DNA of 53,206 bases from Oscillatoria sp. PMC 1068.18. Lineage in GTDB: Bacteria; Cyanobacteriota; Cyanobacteriia; Cyanobacteriales; SIO1D9. Below are positions 1 to 53,206 of this stretch, one piece after another (position 1 is the first letter of the stretch; each line of letters begins with the position of its first letter). The translations under genes and the position numbers were made by a program. The notes beneath the pieces were generated by a model. That model made no database searches and was not told the DNA's origin. It saw only the letters and a list, made by a program, of their open reading frames with translations. The stretch is from contig JAWQFW010000006.1 in assembly GCA_035968095.1 (NCBI GenBank), positions 1-53,206 on the forward strand. Reading direction: 5' to 3'.

Positions 1-76
1 TATCTGGAAGTAACCAGTTGACATAAGCTTCTGGATACTGTTCGGCGAGATATTTGCAAGTGTTGTCGTAAGCCAA
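1..76 (-). CDS. 5' end (partial, runs off window) of Rpn-family recombination-promoting nuclease/putative transposase-like protein
   Basis: Manual minus-strand translation from TTG at 76 gives (M)AYDNTCKYLAEQYPEAYVNWLLPD. This resembles the N-terminus typical of cyanobacterial Rpn/DUF4351-type proteins. Not in the ORF track. Confidence 0.65.
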   Translation of the reverse strand, partial: MAYDNTCKYLAEQYPEAYVNWLLPD

Positions 77-247
77 GAGTGAGTAGCAGTTGAAAGATTA
101 CTTTCTGATAATACTGGTTTTGGGGTTTAAAGGCGATTAGGCAGAGCCTAGCGCCCTAATGGGCGATCGCTAACAAATTCATGTTGCTCAAACAGTTTAG
201 GTGTCGTAATTTGATGCTAACTTGCTCTAAGTGTATGAGATTGAATC

Positions 248-553
248 ATGTCAATAAAGTATCATTTTGACTGGAATCCTGTTAAAGACCAGCAAAATCG
301 ACGTAAACATAATCTCAGTTTTCAACAAGCTGCAACTGTTTTTCGCGACCCATTCCAGTTATCAATTTATGATGAACACCATAGTGAAGATGAAGAGCGT
401 TGGATTACGATAGGATTGGATAACAGGGAAGTTTTGCGGGTTGTGGTACATACCTTTGAGATGTTCGATGAGTCATTTTGTGAAATCCGGATCGTTTCAG
501 CACGTAAAGCCACAACCGAAGAAGCACAAGTCTATTATCAAAGAAGATTATGA
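248..553 (+). CDS. brnT: BrnT family ribonuclease toxin
   Basis: FDWNPVK..N.RKH.LSF..A..VF.DP, HS..EERWITIG and IRIVSARKAT motifs; 101 aa. Confidence 0.9.
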   Translation: MSIKYHFDWNPVKDQQNRRKHNLSFQQAATVFRDPFQLSIYDEHHSEDEERWITIGLDNREVLRVVVHTFEMFDESFCEIRIVSARKATTEEAQVYYQRRL

Positions 554-744
554 AAGCAAATTATGATTTTTCTCAAGGAGAACAGGGAAAGTTTTATCGT
601 TCTGATGCGGTATTTGAGTTTCCTATTTATCTCGAACCTGATGTTAATCAGTTTATGAGAGAATTAGCAAAGACACAAGGAATTGAGGTTGAAATTTTGG
701 TCAATCAGTGGTTAAGAAGTCAGATTGAGCGAGTGCGCTCATAG
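550..744 (+). CDS. BrnA-like antitoxin (RHH/CopG-like C-terminus)
   Basis: ATGA 4-bp overlap with brnT; MK..YDFSQG..GKFY N-terminus; 64 aa. Confidence 0.8.
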   Translation: MKANYDFSQGEQGKFYRSDAVFEFPIYLEPDVNQFMRELAKTQGIEVEILVNQWLRSQIERVRS

Positions 745-781
745 TCAATAATTTGTTGTTTGTTATAGAAGCAAAAGTATT

Positions 782-3298
782 ATGCCAATTGATTTTGATA
801 AATTTACCCCTTCTAAACCCGTAAAAAAATTAATAGATCCTATTGAGATATTTCAGAACCTTAAAGTGAAAGACTCGGCGATTAACGATCTTTGGCTTGC
901 ACAAGGTGATGCTTTGCGAGACTGGCATTCTCAACGAAATTCTGAGGATGTCGCAATTATTTTAAATACTGGTGCTGGTAAAACATTAGTAGGTCTTCTC
1001 GCGGCACAGTCAATTGTTAATGAAACAAACGAGCGTGTTTTATATGCTTGTAGTTCTATTAATCTAGTAGAACAGACAGAGAGTAAAGCAAAGGGATATG
1101 GCTTAGAAATTGCAACGTATATTAAAGGAGAATATCGCAACAAGAGTTTATATCAACGTTGCCTAGCACCATGTGTAACAACTTATCAAGCTATTTTCAA
1201 TGGAAAATCTCGCTTTTTTCGAGAAAAACCTATAGCAATCATCTTTGACGATGCTCATGCAGCCGAGCATTTATTGCGAGATCATTTTACTCTCAAAATT
1301 AAACGGAATAATTTTACTGAACTATTTTCCAAAATTTTTGAGCTTTTCCGTAGCTATCATGAAAAAATAGGTAAGGGAATTAGCTACTCAGAAATTAATC
1401 ATAATAAAGATCGGAACACATATTTTTTTATTCCTCCTTTTTCTCTATATGAAAATTGTAATGAACTAAAGCGAATTCTTGTTGAAGCAAAGCTAAACAA
1501 CGAAATAGATACTATGTTTGCTTGGGAACATCTTAAGGATAAAATTGATTTATGTACTGTCTTTATCTCTGGTAAAGAAATTACAATTACTCCACCAATG
1601 GTACCTGTATCTCATTTCCTTTACTTTCAAAAAGGAATTCGCCGTATATATCTTTCCGCAACTTTATCAGCTAAAGATAAGTTTTTAAGAACCTTTGGAA
1701 AAAATCCTGAAATTATTGCTCCTAAAACTACTGCTGGAGAATGCGAAAGATTAATTATTATACCTTGTTTAAATCAAACATCTAATAGAGAAGATGATCT
1801 CGAAGTTGCCAAAGATATCATTAAAGATAAAAAAGCATTAATTTTAGTTCCTTCTTATCGACGCGCTGAAAAATGGTCAGATATAGCTTCAATAAACTCA
1901 ACTGATGAGGTAACTAAGCAAATTGGTTCTTTTAGGGAATCTCAGTCAACAGATAAACTTGTGCTAGCCAGTCGATATGATGGTATTGATTTACCTGGTG
2001 ATACTTGCCGAGTAATGGTTATTGATGATTTACCATCGAGTCTTAATATTATTGAAAAATATTTTTGGGAACAACTACAATTAGTTAAAAATATGCGCTC
2101 TGCAATTGCATCGAGAGTAGTGCAAGCATTTGGGCGAATTTCACGAGGAATGAGTGATTACGGTGTAGTTATAATTACTGGTGACAAGTTAACAGATTGG
2201 CTATTTGAAAAAGAAAATAAAGCTATTTTACCCTCGTTTTTAAAACAGCAAATTGAGGTAGGAATTGATATATCAGAGCAGGCAGAGTCTCTAAAAGACT
2301 TGATTGATTCTGCTTCCCAATGTTTAGACAGAGATGAAAAATGGGTTAACTATCATCAAAGAAATATTAGTACGAATATGGATAAACAAGATACTAATAT
2401 TGATGAAGATGCTCTGAAAATTGCAGAAGTGGAAGTTAAATTTATAAATGCTTTTTGGAAGCGTGACTATGAACAAGCAGCAAAAGTTTTACATGATTCG
2501 TTAGTAGAAACTTTTGAGTTAAGTAGTCATACTGGTGCATGGCATCACCTTTGGTTAGGTTATTGTTATGAACAAATAAACGATATTGAAAAAGCTTATG
2601 AATCCTATCGAGACGCACATAACACGGTTCCTAATATTCCCCCACCACTACCTAGTCACTATTATTCAGAGAGTGACTTGAGTTTGCCTACACAAGTTCT
2701 AGAAGTATCAAGATATTTAGATACTCGTAGCACTCAGATAAACAAGCAAATCCCTAAAAATTTTGATACTAACTTGGCTGTATTAAATGGGACAGGAACT
2801 TCAGGACAGACAGAAGAAACTTTACGATATTTGGGTCAATATTTGGGTTTTTCATCTAGTAGACCAGATAAGGAATATGGAACAGGTTCCGATGTTTTAT
2901 GGATATCAGAGAACAAAGAAGCTTTATGTTTAGAAGTTAAGACTGATAAAAAAGATGATTCTAAATATAAGAAAGAAGATATTGGTCAATTGAGAGATCA
3001 TATTCAATGGGTTAAAAATAAATATAAATTCAAAATAATTTACCCAGCTTTCGTTGGTTTATTAATTCCTCCATCCTCTTCTGCTAATCCTGACGCTGAA
3101 ATTCAAGTTATTCAATTAGAAGAATTTTACAAAATAGCGGAGCGTTTACGAGCAGCATTAAATGATATTTTAAATAAAAGTATTCCTAGCAATTTACCGC
3201 AGAATATTTTTGAGATATTTGAAGAAAGAAATTTGTTATGGGGTGATTTATACAGGAAAATCCAAAAAACCACTCTTGTTGAATTGAAAAGTAGATAA
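782..3298 (+). CDS. SF2 (DinG/XPD-like) helicase fused to C-terminal PD-(D/E)xK nuclease; Hna-like putative anti-phage protein
   Basis: Walker A LNTGAGKT, motif II IFDDAH, motif III LSAT, YDGIDLPGD, motif VI QAFGRISRG; C-terminal GSDVLW...LEVKT nuclease signature. Confidence 0.75.
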   Translation: MPIDFDKFTPSKPVKKLIDPIEIFQNLKVKDSAINDLWLAQGDALRDWHSQRNSEDVAIILNTGAGKTLVGLLAAQSIVNETNERVLYACSSINLVEQTESKAKGYGLEIATYIKGEYRNKSLYQRCLAPCVTTYQAIFNGKSRFFREKPIAIIFDDAHAAEHLLRDHFTLKIKRNNFTELFSKIFELFRSYHEKIGKGISYSEINHNKDRNTYFFIPPFSLYENCNELKRILVEAKLNNEIDTMFAWEHLKDKIDLCTVFISGKEITITPPMVPVSHFLYFQKGIRRIYLSATLSAKDKFLRTFGKNPEIIAPKTTAGECERLIIIPCLNQTSNREDDLEVAKDIIKDKKALILVPSYRRAEKWSDIASINSTDEVTKQIGSFRESQSTDKLVLASRYDGIDLPGDTCRVMVIDDLPSSLNIIEKYFWEQLQLVKNMRSAIASRVVQAFGRISRGMSDYGVVIITGDKLTDWLFEKENKAILPSFLKQQIEVGIDISEQAESLKDLIDSASQCLDRDEKWVNYHQRNISTNMDKQDTNIDEDALKIAEVEVKFINAFWKRDYEQAAKVLHDSLVETFELSSHTGAWHHLWLGYCYEQINDIEKAYESYRDAHNTVPNIPPPLPSHYYSESDLSLPTQVLEVSRYLDTRSTQINKQIPKNFDTNLAVLNGTGTSGQTEETLRYLGQYLGFSSSRPDKEYGTGSDVLWISENKEALCLEVKTDKKDDSKYKKEDIGQLRDHIQWVKNKYKFKIIYPAFVGLLIPPSSSANPDAEIQVIQLEEFYKIAERLRAALNDILNKSIPSNLPQNIFEIFEERNLLWGDLYRKIQKTTLVELKSR

Positions 3299-3370
3299 AA
3301 AAATTAAATTAGTTTAGCCGATCTTTACGATCGCGTCAATTTCCCCTCCAACTAGCTAAGTGTAAAAATT

Positions 3371-4915
3371 ATGACAGAAACAAGCGAAACAGATATAGTG
3401 GTTATTGGTAGCGGTATTGGTGGCTTATCCTCTGCGGCACTTCTAGCTCGTTATGGCTTTGAGGTAGTTGTTTGCGAAAGTCACTCAATCCCCGGCGGTG
3501 CTGCTCATGCTTTTACCCGTAATGGCTATAAATTTGATTCGGGACCTTCGTTACATTCAGGTTTATCTTACAGTCCTTCAACGAATCCGTTACGACAAGT
3601 TTTAGATGCAATTGGGGAAGAATTACCCTGCGTGACTTATGATACTTGGGGTTGTTTGTTACCCGAAGGAAACTTTCCCGCTACTGTGGGTGCAGACAAA
3701 TTTTGTGAGGTTTTGCAACAAGTTGGTGGGGAAAATGCGATCGCCCAATGGCGCAAACTTCAAAAAGCGATGCACCCCTTTGCAAATGCGGCTGTAGCTA
3801 TTCCTCCTGCGGCTTTACGCTTCGATCTCGGTGCAATTTTGACTGCGGGGAGGTTTGCCCCGGCTTTGCTGCGTCATACGGCGAATATCGCTAAACTTAG
3901 CGGAGCTTTTTCCCGAATTATGGACGAAACGGTTACAGATCCGTTTATTCGTAACTGGCTGAACCTCCTTTGTTTTATGCTCTCAGGGCTGCCTGCTGAG
4001 GGAACCAGTGCCGCAGAAATGGCTTTTATGTTTGCTGAGTGGTATCGCCCGGATGTCGTCTTAGATTACCCAGTAGGCGGCGGTGGGGCGCTGGTAGAAG
4101 CTTTGGTAAGAGGTTTGCAGCGTTATCGCGGGGAGTTACTGCTTTCTACTCATGTTAAAGAAATTTTGGTAGCCGGAAATCGCGCAGTTGGAGTAAATTT
4201 ACGCAACGGGAAACAAATTAAAGCGCGTCGGGCTGTGATTTCCAATGCTTCGACTTGGGATACACTGAAGTTACTCCCCCAAACAGCTTTATCGACAAAA
4301 GAAAGAATTACACGCGAAACTACCCCCGAATGTAACAGTTTCATGCACTTACATCTCGGTATCGACGGCAAAAATTTACCAGACGATTTACATTGTCACT
4401 ATCTCGTCGTTAATAATTGGGAGATAACTGCACCGCAAAATGTTGTCGCAATTTCGATTCCTTCCTTACTAGATTCTAGTTTAGCGCCGCCAGGAAAACA
4501 CAATATTCATGTTTATACACCAGCTACGGAACCTTATCAACTGTGGTCAGAATTAGATCGTAACTCAGAAGAATACGATCGCCTCAAACAACAACGCGCT
4601 GAAGTTATGTGGCAAGCTTTAGCCCGGATTATACCCGATATCCGCGATCGCTGCGAACTAACTTTGATTGGGACACCGCTAACCCACGCTCGTTTCCTCA
4701 GAAGATATCATGGTAGTTACGGTCCCGCAATATCCGCCGGAAAAGGCTTTTTTCCCGGTCATAAAACCAGTTTACCAGGATTGCTTTGTTGTGGAGATTC
4801 CACATTTCCCGGCATTGGTTTACCCGCAGTCGCCGCTAGTGGGATGATGGTAGCAAATCAACTTGCACCTGTATCCAAGCAGTTAGAGATGCTACAAGAA
4901 ATTGGTTGCATTTAA
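3371..4915 (+). CDS. FAD-dependent oxidoreductase, phytoene desaturase/carotenoid isomerase-like family
   Basis: GSGIGGL Rossmann motif, GG.AH.F.RNGYKFDSGPS, C-terminal CGDSTFPGIGLPAVAASG. Confidence 0.85.
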   Translation: MTETSETDIVVIGSGIGGLSSAALLARYGFEVVVCESHSIPGGAAHAFTRNGYKFDSGPSLHSGLSYSPSTNPLRQVLDAIGEELPCVTYDTWGCLLPEGNFPATVGADKFCEVLQQVGGENAIAQWRKLQKAMHPFANAAVAIPPAALRFDLGAILTAGRFAPALLRHTANIAKLSGAFSRIMDETVTDPFIRNWLNLLCFMLSGLPAEGTSAAEMAFMFAEWYRPDVVLDYPVGGGGALVEALVRGLQRYRGELLLSTHVKEILVAGNRAVGVNLRNGKQIKARRAVISNASTWDTLKLLPQTALSTKERITRETTPECNSFMHLHLGIDGKNLPDDLHCHYLVVNNWEITAPQNVVAISIPSLLDSSLAPPGKHNIHVYTPATEPYQLWSELDRNSEEYDRLKQQRAEVMWQALARIIPDIRDRCELTLIGTPLTHARFLRRYHGSYGPAISAGKGFFPGHKTSLPGLLCCGDSTFPGIGLPAVAASGMMVANQLAPVSKQLEMLQEIGCI

Positions 4916-4997
4916 GGCGATCGCCCTTCTCTGACTCAAACGAGGTAAAATTATCTGAGAAGGTAAATTGGCATAACTCATCCAACCACAAAGACAA

Positions 4998-5960
4998 TTA
5001 TCTTTTTGCAGCGACAATTTCCCGCAAAGTCTGCTCAACACTGCGAGGTTGCCAACCTAAATCTTGACGCGCTTTCGTTGCATCCACACGCACACAGCGA
5101 TCGTAAATATAGTGTACTCTTTCTCGGCTCAAAGGCGGTTGCCAATTTAACAATTTACCAATTGGATCGAGAACATTTCCGACTAATCTAACTATAGCTT
5201 GAGGAGTTTCACCAGGGGCAGGAATTCCCGTTTCTTGACTGAGAAAAGCAAACATTTCTTCGGTAGTTAATTCCCCCGCCGAAATGATATATTTAGCACC
5301 AGGTTCACCTTTTTCTGCTGCTAAAAGCATCGCCATAACCAAATCGTCTACATGAACAATTCCCGTCACGCGAGATCCTCCCGCCCACAATTTTAACCCT
5401 CCCTTCAGAAATTGGTCAATAACCGGACCAAAATGAGGGTCATCTGCACCGAAAATTCCCGACGGTAACACACTCACCACAGGTAAACCTTGCGCGGCAA
5501 ATTCAGCTACTAATTGCTGGGCTGCGTATTTTGTGCGATCGTAAGCAGAAGAAAAGTCTTTTTGTTGTCTAATAAAAGTTTCATCAACAACTTCACCTTT
5601 AGTGTCACCAAATACACCAATCGTACTGCAATAAACCATTTTCTTAATTTTAGCAGCTTGGGCAGTTTCTAATACAGCGCGAGTTCCTTCGACGTTCACT
5701 TTTGCCATTTTCTCGGCATTAACTAAGCCTAATTCCACATAAGCTGCGGTATGAAAAACCCAGTCTACATCTTTCATTCCATCACCTAAAGCTTCTCTGT
5801 CGGTAATGTCACCATAAACTAATTTAATTGGGTAATCACCGAGACGTTCTAAGTTACTTGTTTTGCGAACCAAACCAACAACTTCATGACCTTTTTCTAG
5901 TAATAATTTTACTAAATGAGAGCCTGTAAATCCATTAGCCCCTGTTACAAATGCTTTCAT
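4998..5960 (-). CDS. NAD(P)-dependent epimerase/dehydratase (extended SDR, HpnA/DFR-like); candidate 3-keto-lipid reductase
   Basis: TGANGFTG, VFHTAA, YCST, catalytic YDRTK (YxxxK). The reductase role is inferred from context. Confidence 0.85.
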   Translation of the reverse strand: MKAFVTGANGFTGSHLVKLLLEKGHEVVGLVRKTSNLERLGDYPIKLVYGDITDREALGDGMKDVDWVFHTAAYVELGLVNAEKMAKVNVEGTRAVLETAQAAKIKKMVYCSTIGVFGDTKGEVVDETFIRQQKDFSSAYDRTKYAAQQLVAEFAAQGLPVVSVLPSGIFGADDPHFGPVIDQFLKGGLKLWAGGSRVTGIVHVDDLVMAMLLAAEKGEPGAKYIISAGELTTEEMFAFLSQETGIPAPGETPQAIVRLVGNVLDPIGKLLNWQPPLSRERVHYIYDRCVRVDATKARQDLGWQPRSVEQTLREIVAAKR

Positions 5961-6087
5961 AATATTTTTTGATATTTAATAGTTAAAAATTGGTAATTCA
6001 AGACTGAGCAATTGGGAATTTAGAAATTTATAATTGGCGAAAAAATTATGATTATATGAAATGGAAAATAAAATGCTAGGTCTGCTA

Positions 6088-6117
6088 TGTAGAGACTTTT
6101 GAGGCAACTTCTGTACA
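6088..6117. repeat. Degenerate copy of GTAGAGAC..GTCTCTAC REP-like palindromic repeat
   Basis: tgtagagacttttgaggcaacttctgtaca; resembles the perfect copy at 49373-49398. Confidence 0.55.
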
Positions 6118-6332
6118 AAATAATGATGTATAGCAAACATTTGTGTATTTCATATTATCTAGATTTAGCTAATAGTTACTTTCAAATTTATGCGAGCTTT
6201 ATAGTTACCATTTCCTAATTACTAATTCACAGTTTACAGTCCCCTTAATTGGAAATTTATTAACTTATAATTGGCGAGAAAGTTATCAGTTATTTAGAGT
6301 TGGTTAATAGTTATCTTCAACTTGATTCGAGT

Positions 6333-6448
6333 TTCCCAATTCCCAATCCCCAATCACCAATTCCCAATCCCCAATCACCAATTCCCAATCCCCAATCCTC
6401 CAATTCCGCCAATTCCCCCAATTCCCCTAATTCCTAATCCCTAACCCC
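6333..6448. repeat. STRR-type heptamer tandem repeat (CCCAATC/CCAATTC variants)
   Basis: Direct reading: ttcccaattcccaatccccaatcaccaa... ; overlaps the stop codon of 6434-7582. Confidence 0.9.
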
Positions 6449-7582
6449 TATTTTCTTCTCATAAATACGGTAAGTTTTGTCCAATTTTCCGCCCGATGCT
6501 TCAATTAAACGACGCGAAGGTAAATTACTTTCAAAAACGTGACCCAATTCCGCATATTTGTAGGGTTTACCTTTTTTAGTTGCTCCTTGAAGTCCTAAAT
6601 AAATTAACGCTAAAGGAACCATTTTGCGCCGATATTCTGGTAGAGAACAAATAATTACGACTCTCCCTCGGTCAATTTGTCGCCGATACCAGAGAAACTT
6701 CAGTTTTCCCCAGAAATTTAGTTTGCCGTTAAGATATTTTAGGGGAATATTATAATCAGGTAAACCCATAAAAAAGCCAATCATTTCACCATTATCTTCA
6801 GCGATATAAAAAGCATCTGCATCGACTAAAGTTTGTAACGATTTTGCTTCTTCAAGAAACTCCTCTTCGGTACGAGGAGTGGAACTATAGTTGTTAGCAA
6901 AACACTTATTAAAAAGCCGATAAAGCCGCAGCGCATCTGCCTCGAAAGCTTTACCTTTGAGATTAATTTGGCGAAAACTGATTCCCGATTTCCAAGCAAT
7001 GCGATAAGCTTTCGAGAACTTTTCTGGTAATGGTTGATCTAAAGGAAATTTATACGCATAAGCATCTTCTGCCTTTTCCCATCCTAATTGTTCCATAAAT
7101 TGAGGATAATAAGCAGGATTATAAGGCATCATTACCATTGGTGGTTCATCAAAGCCATCGACCAAAAATAAACATTTATTGTGAGTAGAAAGATCGATGG
7201 GTCCGCGAACCAGTGTCATTCCTTGTGCTTTTAACCAGTCACAAGCAGCAGCAATCAGGGCTTGGGCTATTTCCAAGTTTTCAATACATTCAAAAAAGCC
7301 AAATAAACCTACATTTTGACCTTCTTTTTCCACTAAACGTTGATTAACCGCAGCGACAATTCTCCCTACCGGAATTGAATCTTTGAGGGCAAGAAACTGC
7401 TGTAGTTGACCATATTTGAAGAAAGGATTGCTGGGTGCAAATTGCTTGGCGATTTCGCTACGCAAGGGGGCTACCCAGTGGGGGTCGTCGCGGTAAACAA
7501 GGGCTGGTACATCCAGAAACTTTGCCAAATCTTCTGGAGTAATAACAGCCCGAATTTCCAAATTTTCTGTTGACTTAGACAC
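6434..7582 (-). CDS. GNAT-fold N-acyltransferase, YghO/bacterial ceramide synthase (bCerS)-like
   Basis: Y.DDP.WVAPL, NPFF, FLA...PVGRI.A, G.FGFFE, WL...G...VRGP, GFD.PP.VMMPYN..YY, C-terminal E.N...K.YRIY motifs; GTG start 4 bp after the AOS gene stop. Confidence 0.75.
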   Translation of the reverse strand: MSKSTENLEIRAVITPEDLAKFLDVPALVYRDDPHWVAPLRSEIAKQFAPSNPFFKYGQLQQFLALKDSIPVGRIVAAVNQRLVEKEGQNVGLFGFFECIENLEIAQALIAAACDWLKAQGMTLVRGPIDLSTHNKCLFLVDGFDEPPMVMMPYNPAYYPQFMEQLGWEKAEDAYAYKFPLDQPLPEKFSKAYRIAWKSGISFRQINLKGKAFEADALRLYRLFNKCFANNYSSTPRTEEEFLEEAKSLQTLVDADAFYIAEDNGEMIGFFMGLPDYNIPLKYLNGKLNFWGKLKFLWYRRQIDRGRVVIICSLPEYRRKMVPLALIYLGLQGATKKGKPYKYAELGHVFESNLPSRRLIEASGGKLDKTYRIYEKKIGVRD

Positions 7583-7586
7583 TTAT

Positions 7587-8867
7587 TTATGCACTAATTG
7601 TGGGTCGATAAAGTAAGTCTCGCGTTGCTACTAAAGCAGCAATTAAACGATCCATTTCTTCTTGAGTATGGAGCGAATTTACAGTAATGCGGAGACGAGG
7701 TTTGGCGATAAACCAAATTGGTGAAATCCAAATCCCGTGGCTTTCCATCATCTCGCGAGCAAAGATTTTCGGATTAATTTCTGGTGGTAAAATGATTGGA
7801 ACAACATTAGTTTCACCGATCGCGGAAAAACCTGTTTCTGCGAGACGAGTTCGCAGGTAACGAGTATTAGCTTGCAACTTCTGCACCAATTCAGGAAATT
7901 GACGCACTTGACGAATACTCTCCAAAGCCGCAGCCGTATTTGGTGCTGGTAAAGAAATTGTCCCAATAGAAGTAGGAGAAACGTTCAACAAAGGTTTAAA
8001 TTCAGCGACATGAGTGCTGATGGCGGCTCCAGCCGAAGCTGCAAATTTAGAGAAAGTGGTTAAAATCAAGGGAACGATACCACGCGCGATCGCCTCTTGG
8101 GGTAAAATCCCGAAATGTTCGTAAATTCCCCTTCCCGTTGCACCAATCGCACCGCTAGCGTGAGCTTCGTCCATTAATAACACGCTACCAGGATAATTTT
8201 CCAGTACGTCTAACATTTCTGGGAGAGGAGCAATATCTCCGTCCATCGAGAAGACTGCATCAGAAACTACCAGAATTCGGTCATCAGGACGAGCATATCG
8301 CTTTAATTTCCGAGCTAAATCCTCCACGTTGCAGTGACGATAAGCTTTGACTCGTACTTGGGGACTATGACCAAATACTTTACCAGAACGAGTCCCCGCA
8401 TTAACTACCGCCGAGACGATACAACCGTGGTTGAGAACATCGGTCATAATTAAAGTCTCTCTGGTATGCTGAAACCCTGGAACCGGAATTGCCAGATGAC
8501 AAAAAGCATCTACTAAAGCCTGCATCGCCATCCAAGCGTTGAGAAACAGTTGGGTGTGGGGTAGATGCTTAAACTGAGAAATTTCCTCTTCTAGTTGACG
8601 GTGTAAGTCAATGCGACCGCTCAAAACCGAGCAGGAACTATTTGACGTACCATATTGCATAATTGAATCTATGGCTGCTTGTTTGACTCGTTCTGATTGA
8701 GTCAAACCTAAAACGTCGTTAGTGCAGAAAGTTAGCACTTTTTGACGTTTGCCAGTATTTTGCGCTTCAATTTCAACTAGATTACCTTGTTTGGCATGAC
8801 AAATAAATTCATCTGGATCTAGCCCGCTTTCGTACCAGCGCTGAACGTACTCTTTCACAACTTGCAC
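7587..8867 (-). CDS. PLP-dependent alpha-oxoamine synthase (SPT/BioF/Kbl family), serine-palmitoyltransferase-like
   Basis: D.LNH, YRHCN, SDAVFSMDGD, DEAHASG, PLP lysine in TTFSK, RLRITV; GTG start with GAGGAG SD. Confidence 0.85.
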   Translation of the reverse strand: MQVVKEYVQRWYESGLDPDEFICHAKQGNLVEIEAQNTGKRQKVLTFCTNDVLGLTQSERVKQAAIDSIMQYGTSNSSCSVLSGRIDLHRQLEEEISQFKHLPHTQLFLNAWMAMQALVDAFCHLAIPVPGFQHTRETLIMTDVLNHGCIVSAVVNAGTRSGKVFGHSPQVRVKAYRHCNVEDLARKLKRYARPDDRILVVSDAVFSMDGDIAPLPEMLDVLENYPGSVLLMDEAHASGAIGATGRGIYEHFGILPQEAIARGIVPLILTTFSKFAASAGAAISTHVAEFKPLLNVSPTSIGTISLPAPNTAAALESIRQVRQFPELVQKLQANTRYLRTRLAETGFSAIGETNVVPIILPPEINPKIFAREMMESHGIWISPIWFIAKPRLRITVNSLHTQEEMDRLIAALVATRDLLYRPTISA

Positions 8868-9097
8868 GGATTTACTCCTCTCACCTGTTTGATACCATTT
8901 GGCAAAGTTAGTTTACACTTCCATTGTTTAGAAACTTGAAGTATGGTAGCAGTCTACAGCTATAATTCAAAGACTCGCTTGGTGGTAGATTGTTCATTTT
9001 TTCTGGTGAGTTTTGCTAAAAAGCCTCATTAGTTGGGTGTTGAAGAGGGAATTTTGGCGGGGCGAGGGAAAGCGGAATTTAGTCAAAAATTGTGGAT

Positions 9098-10219
9098 TTA
9101 ACCGGAATTTTGGCTGACTTCCTCGACGCGATTGTTCTCCAAACTAGCTACTTTTTGGGTTGTGGATGCAGAATTTTGCTGAAATTGTTCATATTGACGC
9201 AGGATCAAGCGTTGGACGGCGATAATTGCGGGGTTAATTTCCACGTAGCGTCGTTGAGGGTTTTTGAGATAGGTTTGTTGTTCGCTTTCGACCATTTCGA
9301 TATCTTGGGCGAGAAATTTGAGTAAGACGAAGCGGGGTAACAAGAATTGTAGCGCAGGTTGGAGAGGGCGCAGTAGCCATTGGGGAAGACGAACTTTGAA
9401 GAAAAAGTAGGCAAAAGAACGGCTTTCGGTGGGGGAGATGGGCAAACGCATGAGGTATAAGGTGGAAACACCTTGGAGAGAGGTGTAGTAGTGGGGGTAG
9501 CGATATTGAATTGAGATTGGTAGAGTAGTTGTCTGGTCGGCGCGATCGCTTAATCCTAAAAATTTTGCCATTCGACCTCGATAGGATACGTTATATTCGG
9601 CACAAACACTGTTTTCGGTTTCTTTTAAATTTGTCAACACGGGGTCAAACCATCCTTGCAACCCCCGATGTAGGTAGCCGTGGAAAACGTCCATCGTGTT
9701 CTCGTTACACATGGAAAAATGCGCCTGGAAATGGGCGGAAACCGGAACCATTAACCACTCGTTTTGTTGGTCGAATTCTTTTATTTCTGGCGGTTGCTGG
9801 GTTGTAGCTAAGGAAATCTCGCCGGGAAATACCCAAATTAGGTTATATTTTTCTTGGACGGGATAACTCCGCACTGTCGCGCGAGGTAGCTTTTGCTCTT
9901 TTGGTAAATAAGGAATTTTCACGCATTCGCCACTACCGTTGAATTCCCAGCCATGATAAGCACAAGCAAGATTACAGCCAGTAACATTTCCTTTGTGTAA
10001 GGCAACACCACGATGGGGACATACGTCTGCTAAAGCATGAAGTTTACCCAACTCGTCCCGAAAAATTGCGAGATTTTCTTCCCAAATTGTGACAGCCAGA
10101 ATTTTTTCTGGCTGAAGTTGATTTGCCCAAGCTACGGGATACCAGTAATTTGGGTTAATGCCGACTTCTCTGACTTGGTTGCGGACTATTTGGCTGGTTA
10201 AGGCTGTCTGTAGTTTCAT
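9098..10219 (-). CDS. Rieske [2Fe-2S] non-heme iron oxygenase alpha subunit
   Basis: WYPV, CPHRG...CAYHGWEF Rieske ligands, ENTMDVFHGYLH mononuclear Fe motif, C-terminal QD. Confidence 0.92.
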   Translation of the reverse strand: MKLQTALTSQIVRNQVREVGINPNYWYPVAWANQLQPEKILAVTIWEENLAIFRDELGKLHALADVCPHRGVALHKGNVTGCNLACAYHGWEFNGSGECVKIPYLPKEQKLPRATVRSYPVQEKYNLIWVFPGEISLATTQQPPEIKEFDQQNEWLMVPVSAHFQAHFSMCNENTMDVFHGYLHRGLQGWFDPVLTNLKETENSVCAEYNVSYRGRMAKFLGLSDRADQTTTLPISIQYRYPHYYTSLQGVSTLYLMRLPISPTESRSFAYFFFKVRLPQWLLRPLQPALQFLLPRFVLLKFLAQDIEMVESEQQTYLKNPQRRYVEINPAIIAVQRLILRQYEQFQQNSASTTQKVASLENNRVEEVSQNSG

Positions 10220-10377
10220 TCCTTGACAGTTTGCGATCGCTTGTTGTTTATTGTCTCTTTGTTGTTTATTATTAGTGATTTTTCTGGTTTTGAGTCAAAA
10301 TCTCTTTTCCAAGGAAAAGTCACAAGTTGCTATTTTAGCTTTGTTTTTGATATTTTTTAGGGAAAAATTTATTACTG

Positions 10378-11532
10378 ATGTTTCGAGATCCGAAAATTTT
10401 AGTTTTACTTGCTGTAGGTTCCCTGACGACAATGGCGGGTGGAGTGGTTTCTCCTGTATTGCCAGAAATAATCGAACAGTTACAATTAGATCCGGCTTTG
10501 GCTGGTAATTTAGTTAGTCTACATTGCTTGACAATTGCGCTGTTCAGCCCTTTGTTAGGGATTTTGGCAGATCGAATTGGCAGATTGCAAATCTTGATTC
10601 CTTGTTTGGTTGGTTACGCTATTTTTGGTACGGCTGGGGCTTTTCTTGACGATCTTGCGCCGTTGTTGGTTAGTCGTGGTTTGTTGGGGGCTGCGAGTGG
10701 GGGTATTGCGGCGGCGAGTTTAGGTTTGTTAGGTAGTATGTATGAAGGGGAGGCGCGATCGCAAGCCTTGGGTTATGCTACTAGCACTTTAACTCTGACT
10801 GGGATTGCTTTTCCGCTTCTGGGTGGCTGGGTAGGTTCGTTTGATTGGCATTATGCTTTTTATCTTTACGGAATTGCGTTTCCTCTGGCTTTAATCGTGA
10901 TTTTAACTTTTGGGAAGCGATCGCCCCGAAAACCCAAAACTAAGGTCAAGCCAGATTCTTTCAAACTCAGTACCGTTTTAGCTAACCCAGAAACTCTGCG
11001 ACTGTTATTAACCCTCTCTCTAGCTTCAATTGCGATGTATGCTGTGGTTATTTACGCCCCTATCTACCTCAAACAAACAATTGGGGCTGGAAGTACCCTG
11101 AATGGGATTGTACTGGCTAGCAGAGCCGTAGGAGCAGCGATTATTTCCGCTTTTGGGGCGAAACCCCTCGCGAAAAAAATTGGTGGGGCTGGCGCGATCG
11201 CGTTTGGCTTTGGTTTAATGGCACTAACTTTAATAACAATTCCGGTATTATCTCAACTCAGTTTAATTCTCGTCACCGCCGTCTTTTTTGGCGTAGGATT
11301 TGGCTTAGTTTTACCGAATTTATATAACAGTTTAGCCAATCTTGCCCCCGCAGAATTACGTTCCAGCGTCCTCGCAGCCGGGACTGGCGCAGGATTTTTA
11401 GGTCAATTTATTTCGCCATTACTGTTAGGAATTATTTTAGGTATTAGTGGCTTAGAAACGGTTTTCTATGTCGCCGCAATCGTCGCCATGACTGCCGGAT
11501 TTTTGTTGTTTGTCCCTCGCTTTGAAACTTAG
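10378..11532 (+). CDS. MFS transporter (DHA1-like efflux)
   Basis: Motif A G.LADRIGR, about 12 hydrophobic segments, P.LGG. Confidence 0.9.
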   Translation: MFRDPKILVLLAVGSLTTMAGGVVSPVLPEIIEQLQLDPALAGNLVSLHCLTIALFSPLLGILADRIGRLQILIPCLVGYAIFGTAGAFLDDLAPLLVSRGLLGAASGGIAAASLGLLGSMYEGEARSQALGYATSTLTLTGIAFPLLGGWVGSFDWHYAFYLYGIAFPLALIVILTFGKRSPRKPKTKVKPDSFKLSTVLANPETLRLLLTLSLASIAMYAVVIYAPIYLKQTIGAGSTLNGIVLASRAVGAAIISAFGAKPLAKKIGGAGAIAFGFGLMALTLITIPVLSQLSLILVTAVFFGVGFGLVLPNLYNSLANLAPAELRSSVLAAGTGAGFLGQFISPLLLGIILGISGLETVFYVAAIVAMTAGFLLFVPRFET

Positions 11533-11556
11533 AATAAAATAATCACCGAATCGGTA

Positions 11557-11642
11557 AACGGGCAGCTACACAAACAACGTAATCATGTCGCCAAACCCGT
11601 CAACGGGCGGCTACACGGACAAAGCCCGCCTTCGCGGGCTAG
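11557..11642. repeat. Short dispersed repeat: duplicated AACGGGC(A/G)GCTACAC plus AGCCCGC-CTTC-GCGGGCT hairpin
   Basis: Direct reading of the sequence; the hairpin lies downstream of the MFS gene. Confidence 0.6.
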
Positions 11643-11780
11643 GTTGGTTGAGAATGAGATGGTAAGCTGGTGATATCTTTTGCTTCACTCAGGATGACAT
11701 AAAATAAATTAGTCTGAGATAAATTGCGCTAGAAACATCAACGATAATGTAAGAGAAAATACTGTTGGTTAGCTTGATCT

Positions 11781-12140
11781 CTATAACGGAATATGGGTAA
11801 TCCGATTTTGATAATCGCTTTCGTCACCAGCTTCAGCAATGAAAACAAGATTGTTAATAATTTCTCCGATTGTAAATTTTTTACGCAGGACGAATATACC
11901 AGGACTTTGATGATTTTGTTCTAAATGTTCGGTGAGATGAACGGGCATGGAACGTCGATTATTTGTCAGCAGAATAAAGTTATTTTGTTCGCACCAAAGT
12001 AAAATTTCTGGGTCTAGTGTTCCTTTAGCTGGAGCATCAGGATCGCCTACCATCAAAACAGTTGTTTGAGGAAGATAGCGCCTTAATTGTTCTTGATAAA
12101 GTGGAGGTAAATTTTCATCAATAAGGTATTGAATACTCAT
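11781..12140 (-). CDS. DUF5615 family PIN-like toxin (VapC45-like)
   Basis: YLIDENL, D.EIL.W, ILLTNN, H...H..PGI motifs; 4-bp overlap with the DUF433 gene. Confidence 0.8.
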   Translation of the reverse strand: MSIQYLIDENLPPLYQEQLRRYLPQTTVLMVGDPDAPAKGTLDPEILLWCEQNNFILLTNNRRSMPVHLTEHLEQNHQSPGIFVLRKKFTIGEIINNLVFIAEAGDESDYQNRITHIPL

Positions 12141-12475
12141 AAAATCTTTTCTCGTTCGGCTTTGAGTTGACGCAGGCGAAGAATATATTCAGGTGGGTTT
12201 TCATTTTGCTGTTTTTCTGATTCTTGACAATAGTTTAACCAGTCGGTCATGTATTGAGTAACTTCTTCTTGGTTATGTAAAAAGTAGAGAATAGTCGCAT
12301 AGATTTGTTCTAAAGTTAAATTACTATAAAGGTTAGCAATTGTTTCGGCGGATTGATGACGATAGATATATTCGTATAAGATGGTTTCTATGCCTACTCT
12401 TGTACCTTTGAGTCGAATGTCATAGGAAGTAAGAAATTCAAAGTAATCTTTTAGTTGCATGGTTGATGACTCCAA
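12137..12475 (-). CDS. DUF433 domain antitoxin (VapB45-like)
   Basis: IRLKGTRVGIETIL...LTLEQIYATILY. Confidence 0.85.
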   Translation of the reverse strand: MESSTMQLKDYFEFLTSYDIRLKGTRVGIETILYEYIYRHQSAETIANLYSNLTLEQIYATILYFLHNQEEVTQYMTDWLNYCQESEKQQNENPPEYILRLRQLKAEREKIL

Positions 12476-12476
12476 G

Positions 12477-12758
12477 TTAAGTAATAGTTAGTAGTTGTGC
12501 GTGAGTTTGACGATCTGCGATAAAATCTGCTTCGTTGTAAGCTAAATCGACACCTTTGGCTTGAAGAAAAGCATCAACTTCTAAACGAGTAGACATTCCT
12601 AATAATTCTTTGACTTTACCGACACTGATCGAACCTTCTCGGTAAGCTTCTACGACAACAATTTCTAGTAACCTACGTTCTAAGCTACCCCATTTAGTTT
12701 CTAGTACCTCGGCGATTTCTTCTGGTAAGGCAATTTGAATTTTCATCAATTTTTGCAC
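12477..12758 (-). CDS. UPF0175 family protein (putative antitoxin)
   Basis: AYREGSISVGK..ELLGM.TR.EV..FL...GV.L.Y...D...D; the true start may be the internal ATG (MKIQI). Confidence 0.8.
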   Translation of the reverse strand: MQKLMKIQIALPEEIAEVLETKWGSLERRLLEIVVVEAYREGSISVGKVKELLGMSTRLEVDAFLQAKGVDLAYNEADFIADRQTHAQLLTIT

Positions 12759-12856
12759 GAATTATCTGGCTTATAAATCTATTTTAAGTTCAAGTTACAA
12801 TCGTAGCTATTACTTGTCATTCTGCACTTTGAGCGAGCGAGATAACATCTTTTCCT

Positions 12857-12960
12857 GGTGACGTGGCTCCGCCGTGTCACCTACTCCAGAGGCTCTGCCT
12901 CCAGGAAACTTGAATGGAGGCAGAGCCTCCTAAAACAGTTCCCTGCCGGAGACAGGGAAC
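12857..12960. repeat. Three-hairpin GAGGCTCTGCCTC-type dispersed repeat / MITE-like element
   Basis: Hairpins at 12857-12881, 12889-12929 (15-bp perfect stem) and 12938-12960 (8-bp stem). Confidence 0.7.
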
Positions 12961-12965
12961 CATTT

Positions 12966-13004
12966 AAAAAAAAATTAAGCCGCCCATTTACGGGTTCGGC
13001 TTAA
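12966..13004 (-). terminator. Intrinsic terminator of the hydroxylase-DUF962-amidohydrolase unit
   Basis: TTAAGCCG...CGGCTTAA stem followed by a T-run on the minus strand, just downstream of the stop at 13022. Confidence 0.65.
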
Positions 13005-13021
13005 CAAGATTTCGGGAAAAA

Positions 13022-14410
13022 TTACACGACAGCAGTAGCTAACTTTTCCGGTAAAGATTGACGCAAACGAGATCCATACAACGCTAAAGAGTTACCACCC
13101 AACAACAAACCTAAATGCTCTTTGTCGTAGTCGGCAACATTCGCAGCATCTTTGACACAATTTTCCAAGACACCATCCCAATGTCCGTAGTCACCAGAGA
13201 AACAAGCGACACGCTTCCCAACTTCACCCATCGCTACGGGAAGATATGCGGGGGCGGGGTCATCTGACTCAAAGGAGGTAAAGATTTGTCCGCGTTCAAA
13301 ATACTCCATTGGGTCGCGGTGACGCAAGTCGTAATGTTCGTACAAACTTGCATCATCAATTTTAGTAGGATCGTGGCTAGCGTTCCATAATAAATCGAAG
13401 AGGTTTTTCGCTTTACTAATAATATTGATGTTGTCTTTACCGCCTTTTTCTTGAATCATCAATTTGGTAAATTCCATCAAGGAAGGGCGATAAGGGTTTT
13501 TCGGGTCGAAGTCGCGAATGCGCTTTTCCCAGTGTTCGTGGAAGGCGTGGGCGAGGTCTGGTAGCCAGCCGCAACCGCCTTCTAAGAAGCCGACTCTGAG
13601 GGTGGGAAATTGCTCGAATGCGCCGTCAAAGACCATTCTCGCTAAGGCGTGTTGTTGTTGGTTACGCTGCACGAAAATGTGGGTTAAGACGAAGGTTTCC
13701 ATGTGGTCGGAAATACCACCCATCATGCTAGAACCGGGTCCGCCGTGAATGCCTAAACCGATGTTTAAATCGACTGCGGCTTGTAAGATGGGGCGGAAGT
13801 CGGGGTGGGAAATTGCTTTACAGGTGCGAATTTCGGGGAAAGCGTCGGGGGCTTTGGGATGGGGAACTGGTAAGTTGGGGGCGACAGCGACGCTGATTAA
13901 ACCGAGTTCGTTGACGCAGCGATACATTTCGGCGACAGCCGCATCTACGTCTTGGAGAGGAATTACGCCGATGGGTTTGAGACGGTTGTCGTAGCCTTTG
14001 CAGTCGTCAGCGATATAGTTGTTGTAAGCTTGGCAAAGGGCGATCGCGAAATCTTTGTCTAAAATACTGGAAAAAATTAGGTTCAGCGTTCCGTAGATAA
14101 CTTGGATATCAACGCCTTCTTGCTCCATGTGTTCCAAGCGTACTCGATTAAACATTGCGCCGAGGGTGGTTTCCGGATGTAGGGTACGAAAGCCGCCTTT
14201 TCCTAAACCTTGAGGTTGGGGAAACATTCGCTTGAAGTCGTTTTTCCCGGTATTAGGGTTAAAATCAATTAGTTGCGCCCGTTGATCTCCGAGACTGTCG
14301 ATGACTAAACCAATCCGGTCTTGATATGCTGAATCGAGATAGTCACGTAAAATCAAGGGATTTTCGAGTTTGTGTGCGTCAGCGTCGATGACAATTAAAC
14401 CTTCGTACAT
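13022..14410 (-). CDS. Amidohydrolase_2 family metallo-hydrolase/decarboxylase
   Basis: IDADAH, EGVD.QVIY, AYN.Y, IHGG, F..FP.LRVGFLEGGCGW, SGDYGHWD motifs. Confidence 0.85.
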   Translation of the reverse strand: MYEGLIVIDADAHKLENPLILRDYLDSAYQDRIGLVIDSLGDQRAQLIDFNPNTGKNDFKRMFPQPQGLGKGGFRTLHPETTLGAMFNRVRLEHMEQEGVDIQVIYGTLNLIFSSILDKDFAIALCQAYNNYIADDCKGYDNRLKPIGVIPLQDVDAAVAEMYRCVNELGLISVAVAPNLPVPHPKAPDAFPEIRTCKAISHPDFRPILQAAVDLNIGLGIHGGPGSSMMGGISDHMETFVLTHIFVQRNQQQHALARMVFDGAFEQFPTLRVGFLEGGCGWLPDLAHAFHEHWEKRIRDFDPKNPYRPSLMEFTKLMIQEKGGKDNINIISKAKNLFDLLWNASHDPTKIDDASLYEHYDLRHRDPMEYFERGQIFTSFESDDPAPAYLPVAMGEVGKRVACFSGDYGHWDGVLENCVKDAANVADYDKEHLGLLLGGNSLALYGSRLRQSLPEKLATAVV

Positions 14411-14469
14411 TAATTCTCCTTTAGGGTTGAAATTACCGCCAAAAGCGGATCTTAATTGAAATAAAGTTG

Positions 14470-14778
14470 TTAGTTACTGGTTTGTTGACGAAAAATTTGG
14501 CGTAAACCAAACCAATTGTCAAAAGACCAAGACATCGAAGCGAGAATCACGATACCGGGATATTTTCTAAAGGCTGGTTCGTTTTTCTCGAAAAAGATGT
14601 GTCCGCTAAGGGCGAATACTTGCGTCAAGACGACGCAAATCGCTGTTAAACGCCAATCGATGAATAAACAGATTACCGCCGCGATCGCCACCAGATTCGT
14701 GAGGTGGTGTAAAATTTGGTTGATTGGATGCTGGTGAGAAGCGATAAAATGGGCTTTTGCTTCCTGAAAATAACTCAA
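14470..14778 (-). CDS. Mpo1-like / DUF962 membrane protein
   Basis: H.HPIN..LH and GH.FFEKNEPA motifs; TTG start with AGGAG SD. Confidence 0.8.
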   Translation of the reverse strand: MSYFQEAKAHFIASHQHPINQILHHLTNLVAIAAVICLFIDWRLTAICVVLTQVFALSGHIFFEKNEPAFRKYPGIVILASMSWSFDNWFGLRQIFRQQTSN

Positions 14779-14898
14779 ATTTTGTCTCCTAATTAGCCAA
14801 TAGTTAGAGTTTTCAGCGCTTTAGGGAAGGATACACCAAATTTCTCGTTTCGGACAATTTTTCCTCAATTCGGCGATCGTTGGGCATAACTCAGCGAT

Positions 14899-14947
14899 CA
14901 ACTGACAACTGATAACTGGTCACTGATAACTGGTCACTGATAACTGA
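14899..14947. repeat. STRR-type heptamer repeat (ACTGATA/ACTGGTC)
   Basis: caactgacaactgataactggtcactgataactggtcactgataactga. Confidence 0.85.
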
Positions 14948-14949
14948 AA

Positions 14950-15432
14950 TTACCACCACTTCAGTTGCAAGTAACCAAGTTGATTTGCTCTCAATTCCTC
15001 GTCAGTCAACCATTCCACTGATTTATATGTCCCGAAAATTCGATCCCACCAATCGACCGCTAAACCGAAATTATGATGCCACATATTATATTTGTGATGA
15101 ACATAATGTACAGGCATTTTCATCCAAAAACATTTGGTCGGATTTTCGTGTTGTAGCTGATGAGCATAAGCCGAAAAAGCGGCATAAACTAAACAACCTG
15201 AACACCAACCTAATCCTACATCCCAAGCGAAGAAGAACGGCAAACCGATTGCGATAATACTACCTCGAACATAATCGCGGAACTCCCAGAACACGCCTTG
15301 TCCTTCATTGCGACGGTGATGATCTCGATGACGTTCCCCGACACGAGGATTATAGTGCATTAAACGATGAATCCAGTATTCGACAAAACTCGCCAAAATA
15401 AAAGCTAAGATAAAAAACGCGATCGCTCTCAT
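14950..15432 (-). CDS. Fatty acid hydroxylase/sterol desaturase superfamily di-iron enzyme
   Basis: His boxes HRLMH, HRDHH, H..QH, HYVHH; NFG...WWDRIFGT. Confidence 0.88.
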   Translation of the reverse strand: MRAIAFFILAFILASFVEYWIHRLMHYNPRVGERHRDHHRRNEGQGVFWEFRDYVRGSIIAIGLPFFFAWDVGLGWCSGCLVYAAFSAYAHQLQHENPTKCFWMKMPVHYVHHKYNMWHHNFGLAVDWWDRIFGTYKSVEWLTDEELRANQLGYLQLKWW

Positions 15433-15603
15433 TGCTGTTTACTCCTCACCTCACCATACTACATCTCAAAAATACCAGGGAACTCCCCACTAATTATCTG
15501 ATTCATTACCAATAACCATCCTTCAGCACATACTAAAAAATTTTAGTTTGTACTCCGAAGACTATAATACTTTAAGTTTATTTACAATTGACATCAGCAG
15601 CAA

Positions 15604-17292
15604 ATGACCAACTTATTTTTCTCACTATTGACTTCTTTTAGCGAACGTGCTAAAGATAATTTCCTCAAGAAACTTAATCAGACTCCGACAATTCAAGAAA
15701 AGTTCCTTCTCCAACTCTTACAAGCCCATAAAAACACCGAATTAGGTCAGAAATATCAACTCCAAGACATTAAAACTATCGATCAATTTCGAGAACAAAT
15801 CCCAGTTCTACCCTACGCTAATTACGAACCTTATATCAACCGCATTGCCCAAGGCGCAAAAAACGTTTTAACCCCCGATCCTGTAGTTTACTTAAACATG
15901 ACCAGTGGGTCAACCGGAAACCCCAAACTAATTCCCGTAACCAAACGCTTTCAAAACACATTAGGAAAAGCCAACTTTATCAGCATTGGCTTCCTCTCCC
16001 AAGCCCTCCGTTCTCACGGCTCACAGTTTGGTAAACTTCTTGCCACCAACTCACCCAAACTCTACGGAACCACCGATGCAGGAATTCCCTACGGACCAGC
16101 AAGCACAGGAGTTTTACGCATGGGAAAATGGGTTTATGGACAACTATTTGCCATGCCCTACGAAACCCTCAAAGTTGATGAATTAGTCGCTCGTCATTAT
16201 GTAGCTTTACTCTTTGCTTTACAAGACACCAACCTGCGGGGAATTGGGCAAAACTTCCCCATGTTATTACTACGTTTAGCTAACTATTTAGAAACTTACT
16301 CTGAAGAACTAATTCATAATCTAGAAACAGGAACTATTGCTAACTGGCTACAAATAGAACCCGAACTCAGAACCAAACTAGAAAATATTTTTCACGCTAC
16401 ACCCCAACGCGCCCAAGAATTAAAAGAAATCCTCCATTCCGAAGGAAAATTAACTCCCAAACTCGCCTGGAAAAACCTCTCATTTTTAGTTAGCGCGAGA
16501 GGAGGAACATCAGACTTTTACTTCCAACGTTTTCCAGAATACTTTGGCGATACACCTGGGTTTGGTGCTGTTTATTCTTCCTCAGAAGGTACATTCAGCA
16601 TCAACCATAGCCTCAATGTAGACAGTAGCATTTTAGCAATTGAAAGTGGCTTTTTTGAATTTGTCCCTCAAGATCAATGGTCAGCAGAACATCCCAAAAC
16701 ATTACTTGCAACCGAAGTAAAACCAGGGCGATTATATCGAATTTTAACCACAAATTATAGCGGTTTTTATCGTTATGATATTGGCGATGTAGTTGAAGTA
16801 GTTGGTTTTCACGAACAAACCCCATTATTAGTCTTTCGCTTCCGTCAAGGTGGGATAATTTCTGCGACAACCGAGAAAACAACCGAGTTTCAAGTCACGA
16901 AAGTAATGGAAGCTTTGCAACAAGAATTTAACGTAGCTTTAGAAGATTTTTGTATTACTTTATCCGCAGGTGAATTTCCCGCACGTTATTTAGTTAATAT
17001 AGAATTAGCTAAGGGTCAAAATTTACCAGATTTACCCGGCTTTTTAGCAAGTTTCGATAACAAGCTAAAAGAGGCTAATAGCTATTATGAACTCAAACGA
17101 CGCGACCAAATACAACCTCCTCGCTTGCGTCTGCTTCAACCTGGTAGTTTCGGTATTATCCGTCAGCGTCAATTAGACAAAGGAATGCCTGATTTTCAGC
17201 TTAAGTTTCCCCATACCAGCGAAGATCGAAATTTCTTAGCTGGTTTAGAAATAGAAAAGGAGGTTAGTAGCGAAGAATTGAGTCTCACCTAA
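15604..17292 (+). CDS. GH3 family acyl-acid amido synthetase (adenylate-forming)
   Basis: TSGSTG.PKLIP, YSSSEG, FFEF.P, YRYDIGDVV. Confidence 0.9.
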   Translation: MTNLFFSLLTSFSERAKDNFLKKLNQTPTIQEKFLLQLLQAHKNTELGQKYQLQDIKTIDQFREQIPVLPYANYEPYINRIAQGAKNVLTPDPVVYLNMTSGSTGNPKLIPVTKRFQNTLGKANFISIGFLSQALRSHGSQFGKLLATNSPKLYGTTDAGIPYGPASTGVLRMGKWVYGQLFAMPYETLKVDELVARHYVALLFALQDTNLRGIGQNFPMLLLRLANYLETYSEELIHNLETGTIANWLQIEPELRTKLENIFHATPQRAQELKEILHSEGKLTPKLAWKNLSFLVSARGGTSDFYFQRFPEYFGDTPGFGAVYSSSEGTFSINHSLNVDSSILAIESGFFEFVPQDQWSAEHPKTLLATEVKPGRLYRILTTNYSGFYRYDIGDVVEVVGFHEQTPLLVFRFRQGGIISATTEKTTEFQVTKVMEALQQEFNVALEDFCITLSAGEFPARYLVNIELAKGQNLPDLPGFLASFDNKLKEANSYYELKRRDQIQPPRLRLLQPGSFGIIRQRQLDKGMPDFQLKFPHTSEDRNFLAGLEIEKEVSSEELSLT

Positions 17293-17308
17293 TCAGCGAC
17301 AAATGTTT

Positions 17309-17339
17309 TGTACCAGACGTTGCAGGCAATGTCTCTACA
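17309..17339. repeat. REP-like palindromic repeat copy
   Basis: tgtaccagacgttgcaggcaatgtctctaca. Confidence 0.7.
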
Positions 17340-17382
17340 GGATAATGATGTTACGAATAAACACTTCTAGCTAACAATAACC

Positions 17383-18390
17383 ATGACCAAACGTAAAGCT
17401 TTACCTCCCAACTTAATTATCAAACTCGGAAAATTTGTTTGGACAACAATGTGGCAAGTTATGATGTCTAAACTTGCACCGCGTAACTCATCCGGCGAGT
17501 ATCTTCGTCCTAGTAGTGAGTTTAGAAATTGGATCAATAAAGACGCAGAAAACACTTATCAACCAGCTACCGAACGTTACCATCTTTATGTAGGAATGAG
17601 TTGTCCTTGGGCGCATCGAACTTTAGTTGTTAGGGCGTTGAAAGGATTAGAAAAAGCGATTTCTGTATCTGTTGTTTTTCCTTCTCCAGTTGAGGGTGGT
17701 TGGATATTTAATGAACCAGAAAAAGGCTGTCGGAGTTTAGCCGAACTTTATCAATTAGCTAAACCAGGTTACACAGGACGAAATACAGTTCCAATTTTGT
17801 ACGATAAGCAAACAAACACTATTGTTAATAACGAAAGTGCCGAAATTATTGTTATGCTAAACTCAGAATTTAATGAGTTTGCAGATAATCCTAATTTAGA
17901 CCTTTATCCAACAGAATTGCAGGAAAAAATCGACTTCTGGAATGAGAAAGTTTATCACGCAGTAAATAACGGTGTCTATCGTTGTGGTTTCGCCCAAACT
18001 CAAGCAGCTTATAATCAAGTATACGAAGAATTGTTTGCCACTTTGGACGAAATTGACTCAGTATTAGAGACAAGTCGCTATTTGTGTGGAAATCAATTAA
18101 CTTTAGCAGATGTACGTTTGTTTACAACTTTATTTCGTTTTGATATTGCTTACTACGGTTTGTTTAAATGTAATCGTCGTCGCATCCAAGATTATCAAAA
18201 TTTAGGTGGTTATTTACGCGATATTTATCAGCTTCCTGGTGTTGCGGAAACTTGTAATCAAGAAGCAGTAAAACGAGATTATTACGGAAATTTATTTCCT
18301 CTTAATCCTGGTGGAATTGTTCCCCAAGGTCCCGAATTAGCTAATCTTTTAGAACCTCACCATCGCGCCAGGTTTACGGTTTCAGTTTAA
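17383..18390 (+). CDS. Glutathionyl-hydroquinone reductase (GST Xi/omega-like, YqjG/ECM4 family)
   Basis: RYHLY...CPWAHR, TVP.L.DK..TIVNNESAEI, NNGVYRCGFA, LFTTLFRFD. Confidence 0.92.
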   Translation: MTKRKALPPNLIIKLGKFVWTTMWQVMMSKLAPRNSSGEYLRPSSEFRNWINKDAENTYQPATERYHLYVGMSCPWAHRTLVVRALKGLEKAISVSVVFPSPVEGGWIFNEPEKGCRSLAELYQLAKPGYTGRNTVPILYDKQTNTIVNNESAEIIVMLNSEFNEFADNPNLDLYPTELQEKIDFWNEKVYHAVNNGVYRCGFAQTQAAYNQVYEELFATLDEIDSVLETSRYLCGNQLTLADVRLFTTLFRFDIAYYGLFKCNRRRIQDYQNLGGYLRDIYQLPGVAETCNQEAVKRDYYGNLFPLNPGGIVPQGPELANLLEPHHRARFTVSV

Positions 18391-18491
18391 TGCTACAATT
18401 AAAAGATAAACTCTTTAGCTTTGTTTTTCTCCTGAATTAGTAAACATTCACAAGCAAACAGTAATAGTTCAAGAAGGAGATTTAGAAAATT

Positions 18492-18950
18492 GTGGTTAAA
18501 AAATTACAATATCAACAACAAAATTCTCAGCAAACTTTACAAGTAGCACTTGAAGAATATTATGCTAAACATCCGGGTTTAATTACCGAGGATAATAGTA
18601 GCAGTGAAGTAGCAAAACTCTTTCGACTTCATGATATTGCTCATGTAGTTTTTGGTTGCGATACTTCGATTTGTGAAGAAACTTTAACTGATACTTGGAC
18701 GATCTTTGGTTCGACGGTAAAATTTTCCGAATACTTGAAGTATTTGCAATATCCGGAAACTCAAAAACTTGTTCAAGATGTAGGTTATCTCAAGTTATTT
18801 TGGGTATTTATTTTAACTATTCCCGCAGTTTTTCAAGTTATTGCGAGAACGAGAAAAATGAAGCAAAAATGGACTTGGTCAGGTTACGAAGAATACCTAA
18901 ATTATCCTTTATCTCAGATTCGTCAAGAATTTGGAATTGAAGTAATTTAG
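18492..18950 (+). CDS. Coq4-like metal-binding protein
   Basis: HDIAH-x11-E motif; C-terminal PL..IR.EFGI; GTG start with AAGGAG SD. Confidence 0.6.
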   Translation: MVKKLQYQQQNSQQTLQVALEEYYAKHPGLITEDNSSSEVAKLFRLHDIAHVVFGCDTSICEETLTDTWTIFGSTVKFSEYLKYLQYPETQKLVQDVGYLKLFWVFILTIPAVFQVIARTRKMKQKWTWSGYEEYLNYPLSQIRQEFGIEVI

Positions 18951-18954
18951 CTAG

Positions 18955-19890
18955 TTATTTCTGAACTACCAAGGTAGAAAAATCTTTTTGCTGGTAATCT
19001 TGTTGACAAGGAAAAGGTGCTTCGATAAACCAATGTTGGCAATTTTTTGGAGAGAGAGAAGAAACTTGACTTCCCGCGCTGATAAATGCTCCGTGCATAC
19101 AAATATTACCACTATGTTCTCGCAAAATTGATTTTGCAGTCTCGATTGTAAATTTTCCTTGATTTAGCTTGCATAAATGTCTGACTTTTCCTTCTCTTGA
19201 ATGAGGGGAAAGCTGATCTTCGACGCTACCTTCAGAGAAAATTTTGGCAAAGTCAAATTTATCTTTACTCGAACATAATCCCGTTGCGAAAGTATCTTTA
19301 AGTAAGTCTGGATGACGCAAATCACCCTCATTTCTAATACTAAGATTATTAGAAATTGAGCGAGTTCCACTGGTTATTTTTTCCGCTACCCAATACTTTC
19401 CTGCTGTTTCTAATACCCATGCTTCTCGGCTATCAGCAATTAGAAAAGAATTATGATAATTCATTGCGAAGTTTTCCGCACAATTGCCACCTTGACCGTA
19501 TTTATCAAGTAGGCTAATAATAGTTTGGAGAGCTTGGTAAGCTGTTTTACCTCTTTCTAAACCTAATCTTACTAAATCCATGCCTAGTAAGCCAGTATTT
19601 TTGTAAGGTTGAGTTGTCCAAACGGCTTCGTTTCCAATCACAACTCCGGACTCGTTAGCACCCATTTCTGCACCCCACATCCACTGCGGTTGAGAGAGAA
19701 TAACTGCTAAAGTTTTTTCTACTTGGGGAATAGTGATATAAGTGCATTTTAGTTGACTATTTGGGGGATAGTTTTGTGAAGGAATAGTTACTACGTTTTG
19801 TAGTTCTCCTGCGGGGCGGTCGCTATTTTTTCCAAAAATTAAATTGCCATTTTGGGTTACGTCTGGTAAAGCTACAAAAGTATCACACAT
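18955..19890 (-). CDS. Peptidase C69 / secernin-like Ntn-hydrolase
   Basis: N-terminal MCDT nucleophile, FGKNSDR, WMWGAEMGANE.GVVIGNEA, GMDLVRLGLER. Confidence 0.9.
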   Translation of the reverse strand: MCDTFVALPDVTQNGNLIFGKNSDRPAGELQNVVTIPSQNYPPNSQLKCTYITIPQVEKTLAVILSQPQWMWGAEMGANESGVVIGNEAVWTTQPYKNTGLLGMDLVRLGLERGKTAYQALQTIISLLDKYGQGGNCAENFAMNYHNSFLIADSREAWVLETAGKYWVAEKITSGTRSISNNLSIRNEGDLRHPDLLKDTFATGLCSSKDKFDFAKIFSEGSVEDQLSPHSREGKVRHLCKLNQGKFTIETAKSILREHSGNICMHGAFISAGSQVSSLSPKNCQHWFIEAPFPCQQDYQQKDFSTLVVQK

Positions 19891-20255
19891 AATTTAAATA
19901 ATCTCCATGTATTGACAAATTACTTTTGATGATGTACTTTCTTCTCATCATCAAACACCCAAGTGTTTTCATAGCGATAAGGAAAAATTACCATCATCGT
20001 ATTCGACATTTTTGATTTACCAAATTAAGTTCTTTGTTGATTTTACTTGATAGCAATGAAATTTGGATAACCTCCTTAAATTATGTAGTTAAATATTTTG
20101 ACAAATTACTGACTTTTGCGCTCTATTTGCTTGATTTATTGATTAATATTTGCTAATAATTAACAGTTTAGTTAAGAGCATCAATCTAGAGACGTAGGCA
20201 ATTGCTACTCAAAATTGTTAAGATACTAGACTCATGAGAGTTTTGGTGATTTAGT

Positions 20256-22082
20256 TTGGCAAGTTCATCTACCCTAAGTAAAGTTTCACAGAGTAGAAAA
20301 AAGACTCAAGCAAAGCATCCTTTGCAACGTTTATTCAAATATGGACGTAGATATCGTCCTTTAATTTGGAAGGCGGTTATTTGTTCAGTTTTAAACAAAT
20401 TATTCGATTTGGCTCCACCTGCGATTATTGGTGCGGCTGTAGATGTGGTAGTGCAGCAAGAGGATTCTTTGATTGCGCGTTTGGGAATTGAAGATGTTTT
20501 TACACAATTACTGTTTCTAGCAATAATTAATTTAATTGTTTGGATTGGTGAGTCAGCTTTTCAATACGCTTATGAGCGTTTGTGGCGTAATTTAGCGCAA
20601 AATATTCAACACGATTTGCGCTTAGATGCTTATAGTCATATTCAAGATTTAGAGTTGGCTTATTTTGAGGAACAAAGCACAGGTTCGCTGTTATCTATTC
20701 TCAGCGATGATATTAATCAGTTGGAGCGTTTTTTGGATGTAGGGGCGAATGAAATTCTGCAAGTTAGTACGACTGTAGTTATTATTACTGGTGCATTTAT
20801 TATTTTAGTTCCGAGTTTATCTTGGATGGCAATGTTACCGATACCTTTTATTATTTGGGGTTCGATTGCTTTTCAGAAAAGACTTGCGCCTCGCTATGCA
20901 AGTGTGCGGGAAAAAGTAAGTTTACTTAATTCGCGTTTGTCGAATAATTTGAGCGGAATTACAACAATTAAAAGCTTTACAACCCAAGCTTATGAAGTGC
21001 AAAGATTAGCGGTGGAAAGTGAAGCTTATCGACAGAGTAATCAAAGTGCGATCGCGCTTTCGGCTGCTTTCGTTCCGTTAATTAGAATGCTGATTCTAAC
21101 TGGCTTTACTGCGATTTTGCTTTATGGCGGTTTAGCAGTAACACAAGGTAAGGTAGCAGTTGGTACTTATAGTGTGTTGGTATTTTTAACCCAAAGATTA
21201 CTTTGGCCTTTAACTAGATTAGGACAAACTTTAGACTTGTATCAACGGGCGATGGCTTCGACAAATCGAGTGATGAATCTTCTTGATACACCGATTGCTA
21301 TTCACCCAGGAAATGTGCCTTTGGGTAAAGAGTTGGTACGTGGCGAATTAGACTTACAAAATATTACGTTTGCGTACCAAGATCGTCAGCCAGTAATGGA
21401 AAATCTCTCGCTTCATATTCCGGCGGGAAATACAATCGCGATTGTTGGTTCAACTGGTAGTGGTAAAAGTACCTTTGTGAAAATTATTTTGCGTTTTTAT
21501 GAGGTACAAGAGGGAAGAATTAGCCTTGATGGTACGGACATTCGCGAGATTTTCTTAAACGATTTACGTGGGTCAATTGGTTTAGTAAGTCAGGATGTTT
21601 TTCTGTTTCATGGTACAGTGAGAGAAAATATTGCTTATGGTAGCCCAGATGCAAGTTTAAATGAGGTAATTGAAGCAGCAAAAATTGCTGAAGCTCACGA
21701 ATTTATTATGCAGTTACCTCAAGAGTATGAAACAATTGTTGGCGAACGCGGTCAGAAATTATCAGGGGGACAGCGACAAAGAATAGCGATCGCGCGCGCG
21801 GTACTCAAAGATCCGCCAATTTTGATTCTCGACGAAGCTACCTCTGCTGTGGATAATGAGACTGAAGCGGCGATCGCGCGATCGCTAGAACGCATCATCG
21901 AAAATCGTACCACGATCGCGATCGCTCATCGTCTGTCTACAATCCGCCATGCTGACTGTATTTATGTCATGGAATACGGCAAAATTGTCGAAAAAGGTAC
22001 TCACGAACAACTACTAGCAAAAAATGGTATTTACGCCAATTTGTGGCGCGTTCAAACCGGAATTAAAGCCATAGCTAGTTAA
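20256..22082 (+). CDS. ABC exporter, fused TMD-NBD (MsbA/ABCB-like)
   Basis: [34 protein letters not shown]; TTG start uncertain. Confidence 0.93.
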
Positions 22083-22263
22083 AAGTAGCTAATCAAAACC
22101 TAATATTTGTACTTCTTGACAAAGGAAAGCAAATATTTGTGTAGTTCAGATCATATAATAAAGCTTCAGGGTGACTAACAAGCACCCTCTTTTTATTTGT
22201 ACTCAGCAAAATAATTTTCTTGTAATCGCTATTTCCCTAACCAATATTTTCTCAAAATTTTCC

Positions 22264-23019
22264 ATGAAACACCTACTCAGTTTGTGCCTAATTCTTCTCA
22301 TAATTGTACCAGCAAACGATGCTTTTGCCGAAACTTTAACCGAACGTTTAACCCAATATCCAGCTTGGGAAAGTAAACCAAAAGTTGCAGTAGCAAGCGG
22401 AGATTTAGTTTACCCTGACTGGATGGCTGGTACTTGGCAAGTTACGAATATTCTGGTAGATTTAGTAGCACCCTTAGCACCGAAAATTATCACACCTGGG
22501 TTCACTGCTAATCAAAAATATCTCGATGTACCTGTGGAATTCCAAGTGCGATTTAAGCAGCAAAATCTCTCGAAACCAAGCTTTTTTCTCTCTTTACCAC
22601 AGACAAGTAAATTAGGAGTGATTAGCGATCGCGCTTTTAATGGTTTCCAAATTGCCAAAGCTTATTTAGGTAAAAATGCTGTTTTAGCTGTGAAAGTCGA
22701 TCCAGACAATCCTAATCGCCAGATTACCAAATTACAAGGCAATATTCAACTAATTTCCACAGTAACAGGTCGCGCCCAGGAAATGCCAGCAGCTAATCAA
22801 TTTGTCGCAAGTGAAGTGACACAACAGTTGTTTCGTCGAAACTCACAAATTTATCTCAATGAAGTAGAAACAACTACCGCCTATCATCTCTTATCTTCCG
22901 CTACAATTGAAGCTAACCAAGTCACGGCTATTTACTTATCTCCCCAAGACCCTAACTATTTTATCGCTAATGGTCGTCCTGTAGCACTTTATCGCTATCA
23001 TTTAGAGTTAAATAAATAA
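22264..23019 (+). CDS. Conserved cyanobacterial secreted protein (DUF6816-like)
   Basis: The ATG at 22264 gives a signal-peptide-like MKHLLSLCLILLIIVPANDAFA; DL.YP.WM.G.W, DRAFN, EVETTT.Y motifs. Confidence 0.6.
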   Translation: MKHLLSLCLILLIIVPANDAFAETLTERLTQYPAWESKPKVAVASGDLVYPDWMAGTWQVTNILVDLVAPLAPKIITPGFTANQKYLDVPVEFQVRFKQQNLSKPSFFLSLPQTSKLGVISDRAFNGFQIAKAYLGKNAVLAVKVDPDNPNRQITKLQGNIQLISTVTGRAQEMPAANQFVASEVTQQLFRRNSQIYLNEVETTTAYHLLSSATIEANQVTAIYLSPQDPNYFIANGRPVALYRYHLELNK

Positions 23020-23051
23020 TTTAACTAATATTTAATTATGAACATAAATTT

Positions 23052-24122
23052 ATGAATACATTATTTTATCTTGTTAATATCGGTTTACCTCTACTCTTGA
23101 TTTTAGCAACTTTTCTCTTTAGTTTTTATTTTGAACAACGAATTTTAAATAAATTACAAAAGATTGCTAATCGTACTGGTTGGTCTAATAACGAATTCTT
23201 TTTTAAGTCTTTTCGGGGTATATTCATTCTCTGGTTTGTACTTTTAGGTATTTGGTCTGCAACTTTTCTCTTACCATTATCTCCTCAAGGAAACCGTTTT
23301 TTTCAAAAGTTCTTACTAGCTACATTCTTAGGCTCTGGAACTCTTTTATTTTCTCGATTAGCTGTTAGTTTAATTAAGTTTTATGGTAGCCGCGAAGAAG
23401 GTTCGCCTTTAACTTCTTTGTTTGAAAATTTGACTAGATTAATAGTTTTTAGTTTAGGAATTTTAATTATTCTTCAGTCGGTTGGAATTGCAATTACACC
23501 TTTGCTAACCGCTTTAGGTGTAGGTGGTGTTTCCATTGGTTTAGCTTTGCAAAATACCCTCGCTAATCTTTTCTCCGGTTTAAATATTATTACTTCTAAA
23601 AAAGTTAGACCCGGAGATTATATTAAACTAGAAACTGGTGAAGAAGGTTATGTGCGAGATATTGCTTGGAGATATACAATTATTCGTGAATATTACGACA
23701 ATTTGATTGTTATTCCTAATTCCAAATTAGTTTCTGCTACTTTTAAAAATTATACTTTACCTAACAAGGAAATGTTAATCCCAATTGAATGTAGTGTGAG
23801 CTATGGTAGTGACTTGGATAAGGTAGAAGCTGTGACTTTGGAAGTAGCAAAGGAAGTGATGAATTATGTACCCGGAGGAGTAGCTAATTTTGAACCTTTT
23901 TTACGTTACCATAAATTTGATTATTTTAGCATTAATTTTACGATCTATTTAAAAGTGAAAAAGTTTATCGATCATTTGATTATTAGACATGAATTTTTGA
24001 AAAGATTGTATCGACGTTATCAATGGGAAGGAATTAAAATTCCTTTTCCTATTCAAGCTGGTTATTTAAAAGAAAATCAGCAAAAAATTGAGCCAGATTT
24101 TCCCAATACTCCTAGCATTTGA
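23052..24122 (+). CDS. MscS family small-conductance mechanosensitive channel
   Basis: LGVGG..IGLALQ.TLANLFSG, GDYI, IPNS, GI.IPFP. Confidence 0.92.
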   Translation: MNTLFYLVNIGLPLLLILATFLFSFYFEQRILNKLQKIANRTGWSNNEFFFKSFRGIFILWFVLLGIWSATFLLPLSPQGNRFFQKFLLATFLGSGTLLFSRLAVSLIKFYGSREEGSPLTSLFENLTRLIVFSLGILIILQSVGIAITPLLTALGVGGVSIGLALQNTLANLFSGLNIITSKKVRPGDYIKLETGEEGYVRDIAWRYTIIREYYDNLIVIPNSKLVSATFKNYTLPNKEMLIPIECSVSYGSDLDKVEAVTLEVAKEVMNYVPGGVANFEPFLRYHKFDYFSINFTIYLKVKKFIDHLIIRHEFLKRLYRRYQWEGIKIPFPIQAGYLKENQQKIEPDFPNTPSI

Positions 24123-24161
24123 GCGGCGAAAATATTTTCATTTTTTTCAGAGACAAAAACT

Positions 24162-24192
24162 ATGTAGAAACTTAGAGACAACGTTTCTACAT
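24162..24192. repeat. REP-like palindromic repeat copy between convergent genes
   Basis: atgtagaaacttagagacaacgtttctacat. Confidence 0.65.
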
Positions 24193-24235
24193 AACATCTA
24201 AACGATTTTCTTCTCCTTTCAGTTCTACTTTTCAA

Positions 24236-24697
24236 CTACAAACAATCGCTACTCCAGCGCTGAATAACTTCAAAGGGATTAAAGCCACGATAACTGAGAA
24301 AATTGCACAATTTATTTTTAGTTTTAGGGTCGAGATTATGGAAATCAGTTATTTTGTATTTTCGCATCGCTTTGGCTTTTAACTCTTCTAGTTCATTGTC
24401 AAGCAAATCGTCAGTCGTTTCACTCCACACTTCAGTAAATAAATCTCTGGAAACACCTTTTTGTAAACATTTATTCATCACCACAGGTTTGCCATATTTA
24501 CCTTGAGAGGAAGAAATTAAATCTTCAACGAAGCGTTTATCTGATTGATAATCTCTTGACTGAAGATAGTCGATTGCTTCAGTGATTTCTTGAGGTTCGT
24601 AGCCTTTTTCTTTAGCTTTGCGTTGGAGTTCCCAAGCAGTGTATTCACGACGAGATAAAAGCCGCAGAAAATAGTCTTGACAAGCAGATTTCGGCAT
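24236..24697 (-). CDS. recX: Regulatory protein RecX
   Basis: LLSRREY...EL..K, D.RF, G......L..KGV, FL.YRGF. Confidence 0.8.
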   Translation of the reverse strand: MPKSACQDYFLRLLSRREYTAWELQRKAKEKGYEPQEITEAIDYLQSRDYQSDKRFVEDLISSSQGKYGKPVVMNKCLQKGVSRDLFTEVWSETTDDLLDNELEELKAKAMRKYKITDFHNLDPKTKNKLCNFLSYRGFNPFEVIQRWSSDCL

Positions 24698-24707
24698 AAT
24701 TAATTAT

Positions 24708-27700
24708 TTAATGAATAAGCTGTTGTTGTAATTCAAATTTTACTCTTTCATACTCACTTTCGAGTTGAGATAAAAGCGATCGCGCTTGAGTAATATTCTC
24801 ACCAGCGTCAATTTTTTCTAAATCTTTACAAAGTTGGTAGAATGTCATCGCACCGAGAGCGGCACTGCTAGACTTGAGAGTATGAGCGCCAAAAGCAGTA
24901 GTTTCGCGATCGCCCGCCAAAATCGCTACCCGAATTCGCTCTAAATACTTGTTAGTCTCTTCTAAATAGGAATCAACCAAAATTTCCAACCCTTCGGGAG
25001 TGCGATCGCCAATCGCGTCTAAAGTAGCTTGCAAAACTTTAGGATCAATCGCAGGTTTACTCACGGTTACTGGCGAAATCGTTTCTGGTTTAATTGAGCT
25101 ATGCTTAACTTCAGGCTGAGATTTTTGTAAGGCGGTGACTAACGCCTGAATTTGGATCGGCTTACTCAAATAATCATCCATCCCCGCCGCTAAACACTCT
25201 TCTCGATCACCTTTCATCGCATTAGCAGTCATCGCAATAATCCGAGGATGATTTTCCCAACGCTGACAAATTTCTTGAGTTGCAGTAATCCCATCCATTT
25301 CTGGCATTTGTATGTCCATAAAAATCACATCATAAAACTGACGTTCCAGGGCTTCAATAACCTCTAAACCGTTACTAACTACATCAGCACGATAGCCCAT
25401 TTTCTCAAATAATTTTAGCGCCAATTTCTGATTAACAAGATTGTCTTCTGCCAAAAGAATGCGTAAGGGAATATTCTTAGCAAGATTTCGGTCAATTAGA
25501 GATGGTGGTTTAGGCGTTGGTTCGACTTTCACCAACTGTCCACCACAAATTTTTGCTAAAACATTAAAAAGTTGTGATTGTTTTATTGGCTTATTTAAAA
25601 AAGCAGCAAACTCAGTGAACTTTTTCCCATTTTCTGGTTTTCCAATTGAAGTCAACATCACCAAAGGTAAGTTTTCTAAACTAGGTATTTTACGGATTTT
25701 TTTACCAAGAGTAATCCCATCCATTTCCGGCATTTGTAAATCTACGATCGCTAAATCGAATTTTTCTTCTTGCAACACTTTTAAAGCTTTCGCACCAGAA
25801 TCAACTGTCAAAGACTTTGCTCCCCAAGATTCTGCCTGTTTGAATAAAATTTGTCGATTAGTTGCATTATCATCAACTATCAGCAGTTTTTTGCCAACTA
25901 ACTGCGATTTACTAATCATTACTTCTTCCAAAGATGAACTAGGAACAGCCTTTGTCGCTATCGTAAAATAGAAAGTTGAGCCAACATCAACCTGACTTTC
26001 TACCCACATTTTGCCGCCCATAATTTCACACAATTGTTTGCTAATCGCTAAACCAAGTCCAGTACCCCCATATCTACGCGTAATAGAAGAATCTACTTGA
26101 GTAAAAGGTTTAAATAAACGATGTAAACGTTTTTGAGAAATTCCAATTCCTGTATCTTTAACTACAAAACAAATTTCATAATTTTCTAGTTCATGAAGTG
26201 GTTTTGAGCTAACAGAAACAATCACCTCTCCAGTTTCAGTAAATTTAATCGCATTACTTAGTAAATTTACTAAAATTTGTCTGACTCTGGTAACATCACC
26301 TTGAATTAAATGAGGTGTTTCTGGATTAATTTGATAAGCTAATTCAAGATTTTTCTCCGCAGCCTTGGAAGCAAGTAAATCAAGAGATTCTTCTACACAA
26401 ACTCTCAAATCAAAAGAAACTTCTTCTAACTCTAACTTACCCGATTCAATTTTCGAGAAGTCAAGAATATCATTAATAACTGTTAGGAGTGCATCGCCAC
26501 TATTACGGATAGTTTTCACAAAGTATTGTTGTTCCGAATTGAGGACAGTATCTAACAGCAATCCTGTCATCCCAATTACTGCATTCATTGGTGTGCGAAT
26601 TTCGTGACTCATGGTTGCCAAAAACTCACTTTTAGCTCGCATTCCGGCTAAAGCGCGATCGCGGGCTTGGGCTAATTCCACGGCGACGATTTCGCTTTCA
26701 ATTTTACCTCCAATCCATTGCGCCATTAATCTCAGTAATTCTTTTTCAATCGCTTTAAATGGTTTTTCACGAGCTTCGGTACTACAAAAGTTTAAAGTAC
26801 CATAAATTTTCCCATGAACAACTACAGGAGTACCAAGATAAGTTTCTAATTTCAAAGCATCATAGCAAGGATGATTTTGCCAATGATGGTGGTTTCCTGC
26901 ACCAAGAATACACAAAGGCTTTTTGGCTAATATAGTTTCGTGACAATAGGTTTGGCGTAAATCTAAAATTGTTCCTTTAATGTGTAAATTATTTGGTAAT
27001 TGGGCAGCAGTTATTTGATATTTGTCACCTTCAATTTTTGCTAAAATACCTATTTCTAAATTAAATTGTTTTCTACCCATCGTTAGTAAATTTTCTACTG
27101 ATTCGGTAAAATTGTGACATCTCGAAGTCGTTACTTTACATAAAGCTCGAATAGCAGTTTCGCTTTCTCTGAGTTCAGTTTCGGCATCTACTCGGTCGGT
27201 AATATCTATTGAAACACCCATCACTGCGGCTGTATTTAATTCATTAATAAAAAAGGGAATTTTCGTAGTTGATAAAATTCTTGAATTCCCTTCAATGTCA
27301 GTAAAGTTTTCTGACTCAATGTGTTTAGATTCGCCACTATTAATTACTTCTAAGTCATCAGCACGAAACTTATATGATTCTTGTCGAGAGAGGGCAAAGT
27401 CAACATCTTTTTTGCCCAGTAATTTTTCTACAGTTGTACCATAGGCTTCAGCGAGAGCGCGATTTGCAAGCAGATATTCTCCTCTTTCATTTTTGGCGAA
27501 AATAAAGTGAGGTACTAAATCAATTACTTGACGTAATTTTGCTTCACTATTTTGTAATTGCGCTTCTACTTGTTTGCGAACGCTAATATCTTGAACAAAA
27601 CCTTCGTAATAAAGTAATTTACCGTTAGAATCTCGAACTCCACGAACATTTTCAGAAATCCAAACTTGACTTCCATCGCGACGATATACTTGGGATTCAA

Positions 27701-28448
27701 AATTCTGTACTGCACCATCTAAGTTAATTAGTTCAATAAAATCCTGACGCTTACTTTTATTAACGTAAAGTTGTTCTTCCACATTGGTACATTCTGCAAG
27801 TAAAGTTTTTGGTGAGTCGTATCCATACATTTTAGCTAAAGCAGGATTAGCACTTAAATAGCGCCCCTCCGGTGTGGTTTGAAAAATTCCACTAACGGCA
27901 TTTTCAAAGATACTTCGATATTTAGCTTCTGTTTGTTGTAGCGCTATTTCTACCTGGGATCGCTCGTGGATTTGGTCTTCTAATTGATTATTTAAATTTT
28001 TAACTTCTGCTTCGGCTTGCTTACGGGCTTTGTTTTCTTCAGTTAAGGTTTGATTTGCTATTTCTATTGCTTCTAAACTTGGTAAAATTAGTGCTTGAAG
28101 CATTAATTTCCCTACTTTCAGTGCTGTATAAATCGAGATCATTGCCGTGATTGCTTTGAAGCTACCAGAAAGCCAATAAATCGGAAACCATAAAGTCACA
28201 ATTTCCATCAAATAAGTTGTTCCGCAAGCGAGCAGGAAAACTCCAAAGAAGATCAAGATGTCCAGGAAAGGGAGATCTCGTCTTTTTCGCTGAAAAAATA
28301 ATAAAAGTGAGGCAATTGAATAGTAAGCAACCGCGATCGCTAAATCTGAAACTATGTGCAATAACACTAAGTTAGGACTCCACGCAGAACATTCTCCATT
28401 AAGCAGGAAATAGCGGCTACCTAAGATGTTTAGCAATAAATCTTGCAT
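24708..28448 (-). CDS. Hybrid sensor histidine kinase: ethylene-receptor-like TM domain, 2x PAS, GAF, HisKA, HATPase, 2x REC, Hpt
   Basis: [12 protein letters not shown]...LACGTT; [14 protein letters not shown]; GGTGLGL; DLQMP and DIQMP receivers; AHTLKSSS Hpt. Confidence 0.92.
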
Positions 28449-28565
28449 AAATTAAATTTTCCCTATTTCGTTGCTGGTCAAAAAAGCTCTTTCAGCTTAT
28501 TTCGCTCAAAAAAATTTTAGCTAAAAATAACTCTTAAACTTGTATAACTTATTTTAATTTATTAA

Positions 28566-29390
28566 TTATTTATCTTTACTTTGGCTTGCGCGACGTTTCT
28601 CTATTTCTTGAATCCGTTCTTTCACAAACTCTTCATGTTGTTGTCTTTCATTCGCTGTTACCCAAGAAAGTGTGGTTGATAACGCTACTAAACTAAAAAA
28701 CATCGCGATAAAGATTTCACACATTGCTGCGGTACGTGCTAATAAGGAAGCCGGATGTACATCTCCATATCCAACTGTTGAAAAAGTAACTATCGAAAAG
28801 TAGATTGACAAAAAACCATCTTTTAACCCCAAAAAGTTATCAGGATTTTGACGGAAAAGTTCAGCATAAAGACTCGAAAACCCAAAAATTACCGTAAAAA
28901 AACCTAGTCCAATCAAGAGTAGAAGATAAGGAAGACGATTTAAAGAAGGAATAAATTTATATTCACGCACAACATTTTTTCCTTCTTGAAAATCTTTCTC
29001 TACTTCAATTCCTGCACCAACAAAGACTTCAGAAACCATTAAAACAATTAAAATTAATCCTGCTAGAATATCTAAAACTGATAAAACTAAATTAGGTGAA
29101 TTAGTAAATACTTGTGTAAAAGTGTTTACCAAGCAATAGCTTAAGAAAAAAATAGTAGTAACACTTAAAGCCTTCCGGACAACCACTAATGTACCATGAC
29201 GATAATATCTACGAGAATCAATCAGTTTTCGTTCCTCACCCTTAGATATTGTCTCACTTTGACTTAGCCTTTCTGCTAATAATTGGGTAAGCATACTGAC
29301 AAATTCTTCGTAGTCAAATAAATCACCAAATTGAGAATCAAAGCCATTTTTGCGATCGCTCATATTTTTACCTACTGTTTCCTCGCTCAT
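28566..29390 (-). CDS. Potassium channel family protein (Ion_trans_2)
   Basis: YFSIVTFSTVGYGD selectivity filter. Confidence 0.88.
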   Translation of the reverse strand: MSEETVGKNMSDRKNGFDSQFGDLFDYEEFVSMLTQLLAERLSQSETISKGEERKLIDSRRYYRHGTLVVVRKALSVTTIFFLSYCLVNTFTQVFTNSPNLVLSVLDILAGLILIVLMVSEVFVGAGIEVEKDFQEGKNVVREYKFIPSLNRLPYLLLLIGLGFFTVIFGFSSLYAELFRQNPDNFLGLKDGFLSIYFSIVTFSTVGYGDVHPASLLARTAAMCEIFIAMFFSLVALSTTLSWVTANERQQHEEFVKERIQEIEKRRASQSKDK

Positions 29391-29498
29391 TTCGATGATA
29401 AAATATTTTCACACTCCGTGAAGAATAACTGAGAAAATCTTTCAACTAAAGCGCCGCCAAGTTTTTTTTATCGCTCCCAACTATTTTCTAAAAAAGTT

Positions 29499-31529
29499 TT
29501 AGCTCTCTTCAATTAAATCAATAATTATATCAAAGCGAAAGTTATTTACTAACCCTACTAAAGCGTCGCTTAGATCGCTATCTTTTTCCGGAATTAAGGC
29601 GATCAATTTACGAACTTTTTCATCATCAGCTAGTAGCGCAGCATGGTGAATTTGGGTAATCCACTCAGATGACATAACCTGTAAATCTTCTTTAGTTAAT
29701 TTTGAGGACAAGCTAGAATTTACATTAGTAGGTAAATCTTCTTTGTAAACATAACGAACTCCTAAATGCTCGCTCAACTTACTTAAAAGAATTTCTTCTC
29801 GCAAGGGTTTATTAATAAAATCATCGCAACCAGCCGCCAAAGCATTTTGCTTATTTACAGGCAATACATTAGCAGTTAAGGCAATAATAATTGGCTGTTG
29901 TTCTGAAGGATTCGATTTAATTTCTTCAACAACTTGGTATCCGTCCATAACAGGCATTTGTAAATCTAAAAGCAATAAGTTTGGCTGCCAAATACGCCAA
30001 TGTTCAAGGGCTTTTTGACCGCTTTCAGCTAGTTTAATATTAAAGCCAAGAGGTTCAAGAATTTCTAAAACTAACTGACGATGTTCGGGCAAATCATCAA
30101 CAACTAAAATTCGATAATCAGGTTGATTTGGTTGTAGAGCAATTGCCTGTTTTTTTGACCAGTTTTTAGTTTCTACATCAATAGCCCTAGCTAACTTAAG
30201 CGGAATATTTACGGTAAAAAGAGAACCTTTACCTAACTCAGATTGAACTTGGATTTCTCCTTGCATAAACTTAATAAATTCGCGAGCTATTGATAAACCT
30301 AAACCTGTTCCTTCTGAAGGTTGACGGTTAGTTCGAGTTTGGACAAAAGGTTCAAATAAACTTTCTTTTTTGTCGAGACTAATTCCTAAACCTGTGTCTT
30401 CGACTTGAAAAACGAGAAAATGCTTTTTCAGCCGCAAGAAAGTATGGTTTCTTTCCAGCGCTCGCTCCTCGACGTTTACTCGGAGAGTTATTGTCCCAGA
30501 GTCGGTAAACTTAATTGCGTTATCAAGCAAATTAACTAAAACTTGACGTAGTTTGCTTTCGTCAGTTTGGACATATTTAGGTAAGTTTTCATCGAATTCG
30601 TAGTTTAATTCTAAATTTTTAGAGTTTGCTGGAATTTGCATCATTTTGATAATATGGAGCGTGAATTCCCATAAATTAAAGCTATTTTCTTGAATAACAA
30701 TTTGATTATTTTTAATTTTAGTGATAGAAATAATATCATTAATTAATTTTAGTAAATGTTCGCTGCTGTTGTTAATAATTCCTAGATATTCTAATTGCTT
30801 CTTAGTTAAGTTTTCATCTTGCACTAAAATTTGACTAAAGCCAAGAATAGCATTGAGTGGAGTACGCAATTCATGACTGATATTCGACAAAAATTGGCTT
30901 TTTGCAGCCGAAGCTGCTTCGGCTGCTACTAAAGCTTGTTGCAGGGCTAATTTGGTTTGCTGTAGCTCAAAGATTTTTCTTGACAACAAATAGTTAATAT
31001 TTTGCAGTTCTGAGGTTCGCTGCTGAACTTTTTCTTCTAAGTTACTTTGTGCTTCTCGTAAATTTGTTTCTACTCTTAAACGACGTTGAATTTCAGTTTC
31101 TAGCTGTTGATTTTTTTGAGTTATTTTTGTTTGTAAGTGCTTGATTTTTAGGTGAGTTTTCACTCTGACTAAAATTTCTTCTACTTGGAGAGGTTTGGTT
31201 ATGTAGTCAACTCCTCCTACCTCAAAACCTGTAACTTTGTCTTGTAAATCTCCTAAAGCGGTCAGAAAAATGACGGGAATTTCTTGACAAGCTGGATTTT
31301 CTTTTAAACGAGAACAAGTTTCAAAGCCGTTGATTCCTGGCATCATTACATCTAATAAAATTAAGTCAGGTAATTCGGATTCTAATAGTTCTAGTGCGCT
31401 TTGTCCGTCTTGAGCTACTCGAACTTGATATCCTGCTAGTTGAAGAAAGTCAAAGAGTACGGCAATGTTGCTGGGACTGTCATCAACGATTAAAATAATG
31501 TCCTGCTGCTGAGATTTTTTTTGTATCAT
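29499..31529 (-). CDS. Hybrid response regulator/histidine kinase (REC-HisKA-HATPase-REC)
   Basis: ILLDVMMP, SHELRTPLN, GTGLGL, LLDLQMP. Confidence 0.92.
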   Translation of the reverse strand: MIQKKSQQQDIILIVDDSPSNIAVLFDFLQLAGYQVRVAQDGQSALELLESELPDLILLDVMMPGINGFETCSRLKENPACQEIPVIFLTALGDLQDKVTGFEVGGVDYITKPLQVEEILVRVKTHLKIKHLQTKITQKNQQLETEIQRRLRVETNLREAQSNLEEKVQQRTSELQNINYLLSRKIFELQQTKLALQQALVAAEAASAAKSQFLSNISHELRTPLNAILGFSQILVQDENLTKKQLEYLGIINNSSEHLLKLINDIISITKIKNNQIVIQENSFNLWEFTLHIIKMMQIPANSKNLELNYEFDENLPKYVQTDESKLRQVLVNLLDNAIKFTDSGTITLRVNVEERALERNHTFLRLKKHFLVFQVEDTGLGISLDKKESLFEPFVQTRTNRQPSEGTGLGLSIAREFIKFMQGEIQVQSELGKGSLFTVNIPLKLARAIDVETKNWSKKQAIALQPNQPDYRILVVDDLPEHRQLVLEILEPLGFNIKLAESGQKALEHWRIWQPNLLLLDLQMPVMDGYQVVEEIKSNPSEQQPIIIALTANVLPVNKQNALAAGCDDFINKPLREEILLSKLSEHLGVRYVYKEDLPTNVNSSLSSKLTKEDLQVMSSEWITQIHHAALLADDEKVRKLIALIPEKDSDLSDALVGLVNNFRFDIIIDLIEES

Positions 31530-32294
31530 AGCTAAACAAATGTTTAAATAGCTACCCGCTATCCTGACTAAAATTGTAGCTAGCTCTGGGAAAAAATGGT
31601 TTTTTCATTACCGTGTTTAAGTTACCCCTTGAGCTTATTGAGAATTTTTTTAATCAGCTAATTAGCTAGTTTCATCGGCAGTGATTTAATTATTAAGGTT
31701 AGCTGGGTTAGAAAAATGTCTCTTACTAATTTTATCTTGCTTAAGTTTTTTTAGCCAAGGTGGTAGTTTGGGTTGTTTGGCTCTTGTAGCAATAAGCTTT
31801 ATTGAGTTTTTTTGAAAAAGTTATCAAATTGTTTATTGAGTAATTTTTTGGCATTGTTAATTGTTTTTTCGCTAAGGATGAGCTTCTGAGTTTTAATTGA
31901 AATCAAATATTTGCTATATTAAGCAATAATTGTCAGGCTTTGTTACTATCGGTTATCATTGAGCGATCTTGTAATTTAAAATTTTGTTGAGAAAAGTAGG
32001 CAATTTGTAGCTGATATCCGCAATAAATTGGCTTTTTGCTTCTCAAGTGGTTTTAGCTGGGGTTCTCAGAGCGATTAATGCTGATATCCGTTGGAATTTT
32101 TTTTTTATTCATACGCTTAATTGGGGTAAAGTTTGCTAACTAAGTCAAGGTAGAGAACAGTTACAGACAAAGGCTTGGGCGAAATTTATTTTAATCTAAC
32201 TTAAGATAGAGGATTGTGACAATCGCCTGTCTAAATCGACTAGAACTAGAAACGAGGTTGGCAAGGACTTGACTTAGCTAAGTAAAAACAAGCA

Positions 32295-32314
32295 ATCTTT
32301 ACAGTATCTTTACA
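32295..32314 (+). promoter_or_regulatory. Tandem ATCTTTACA direct repeat (11-bp period), possible OmpR/PhoB-family site upstream of ebsA
   Basis: ATCTTTACA-GT-ATCTTTACA about 100 bp before the ebsA ATG. Confidence 0.35.
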
Positions 32315-32413
32315 ATTTCTTGATTAACTGAAAACGAAAAAGACTAGCTCGCAGCGATCGCCAAACTAATTTAGGATCATGACAGGTTATTAATTAATTA
32401 AAGCATTTCGCCT

Positions 32414-32800
32414 ATGTCTCTAGATACACTTCAACCTGCTAACAAATCAGACGAAGTTGTTTACGCTCCTTATTTTCAGGGGAGTAAGCGTAACTTACTT
32501 GCTTATGCTATTACCTTATATCAACAAGGTTCTTTAGAAGGTAAGCGACAAATAGAAGGCGGTGAGAGTATCCCTTTTGTGGCGAGTTGGTATGTTTCTA
32601 AATTACCTGCGGATTTAACTCGCTGTCGCTTGCAATTTGATGGTAACGCCGAGTTGAGCTATGAGGTGACGATGCAAAATTCTGAGTTTGTAAATTACTT
32701 AATTGAAGTATTGATGAACTATAAACGCTCGCGGAATACTCCAAAAACCACTGATTTTCCCCAAACTTTTTATCGAAAGTTGCTGCGTCGAGATGAATGA
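32414..32800 (+). CDS. ebsA: Type IV pilus/secretion-associated protein EbsA
   Basis: YAPYF..KR..L..A..LY..G.LEG.R.IEGG, RCRLQFD..AELSYE, DF...FYRKLL; sits upstream of the DRTGG gene as in other cyanobacteria. Confidence 0.85.
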   Translation: MSLDTLQPANKSDEVVYAPYFQGSKRNLLAYAITLYQQGSLEGKRQIEGGESIPFVASWYVSKLPADLTRCRLQFDGNAELSYEVTMQNSEFVNYLIEVLMNYKRSRNTPKTTDFPQTFYRKLLRRDE

Positions 32801-32881
32801 TGGCATTTAACATGAGGTTAGCGATGGTTTTTTTCCACAAGTTCTTTTTTTCGACAATGACAAAAGTCAAGGAGTGAGGGT

Positions 32882-33949
32882 GTGGCAAAATCTGCCAAAA
32901 AATTATTAATCGGCTCAACAGAAGCATATAGCGGTAAATCAGCAACGATTCTCGGTGTTACTCATCAGTTACGTGCGAAAGGAATTGTCGTTGCTTACGG
33001 GAAACCACTAGGAACTCTTCCGAGCAAGACTGGTGACACTGGAGAAGAAGACGTTAATTTTCTGAGTGAGATTCTCGAATTACCAGAAAATCGGCTTTTA
33101 AAGCCTTTGTTGTCTCTCGATGAAGGTGCGATCGCGCGTCGTTTATCTGGAGAAGATACTACCAGTTACCAAGCTCAGTTGGAATCCTATGTGAGTCAAG
33201 CAGATGGTGATGTCTTGCTACTCGAAGGCTCAGGAACGTTATTTGAAGGCAGCTTGTTTGGACTTTCTGCTCTCGACATTGCGACGAAAATAGATGCGCC
33301 CGTTTTGGTGGTAACTCGCTATCATTCTTTGTTAGCCGTGGATAGTCTCTTAGCAGCGAAACAGTTGTTAGGATCTCGCTTAATTGGGGTTTTGATTAAC
33401 GGTATTCCCGAAGAACGCTTAGAAACTGCGAACCGAGAAATGATTCCTTTCTTGGAAAAACAAGGGATCGCCGTTTTAGGGATGTTACCGAAAAATAATC
33501 TGCTGCGTAGCGTCAGTGTTCGTGAGTTGGTGAAACAACTGAAAGCCAAAGTTCTCTCTCGTCCAGATCGCTTAGATTTAATGGTCGAAACCTTGACGAT
33601 TGGGGCGATGAATGTCAACTCAGCGATCGAATATTTTCGGAAAGGGAGAAACATGGCAGTAGTCACAGGTGGCGATCGCACTGATTTGCAATTAGCTGCT
33701 TTAGAAACCTCTACTCAGTGTTTAATTCTCACTGGTCATGTTTCGCCCCAGCCGCTAGTGTTGCAAAGAGCAGAAGATTTAGAAATCCCGATTTTGTCAG
33801 TAGATCTTGACACTCTGACTACAGTAGAAATAGCCGATCAAGCCTTTGGTCAAGTACGCCTCGCTGAACCGATAAAAGTCAAATGTATCGAGCAATTAAT
33901 GAATCAATACTTTGATCTCGATCGCTTGGTTAATCAACTTGAACTTTAA
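32882..33949 (+). CDS. Phosphotransacetylase-family N-terminal (BioD-like + DRTGG) protein
   Basis: [26 protein letters not shown]; no PTA catalytic domain. Confidence 0.88.
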
Positions 33950-33967
33950 GTTAAGTTATTTCTGACC

Positions 33968-33993
33968 AGGAGCAGGAATCTTCCCCTGCTCCT
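33968..33993. terminator. Hairpin between convergent genes
   Basis: AGGAGCAGG-N8-CCTGCTCCT 9-bp stem. Confidence 0.55.
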
Positions 33994-34450
33994 ACTCGGA
34001 AGGAAAATCAAGTTGATTGTTCTTTTTCGGCTTGGTAATAAATGTCACTCGTTCCTTATTTTTGCTTTGTTGAGAACGTGGCGATCGCGACTGAGTGCGA
34101 CTCGCATTGGGATCGCCAACTCCAATCCGAATCCGGATTTTCGGTCCCGACTCACCTAAACGAAACACCATCCCATCCTCTACCCCAACTTGAGTTATGG
34201 GTTTCCCTTCCACATAAGTTCCATTCGTTCCATAATTAACTATTTCCCAGCCTTCAGGCTGATTTATTAGCTCTACATGGTGACGAGACACCACAGCACT
34301 ATACATAACTACATGGTTATCAGTTGAGCGACCGATCTTGATCGCTGACTCAGATTCAAAAGTCCAACTTTGAATCGGAACAGATTGAGTGGGATGCAGC
34401 AGAGTTAGAGTAATCACAGATATTACGTTGGAGATTTCACCGAAGGTCAA
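33992..34450 (-). CDS. FHA domain protein
   Basis: IGRS.DN, VSRHH, GTNGTYV; start uncertain. Confidence 0.88.
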   Translation of the reverse strand: MTFGEISNVISVITLTLLHPTQSVPIQSWTFESESAIKIGRSTDNHVVMYSAVVSRHHVELINQPEGWEIVNYGTNGTYVEGKPITQVGVEDGMVFRLGESGPKIRIRIGVGDPNASRTQSRSPRSQQSKNKERVTFITKPKKNNQLDFPSE

Positions 34451-35028
34451 GGAGGCTACCTCTTTAATTTAAGCTGATTGCTCCTCATCTGCCAACTATC
34501 CCAAATCGCTGCTCAGTGGGTAGTTACTGGTTGCTCGTTCGCGACACAGAACTAGGTGTGCAAAATTTACTTAGTGGCGATCGCTAGCAGTTGAGGGGGG
34601 TAAGTCTTTCCCCCATTCCCGATTAGCTTTTCTTTCTTGACGAAATCACTGATTTGCCAGTGGATCTAAACTAATTCAGGCGATCGCCTGGTAGCAAGAG
34701 CTTGTTGACAAGAATATTTGTGTTGAACTATTTAACCTAACCTTGCTGAAAAAGCTAACAAATTGAACTTTAATCCCCATCCCTAAACCAAAAGCAATTA
34801 TCTCGATCTTTTTTTCAAAAAAAGTATACAAATCAGCCGTGGCTTTACGAAAGCTTTAAAAAGTCAGTATAAATCTGCCATTTAATTAAAGATTTCGTGA
34901 ATTGTCGCGCTCCCCTGTGTTTCTCAAGAGAGGGATTGTCTATTATCACGAATAAGCCTCAGTGATCTCTAGGTGGTCAAAGCGATCGCCTTTAAATAAC
35001 AGGGAATATAACAGGGAAACTACCTACC

Positions 35029-38000
35029 GTGGAAACTACTACTAATTCATTCAGCACAAATTCGCAATCTCTCGAATCTAACTCAGGAATTTTTTCTGTA
35101 GATGAAGATTTAGCGATCGCAGTTAGTGGACTTTCTCATTACTCAGCTTTAGGAGGAAACACTCCCGAAATCGATGAAACAGAAATCTCAAGATTCACGC
35201 TAGCTAGTCACGATTTCAGCGAAAATGCAGGATATCTAACCAATAGCGAAGACAGCAGTTTTGTCGGAGACATCAGTGGAGACAGTTTGCTAGGACAGCC
35301 TCAAAGTCTGATTATTATTGACCCTAGCGTCACCAACTATCAACAGCTTACAGAAGGCATCTCCTCAGCAGCAGAAGTTATACTGCTTAACGATTCCACA
35401 GACGGAATCGCACAAATTAGCGAAATTTTAAGCGATCGCCGCGAGATTACCAGTTTGCACCTAGTTTCTCACGGCGATATCGCTAGCTTAGAGCTTGGTT
35501 CCACAGAACTGAGTTCTGAAAACCTAGAGCAGTATAGCGAAAGTTTGCAAACTTGGGCAAGTGCTTTCACCGCAGAAGCCGATATTCTTCTCTACGGCTG
35601 TAACGTCGCGGCTGGTGAAACTGGTTCTACCTTCATCCAAGAATTAGCCAATCTCACCTCAGCAGATGTGGCTGCTTCTGACGACTTAACAGGAGTAGGA
35701 GGCGACTGGAACTTAGAAGTTACCACAGCAAACATCGAAACCGGAATAGTTTTTGATGCTGAGGCGATCGCCAATTATGAAGGAACCCTTCACACCACAG
35801 TCGCCTTAATTAACGCCGGAGGTAGCAACTACACCGATACCACCAACCACAATTGGACAGCAGACCAAAACTTCACAGGCGGTAAAACCTACTCCAATAA
35901 TTCAGCCATTTCTGGAACTGACAACGATGCACTATTCCAAAGCGAACGCTACGGAAAAGACTTCTCCTACGACTTTGCCGTCGCCAACGGTGACTACCAA
36001 GTTAAGCTCAACTTTGCCGAAATTTACTGGGATACAGTAGGAAAACGAGTTTTTGATGTCACCGTTGAAAATCAAATCGCGATCGACAACCTCGATATCT
36101 ACGCCGAAGTCGGCAAAAACGTTGCCCTAACCAAAACTGTAACTACCACAGTCACAGACGGCAACCTCGACATCGACTTCTCCACCGTCGCCAACAACGC
36201 CAAAGTTTCCTCAATTGAAATCATCCCACTAGAAGGACACCAACCGCCTGAACCCGATACCACCGCCCCAACAGCCAGCTTAAACGCAACCAATCTCAAT
36301 ACCACTTCCGGCAGTACCAACGACTATACCTTTACAGTTCAATACACAGATAACGTCGCTATCGACGTAAGTACCATCGATTCCAGCGACCTAAAAGTTA
36401 CCGGACCGAATAACTTCAACCAATTAGCTACTTTAGAAAGCATAAATATCAACAGTAACGGTACGCCTCGTACAGCAACATATAGTATCGCCGCACCAGG
36501 AGGAGACTGGGATGCAGCCGACGCAGGTAGTTACACAATTTCCTTAGAAAAATCTCAAGTAAATGATACTAGCGGCAATTACGCTTCCAATGCAGTTCTC
36601 GGTAGCTTCCAAGCTAGCGTTACTGATACACCTCCTCCCCAAACTCCCATAACCCTAATCAATGCTGGTGGTGGCAGCTACACCGATGGCAACAGTGACG
36701 TTTGGAATGCTGACCAGTATTTCAGTGGTGGTAAAATTTACTCCACAGGTTCAGCGATTAGCGGCACTGACGACGATACGCTGTTCCAAACCGAACGCTC
36801 AGGCAAAAACTTCGCTTACGATTTTGCTGTCGCCGATGGAGACTATCAAGTTGAACTAAACTTCGCCGAAATTTATTGGGGTGCCACAGGTCAGCGTATT
36901 TTTGATGTCACCATCGAAAATAACCTAGTTCTCGATGAGTTCGATATTTACGCCGAAGCTGGTGGCAAAAATGTTGCCCTAACAAAAACCTTTAACATTG
37001 GTGTTGTCGATGGAAACCTGGATATCGACTTTTCCACAACCAAAGATAATGCCAAAATCTCTTCGATTAAGCTAACTCCTCTCGGCGAAATCGACAATTA
37101 CACCCCTACCACTAGCGGTATTAATGACATCACAGTCGAAAAAGATGCTCCCAATAGCATCGTTGATTTATTTGCCGCTTTTGACGACGTTGAAGATGCC
37201 GACGAAGCCCTAACTTATACAATTACCTCGAATACCAACCCTGGTTTATTCGACAGCACTAGCATCGATGGCACAACGGGTGAATTGACTCTCGACTACA
37301 ATGCTAATGCTACAGGTAGTGGCGCTCTGACGGTTCGAGCCACTGATACAGAAGGATTGTACAAAGAAACAACCTTCAGTGTAACTGTCAATGAAGAACC
37401 ACCTGAACCCAGCGAAGGAATCCGAATTAATGCTGGTGGTGGTGCATATACTGATGGTTTAGGTCAGCAGTGGCAAGCAGACAACTATTTCTTGAATGGC
37501 AAAACTTATTCCACTGGTTCAGCAATTGATGGTACAACCGATGACAGTATCTACCAGACAGAACGTTCGGGTAAAACTTTCGGTTATGCAGTTCCCGTAA
37601 TTAACGGTGCTTATGATGTTAATTTACACTTAGCCGAAACCTATTGGGATACTTCTAACAAGCGAATTTTTGATGTCATCGTTGAGGGTCAACTGTTATA
37701 CGATGAGTTCGACCTTTGGACTGAAGCAGGTGGTAAGAACAAAGCTTTAATCGAAACTATTGAAGGGATTGAAGTTAAAGATGGCATTCTCAACATTGAC
37801 TTTACTACGACAACGGATAACGCTAAGATTTCCGGTCTAGAAATTACGCCTAGCGAACCACCCGGACACTACCTCCACGTAGTTATTGATGCTCCGAAGT
37901 GGGTAGTTGACTATGACGGTAATGGCAGTGAAGTCGTGGCGTTGAAAGGTAACGAGTCTCATACTCACGAGTTTGGTGAGGAACTAACTGAGTGGGTTTG

Positions 38001-41000
38001 GAAAGATCAAAATGATAATATTTTAGGCGCTCAGGAAGATATTACCGCTCCGATCGCGGTTGGTGAACATAATATTTCGCTGACAATTGGTGACTCTAAG
38101 TCGCCCAAAGAGTATTTAACAGATTCGGTTGCGCTTAATGTTTATACTCCTGATGCCGTGGGTGGTGGTTTCGCACGGTACTATGAAGCGGGAGGACAGT
38201 CCCTTGCGAATCTGATTAGTAATTTACCTGCTGAACCTAATTGGGTCGAAGTTTTACCGGAAATCAAGCTCGAACAAAGTTCGTCAGGAACGATTGGTGG
38301 GTCGCCATTCTCTAGCGATACGGTAATGACGATTGATGGTGAGTTCACTGTTAGTGCTGATGGTTTGTATGACTTCAACTTGATTGGAGGATCTGCGAGC
38401 CAATTCTATATCGATGCAGACTCAGATGGGGATCTTGACTTCACAAATCCGAATGATGTTTATCTGAGTGCAGGAACTTATGAGTTGCAAAGTCGCTTTG
38501 CGATCGCGCAATACTCGAATTTACCCATCGAAGTCCAAGTTGCTCCCGATGGCGGCACTTTCGAGACAATTGAACTTTTCCACGACCATACTCAGTTAGA
38601 TCCGTTTATCAACGATGCACCTGAAGAAGTTTCCCCGTTTGGCAGTTCAGTGACTCTCGAAGGATTTTTCCCTGCTGACTCGGTGGTAGTTAATTGGGGC
38701 GATACAGTGATTAACAATGTTCAGTTGGAACAGGGTTCAGTAACTTTCAATGCTCCCACTGGAACGCTGGGAACTACAGTTCCGGTAACGGTGGAAATGG
38801 GTAACGGTGAGAGCAATACAGTCTTTATGACTTATGAAGGTATTGTGGAGCCAGATTTTGAGATCAATGCAATCGCTGGTACAGGTGATGACTGGTCTAC
38901 CTACAATAAACCAACTCAGGCAGATTGGGGACCCGATGGAAAGCTTTATGTTGGTGGTAGCTACGGTACAATCCAAATCTATTCTTTCGATGATAACTAC
39001 AACGTTATTGGTGAAAGTACCATCAATACGATCCAAGGTTTGTCTAACCCCAGCATTTTAGGCATTGCCTTTAACCCTTACGACCAAGAGCCAAAAATTT
39101 ATGTTGCTCACTCGCAATTATTTGCGAACAACGGCGGTAATGGCATTAATCCTGGCGACTATTCACCCTACAGTGGTCAAATTTCCGTCCTCTCTGGACC
39201 CGGTTTCTCGAACTTCACACCTTTAGTTACAGGTTTACCTGTTTCCAACCATGACCACGGCATTAACGGTCTTGCTTTTGACGACAATGGCGATCTCCTC
39301 ATTACTGTAGGTGGTAATACCAATGCAGGTGTTCCAGGGGATCTGATGGGTGGCTTACCAGAATCACCACTTTCGGGAGCGATCGTGAAAGCTAACATTA
39401 CCAATCCGAATTTCAACGGTAATATTCAATATGAACTAAGCCCTGGAGAAACTGCTCCCTCTGGTTTTGACCCTACCAACCAGGTATACGGCGATATCGT
39501 CGATGTCGTTGATGGTGTGGATGTAGAAGTTTTTGCTCCTGGTTTCCGTAACGCCTTTGATATCGTTTGGACTACTTCCGGTCAGCTTTACGGGACAGAT
39601 AACGGTCCGAATACCGGGTATGGAAATGAATCTACCGGAGCAAATACCCAATCTGGCGACCCCAGCTACAAAGACGAAGTTAACTACATCGTCGAAAATG
39701 GCTATTATGGTCATCCCAACCGCAATCGTGGTCGCTACGACGATCGCCAAAATGTCTACTACAGTGGCGGCGACCTGGCGATTTCAGGAGTACATAATGC
39801 TCCAATTGCTAGTGTGAATTCCTCGACTAATGGAATCACTGAATACCGAGCTACCACATTCGGCGGTCAATTACGCGGCAATCTCTTGGCGCAGAAGTGG
39901 AACGGAACTGTCTACGGGTTCAAACTTTCTGCGGATGGTACTCAAGTCGAGACAAGCGATCTATATGAAGAAAACACTGATGGTTTCCCCTCATCTTTGG
40001 ATATTGTCACCGGACCTGGTGGAACACTAATTGGTGTTGACTACGGTGCGAAGAATCTCACGATCTCCAAACCGATTGATCCGGCGGCTGTGGGTGTAAC
40101 TGCTTACGATATCTTCCCCTGGCGTGCGCCTGCTGCTGGCGGACATAGTTTCACAATCGGTGGTGCTAACTTCGGGACTCTCAGCGATACTACTGTTACC
40201 ATTGGCGGTCAACAAGCAATTCTGACGAAGGTTTCGGATAACCGGATTCAAGGTATTTTGCCGGAGTTCTTCTCTTCTAGCAATCAACTGCTAGATATTG
40301 TTGTTAACAGTGCTGGCGACACCTCAGTTATTCCTGACGGTTTCAAGGTATTAACCGGAACTGGTGCTGTGGTTGACCCTGAGCCGACACCAAGTGACGA
40401 TACTGGGTCTGAAGCTTTGGTAGTTATTAATCCTGGTGGCAATATTATCCAAAGCAGTACCTTCAGTAGCGGCTCTTTCAAAATAACCAATAACTCTACT
40501 AACGCTCAAAAAATTGACCGTGTTTTGATTGACCTCAGTTCTGGGATTCTGCCAGATATGGTTTTCGATCCTACAGGACAAGCTGGGGATACTTGGAAGA
40601 AGGTTTTCACTGTAGATAACAATGGCGGTACTGGAACCATTACTCACAACTATCTGAACGCTCATGACGGTGGTTTTGATGCGCTGGAAATTAACTTTAC
40701 TGATTTCGATCCGGGTGAGACAATGACGTTCTCGATTGATGTCGATCCTACTAGCGCTCAGGGAACTCCTCCTCCAGGACCTGGTGAGTCGGCTAGTGTG
40801 TCGGGATTAGAATTGGCTGGAGCAGAGGTGACGGTTGCTTTTAGCGACGGTACTAGCTATACCGGGGAAACTTATCGCATGGCTAACAGCAGTGTAGGTT
40901 CCCAAACTACGGTTCAGTATGGAATAGCCAGCGCACCTCAGATTGAAGCTTTGGGTATCTCTGCGGAAACTGCTACGGTGGCGAATGCTAGTCAGACGAT

Positions 41001-41286
41001 TCGTATTAGCGGTACTACAGGCGCTTCTGTACGTTTGCTAGTGGTTGAAGCGGCTTTATTTGAACAAAGTGGTGGTGGCTTTGATATCGATCCTTATGAG
41101 GCAAATAATGCCTTAAAGGTAACTGAGAAGACAAACACGGTTGGTGCTAATGGTTATGTGGATATTCCGGTAACTCTGACTAAATCTGACCCAGAGGGAG
41201 GTTTGAACTATGTTGTGGCTGTGTTTGAGAATCCTGATGGAACGACGAGCTTGCTTTCGTCGAAGTTGGTTCTGGAGTTAGTTTAG
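35029..41286 (+). CDS. 2085-aa extracellular-type protein: DUF4347, three malectin domains, Ig/cadherin-like and IPT domains, PQQ sugar-dehydrogenase-like beta-propeller
   Basis: HLVSHG...LLYGCNVA (DUF4347); three INAGG..YTD...W.AD...ER.G...L.(F/L)AE.YW...R.FDV repeats; NHDHGINGL and GFRNAFD propeller motifs. Confidence 0.8.
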   Translation: METTTNSFSTNSQSLESNSGIFSVDEDLAIAVSGLSHYSALGGNTPEIDETEISRFTLASHDFSENAGYLTNSEDSSFVGDISGDSLLGQPQSLIIIDPSVTNYQQLTEGISSAAEVILLNDSTDGIAQISEILSDRREITSLHLVSHGDIASLELGSTELSSENLEQYSESLQTWASAFTAEADILLYGCNVAAGETGSTFIQELANLTSADVAASDDLTGVGGDWNLEVTTANIETGIVFDAEAIANYEGTLHTTVALINAGGSNYTDTTNHNWTADQNFTGGKTYSNNSAISGTDNDALFQSERYGKDFSYDFAVANGDYQVKLNFAEIYWDTVGKRVFDVTVENQIAIDNLDIYAEVGKNVALTKTVTTTVTDGNLDIDFSTVANNAKVSSIEIIPLEGHQPPEPDTTAPTASLNATNLNTTSGSTNDYTFTVQYTDNVAIDVSTIDSSDLKVTGPNNFNQLATLESININSNGTPRTATYSIAAPGGDWDAADAGSYTISLEKSQVNDTSGNYASNAVLGSFQASVTDTPPPQTPITLINAGGGSYTDGNSDVWNADQYFSGGKIYSTGSAISGTDDDTLFQTERSGKNFAYDFAVADGDYQVELNFAEIYWGATGQRIFDVTIENNLVLDEFDIYAEAGGKNVALTKTFNIGVVDGNLDIDFSTTKDNAKISSIKLTPLGEIDNYTPTTSGINDITVEKDAPNSIVDLFAAFDDVEDADEALTYTITSNTNPGLFDSTSIDGTTGELTLDYNANATGSGALTVRATDTEGLYKETTFSVTVNEEPPEPSEGIRINAGGGAYTDGLGQQWQADNYFLNGKTYSTGSAIDGTTDDSIYQTERSGKTFGYAVPVINGAYDVNLHLAETYWDTSNKRIFDVIVEGQLLYDEFDLWTEAGGKNKALIETIEGIEVKDGILNIDFTTTTDNAKISGLEITPSEPPGHYLHVVIDAPKWVVDYDGNGSEVVALKGNESHTHEFGEELTEWVWKDQNDNILGAQEDITAPIAVGEHNISLTIGDSKSPKEYLTDSVALNVYTPDAVGGGFARYYEAGGQSLANLISNLPAEPNWVEVLPEIKLEQSSSGTIGGSPFSSDTVMTIDGEFTVSADGLYDFNLIGGSASQFYIDADSDGDLDFTNPNDVYLSAGTYELQSRFAIAQYSNLPIEVQVAPDGGTFETIELFHDHTQLDPFINDAPEEVSPFGSSVTLEGFFPADSVVVNWGDTVINNVQLEQGSVTFNAPTGTLGTTVPVTVEMGNGESNTVFMTYEGIVEPDFEINAIAGTGDDWSTYNKPTQADWGPDGKLYVGGSYGTIQIYSFDDNYNVIGESTINTIQGLSNPSILGIAFNPYDQEPKIYVAHSQLFANNGGNGINPGDYSPYSGQISVLSGPGFSNFTPLVTGLPVSNHDHGINGLAFDDNGDLLITVGGNTNAGVPGDLMGGLPESPLSGAIVKANITNPNFNGNIQYELSPGETAPSGFDPTNQVYGDIVDVVDGVDVEVFAPGFRNAFDIVWTTSGQLYGTDNGPNTGYGNESTGANTQSGDPSYKDEVNYIVENGYYGHPNRNRGRYDDRQNVYYSGGDLAISGVHNAPIASVNSSTNGITEYRATTFGGQLRGNLLAQKWNGTVYGFKLSADGTQVETSDLYEENTDGFPSSLDIVTGPGGTLIGVDYGAKNLTISKPIDPAAVGVTAYDIFPWRAPAAGGHSFTIGGANFGTLSDTTVTIGGQQAILTKVSDNRIQGILPEFFSSSNQLLDIVVNSAGDTSVIPDGFKVLTGTGAVVDPEPTPSDDTGSEALVVINPGGNIIQSSTFSSGSFKITNNSTNAQKIDRVLIDLSSGILPDMVFDPTGQAGDTWKKVFTVDNNGGTGTITHNYLNAHDGGFDALEINFTDFDPGETMTFSIDVDPTSAQGTPPPGPGESASVSGLELAGAEVTVAFSDGTSYTGETYRMANSSVGSQTTVQYGIASAPQIEALGISAETATVANASQTIRISGTTGASVRLLVVEAALFEQSGGGFDIDPYEANNALKVTEKTNTVGANGYVDIPVTLTKSDPEGGLNYVVAVFENPDGTTSLLSSKLVLELV

Positions 41287-41319
41287 TTCTCAAGCTGATT
41301 GATTAAAGGCTGAATTTTT

Positions 41320-41358
41320 AAGAGGGGTAGGGCAGATGTTAGATGTCTTACCCCTCTT
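41320..41358. terminator. Probable bidirectional terminator hairpin
   Basis: AAGAGGGGTA...TACCCCTCTT stem between convergent genes. Confidence 0.65.
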
Positions 41359-41386
41359 GAATTTGTTGCGAGTGCGGTTCTCTCTA

Positions 41387-41431
41387 CCCAGTCCCTAATC
41401 CCCAGTCCCCAATCCCTAATCCCTAATCCCC
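41387..41431. repeat. STRR heptamer repeat (CCCCA(G/A)T / CCCTAAT)
   Basis: cccagtccctaatccccagtccccaatccctaatccctaatcccc; overlaps the thiO stop. Confidence 0.85.
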
Positions 41432-42493
41432 AAATCTATCCCAACGAAATGCTTCTAGGAGGCGATCGCTCTTTCCTTCTAAAATTAAATCACCGATCAG
41501 TTTCGCGGTGACTGGTGCAAGTAAGATCCCATTACGATAATGACCTGTGGCAAAAGTTAAATTTGTCAAGCCACTAGCACCAAGAATCGGTAATTCATCG
41601 GGAGTTCCAGGGCGAAATCCCCACCAAAACTCTTCGATGGGAAAATCTTTTAACAAGGGATAAAGTCGGATTGCTCGATCTAATAACGTATTCACTCCCG
41701 CAGGGGTCATTTCTGGGGTGAAACCGACATCTTCGACTGTAGCCCCAATCACGATTAAACCGTCTCTACGAGGGACGATATAGCAATTTTCGCCAAAAAG
41801 TATCCTTTGCAGAGGTAGTTCGCTAAACGAGTTAGGAACGCGCACTGAGAGCATTTGTCCTTTGACCGGAGCAACTGGCACTGAAAATAAGTTACCAGCC
41901 CAAGCCCCAGCCGCGAGGATGTAGTGAGAAGCGGAAAATTGTCCTTGGTTAGTTATTAGTGTCGTAACTTGGCTTTGATGTTGCTGAATCTCTTGCACTG
42001 CGACATTTTCACGTAAGTTTACACCTAAATCTATTGCCGCCATTTTCAGTGCTTTAATCAAGGCGCGGCGATTGTCAACTTGAGCATCTTGAGGATACCA
42101 CCAACCGCCGACAATTTCTGCACCTAAATTGGGTTGAAATTGATGAATAGCATCTTTGTTGAGCCAAAAAGCTGTAATTTGCTCAGGAGTCTGATAAACT
42201 GGGGCGAGAATGCCACATTGCCAATATCCGGTTTCGATTCCGGTGAGTGATTCGAGTTTGCTAATCCAGTCAGAATACAGGGCGCGGCTACGCAAACACA
42301 AATCTAACATTGGTGCAGACTCAATTGCTTCTGCTTGGGGTGCCAGCATTCCGGCGGCGACATGAGCCGCAGCTTCAGAAAAATTGCGGCTGAGGACTGT
42401 TACTGATCCTGAAGAACGCAATTTTAATTCTACGGCTAAGGAAAGTCCGATTATGCCACCACCAATAATAATTATGTCAGTAGATTGATTCAT
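41423..42493 (-). CDS. thiO: Glycine oxidase ThiO
   Basis: GGGIIG, AAGMLAPQAE, PVKGQM, GFRPGTPD, GHYRNGILLAP.TA. Confidence 0.9.
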   Translation of the reverse strand: MNQSTDIIIIGGGIIGLSLAVELKLRSSGSVTVLSRNFSEAAAHVAAGMLAPQAEAIESAPMLDLCLRSRALYSDWISKLESLTGIETGYWQCGILAPVYQTPEQITAFWLNKDAIHQFQPNLGAEIVGGWWYPQDAQVDNRRALIKALKMAAIDLGVNLRENVAVQEIQQHQSQVTTLITNQGQFSASHYILAAGAWAGNLFSVPVAPVKGQMLSVRVPNSFSELPLQRILFGENCYIVPRRDGLIVIGATVEDVGFTPEMTPAGVNTLLDRAIRLYPLLKDFPIEEFWWGFRPGTPDELPILGASGLTNLTFATGHYRNGILLAPVTAKLIGDLILEGKSDRLLEAFRWDRFGD

Positions 42494-42721
42494 CTAGCTC
42501 AATTTAATATAGTCGCTATTAAACAGTTTGCCACTTTGATCGGTAGTAAAATCAATTAAAAGCTAAAAGTGTGATTGGGTTAAGGCTCAAGGCTGGAAAT
42601 GGATCTCGCTGCTTGCTTAATTTCTCTTCTGTAACCGGAGTGCTAATCTTGGGAGTATATTTTCCTTGACAAGCTGTGTAATTATTTTTCTCTGTACTCT
42701 TAGCGTGAAGATAATCGATCG

Positions 42722-44170
42722 ATGACTACGACTGAAACGACCGTAATTCCCCGCTATAATTCTGGCGCAATCAAAGCGAACAATCCTTGGAAAGGTTATT
42801 TATTCTTAGGTTTATTATCGAATGCTTTGGTTTGGGGGGCGGCGATTACTTATCTAGAAGTGACTGAGCCGACTTATACTAGCGAGTGGGCGATTAGTAT
42901 TCCGGGAATTGATGCGACGACGAGTGTGGAAGTACCGGGAATTGGACGTGCTGATTCTCAAAGTGAGTCGCCTTATCGTCATGATAATCACGATCCGAGG
43001 GAAAATTATAAGTTTATTGCTGAAAGTGATGAGGTGGTGACTTCAGCTTCTAGTGAAGTTGAGTTACCGAAAGAGGATTTTGGCGAACCTCGGATTAAGA
43101 TTGTAGATAATACGACCTTGATGCGGTTTGAGATTCACGGAGATAATCCTCAACAAGCTCAAGAAAAGGCGATCGCTTTTCAAGAAGTTTTTGAAACGAA
43201 GCTTGAACAACTACGACTTCAGGAAATTGAACAGCAAGATAGTGGTTTAAAGGATTTACTCAAAGAGTCACAAGAAAATTTATTGGCAGCGCAAAAGCGT
43301 TTATCTGAGTATAAAGCTAGTTCGGGTTTGAGTTCCTCAGAGCAATTGCGCGATCTTTCGATTAATATTGAGGAGTTACGCCGACTGCGGGCGGAAACTT
43401 TGGCTCAGTTACAGCAAGTTAGTGGACGTTTTCAACAATTATCTCAAGATTTGGAACTATCTACTACTCAGGCTAATGATTCTTTTGTCCTGAAGTCCGA
43501 TCCTTTGTTTCAGCAGCATTTGGCTGATTATAATCGTGCTAGTACCGAGTTGGCGACTTTACAATCGAAGTTTTTACCGCTTAATCCGTCGGTAATCGCC
43601 AAACAAAGAGAAAAAGATACTGCGGAAGCGGCTTTGTTAAGGCGTAGCGCGGCTTTGTTGGGACAACCTGTAACTGGCTCTACTTTAGAATTACCAGATA
43701 TTGCTAATAGTGGTGAAGCGAGTGCGCGAGATAATCTTTCCCAAGAGTTGATTTCGCTACAATCTCAGCAGCAAGGTTTGGCTTTGCAAGCGCAAGAGTT
43801 GACTAACCAAATCGAACAACTGGAAAAGCGTTTACAGTCGCAAGCGCAGCAAGAGTCAGGATTGGAAAATTTACGTCGCGATGTCCAAATTGCGGAAGCG
43901 GTGTTTACTTCGACGTTAACTAAGTTGGATTTGAGTAAGTCGAAGATTGCTTCTTCTTATCCCCAAACTCAATTGTTGATTCAGCCGAGTTTACCAGATG
44001 AACCGACTGCACCGAAAGAGAAGTATGTTTGGTTGGGGACGGCGATGTGTTCTTTCTTTTTGACTACGGGAATGCTATCTTTGTGGTGGCGATCGCGCCA
44101 AATCCACAAACAACAGCAGCAAAAGCTACAACCAAGCGAAATTGTTAATTTACCTGTTCTGAAACGTTAA
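42722..44170 (+). CDS. GumC/Wzc-like polysaccharide co-polymerase without a kinase domain
   Basis: Two TM segments flanking a long coiled coil; P.Y.S, P.LP..P..P; no Walker A. Confidence 0.8.
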   Translation: MTTTETTVIPRYNSGAIKANNPWKGYLFLGLLSNALVWGAAITYLEVTEPTYTSEWAISIPGIDATTSVEVPGIGRADSQSESPYRHDNHDPRENYKFIAESDEVVTSASSEVELPKEDFGEPRIKIVDNTTLMRFEIHGDNPQQAQEKAIAFQEVFETKLEQLRLQEIEQQDSGLKDLLKESQENLLAAQKRLSEYKASSGLSSSEQLRDLSINIEELRRLRAETLAQLQQVSGRFQQLSQDLELSTTQANDSFVLKSDPLFQQHLADYNRASTELATLQSKFLPLNPSVIAKQREKDTAEAALLRRSAALLGQPVTGSTLELPDIANSGEASARDNLSQELISLQSQQQGLALQAQELTNQIEQLEKRLQSQAQQESGLENLRRDVQIAEAVFTSTLTKLDLSKSKIASSYPQTQLLIQPSLPDEPTAPKEKYVWLGTAMCSFFLTTGMLSLWWRSRQIHKQQQQKLQPSEIVNLPVLKR

Positions 44171-44173
44171 CTT

Positions 44174-45154
44174 ATGCAGCCTTTGGTTTCGGTGATTATT
44201 CCTGCTTATAATGCCGAATCGACGATTCTAGAAACCATTCAATCTGTGCAACAACAGTCTTATCCTCATTGGGAGATAATTGTTGTTGACGATGGTTCAG
44301 GCGATCGCACTTTAACCATTCTCCAAAATATTGTCGAACCTCGCTTACAAATTATAACAGGCGATAATGCAGGTGCAGCCGCCGCCCGGAATCAAGGTTT
44401 AAAGCTCGCTCAAGGCGAATTTATCGCTTTTTTGGATGCCGACGACCTTTGGACAAAGGACAAGCTACAGCTTCAATTAGAAGCATTACAAAAGCATCCT
44501 GAAGCGGGTGTAGCTTATAGTTGGGCTAGTTTTATCGACGCAAACGGAAATTTTCTCTATTACCAAGAACCAATTTTTTATCAAGGTAATATTTACCAGC
44601 AAATGTTATTACTGAATTTCTTAGTTTGTGGTTCAATTCCTTTAATTCGCAAGCAAGCAATTGAGTCTGTCGGTGAATTTGATTCAGAAATAAAATCAGC
44701 GCATGATTGGGATTTTTGGCTAAGATTAGCAGCTAAACATCCATTTGTATTAGTTCCTAAATATCAAACTTTTTACCGTCAATTTCCTGGCTCAATTTCC
44801 GCTAATATCGAAGCAAGAGAAAAATATAGTTTGCTAGTAGCAGAAAAAGCTTATCACAATGCTGGCGAAAATTACCAATATTTAAAACCGCAAACTTTAG
44901 CTAACATTTATCAACTAATTGCTCGATTATATCTCGATCGTCAAGGAAATTCTCAGGCTGGTTTACAAGCAATTAAAAGATTAGCACAAGCAAGTAAATT
45001 AAACCCCAGATTGTTATTAAACTTCAAGTTTCTTCGCTTATGCTTAAAATCAGCACTTATACAGCTATTACCAACACAATTATCGAGTTATTTTGTCAGG
45101 AAATTGCGTCAGTTTCGCGCAATTTACGACACTAAAATCAAAGCCAATTCCTAG
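44174..45154 (+). CDS. Glycosyltransferase family 2
   Basis: VSVIIPAYN, VDDGS, ARN.G, FLDADD, DWDFWLR. Confidence 0.93.
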   Translation: MQPLVSVIIPAYNAESTILETIQSVQQQSYPHWEIIVVDDGSGDRTLTILQNIVEPRLQIITGDNAGAAAARNQGLKLAQGEFIAFLDADDLWTKDKLQLQLEALQKHPEAGVAYSWASFIDANGNFLYYQEPIFYQGNIYQQMLLLNFLVCGSIPLIRKQAIESVGEFDSEIKSAHDWDFWLRLAAKHPFVLVPKYQTFYRQFPGSISANIEAREKYSLLVAEKAYHNAGENYQYLKPQTLANIYQLIARLYLDRQGNSQAGLQAIKRLAQASKLNPRLLLNFKFLRLCLKSALIQLLPTQLSSYFVRKLRQFRAIYDTKIKANS

Positions 45155-45167
45155 TTAAGAAACTTTT

Positions 45168-45195
45168 GTAGAGACATTATAAATAACGTCTCTAC
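45168..45195. repeat. REP-like palindromic repeat copy between convergent genes
   Basis: gtagagacattataaataacgtctctac. Confidence 0.75.
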
Positions 45196-45206
45196 CTTAA
45201 TCAAAT

Positions 45207-46244
45207 CTAAACTCTAGGTAAATTTAATTCCTTACTAGCAGACACAGGTTTTTCTTCATAAACAGTCCCCTCAACTTTGCTATAAACATCCAGCAAATAA
45301 TCAGGACTAAAATGAGTAATAACTCGACCGCAGAAAATTAGCAACCAAGAAACCAAAGCAATAGGAATTGCAATTGGTAAGTAAATCAATTGCGAAACTC
45401 GGACATTTTTAACTCGACGTAAAATCGGGAAAAGATTACCAATTCTCGTTTTCAACTTAACTGGTAATTTAACAGCTTCCGGCTGTTTATCAAAATCATT
45501 AAACAAACGCTTTATCAAAACATTATCTCTTCCAATTAACAGAAAACGCCAGAAAAAATGATTCCAACCATTCGGAGGTGCATGACTAGCTTTCGCTTCT
45601 GGTAATCTTAAGATATAATCACCTTGACGGACTAAACTTTCCGCATGAATCGAACAATTCCCACGATAAAGAGGTAAACCAGAAGTAATCGGATTAGCGA
45701 GGAGAAAATCGCGACGAAATGCTACATTATTACAATAATATCTTGTTGATTCGTAAGCTTGTTTTTGTCCGGAAAAACCATTAAAAATGTAAGCAAAGTG
45801 CATTGCTAAACCATAAGGGTTATCACCACGAGTAGCTGTTTCACCTGCAACCACATTCACTTGGGAATTTTCCACAAAAGCTGCTAAGATATCGTACAAC
45901 CAATTGGGAGAATAAACGCAATCCGAGTCACATAAAACAATTATGTCTCCGGTAGCGACTTTTGCGCCTTCCATTTTTGCTTGATAGTAGCTAATTCCCG
46001 GAGTAGCAGGGTGTAACTTTAGCCAAGGAAAGCGCTTTTGTAACTCTTGCAACACCTCTTGCGGTGTATCTCCACTATCGACAATTATAACTTCATTCGC
46101 CTCAGCAGGAGAAGGATTTTGTCCTACCAAAGAATTTAGAGACAAATACAAATCACCCAAATCTGCTGTAGAAAGGTTTTCTGTTTCTAAGATAATCGAA
46201 AAGCTAGGTAACTTAATTTTAGTTGTCGGTGTATCCAATTTCAT
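45207..46244 (-). CDS. Glycosyltransferase family 2 (divergent)
   Basis: EVIIVDS, ATGDIIVLCDSDC DxD motif, NVAFRR. Confidence 0.82.
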   Translation of the reverse strand: MKLDTPTTKIKLPSFSIILETENLSTADLGDLYLSLNSLVGQNPSPAEANEVIIVDSGDTPQEVLQELQKRFPWLKLHPATPGISYYQAKMEGAKVATGDIIVLCDSDCVYSPNWLYDILAAFVENSQVNVVAGETATRGDNPYGLAMHFAYIFNGFSGQKQAYESTRYYCNNVAFRRDFLLANPITSGLPLYRGNCSIHAESLVRQGDYILRLPEAKASHAPPNGWNHFFWRFLLIGRDNVLIKRLFNDFDKQPEAVKLPVKLKTRIGNLFPILRRVKNVRVSQLIYLPIAIPIALVSWLLIFCGRVITHFSPDYLLDVYSKVEGTVYEEKPVSASKELNLPRV

Positions 46245-46448
46245 CTTTTACTCCTCACCACTAATTTTTGCTAATTTACGACAAAACTAAGCTTCTTACT
46301 TCCAACCCCTGAAAATTATTTTTCTCTTCCGCTAGAATAGCTAGCCACCTTTTTTACGAAAATTTAGAAATTGTCATCATCAAGTATAGCATAATTATTA
46401 GAACCACAAAAGTATTCTCAACTTTTGTAGGATTAGTGGTGTGAGTTG

Positions 46449-47717
46449 ATGAACTATCTCGAAAAAATTAAACGTAAGCTAAAACAAACCTTAGCTAATC
46501 AGTTTATTCGCAATCTTAGTTGGTTAGGTGCGTCAGAAATAATTATTCGCATTTCGCGACTAATCACGACTTTTGTGTTAGCCCGTTTTCTCTCCAAATA
46601 TGACTACGGTTTAGCAGCAATTGTCTTAGCTTCTCATGAATTTGTCCAAGTTTTCAGCCGCAACGGAATTACTGCGAAGTTAATTCAAGCTGACGCAGAA
46701 GAATTAGCTGAATTATGTGATGCAGCTTACTGGCTAAACTGGGTCGTTTTTTCTGCTTTATTTTTTATTCAGTGTCTGGCTGCATTTCCTATTGCTTGGT
46801 TTTACGGTGACAACAATTTAATTTTACCAATTTGCGCCCTAGGCTTAACTTATTTAATGATTCCTTTTTCAAGTATTAATTCTTGTTTAGTTAGACGAGA
46901 AAATCGCTTACAAATTCGAGCATTAGCACACACAGTCGGAATTGCTACAGGTAATATTTTATCTTTGTTTTTAGCTTACTTCGGAATGGGCATTTGGGCA
47001 ATAGTTCTTCCACAAATATTAGTTGCTCCTTTGTGGCTTTATATTTACCGTATTTATCAACCTTGGCGACCTAGCAAAAACTTCAACATCCATCGCTGGA
47101 AAGAAATTTTTGATTTTGGTCGTAGTATTCTCGGTGTAGAGTTGTTAGACACCTTACGAAAAAACTTAGATTACTTATTGATTGGTCGCTTTCTAGGAAT
47201 TAGCGAGTTAGGGATTTATTACTTTGCTTTCAATGCCGGGTTGGGAATTAGTTTAAGTATTATTGGTGCAATCAAGGCGGCAATTTTACCTCATTTATGT
47301 TCGCTACGAACCGATTGGCATGAATTACAGCGACAATATTATAAAAGTATCAAAATAATTGCTTTAATTATTATTCCTGTAGTCTTGTTACAAGCTAACT
47401 TAGCACCTTTTTACGTCCCGATTGTCTTTGGTAAAAAATGGACTGAAGCCATCCCTATTTTAATGATAATTTGTTTATCAGCAATTCCCCGTCCCTTTGG
47501 TGATGCTGCTTCCCAGTTACTTGTGGCTTTAGGTAAACCAGATTTAGACTTACTTTGGAATATAATTTTTACAGTAATTTTTACTCTTAGTTTGCTCGTG
47601 GGCGTACAATGGCAATCAATAGGTGTAGCAATTACAGTTTTAGTAGTGCATTTTGTTGCGATACCAGCATTTACTGTTTGGGCAACTCGTTATGCGTTTA
47701 AAACAAGAAAAATATAG
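46449..47717 (+). CDS. wzx: Wzx-type flippase (polysaccharide biosynthesis protein)
   Basis: LARFLS..DYG, DYLLIGRFLG..LGIY, VFG.KW..A.P; multi-TM; ATG at 46449. Confidence 0.82.
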   Translation: MNYLEKIKRKLKQTLANQFIRNLSWLGASEIIIRISRLITTFVLARFLSKYDYGLAAIVLASHEFVQVFSRNGITAKLIQADAEELAELCDAAYWLNWVVFSALFFIQCLAAFPIAWFYGDNNLILPICALGLTYLMIPFSSINSCLVRRENRLQIRALAHTVGIATGNILSLFLAYFGMGIWAIVLPQILVAPLWLYIYRIYQPWRPSKNFNIHRWKEIFDFGRSILGVELLDTLRKNLDYLLIGRFLGISELGIYYFAFNAGLGISLSIIGAIKAAILPHLCSLRTDWHELQRQYYKSIKIIALIIIPVVLLQANLAPFYVPIVFGKKWTEAIPILMIICLSAIPRPFGDAASQLLVALGKPDLDLLWNIIFTVIFTLSLLVGVQWQSIGVAITVLVVHFVAIPAFTVWATRYAFKTRKI

Positions 47718-47732
47718 GTTAAATTAGCATTT

Positions 47733-49328
47733 ATGAAAATTAAATTTTGGTATAAAGAAATCAAAATAAGTACCTTTTATTTGTTAATTATTGTAGTTTT
47801 AGCTTTAGGAATTTGGTTTCGCTTTGTCAATATTGACCGCAAAATTCCTTGGATTGACGAGTGGATTACTTTAGATAGAATTACTGATTATGATAACCGA
47901 GAAGAAATTCAGCAAAAATTGTTTGGTGGAACAGTAATTACTGTAAAAGAATTACATGATTGGCAAAAATTAGACCCAAAAACAAATGCGTTTAATCTTC
48001 TCAATAATTCTTTAGTTAATTATCCTGAACATCCCCCAATTTATTATCTCTTTGCACGGCTGTGGGGAGAATGGTTTGGTAGTTCTATTGCTACTCTCAG
48101 AAGTGCGGCAGCCGTTATTAGTTTATTTGTCTTTCCAGCGATGTTTTGGCTATGCTACTCGTTGTTTAATTCTTATTTCGCTAGTTGGCTAGGTATGGCA
48201 CTAATTGCTGTTTCTCCAATTCATGTTTTGTACGCTCAAGAAGCAAGACAATACAGCTTATGGACAGTCACAATTTTACTTTCTAGTGCTGCCCTTTTAC
48301 AAGCTATGCAGCGCCAAACTAAACTAAGTTGGTTAACTTATGCTCTTACTTTAACTGTGGGTTTTTATTCACATCTATTTTTTAGTTTAGTTGTTTTTGC
48401 ACAAGGAATTTATGTAATTTTGAAAGAAGGTTTTCGTTTCAGTAAAAATTTGCTGGCTTATTTGTTAGCAATTCTGGTAAGCATAATTGCTTTTTCCCCT
48501 TGGATTGTAGTTGCTTTTAATAGCTTATCTCATCTCGATCGTCAAGTAAAAGGCTGGACAGAAGCGCAACCAACTTTCTTTACTTTTCTGAAAAGATGGT
48601 TAGGTAATTTAAGCCGTCTTTTTGTTGATTTTGGCTTCGACTCCAGCACAAATTTCGGGGAAGCAATGGTGATTATTCCGTTAATATTTTTCTTGACAAT
48701 TCTAGTAATATATGCTCTTTATTTTCTGATTCGGAACAGTTCGCGAGAAGTATGGCTGTTTGTTTTGAGCTTAATTTTTGGTACTACAGCTATCTTGGTG
48801 TTGAGAGATTTATTTGTAGTGTTTGGTTTAATTTCGGGGAGATTATTTTCTGCGACAGCGAGGTATATAATTCCTTTTTATCTAGGTATTCAGTTAGCAG
48901 TAGTTTACCTTTTAGCTAGCAAAATGATGTCTCCGAAAGCAAATGAGCAAAATATTTGGCGAGGAGTGTTTTTAGCTTTAGTTTCTTTGGGAATATTTTC
49001 TTGTATAATGAGTTCTCAAGCAGAGGTTTGGTGGAGTAAAGGTGAAGCTAGCGAATTGGTGCAAGTAGCACCAATAGTTAATCAAGCTACTAATGCTTTA
49101 GTAGTTAGTGATGCTGATTTAGCTCGTGTTTTGTCTCTTAGTAATTTACTTGATGAAGAAGTGCATGTACAGTTATTTTTGGAAGGAAGTTACTACCCAA
49201 TTGACCAAGATTTTAGCAATATATTTGTTTTAAATCCTTCTGAGAGTTTTCAAGAAATTTTGGGAAAAGAGTATCAATTAGAATCTCTGCGTGATACGGA
49301 GATCCAATTGTGGAAATTAGCAGAATAA
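47733..49328 (+). CDS. GT-C fold glycosyltransferase family 39 (PMT-like)
   Basis: W.DE, EHPP.YY, SP.H..YAQEARQYSL; multi-TM. Confidence 0.85.
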   Translation: MKIKFWYKEIKISTFYLLIIVVLALGIWFRFVNIDRKIPWIDEWITLDRITDYDNREEIQQKLFGGTVITVKELHDWQKLDPKTNAFNLLNNSLVNYPEHPPIYYLFARLWGEWFGSSIATLRSAAAVISLFVFPAMFWLCYSLFNSYFASWLGMALIAVSPIHVLYAQEARQYSLWTVTILLSSAALLQAMQRQTKLSWLTYALTLTVGFYSHLFFSLVVFAQGIYVILKEGFRFSKNLLAYLLAILVSIIAFSPWIVVAFNSLSHLDRQVKGWTEAQPTFFTFLKRWLGNLSRLFVDFGFDSSTNFGEAMVIIPLIFFLTILVIYALYFLIRNSSREVWLFVLSLIFGTTAILVLRDLFVVFGLISGRLFSATARYIIPFYLGIQLAVVYLLASKMMSPKANEQNIWRGVFLALVSLGIFSCIMSSQAEVWWSKGEASELVQVAPIVNQATNALVVSDADLARVLSLSNLLDEEVHVQLFLEGSYYPIDQDFSNIFVLNPSESFQEILGKEYQLESLRDTEIQLWKLAE

Positions 49329-49372
49329 ATTTAATATTATTTGCATAAAGTAATACTACAGATGCAGACCTT

Positions 49373-49398
49373 TAGAGACGTTGCATGCAACGTCTCTA
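49373..49398. repeat. Perfect 26-bp palindrome, reference copy of the REP-like family
   Basis: TAGAGACGTTGCA|TGCAACGTCTCTA. Confidence 0.85.
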
Positions 49399-49414
49399 CA
49401 CAATTTCAGATAGC

Positions 49415-50734
49415 TTAAGAACTAGATTTAGCAGGTAAAGCAAATAACCCATTCTGGTGATTATTAACAGGTTCAGAAACAGGCTCCTCCTTCGCATTTA
49501 ATGCCAAACCAAGCATGAGAATTCCGGGCCAATATATGTGCGCCAAAATATCTAATTCTTCAATAAAAGAAAAGCACAAAAAGACTAAATAGACACTCAA
49601 ACCTACCCGCGCAGTTACATTTTTTTGTGCCTTTCTAAATAACTCAATAAAAGTGTACAACATCGGAATAGCTACAGCAGTGCAACCAACAAGTCCTTTA
49701 GTATAAAGAAGATTGACCCAACTCCCACAACCAGAAGTACCAATTGGGAAACGATAAGTATAAGCTGGGCCTTCTTTTTCAATATAGCCATGACCCCAAA
49801 TTGGGGCATATTTCCACCATCTTTCGAGAGACATTCGGACTAAAGTTATTCTTAAATCAGATGAGTTTTCTCGCACGCTATGAAAGCGTTCAATAAATAC
49901 TTCTAGGAAATGTTTTAAAGGAACCCCGAAAAGACCACCAAGAAAACATAAAGTAGCGCTAGCAAAATGCAGAATAGGCTTACCTAAGTTAACTAAGCCC
50001 CAACTGGCAAAGAGAATAAAAGGAAAGCTAACTGTAGCTAGTCGCGAGATAGGTGTAAGGATTATTAGCACAGAAATACTTGTGGCGAGAAAGCGCAATT
50101 TTTGATCGGTTTCTTGACGTACCATGAAGAAAAACATCATGCCCACCATTGCCATATTTGGTGCCCAAGGTGAATATAAAGTGGTGCGCATTTGATTGTT
50201 ATCAGCGTCAAAAATATACAGTACCACGCGATAAAAGTCTGAGTCTCCTCCTAAGACAGAAATGGGGGAAGTATATAACTCTCCTGGTAGACCTACAAAA
50301 AAGGCGAGATAGGAAAGTATAATTAAGGGAAAACTTTGTAAACAGAGAAGACAAACGGCGCGATAAAGTAATTGTGGGCGAATTTTTAGGCAAGCAATGA
50401 GGGGAAATAATGCCCAAAGCGCCCATTCTCGATTCCATTTAATTAAGGATCTAATTAGTCTACCTGCACCTAAATCTAATTGGAAGTGGGCGATAATTAT
50501 CCCAAAAAGCATGATTAGTAAACAGATTACCCATACCCAAACTGAGAAGGGAATTGTAATTTTTGATTCTGGGGGTGTATCAGGTGTTTGACACCAAAGT
50601 TTGTTGACGAGATAAAGGAAGAGAAGCCAAGCGACGGCGGGCATAATTAGGGGTTGCGCGCCTAAATAGTAAACGAGATAAGTGCTGAGTAATAAGTACC
50701 AAACTACTTTTTCTTCAAAGTTTTGTGGTTTCAT
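49415..50734 (-). CDS. O-antigen ligase/Wzy-like polymerase
   Basis: Multi-TM; SR, S...R, PIWGHG, LLYTKG.VG motifs. Confidence 0.78.
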   Translation of the reverse strand: MKPQNFEEKVVWYLLLSTYLVYYLGAQPLIMPAVAWLLFLYLVNKLWCQTPDTPPESKITIPFSVWVWVICLLIMLFGIIIAHFQLDLGAGRLIRSLIKWNREWALWALFPLIACLKIRPQLLYRAVCLLCLQSFPLIILSYLAFFVGLPGELYTSPISVLGGDSDFYRVVLYIFDADNNQMRTTLYSPWAPNMAMVGMMFFFMVRQETDQKLRFLATSISVLIILTPISRLATVSFPFILFASWGLVNLGKPILHFASATLCFLGGLFGVPLKHFLEVFIERFHSVRENSSDLRITLVRMSLERWWKYAPIWGHGYIEKEGPAYTYRFPIGTSGCGSWVNLLYTKGLVGCTAVAIPMLYTFIELFRKAQKNVTARVGLSVYLVFLCFSFIEELDILAHIYWPGILMLGLALNAKEEPVSEPVNNHQNGLFALPAKSSS

Positions 50735-51738
50735 GAATTCTTTTCTTTTAAGTAATCTTTAACAAAGCCGCCCATATAGTTTTCGCCGACGAGAAGATTC
50801 CAGTTGCGGTCGAACATTTCTGGTTTCCATTCGTAGTCTGCTACCCAAGCGGTCCAGCCGAGATTGTAGCGATCCATTTTGCGTTTGAGGGGGATACCAA
50901 AGTCGGAAATTGTGCCGCTTGTGGGATAGTCTGCGCCGTTTCTAAAGCCCCATTCGGTGACGATCATTGGTAGTTTGTCGGCGAAGTCAAAAATCCATTC
51001 GTCCCAGAATTGTTGGGCTAATCCGGGGTAAATGTGGGGTGCATAAATGATGTTTTCACCTGTGATGGGATTTGCTAAGGTATCAAAGAAATGTTGATTC
51101 CAGTGGGGTGCGCCGACGATGATAATATTTTTGGGTGCGGCGGTGCGAATTAAGTTTACCCAAGGTTGAACAATTTGTTTCCATTCTGTCCAACTGGTTT
51201 TGGTTTTGTTTTCGTTGAAAACTTCAAAGATGATGTTGGGATAGTCTTTAAATTTGGGGGCGATATCGCGCCAAAATGTGGTGGTTTCTGTGGTATATTC
51301 GGCTGGGTCTTTGACGTAATGCCAGTCGATTATACAATAAACTTTTTGTTCTAAGCATTTGTCGGCGGCGGGTTTGAGGAAATTTTCATAGTATCCTTGG
51401 GGGTTTTCGTTGTATCCTAGTCTGCGGTTGGGGTTAACCATTAAACGGAAAATGTTGGCGTGCCAACCGCGATTAGGGTCGCTCATTTCTGCGATTAGTT
51501 CTAGGGGTGATTTGCTGGGTTTGCCTTCTTCGAGTCGATACTGATGGAGGGCTAAATCGGGTAGGGCGATACCGCGTAAAATTATTTTATTTCCTTGGGG
51601 ATCTTGGATGTCTCTACCTACGACTTGTAGCCAAGGTGTGCCTCGGATGGCTTCTACTTGGTGGTTAAAGTCGGCAAAAAAGAGGATTGATAATAAACAA
51701 GAAATTAAGAAAATTATGCCGAAGATTTTTTTTGACAT
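50731..51738 (-). CDS. Glycoside hydrolase family 5 (cellulase-like), N-terminal signal/anchor
   Basis: IIDWH, IFEVFNE (acid/base), H.Y, IVTEWG (nucleophile), WTAW; ATGA overlap with the wzy-like gene. Confidence 0.88.
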   Translation of the reverse strand: MSKKIFGIIFLISCLLSILFFADFNHQVEAIRGTPWLQVVGRDIQDPQGNKIILRGIALPDLALHQYRLEEGKPSKSPLELIAEMSDPNRGWHANIFRLMVNPNRRLGYNENPQGYYENFLKPAADKCLEQKVYCIIDWHYVKDPAEYTTETTTFWRDIAPKFKDYPNIIFEVFNENKTKTSWTEWKQIVQPWVNLIRTAAPKNIIIVGAPHWNQHFFDTLANPITGENIIYAPHIYPGLAQQFWDEWIFDFADKLPMIVTEWGFRNGADYPTSGTISDFGIPLKRKMDRYNLGWTAWVADYEWKPEMFDRNWNLLVGENYMGGFVKDYLKEKNS

Positions 51739-52106
51739 TGTGGCTCGAATGAGTATAATTTACAAATCTAGTTAATTTTGGGATGGGGGAGAGATTTTTT
51801 TTTATTCAGTGAGTTTGTTATTTTTTGAGTTGATCGGCGATCGCTAATTTGGGTTTTCTAGTTCTTTGTCTATGCTAGAGGCGGTGTTGATAGCTGGTTG
51901 CTAGTTGCTAGAGAAAATTTTGTTGGTGATGTTAATTAATTAAAGAGAAAATTAAGCCGCTTGTATTTTACAATCTCGATCAGGATCTAGCCTACTACCA
52001 CGAATTTGAAATTGTTGATCACAGGATTTGCTATTTGTCAAGGAATGGGTGTAAATATTGAGATTGTGTTTGCTAATCAGCAGCTTGACCCGATCGAGGG
52101 ACTGAT

Positions 52107-53132
52107 ATGAAACTCGTTTCTGTTGTAATTCCGGTGTACGGAGTAGAAAAGTATATTGCTGCCAGTATAACGTCGGTTTTGGCGCAGACCTACTCTAATT
52201 TTGAACTGTTGCTGGTGATTGATGGTTCGCGCGATCGCAGCCAAGAAATTTGCGAGGAATTTAGCGATTCGCGAATTAAAATTATTCAGCAAGAAAATCG
52301 AGGGGTTTCGGCGGCGAGAAATAATGGTATTCGCCACTCTCAAGGGGAATATCTGGCTTTTCTCGATGCGGACGATCTTTGGCTACCAGAAAAGTTGGCT
52401 GCTCATGTGGAGCATTTAGAGGCTAATCCGCAAGTTGGAGTTAGCTTTAGTCGTTCGGCTTTTATCGACGAAGATGGTAAATCTTTGGGAATTTATCAAA
52501 TGCCGAGGTTAAAGGAAATTGCTCCGGTAAATATTCTCTGTCGGAATCCTGTGGGTAACGGTTCGGCTCCGGTGGTACGCCGTCAGACTCTAGAGGAGAT
52601 AAAATACCAAAAAGAAGATCGGGGTAAGTGGTTCGATTGTTATTTTGACGAACAACTGAACCACCAGGAAGATATTGAATGTTGGCTGCGAATTTCACTC
52701 TCTACTTCTTGGCAAGTCGAAGGAATTCCTCAAGCGTTAACTCTTTACCGGGTCAACTTTGCTGGGGCTTCGACGAATATTTATCAGCAGTTAGATTATT
52801 TGGAAATTATGCTGGCAAAAACTGAAATTTATGCTCCAGAGTTAATTGCTCGTTGGGGAAATGCAACTAGAGCTTATCAACTACGTTATGTTGCCAGAAG
52901 ATTAGTGAGTTTGCGTGATGGCGGTGGTGCGGTTAAACTAACTCAGCAGGCGATCGCTACTTATCCCCAAATTATTCTCGCTGAACCACGGCGCACGTTC
53001 CTTACTTTAGCTGCGGCTTATTCTCTGTGGCTACTACCGCAAAAGTTCTATCAGCGTCTCGAAAGTTTCATGATGGAACAAACAGGTAAAAGCCAAAAAC
53101 GCCGTATTCTCAAGGATAGGGATGAACAGTGA
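52107..53132 (+). CDS. Glycosyltransferase family 2
   Basis: VSVVIPVY, DGSRD, QENRGVSAARN, FLDADD, EDIECWLR. Confidence 0.93.
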   Translation: MKLVSVVIPVYGVEKYIAASITSVLAQTYSNFELLLVIDGSRDRSQEICEEFSDSRIKIIQQENRGVSAARNNGIRHSQGEYLAFLDADDLWLPEKLAAHVEHLEANPQVGVSFSRSAFIDEDGKSLGIYQMPRLKEIAPVNILCRNPVGNGSAPVVRRQTLEEIKYQKEDRGKWFDCYFDEQLNHQEDIECWLRISLSTSWQVEGIPQALTLYRVNFAGASTNIYQQLDYLEIMLAKTEIYAPELIARWGNATRAYQLRYVARRLVSLRDGGGAVKLTQQAIATYPQIILAEPRRTFLTLAAAYSLWLLPQKFYQRLESFMMEQTGKSQKRRILKDRDEQ

Positions 53133-53206
53133 ACAGTTATCAGTTATCAGTTACCAGTGAACAGTTACCAGTGAACAGTTACCAGTGAACAGTTATCAGT
53201 TAACAT
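53123..53206. repeat. STRR heptamer repeat (TGAACAG/TTATCAG/TTACCAG)
   Basis: About 12 tandem heptamers running to the window end; includes the GT2 stop codon. Confidence 0.9.

What the first reader, a model, noticed from the sequence alone, without database searches (positions are those of the whole stretch)
4998..8867. Candidate cyanobacterial ceramide/sphingolipid-like core: SPT-like synthase, bCerS-like acyltransferase, SDR reductase
Seen: three co-oriented genes encode an alpha-oxoamine synthase (DEAH, FSMDGD, TFSK), a YghO-type GNAT starting 4 bp after it, and an extended SDR. Established: bacterial ceramide synthesis, as defined in Caulobacter, uses Spt (serine + acyl-thioester), the GNAT bCerS (N-acylation) and an SDR-type reductase CerR. 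Cyanobacterial membranes are classically described as glycerolipids (MGDG/DGDG/SQDG/PG) and sphingolipids are not a recognised component. Inference: this locus makes a ceramide-like or other N-acyl amino-alcohol lipid. To my knowledge no such pathway has been characterised in cyanobacteria.
Basis: partly seen in the sequence, partly recalled or inferred. Interest (0 to 1): 0.9.

Follow-up and report, generated by a model that had tools for sequence, protein, structure and literature searches.

The report
Cyanobacterial ceramide-like lipid gene set
Three neighbouring genes that are inherited together in a subset of cyanobacteria, along with several lipid-oxidising and amide-forming partner genes, likely build a ceramide-like lipid by a divergent version of the bacterial sphingolipid pathway, which would give cyanobacteria a lipid class whose genes have not been identified.

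Summary
The three genes are real, with their motifs and the 4-base gap; the reductase starts 473 bases further on. They form one inherited unit: all three occur in the same 27 of 401 genomes of the phylum. Six more window genes (fatty-acid hydroxylase, MFS, GH3, Rieske, amidohydrolase-fold protein, Mpo1-like) occur in 19-25 of the other 26 and in 0 of 20 control genomes. The acyltransferase is a full-length YghO/bCerS homologue (31%). The synthase is not BioF, which lies elsewhere in this genome, but not a canonical Spt either: it scores far below three Spt models, forms its own mainly cyanobacterial clade and has Cys at the amino-acid gatekeeper. The reductase is only 21% identical to E. coli's CerR homologue. 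Best reading (0.62): a divergent ceramide-type pathway making a hydroxylated N-acyl amino-alcohol lipid; amino acid and product unproven. Main rival (0.22): an exported small amide metabolite. My ten literature searches found no characterisation; two cyanobacterial ceramides are reported without genes. The scan noted this triad before on other genomes.

The parts
7587..8867 (-). alpha-oxoamine synthase (426 aa) of a separate, mainly cyanobacterial subfamily; predicted to condense an acyl thioester with a small amino acid
   Evidence: PF00155; below all AOS family cut-offs; H147, D233, H236, K274 invariant and R393 nearly so; model pLDDT 95 with AOS fold, Z 48; own clade
6434..7582 (-). bCerS/YghO-family acyltransferase (382 aa), predicted N-acyltransferase
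   Evidence: 31% over full length to E. coli BL21 YghO; 30-36% to Sphingomonas, Roseomonas, Diaphorobacter and actinobacterial homologues; same 27 genomes as the synthase
4998..5960 (-). extended SDR (320 aa), predicted 3-keto reductase
   Evidence: TGxxGFxG, S112, Y140, K144 kept; 21% to E. coli epi/CerR homologue; best NCBIfam HpnA, below cut-off; same 27 genomes
6335..6441 (.). heptamer tandem repeat array in the 473-base spacer between GNAT and SDR
   Evidence: 14 copies of period 7; sequence
9098..10219 (-). Rieske non-heme iron oxygenase (373 aa), accessory tailoring enzyme, same strand directly upstream of the synthase
   Evidence: PF00355 + PF19112; best NCBIfam SdmA 242 of 600 bits; in 63 of 80 loci; 19 of 26 triad genomes, 0 of 20 controls
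10378..11532 (+). MFS transporter (384 aa), candidate exporter or flippase
   Evidence: PF07690; 43 of 80 loci; 24 of 26 versus 0 of 20
13022..14410 (-). amidohydrolase_2-fold protein (462 aa) with a near-match to the motif of amidohydrolase-related dinuclear oxygenases
   Evidence: PF04909; D11-x-H13, H222, E277, D407-Y-G-H-W-D412 invariant in 10 sequences; PDB hits DitZ, ACMSD, PtmU3; 20 of 401 genomes, all among the 27
14470..14778 (-). Mpo1-like small membrane protein (102 aa; Pfam name: 2-hydroxy-palmitic acid dioxygenase)
   Evidence: PF06127; 19 of 26 versus 0 of 20, the same 19 genomes as the amidohydrolase-fold gene
14950..15432 (-). fatty acid hydroxylase superfamily protein (160 aa), near-core member
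   Evidence: PF04116; 38 of 80 loci; 25 of 26 versus 0 of 20
15604..17292 (+). GH3-family acyl-acid amido synthetase (562 aa), predicted ATP-dependent amide former
   Evidence: PF03321/PF23571/PF23572; weak OlsH hit, 76 of 620 bits; 29 of 80 loci; 22 of 26 versus 0 of 20

Best explanation
The three genes are an inherited unit that likely makes a ceramide-type lipid: the PLP enzyme is predicted to join a long-chain acyl thioester to a small amino acid with loss of CO2, the bCerS-family protein is predicted to add a second fatty chain to the amine, and the SDR is predicted to reduce the 3-keto group to an alcohol. Shown: gene order, co-inheritance, folds, catalytic residues and bCerS homology. 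Inferred: every chemical step. The acyl donor is probably housekeeping acyl-ACP, since no dedicated carrier or ligase was recognised in the loci. Serine is the likeliest single amino acid, but I give it under even odds; alanine or glycine (1-deoxy types) come next. The co-inherited fatty-acid hydroxylase would hydroxylate the lipid, the Rieske enzyme or the amidohydrolase-fold/Mpo1-like pair would oxidise it further, GH3 would attach an amino compound to a carboxylate, and the MFS protein would move the product.
For: Same 27 of 401 genomes for all three genes; synthase and GNAT adjacent in 21 of those 27 and all three contiguous in 11 (coordinates in those calls); triad in 34 of 52 loci with at least 5 kb downstream; five loci lacking the GNAT within the DNA fetched all had it elsewhere in the genome. 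Full-length homology to YghO, the homologue of Caulobacter CC_1154 named in PMC9386255; closer to YghO (31%) than the Bacteroides homologue is (27%). The same order, synthase-GNAT-SDR, occurs in Rubrobacter, Streptomyces and (synthase in pieces) Nonomuraea records. Catalytic residues of synthase and SDR kept. Recurring neighbours are lipid enzymes: PF04116 hydroxylase, Mpo1-like, and in relatives an OlsC/LpxO-like hydroxylase (21 of 80 loci), desaturase (18), cyclopropane synthase-like (14), JmjC (11), B12 radical SAM (26), DevA/DevC-like ABC genes (17, 16). Separate BioF over the cut-off here and in 5 of 5 other triad genomes tested. Two ceramides reported from cyanobacteria without genes (PMC8895605).
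Against: The synthase fails all three Spt models by a wide margin and scores lower on them (118-166 bits) than the actinobacterial triad enzymes do (268-444). It groups outside the Spt set (quick tree only). Gatekeeper position 79 is Cys in 36 of 55 clade members and Ser in 5; a V79C variant of ThAOS was inactive in that scaffold (PMC11906848). G-Y/F-x-x-N is replaced by A-W-M-A-M and the C-terminal substrate loop is four residues shorter. The SDR is only 21% and 25% identical to the E. coli and Sphingomonas CerR homologues. YghO-like proteins also occur with no synthase nearby in non-photosynthetic members of the phylum and in Rhizobium, so the family alone does not prove ceramide. No head-group transferase recurs in the loci. 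No lipid data exist for any carrier that I could find, and I could not link the two reported ceramide producers to these genes.
Confidence: 0.62

Rival explanations
1. The cluster makes an exported small metabolite or signal (a short or medium-chain N-acyl aminoketone or amino alcohol, oxidised and conjugated by GH3), not a membrane lipid.
For: MFS gene in 24 of 26 triad genomes; GH3, Rieske and a possible dinuclear oxygenase are typical tailoring enzymes; the synthase pocket is remodelled; patchy distribution, 27 of 401.
Against: No polyketide or peptide assembly gene, carrier protein or regulator was recognised among recurring neighbours; recurring extras are membrane-lipid enzymes; the genes stay together in genomes where they are scattered; the acyltransferase family's only characterised role that I found is ceramide synthesis.
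Confidence: 0.22
2. Two pathways sit side by side: the Rieske enzyme and the SDR act as an SdmA/SdmB-like oxidative demethylation pair on a cyclic lipid, and the synthase with the GNAT makes only an unreduced N-acyl aminoketone.
For: Best NCBIfam hit of the Rieske protein is SdmA and second-best hit of the SDR is SdmB; the SDR is nearer HpnA-type proteins than CerR homologues.
Against: Both hits are far below cut-off (242 and 147 of 600). The SDR follows the synthase and GNAT in all 27 genomes, whereas the Rieske gene was not found in 7 of 26; where the cluster splits, the SDR stays next to the GNAT in 3 of the 6 split genomes and the Rieske gene stays with the synthase.
Confidence: 0.07
3. 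The synthase is a housekeeping enzyme (second BioF or Kbl) and the neighbours are incidental.
For: Its highest NCBIfam score is bioF (231 bits); JGI names many relatives glycine C-acetyltransferase.
Against: Score is far under the cut-off of 426; a true BioF exists on contig C58 and in 5 of 5 other triad genomes; it does not group with BioF or Kbl; it is not found in 374 of 401 genomes; strict co-inheritance with GNAT and SDR.
Confidence: 0.03

Closest known systems
Bacterial ceramide pathway Spt - bCerS (CC_1154/YghO) - CerR (CC_1164/epi) with AcpR and AasR (Caulobacter crescentus, E. coli BL21; PMC9386255, PMC11087976, PMC11324152)
   Same: An alpha-oxoamine synthase, a full-length bCerS homologue and an extended SDR with intact catalytic residues; a hydroxylase as partner (Caulobacter uses the DesA-family CC_0202).
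   Different: Synthase outside the Spt models and clade, with Cys79 and a remodelled pocket; SDR only 21-25% identical to CerR homologues; no dedicated ACP, acyl-ACP ligase, Lpt transport or head-group genes recognised; GH3, Rieske, amidohydrolase-fold and Mpo1-like partners instead.
Actinobacterial synthase-GNAT-SDR operons (Rubrobacter radiotolerans and Streptomyces plasmid records)
   Same: Same three-gene order; their GNATs are the best named non-cyanobacterial matches of the window GNAT (34-36%).
   Different: Their synthases group with Spt and score 268-444 bits on Spt models; the cyanobacterial enzyme does not. I did not find these two loci characterised.
PfSgaABC polyketide-linked sphingolipid route of Pseudomonas fluorescens MYb115 (PMC12134224)
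   Same: Shows that an alpha-oxoamine synthase in a non-canonical gene setting can have serine palmitoyltransferase activity and make sphinganines.
   Different: Uses a PKS and a KDSR-like SDR; no PKS lies in this cluster; sequence not compared here.
Ornithine and other amino lipids (OlsH GH3 synthetase, OlsC and OlsE hydroxylases; PMC12493201, PMC12971839)
   Same: GH3-type amide formation, LpxO/OlsC-like and fatty-acyl-hydroxylase-type tailoring genes recur in the cluster.
   Different: All hits are below family cut-offs; those pathways have no oxoamine synthase or bCerS.
Cyanobacterial BioF (Npun_R3567; PMC8895605)
   Same: Same PLP fold.
   Different: This genome's BioF is a different gene (contig C58, 31% identical); the paper's negative result concerns BioF and a strain with no other such enzyme.

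Membership tests
Serine palmitoyltransferase (Spt) | alpha-oxoamine synthase fold with PLP-binding His, Asp, His, Lys and carboxylate-binding Arg | tested here: met
   H147, D233, H236, K274, R393; Z 48.1, rmsd 1.8, 378 aligned to 3a2b, with Kbl (47.4) within 1 Z and ALAS at 46.9
Serine palmitoyltransferase (Spt) | score above a curated Spt model | tested here: not met
   165.6/640, 164.3/500, 118/670; controls E. coli BL21 and Sphingomonas Spt pass theirs
Serine palmitoyltransferase (Spt) | groups with known Spt in a tree | tested here: not met
   15-row clade at SH-aLRT 100, apart from the branch holding three Spt and two actinobacterial enzymes; quick tree, midpoint root, long branch, no topology test
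Serine palmitoyltransferase (Spt) | Ser at the amino-acid gatekeeper (Ser102 of S. paucimobilis Spt, Val79 of ThAOS) | tested here: not met
   Cys79; Cys 36, Thr 9, Ser 5, Ala 5 of 55; role of the site from PMC11906848
Serine palmitoyltransferase (Spt) | forms 3-ketosphinganine from L-serine and a long acyl thioester | not testable with these tools
   needs enzyme assay
BioF | score above TIGR00858 and grouping with BioF | tested here: not met
   230.8/426.45; separate BioF at 459.8; apart in tree
bCerS/YghO | full-length homology to YghO-type proteins of sphingolipid loci | tested here: met
   31%, E 5e-56 over 378 columns; conserved blocks
bCerS/YghO | genomic link to an oxoamine synthase | tested here: met
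   same 27 of 401 genomes, adjacent in 21
bCerS/YghO | nests inside the group of Spt-linked bCerS proteins | tested here: inconclusive
   cyanobacterial clade 100/100 lies between the Spt-linked group (84/94) and homologues without a synthase; root unsupported
bCerS/YghO | direct comparison with Caulobacter bCerS, the characterised member | not tested
   no tool gave that sequence; E. coli BL21 YghO and the Sphingomonas homologue stood in
bCerS/YghO | N-acylates a long-chain base | not testable with these tools
   needs assay or complementation
CerR | extended SDR with nucleotide-binding motif and Ser-Tyr-Lys triad | tested here: met
CerR | orthology to epi/CerR | tested here: inconclusive
   21% (E. 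coli) and 25% (Sphingomonas), with an insertion they lack; HpnA is the best model for both the window SDR and the E. coli homologue; no SDR tree was built
Proteobacterial ceramide locus | dedicated AcpR and AasR genes near spt | tested here: not met
   none recognised among ORF clusters recurring in 4 or more of 80 loci (only 10 clusters were scanned against Pfam); no hit to E. coli AcpR or AasR in 3 of 3 further cyanobacterial loci
Amidohydrolase-related dinuclear oxygenase (ARO), gene 13022-14410 | N-terminal D-x-H | tested here: met
   D11-A12-H13 invariant; definition in PMC13154177
Amidohydrolase-related dinuclear oxygenase (ARO), gene 13022-14410 | C-terminal D-x-P-H-x-D/E | tested here: not met
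   D407-Y-G-H-W-D412: the three ligand positions match, Pro is Gly in 10 of 10 sequences
SdmA/SdmB sterol demethylase pair | scores above the models and joint inheritance | tested here: not met
   242/600 and 147/600; Rieske not found in 7 of 26 genomes that have the SDR

The most novel reading that the evidence does not exclude
Cyanobacteria have their own sphingolipid-like class: a separate synthase lineage uses an amino acid other than serine, the bCerS homologue and a non-orthologous reductase finish a deoxy-ceramide-like core, a Rieske or dinuclear oxygenase then oxidises it to a carboxylate and GH3 caps it with an amino compound, giving a phosphorus-free and sugar-free head group by chemistry not known in any sphingolipid pathway. 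Each of the 26 other triad genomes carries the Rieske gene (7), the amidohydrolase-fold/Mpo1-like pair (7) or both (12), none neither.
Probability: 0.15. Interest if true: 0.9.

Novelty: new variant of a known kind. Interest (0 to 1): 0.68.

Why it matters
Cyanobacterial membranes are described as glycerolipids, and the one genetic study I found (PMC8895605) ended with a negative result on BioF and called for tests of other oxoamine synthases in cyanobacteria. This set supplies a concrete candidate pathway, present in compact form in many named genera (Symploca, Rivularia, Calothrix, Richelia, Leptolyngbya, Chroococcidiopsis), so the open question can be tested with three knockouts and one enzyme assay. 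A synthase lineage with a remodelled pocket may widen the substrate range known for the family, and a patchy lipid could serve as a biomarker. Screens that require an Spt-clade protein would miss it.

Tried and rejected
BioF or Kbl identity: rejected. Fold comparison did not discriminate substrate: Spt, Kbl and ALAS structures score within about 1 Z. No solved structure of a bCerS relative by sequence. No viral relative of the synthase in one scan of IMG/VR. Promoter and terminator scan gave 7 and 2 sites, fewer than shuffles (10.9 and 5.3), so uninformative. Sequencing runs: no RNA holder listed. The model of the amidohydrolase-fold protein had mean pLDDT 45.7 and was not used. The careful synthase tree did not finish and a topology test could not be run because the script machine was lost. 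The protein atlas did not answer. Whether Moorea/Moorena or Scytonema carry the genes is open: neither name appears among the named rows of the best 120 hits of a Symploca query, but most rows are unnamed. A fetch meant for E. coli bioF landed on another region and was not used; loci were not used. The second fused synthase of this genome is not tied to the triad: 4 of 26 versus 1 of 20. No complex prediction was run.
Full report
Observation. The three ORFs, their strand, the motifs and the 4-base gap are as described. The SDR begins 473 bases after the GNAT stop; the spacer holds a heptamer repeat. The genome has 5.54 Mb in 481 contigs and is 99.9% complete; the 80 closest synthase loci are titled as cyanobacteria or as unclassified bacteria.

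One inherited unit. In 401 genomes drawn from the phylum, the synthase (E <= 1e-90), the SDR (E <= 1e-70) and the close GNAT (59% identity or more) occur in exactly the same 27 genomes, from 22 genera; 11 further genomes of other classes have only distant GNATs at 28-32%. From the coordinates in those calls, synthase and GNAT are adjacent in 21 of 27, and all three are contiguous in 11. Among 80 loci fetched around the synthase (the best 80 of 307), the GNAT follows in 39 of 59 with 3 kb downstream and the full triad in 34 of 52 with 5 kb. Five loci lacking the GNAT within the DNA fetched (one of them cut short) all had it elsewhere in the genome. Kin are not independent, so these are tallies, not statistics.

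The unit is larger than three genes. In the 26 other triad genomes versus 20 triad-free genomes of the same order (the first 20 listed), matches were: fatty-acid hydroxylase 25 versus 0, MFS 24 versus 0, GH3 22 versus 0, Rieske 19 versus 0, Mpo1-like 19 versus 0. The amidohydrolase-fold gene was found in 20 of 401, all among the 27, and in the same 19 as the Mpo1-like gene. The 7 genomes without the Rieske match all have that pair, and the 7 without the pair all have the Rieske gene. In relatives the loci add a B12 radical SAM gene (26 of 80), an OlsC/LpxO-like hydroxylase (21), a desaturase (18), DevA/DevC-like ABC genes (17, 16), a cyclopropane synthase-like gene (14) and a JmjC gene (11); many of these loci are from related Rivularia and Calothrix genomes. 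No carrier protein, acyl ligase, PKS or glycosyltransferase was recognised among recurring ORFs.

The synthase. It has the oxoamine synthase fold (model pLDDT 95.2; Z 48.1 to Sphingobacterium Spt, 47.4 to Kbl, 46.9 to ALAS) and the catalytic residues. It passes no family cut-off: bioF 231/426, Spt 166/640, 164/500, 118/670, whereas E. coli BL21 and Sphingomonas Spt pass theirs. This genome has a separate BioF, as do 5 of 5 other triad genomes. In a quick 62-row tree it sits in a 15-row clade (SH-aLRT 100) apart from Spt, BioF, Kbl and HemA references (the careful search did not finish, the root is a midpoint, CapB and CqsA were not included as named references, and the Parabacteroides row was labelled Spt by me without a model test). 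Named members are mostly cyanobacterial, with a few outliers such as Shimia abyssi. The pocket differs: position 79, which aligns with ThAOS Val79 and Sphingomonas Ser102, is Cys in 36 of 55 members, Thr 9, Ser 5, Ala 5; W112 is invariant where 41 of 47 other enzymes have Tyr or Phe; the Asn at 115 (44 of 47 others) is hydrophobic; W385 replaces Arg378. PMC11906848 (passages read) names position 79 a determinant of amino-acid choice and found V79C inactive in ThAOS. Arg378 is not universal: the biochemically tested E. coli BL21 Spt lacks it too. So the reaction type is secure and the substrates are not.

The acyltransferase. It aligns end to end with E. coli BL21 YghO (31%), which PMC9386255 (passages) lists as the homologue of Caulobacter CC_1154, the N-acyltransferase needed for dihydroceramide (PMC11324152, passages; PMC11087976, passages). 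In a careful 23-row tree the seven cyanobacterial proteins form a clade (100/100) between the group of proteobacterial, actinobacterial, Bacteroides and Chloroflexota proteins (84/94) and homologues whose loci show no synthase. It is in the family; specificity is not proven.

The reductase. It keeps the nucleotide-binding motif and S112, Y140, K144 but is 21% and 25% identical to the E. coli and Sphingomonas CerR homologues; its best model is HpnA (206/368) and its best PDB match an uncharacterised oxidoreductase, 3wj7. It may be a non-orthologous stand-in. Its strict link to the other two genes is the argument for its role.

Mechanism. Likely: acyl-ACP plus a small amino acid gives a 3-keto long-chain base; N-acylation; reduction; then hydroxylation, further oxidation, GH3-dependent amide formation and export. 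That cyanobacteria use acyl-ACP as general acyl donor is recalled knowledge, in line with a passage on cyanobacterial acyl-ACP synthetase in PMC9386255. The amidohydrolase-fold protein has D-x-H and D-Y-G-H-W-D, one residue off the motif that PMC13154177 (passages) gives for dinuclear oxygenases; its PDB hits include DitZ and PtmU3 but also the decarboxylase ACMSD at similar scores, so oxygenase is a lead only. GH3 and hydroxylase precedents in amino lipids come from PMC12493201 and PMC12971839 (passages). Confidence 0.62; within it serine is the likeliest amino acid but under even odds. Rivals: exported small metabolite 0.22, SdmAB-like side pathway 0.07, housekeeping enzyme 0.03.

What is known. 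PMC8895605 (parts 1, 3, 4 and 5 of 8 read) reports ceramides from Scytonema julianum and Moorea producens without genes, finds none in Nostoc punctiforme, shows its only oxoamine synthase is BioF-like, and points to a 571-aa Moorea protein, which is not of this length. Reports from non-axenic material could derive from associated bacteria; PMC13028669 (passages) isolates Sphingomonadales from cyanobacterial cultures. PMC11334938 (passages) defines producers by an Spt-like clade and mentions cyanobacteria only in its references. Ten searches returned no study of this gene set; the library lacks most subscription papers, the defining 2022 paper was not seen, and supplements that could list cyanobacterial homologues were closed. 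Two untargeted lipidomics papers on Arthrospira and Nostoc flagelliforme appeared in a listing only. Earlier notes of this scan describe the same triad on other genomes; they are leads, and the tallies above are my own.

Verdict. Real, conserved, co-inherited, apparently uncharacterised; works like the bacterial ceramide pathway but only the acyltransferase passes membership tests. New variant of a known kind, interest 0.68.

Noticed in passing
G000 contig C170 (L113:66-11779): A second candidate sphingoid-type cluster in the same genome: inositol-1-phosphate synthase, fatty acyl-AMP ligase, a ligase-ACP-oxoamine synthase fusion (1078 aa), classical SDR, LicD, Stealth, GT4, CarS-like and a DAGK-family kinase. 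No N-acyltransferase seen there; the window's bCerS homologue might serve both. Its synthase domain matched 4 of 26 triad and 1 of 20 control genomes.
   Followed up: partly
window 11781-12758: Three small genes (DUF5615, a 112-aa ORF without Pfam hit, UPF0175) interrupt the cluster between the MFS and amidohydrolase-fold genes; they look like a toxin-antitoxin-type insertion (recalled label) and do not recur in the related loci.
   Followed up: no
L096-L101 (G043, G061, G010, G004, G079): Non-photosynthetic members of the phylum carry YghO-like proteins at 28-32% identity with no oxoamine synthase in the 10-14 kb fetched; one lies beside an acyl-AMP ligase-like gene. The family may make other amide lipids.
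   Followed up: partly
L087:7698-11065, L088:7760-11042, L109:4319-8227: Rubrobacter, Streptomyces and Nonomuraea records have the same synthase-GNAT-SDR order; in Nonomuraea the synthase matches lie in two pieces in different frames on the opposite strand.
   Followed up: partly
L011, L014, L016, L023, L030 and other Rivularia/Calothrix loci: An expanded cluster with JmjC, OlsC-like hydroxylase, cyclopropane synthase-like, desaturase and B12 radical SAM genes between GH3 and the Rieske gene suggests a more heavily modified product in this lineage.
   Followed up: partly
window 24708-28448: Hybrid histidine kinase with an ethylene-receptor-like N-terminal domain (PF25487), PAS, GAF, receiver and Hpt domains.
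   Followed up: no
window 35029-41286: 2085-aa protein with DUF4347, three malectin domains, TIG and a sugar-dehydrogenase-like region.
   Followed up: no
window 248-3298: BrnT-family toxin gene followed by an 838-aa DEAD/ResIII-type helicase in lower-GC DNA, possibly a defence island.
   Followed up: no
window 44174-53132: Polysaccharide block: three GT2 genes, a flippase-like gene, a PMT_2 protein and a GH5 protein.
   Followed up: no

What the first reader, a model, noticed from the sequence alone, without database searches (positions are those of the whole stretch)
4998..17292. Extended ~12 kb lipid-amide cluster with oxidative tailoring, adenylation and export genes
Seen: around the triad lie a Rieske oxygenase (same strand, directly upstream), a divergent MFS exporter, a hydroxylase-DUF962-amidohydrolase unit and a divergent GH3 synthetase. 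Several of these genes have strong GAGGAG/AGGAG SD sites; the AOS and hydroxylase genes share GAGGAGTAAA. There is no PKS/NRPS, so standard BGC rules would probably miss it. Inference: one pathway for a hydroxylated or desaturated N-acyl lipid or a secreted signal, now split by a TA insertion at 11.7-12.9 kb.
Basis: partly seen in the sequence, partly recalled or inferred. Interest (0 to 1): 0.8.

Follow-up and report, generated by a model that had tools for sequence, protein, structure and literature searches.

The report
Cyanobacterial ceramide-like lipid tailoring pathway
Nine genes that are inherited together in scattered cyanobacterial lineages likely build and oxidatively decorate an undescribed ceramide-like lipid, and the gene annotated as an 'amidohydrolase' is predicted to be a two-metal oxygenase.

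Summary
Confirmed. All nine genes are intact, and both halves belong together. In 151 cyanobacterial-phylum genomes, the AOS orthologue occurs in 14. GNAT, SDR and MFS orthologues occur in exactly those 14; GH3 and hydroxylase in 13, 'amidohydrolase' and DUF962 in 11, Rieske in 10, and none elsewhere at orthologue level. The flanking GST gene does not track. All nine lie together in two other lineages but are dispersed in several others.

The GNAT is a bacterial ceramide-synthase (YghO/bCerS) relative. The AOS has a remodelled active site and is not a canonical SPT; the SDR is not a CerR orthologue.

Correction: the 'amidohydrolase' carries the metal ligands of amidohydrolase-related dinuclear oxygenases, with a Pro-to-Gly change that the published motif filter misses. 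It is nearly mutually exclusive with an OlsC-like acyl 2-hydroxylase, which hints at the same job.

Best reading (0.5): one pathway to an oxidised, GH3-amidated ceramide-like lipid; no product is shown. The toxin-antitoxin-like trio interrupts no gene. This scan noted both halves before on other genomes; I found no paper describing the pathway.

The parts
4998..5960 (-). Extended SDR (HpnA/DFR-like NAD(P)H reductase); predicted 3-keto reductase
   Evidence: PF01370 E 2e-41; best NCBIfam HpnA 206 bits vs cut-off 367.65; TGxxGxxG, S112, YxxxK intact; orthologue in the same 14 of 151 genomes as AOS; only 21% to the E. coli spt-locus epimerase
6434..7582 (-). bCerS/YghO-family N-acyltransferase (tandem GNAT)
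   Evidence: 31% identity over 378 aa to E. coli BL21 YghO, E 5e-56; PMC9386255 names yghO the homologue of the Caulobacter ceramide N-acyltransferase; same 14 of 151 genomes
7587..8867 (-). Divergent PLP alpha-oxoamine synthase (GTG start), distinct from the genome's BioF
   Evidence: Below every AOS equivalog cut-off; best PDB hit S. multivorum SPT, E 6e-38; K274, H147, D233, H236, N50 kept, substrate-site positions changed; 14 of 151 genomes at 72% identity or more
9098..10219 (-). Rieske non-haem iron oxygenase (SdmA-like subfamily); accessory tailoring enzyme
   Evidence: PF00355 + VanA_C; SdmA model 241.9 vs cut-off 600; Rieske and mononuclear-iron motifs intact; 10 of the 14 AOS genomes; in 28 of 34 AOS loci
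10378..11532 (+). MFS transporter; predicted exporter or flippase of the product
   Evidence: PF07690 E 5e-58; orthologue (53% or more) in the same 14 genomes, only 29-31% hits in 4 others; spare copies lie near spare GH3 copies
11781..12758 (-). DUF5615 + DUF433 + UPF0175 trio (toxin-antitoxin-like, label recalled); not part of the pathway
   Evidence: Pfam; paralogues on other contigs; flanked by multicopy repeats; lies between converging 3' ends; no UPF0175 match in the 596 bp behind the oxygenase gene in the same-genus genome
13022..14410 (-). Amidohydrolase-fold protein with the ligand set of amidohydrolase-related dinuclear oxygenases (ARO); predicted acyl-chain hydroxylase
   Evidence: D11-x-H13, H222, E277, D407-Y-G-H410-W-D412 invariant in 22 sequences; DYGHWD in 119 of 120 homologues; best PDB hit DitZ; top four fold matches are AROs; 11 of the 14 AOS genomes and no other
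14470..14778 (-). Mpo1-like (DUF962) small membrane protein, TTG start; predicted 2-hydroxy fatty acid dioxygenase
   Evidence: PF06127 48.9 bits vs cut-off 24; H15, H24, H25, H60, E64 invariant in 10 sequences; same 11 genomes as the ARO, always adjacent
14950..15432 (-). Short membrane di-iron hydroxylase/desaturase (FA_hydroxylase superfamily)
   Evidence: PF04116 E 7e-16; four His boxes; 13 of the 14 AOS genomes at 70% or more, 3 other genomes at 49-57%
15604..17292 (+). GH3 acyl-acid amido synthetase; predicted ATP-dependent amide ligase
   Evidence: PF03321/23571/23572; three nucleotide-binding motifs intact; best PDB hit JAR1, E 4e-40; OlsH model 75.7 vs cut-off 620; 13 of the 14 AOS genomes at 52% or more, 32% or less in 20 others

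Best explanation
These nine co-inherited genes likely form one pathway that is predicted to make an oxidised, ceramide-like amino lipid carrying an extra amide. Inferred steps: (1) the AOS condenses a fatty acyl thioester (probably acyl-ACP from general fatty-acid synthesis, as the cluster has no ACP) with an amino acid, probably not plain serine because its substrate pocket is remodelled, giving a 3-keto long-chain base; (2) the bCerS-like GNAT N-acylates it; (3) the SDR reduces the ketone; (4) the GH3 uses ATP to join a carboxylate of the pathway to an amino acid, adding a second amide; (5) the membrane di-iron enzyme and, where present, the Rieske oxygenase hydroxylate or desaturate the chains; (6) the dinuclear oxygenase 2-hydroxylates an acyl chain, the job an OlsC-like enzyme would do in genomes that lack it, and the Mpo1-like protein shortens or recycles the 2-hydroxy fatty acid; (7) the MFS moves the product across the inner membrane. 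Shown: gene content, family assignments, motifs, co-inheritance, and the oxygenase/OlsC alternation. Inferred: every substrate, the order of steps and the product.
For: Co-inheritance in a 151-genome panel: AOS 14; GNAT, SDR, MFS the same 14; GH3 13 of 14; hydroxylase 13 of 14; ARO and Mpo1-like 11 of 14; Rieske 10 of 14; no orthologue-level hit outside. The 14 span nine families in several orders. Control: the next gene (GST) is in 24 of 151, only 7 of them AOS-positive. Linkage: 14 of 34 AOS loci carry at least one right-half gene within about 20 kb; L020 and L098 carry all nine; L097 carries eight types without interruption. GNAT is a full-length YghO relative; AOS-GNAT-reductase is the known bacterial ceramide set (PMC11087976; PMC9386255). 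Recurring neighbours in other genomes are acyl-chain enzymes: OlsC-like hydroxylase, desaturase, cyclopropane synthase, JmjC, B12 radical SAM. ARO versus OlsC-like among 25 AOS genomes: 14 ARO only, 8 OlsC-like only, 1 both, 2 neither; p = 3e-4, with at least 3 label changes forced on the AOS tree. A 52% paralogue of the hydroxylase sits in a different FAAL-ACP-AOS cluster in G031. Mpo1 acts on 2-hydroxy fatty acids in yeast sphingolipid turnover (PMC10398889).
Against: No product or activity was measured. The AOS misses all SPT cut-offs (165.6/640, 164.3/500, 118/670) and is as far from E. coli Spt (28%) as from BioF. The SDR is not the best match of the E. coli reductase in this genome. There is no dedicated ACP or acyl-ACP synthetase. 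Only 6 of 9 genes are near-universal; Rieske, ARO and Mpo1-like are dispensable, G015 lacks the whole right half and G028 lacks GH3 and ARO. The halves are unlinked in G003, G012, G053 and G121. Co-inheritance cannot tell one product from two. Kin are not independent, and five of the OlsC-like genomes are of unstated completeness. The ARO fold margin over decarboxylases is small (Z 30.5 vs 28.3, model pLDDT 67), and the alignment profile ranked ACMSD slightly above DitZ.
Confidence: 0.5

Rival explanations
1. Two parallel phosphorus-free amide lipids are kept together: a ceramide-like lipid (AOS, GNAT, SDR) and a separate N-acyl amino acid lipid made by GH3 in the manner of OlsH, sharing hydroxylases and transporter.
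For: Bacterial GH3 OlsH makes N-acyl ornithine from free fatty acid (PMC12493201). OlsC- and OlsE-type hydroxylases modify ornithine lipids (PMC12971839). Extra GH3 copies travel with MFS and OlsC-like genes away from the AOS. Two AOS genomes lack GH3.
Against: GH3 was not found without the AOS in 137 AOS-negative genomes at orthologue level, which an independent lipid would allow. OlsH cut-off missed, and no OlsI-type alpha/beta-hydrolase in the cluster.
Confidence: 0.2
2. The product is a small secreted N-acyl amino-alcohol or amino-ketone signal or defence compound, which GH3 conjugates, the oxygenases tune and the MFS exports.
For: The MFS is strictly co-inherited; its best models are efflux pumps, all below cut-off. 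GH3's best PDB hit is the jasmonate conjugator JAR1. Patchy distribution. No head-group glycosyl or phospho transferases and no Lpt paralogues in the cluster, unlike the E. coli locus.
Against: No receptor or regulator recurs in the 34 AOS loci inspected by eye. bCerS-family enzymes make two-chain lipids. Accessory genes are membrane-lipid enzymes such as cyclopropane synthase. Autoinducer-synthase model score is low (93.7 vs 428).
Confidence: 0.15
3. The left half makes an ordinary serine ceramide, and the ARO-Mpo1-hydroxylase unit is a turnover module that breaks it down by alpha-oxidation.
For: Best PDB hit of the AOS is an SPT. Mpo1 is catabolic in yeast. Several AROs are catabolic (PMC13154177). 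Ceramides with unbranched bases were reported from two cyanobacteria (PMC8895605).
Against: Invariant changes at positions shared by Spt, BioF and the other AOS proteins. GH3 is left without a role. The ARO alternates with a biosynthetic-type OlsC-like hydroxylase.
Confidence: 0.1
4. The genes tailor hopanoids or sterols (SdmA-like Rieske, HpnA/SdmB-like SDR, sterol-desaturase family), or are chance neighbours.
For: Best NCBIfam models of Rieske and SDR are SdmA and HpnA/SdmB; this genome has squalene-hopene cyclase.
Against: No cyclase above cut-off in 6 of 10 cluster-bearing genomes; both models are far below cut-off; chance is excluded by co-inheritance and the GST control.
Confidence: 0.03

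Closest known systems
Bacterial ceramide pathway Spt - bCerS (aca/YghO) - CerR (epi) with AcpR/AasR (Caulobacter crescentus, E. coli BL21)
   Same: AOS + YghO-family N-acyltransferase + NAD(P)-dependent reductase in one run; GNAT 31% over full length; AOS catalytic core intact.
   Different: AOS below all SPT cut-offs with a changed pocket (TTFSK for GTFSK, Gly at the Phe272 position of S. multivorum SPT, NAWMAM for the usual GY/FxAN, four-residue deletion in the PAVP-type loop). Reductase HpnA-like rather than CerR-like. No ACP or acyl-ACP synthetase, no Lpt paralogues. Adds GH3, MFS, Rieske, ARO, Mpo1-like.
Amidohydrolase-related dinuclear oxygenases (DitZ, PtmU3, AibH2, SfbO)
   Same: PF04909 barrel with N-terminal D-x-H, a His and a Glu aligned to DitZ, and C-terminal Asp-His-Asp; top four VIA matches are AROs.
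   Different: C-terminal motif D-Y-G-H-W-D, not D-x-P-H-x-D/E, so the ScanProsite filter of PMC13154177 would miss it. No Rieske ferredoxin beside it. Ala at gamma1 with Trp at gamma4 fits neither metal class cleanly. Paired with an Mpo1-like protein in every genome checked.
OlsH/OlsI ornithine-lipid pathway and plant GH3 ligases (JAR1); OlsC/OlsE modifiers
   Same: GH3 with all three nucleotide-binding motifs; OlsC-like and FA_hydroxylase-family neighbours.
   Different: 75.7 vs 620 bits on the OlsH model; no OlsI; tied to an AOS/bCerS set rather than an O-acyltransferase.
Yeast Mpo1 2-hydroxy fatty acid dioxygenase
   Same: PF06127 above cut-off; conserved His and Glu residues; sphingolipid-type context.
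   Different: Only 102 aa; catalytic residues could not be checked against the primary papers (not held); bacterial activity untested.

Membership tests
Bacterial ceramide pathway (Spt-bCerS-CerR) | PLP alpha-oxoamine synthase with catalytic Lys, His, Asp | tested here: met
   K274, H147, D233, H236, N50 invariant
Bacterial ceramide pathway (Spt-bCerS-CerR) | The synthase is an SPT orthologue (equivalog score, serine-site residues) | tested here: not met
   165.6/640, 164.3/500, 118/670 bits; 28% to E. coli Spt; pocket changes
Bacterial ceramide pathway (Spt-bCerS-CerR) | bCerS/YghO-family N-acyltransferase | tested here: met
   31% over 378 aa, E 5e-56; only YghO hit in the genome
Bacterial ceramide pathway (Spt-bCerS-CerR) | CerR/epi orthologue | tested here: not met
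   21%, E 1e-13; another SDR of this genome is the better match; best model HpnA, below cut-off. Only the E. coli protein was available as reference.
Bacterial ceramide pathway (Spt-bCerS-CerR) | Dedicated ACP and acyl-ACP synthetase (Rhodobacteria type) | tested here: not met
   None among the cluster's ORFs of 80 aa or more; not required in all ceramide producers (recalled)
Bacterial ceramide pathway (Spt-bCerS-CerR) | Production of 3-ketosphinganine and ceramide | not testable with these tools
   Needs enzyme assay and lipidomics
ARO dinuclear oxygenases | N-terminal D-x-H on strand 1 | tested here: met
   D11-A12-H13; DAH in 119 of 120 homologues; definition in PMC13154177 section 7
ARO dinuclear oxygenases | Central His and bridging Glu | tested here: met
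   H222 and E277 align with DitZ His and Glu, where ACMSD has His for the Glu; invariant
ARO dinuclear oxygenases | C-terminal D-x-P-H-x-D/E motif, strict form | tested here: not met
   DYGHWD in 119 and DYAHWD in 1 of 120: all three ligand positions kept, the non-ligand Pro replaced
ARO dinuclear oxygenases | Fold closer to AROs than to PF04909 decarboxylases | tested here: inconclusive
   DitZ Z 30.5 (rmsd 4.3, 356 aligned), PtmU3 30.1 (3.7, 333), best decarboxylase 28.3 (3.3, 314); Foldseek mixed
ARO dinuclear oxygenases | Two-metal cofactor and O2-dependent activity | not testable with these tools
   Needs metal analysis, EPR and assay
GH3 acyl-acid amido synthetases | Three nucleotide-binding motifs and the GH3 domains | tested here: met
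   TSGSTGNPK 100, VYSSSE 323, YRYDIGD 389; Pfam; motifs as given in PMC12493201
OlsH/OlsI ornithine-lipid pathway | OlsH equivalog with an OlsI acyltransferase partner | tested here: not met
   75.7 vs 620 bits; no alpha/beta-hydrolase in the cluster
Mpo1 2-hydroxy fatty acid dioxygenases | PF06127 domain | tested here: met
   48.9 vs 24 bits
Mpo1 2-hydroxy fatty acid dioxygenases | Published catalytic residues | not tested
   Primary papers not held
SdmA/SdmB sterol demethylase or hopanoid tailoring | Equivalog scores and a triterpene cyclase in every host | tested here: not met
   241.9/600 and 146.7/600; cyclase above cut-off in only 4 of 10 cluster genomes

The most novel reading that the evidence does not exclude
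Cyanobacteria make a new class of hybrid amide lipid: a sphingoid-type backbone from a non-serine amino acid, N-acylated by a bCerS relative and given an amino-acid head group by a GH3 ligase. An overlooked subfamily of dinuclear oxygenases acts as its acyl 2-hydroxylase and, with the Mpo1-like protein, forms a two-gene bacterial alpha-oxidation unit.
Probability: 0.25. Interest if true: 0.88.

Novelty: new variant of a known kind. Interest (0 to 1): 0.7.

Why it matters
Whether and how cyanobacteria make sphingolipids is open. A 2022 study found no characterised cyanobacterial sphingolipid enzyme and showed that the single AOS of Nostoc punctiforme is not an SPT (PMC8895605). This cluster supplies concrete candidates: a second AOS clade, separate from BioF, tied to a ceramide-synthase relative, plus a predicted list of producer and non-producer lineages for lipidomics. 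It also offers a GH3 in a new context and an ARO subfamily (over 100 homologues at 74% or more) that the published motif misses, with a testable guess at its reaction from its alternation with OlsC-like enzymes. Without PKS or NRPS genes, rule-based cluster finders would probably not flag it (not run here).

Tried and rejected
AOS structure prediction: pLDDT 49, pTM 0.45, unusable, so no fold search was run on it. ARO + Mpo1-like complex prediction: 'no answer', score 0.00, not used either way. Co-expression: RNA-library contigs of two studies carry a relative about 88-90% identical across both halves, but the neighbouring control stretch is covered just as continuously, so transcription and co-expression are not shown. 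A short join across 11640-12978 in one run is best explained by repeats and was not taken as an empty site. Promoter and terminator scans: 18 and 9 sites against 24.5 and 13.3 in shuffles, no signal. Hopanoid link rejected. A 'stop inside' the G015 GNAT was first noted as decay; it is the terminal stop and the gene is intact. No AOS match on plasmids at E 1e-60. The context of the non-cyanobacterial relative P0242 was not retrieved; the metagenome scan returned three cyanobacterial-type loci and one ordinary AOS. ESM Atlas gave only family names. No solved structure of a bCerS relative. The Nat Chem Biol 2022 ceramide paper and the two Mpo1 papers are not held. A conserved upstream peptide before the AOS was considered and dropped because the spacing of the motif to the start varies by 1-3 nt.


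Full report
OBSERVATION. The window is cyanobacterial: all named close homologues are cyanobacteria. The nine genes lie at the stated coordinates with intact frames and motifs. Gaps are SDR-473-GNAT-4-AOS-230-Rieske, 158 bp to the divergent MFS, and ARO-59-Mpo1-171-hydroxylase, 171 bp to the divergent GH3. AGGAG precedes 4 of 9 genes against a lenient background of 327 of 3034 long ORFs (p = 0.011). The shared GAGGAGTAAA is real but occurs 33 times genome-wide. The DUF5615/DUF433/UPF0175 trio has paralogues elsewhere, is flanked by multicopy repeats and lies between two converging 3' ends, so it interrupts nothing. In the same-genus genome G001 the halves end at contig edges, so the junction cannot be seen; the 596 bp behind its oxygenase gene hold repeats and no UPF0175 match.

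ARE THE HALVES ONE UNIT? I searched eight of the nine genes plus the MFS in one panel of 151 genomes drawn evenly from the phylum (own genome included). AOS orthologues (72% or more) were found in 14. GNAT (59% or more; 11 other genomes only 27-32%), SDR (65% or more) and MFS (53% or more; 4 others 29-31%) were in exactly those 14. GH3 (52% or more) was in 13 of the 14; 20 other genomes, all outside the class, had hits of 32% or less. The hydroxylase (70% or more) was in the same 13, with 49-57% hits in 3 others. The amidohydrolase-fold protein (74% or more) and the Mpo1-like protein (59% or more) were in the same 11 (one 33% Mpo1-like hit elsewhere). The Rieske orthologue (56% or more) was in 10, beside a widespread 35-40% paralogue. 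The 14 genomes span nine families; Fisher tests give p = 7e-18 by genome and 1e-6 by family for GH3, overstated because kin are not independent. As a control, the next gene (GST, 90 bp after GH3) was in 24 of 151 genomes, 7 of them AOS-positive.

Physical linkage: of 34 loci of up to 21 kb around an AOS orthologue, 28 held the Rieske, 25 the GNAT, 20 the MFS, 17 the SDR and 14 at least one right-half gene (L026 adds a split GH3). L020 and L098 hold all nine genes. L097 holds eight types with no interruption and L003 eight with insertions. Against: in G003, G012, G053 and G121 the modules lie far apart; G015 lacks the right half; G028 lacks GH3 and the oxygenase. So the genes are sometimes unlinked but not independent.

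THE CORE. The GNAT is 31% identical over 378 residues to E. coli BL21 YghO, which lies beside spt; PMC9386255 (passages) lists yghO as homologue of the Caulobacter ceramide N-acyltransferase. PMC11087976 (passages) describes the Spt, bCerS, CerR order. The AOS keeps the PLP machinery but misses all equivalog cut-offs. It forms its own small subfamily, with relatives down to 36% and one named Pseudomonadota MAG protein at 50%. It differs from E. coli Spt, the genome's BioF and 68 other AOS proteins at an otherwise conserved Arg (S80), in the phosphate-binding turn (NAWMAM), at G148-C149, at G302 and by a four-residue deletion near 390. By the alignment, C79, I301 and G302 correspond to Ser81, Met271 and Phe272 of S. 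multivorum SPT, residues that PMC10196870 (passages) places at the substrate site and the neighbouring hydrophobic core. I infer a non-standard amino acid or acyl donor; which one is not shown. The SDR is HpnA-like and only 21% identical to the E. coli reductase. The pathway therefore works like bacterial ceramide synthesis but fails the SPT and CerR membership tests.

THE 'AMIDOHYDROLASE'. Its best PDB hit is DitZ, with PtmU3, AibH1H2 and SfbO-type proteins interleaved with ACMSD; the alignment profile put ACMSD marginally first. PMC13154177 (passages and sections 7, 13, 14; supplements not seen) defines amidohydrolase-related dinuclear oxygenases by an N-terminal D-x-H and a C-terminal D-x-P-H-x-D/E, said to be absent from characterised hydrolases and decarboxylases. 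PMC10811679 (first third) describes the site. This protein has D11-x-H13, H222, E277 and D407-Y-G-H410-W-D412, invariant in 22 sequences; 119 of 120 homologues read DYGHWD and one DYAHWD. All ligands are present, but the strict motif is missed at the Pro. A model (pLDDT 67) matched four AROs first (Z 30.5-28.6) with decarboxylases at 28.3, so the fold alone does not decide. I put about 0.8 on a dinuclear oxygenase. I reached this before seeing the scan's notes, which agree.

A POINTER TO ITS REACTION. Other genomes place an OlsC-like 2-oxoglutarate hydroxylase (275 vs 450 bits) beside GH3 or MFS. Among 25 AOS-positive genomes checked, 14 have the oxygenase only, 8 the OlsC-like gene only, 1 both and 2 neither. 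Fisher p = 3e-4; on an AOS tree of 23 of them (G050 and G121 not fetched) starred branches force at least 3 changes. Five of the OlsC-like genomes have no stated completeness. OlsC 2-hydroxylates an acyl chain of ornithine lipids (PMC12971839, passages), and yeast Mpo1 alpha-oxidises 2-hydroxy fatty acids (PMC10398889, passages). Both point to C2 of an acyl chain; this is inference.

GH3, HYDROXYLASE, MFS. GH3 keeps the three motifs given in PMC12493201 (passages), where the bacterial GH3 OlsH makes N-acyl ornithine; it is not an OlsH orthologue. Spare GH3 copies lie near spare MFS copies. Other recurring neighbours are a desaturase, a cyclopropane synthase, a JmjC protein and a B12 radical-SAM protein. 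A 52% paralogue of the hydroxylase lies in an unrelated FAAL-ACP-AOS cluster in G031, though the paralogue in G035 has no such neighbours. Hopanoid tailoring is rejected: no cyclase in 6 of 10 hosts.

MECHANISM AND ODDS. One pathway to an oxidised ceramide-like lipid with an added GH3-made amide: 0.5. Two parallel amide lipids: 0.2. Secreted signal: 0.15. Ordinary ceramide plus turnover module: 0.1. Triterpenoid tailoring or chance: 0.03. Gene content, motifs, co-inheritance and the oxygenase/OlsC alternation are shown; substrates, order and product are inferred.

NOVELTY. Paper searches returned no description of this cluster; the library lacks most subscription papers. The Nat Chem Biol 2022 ceramide paper was not held, and its supplementary homologue list may include cyanobacterial entries. 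PMC8895605 (first part and passages) reports ceramides from two cyanobacteria, no characterised enzyme, and a BioF-type identity for the only AOS of N. punctiforme. PMC11334938 (passages) treats Spt-like proteins beside bCerS and CerR as likely sphingolipid producers. PMC11324152 (passages) does not mention cyanobacteria. Verdict: new variant of a known kind, interest 0.7.

Noticed in passing
L120 (G000:C170:66-11779): A second AOS cluster in the same genome: inositol-1-phosphate synthase, FAAL, FAAL-ACP-AOS fusion (1078 aa), classical SDR, LicD, Stealth, GT4, CarS-like and DAGK-family kinase. Candidate inositol-phospho-sphingolipid pathway with a different logic.
   Followed up: partly
L117:5834-15157 (G031): FAAL-ACP-AOS fusion (441.6 bits on the Bacteroidota SPT model, cut-off 640), classical SDR, FAAL, GT4, flippase and a 52% paralogue of the window's hydroxylase.
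   Followed up: partly
window 8865-8890 and 31 AOS loci: The AOS starts with GTG in 31 of 31 loci, most behind an AAGGTGAGRGGAG-like extended ribosome-binding motif; similar GGTG(A/T)GA words precede some GH3 genes. Possible conserved translational control.
   Followed up: partly
L002, L003, L101, L107, L114: A B12-binding radical-SAM protein (DUF4070) recurs beside the hydroxylase/oxygenase unit, twice in L101; the best hit in this genome is only 36%.
   Followed up: partly
L021, L097, L122, L123, L108: Tandem or extra GH3 copies (up to three in G050 and G168), often near an MFS, an OlsC-like or a JmjC gene.
   Followed up: partly
L026:3597-6801; L002:6684-7370; L022:9215-9988: GH3 and Rieske in pieces in L026, and shortened Rieske genes in L002 and L022; decay or assembly error not distinguished.
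   Followed up: no
P0242 and P0244-P0250: Rare, more distant members (36-50%) of the AOS subfamily, one from a Pseudomonadota MAG; their gene context was not retrieved.
   Followed up: partly
window 248-3298: A small ORF and an 838-aa DEAD/ResIII helicase in a low-GC stretch (33%), possibly a mobile or defence island.
   Followed up: no
window 6335-6430, 11540-11640, 12850-13000, 14900-14950: Short tandem repeats and multicopy palindromic elements in the intergenic gaps of the cluster.
   Followed up: no
window 35029-41286 and 42722-53132: A 2085-aa probably secreted repeat protein and a polysaccharide-type cluster (glycosyltransferases, flippase, glycoside-hydrolase-like ORF), judged by eye from the translations only.
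   Followed up: no
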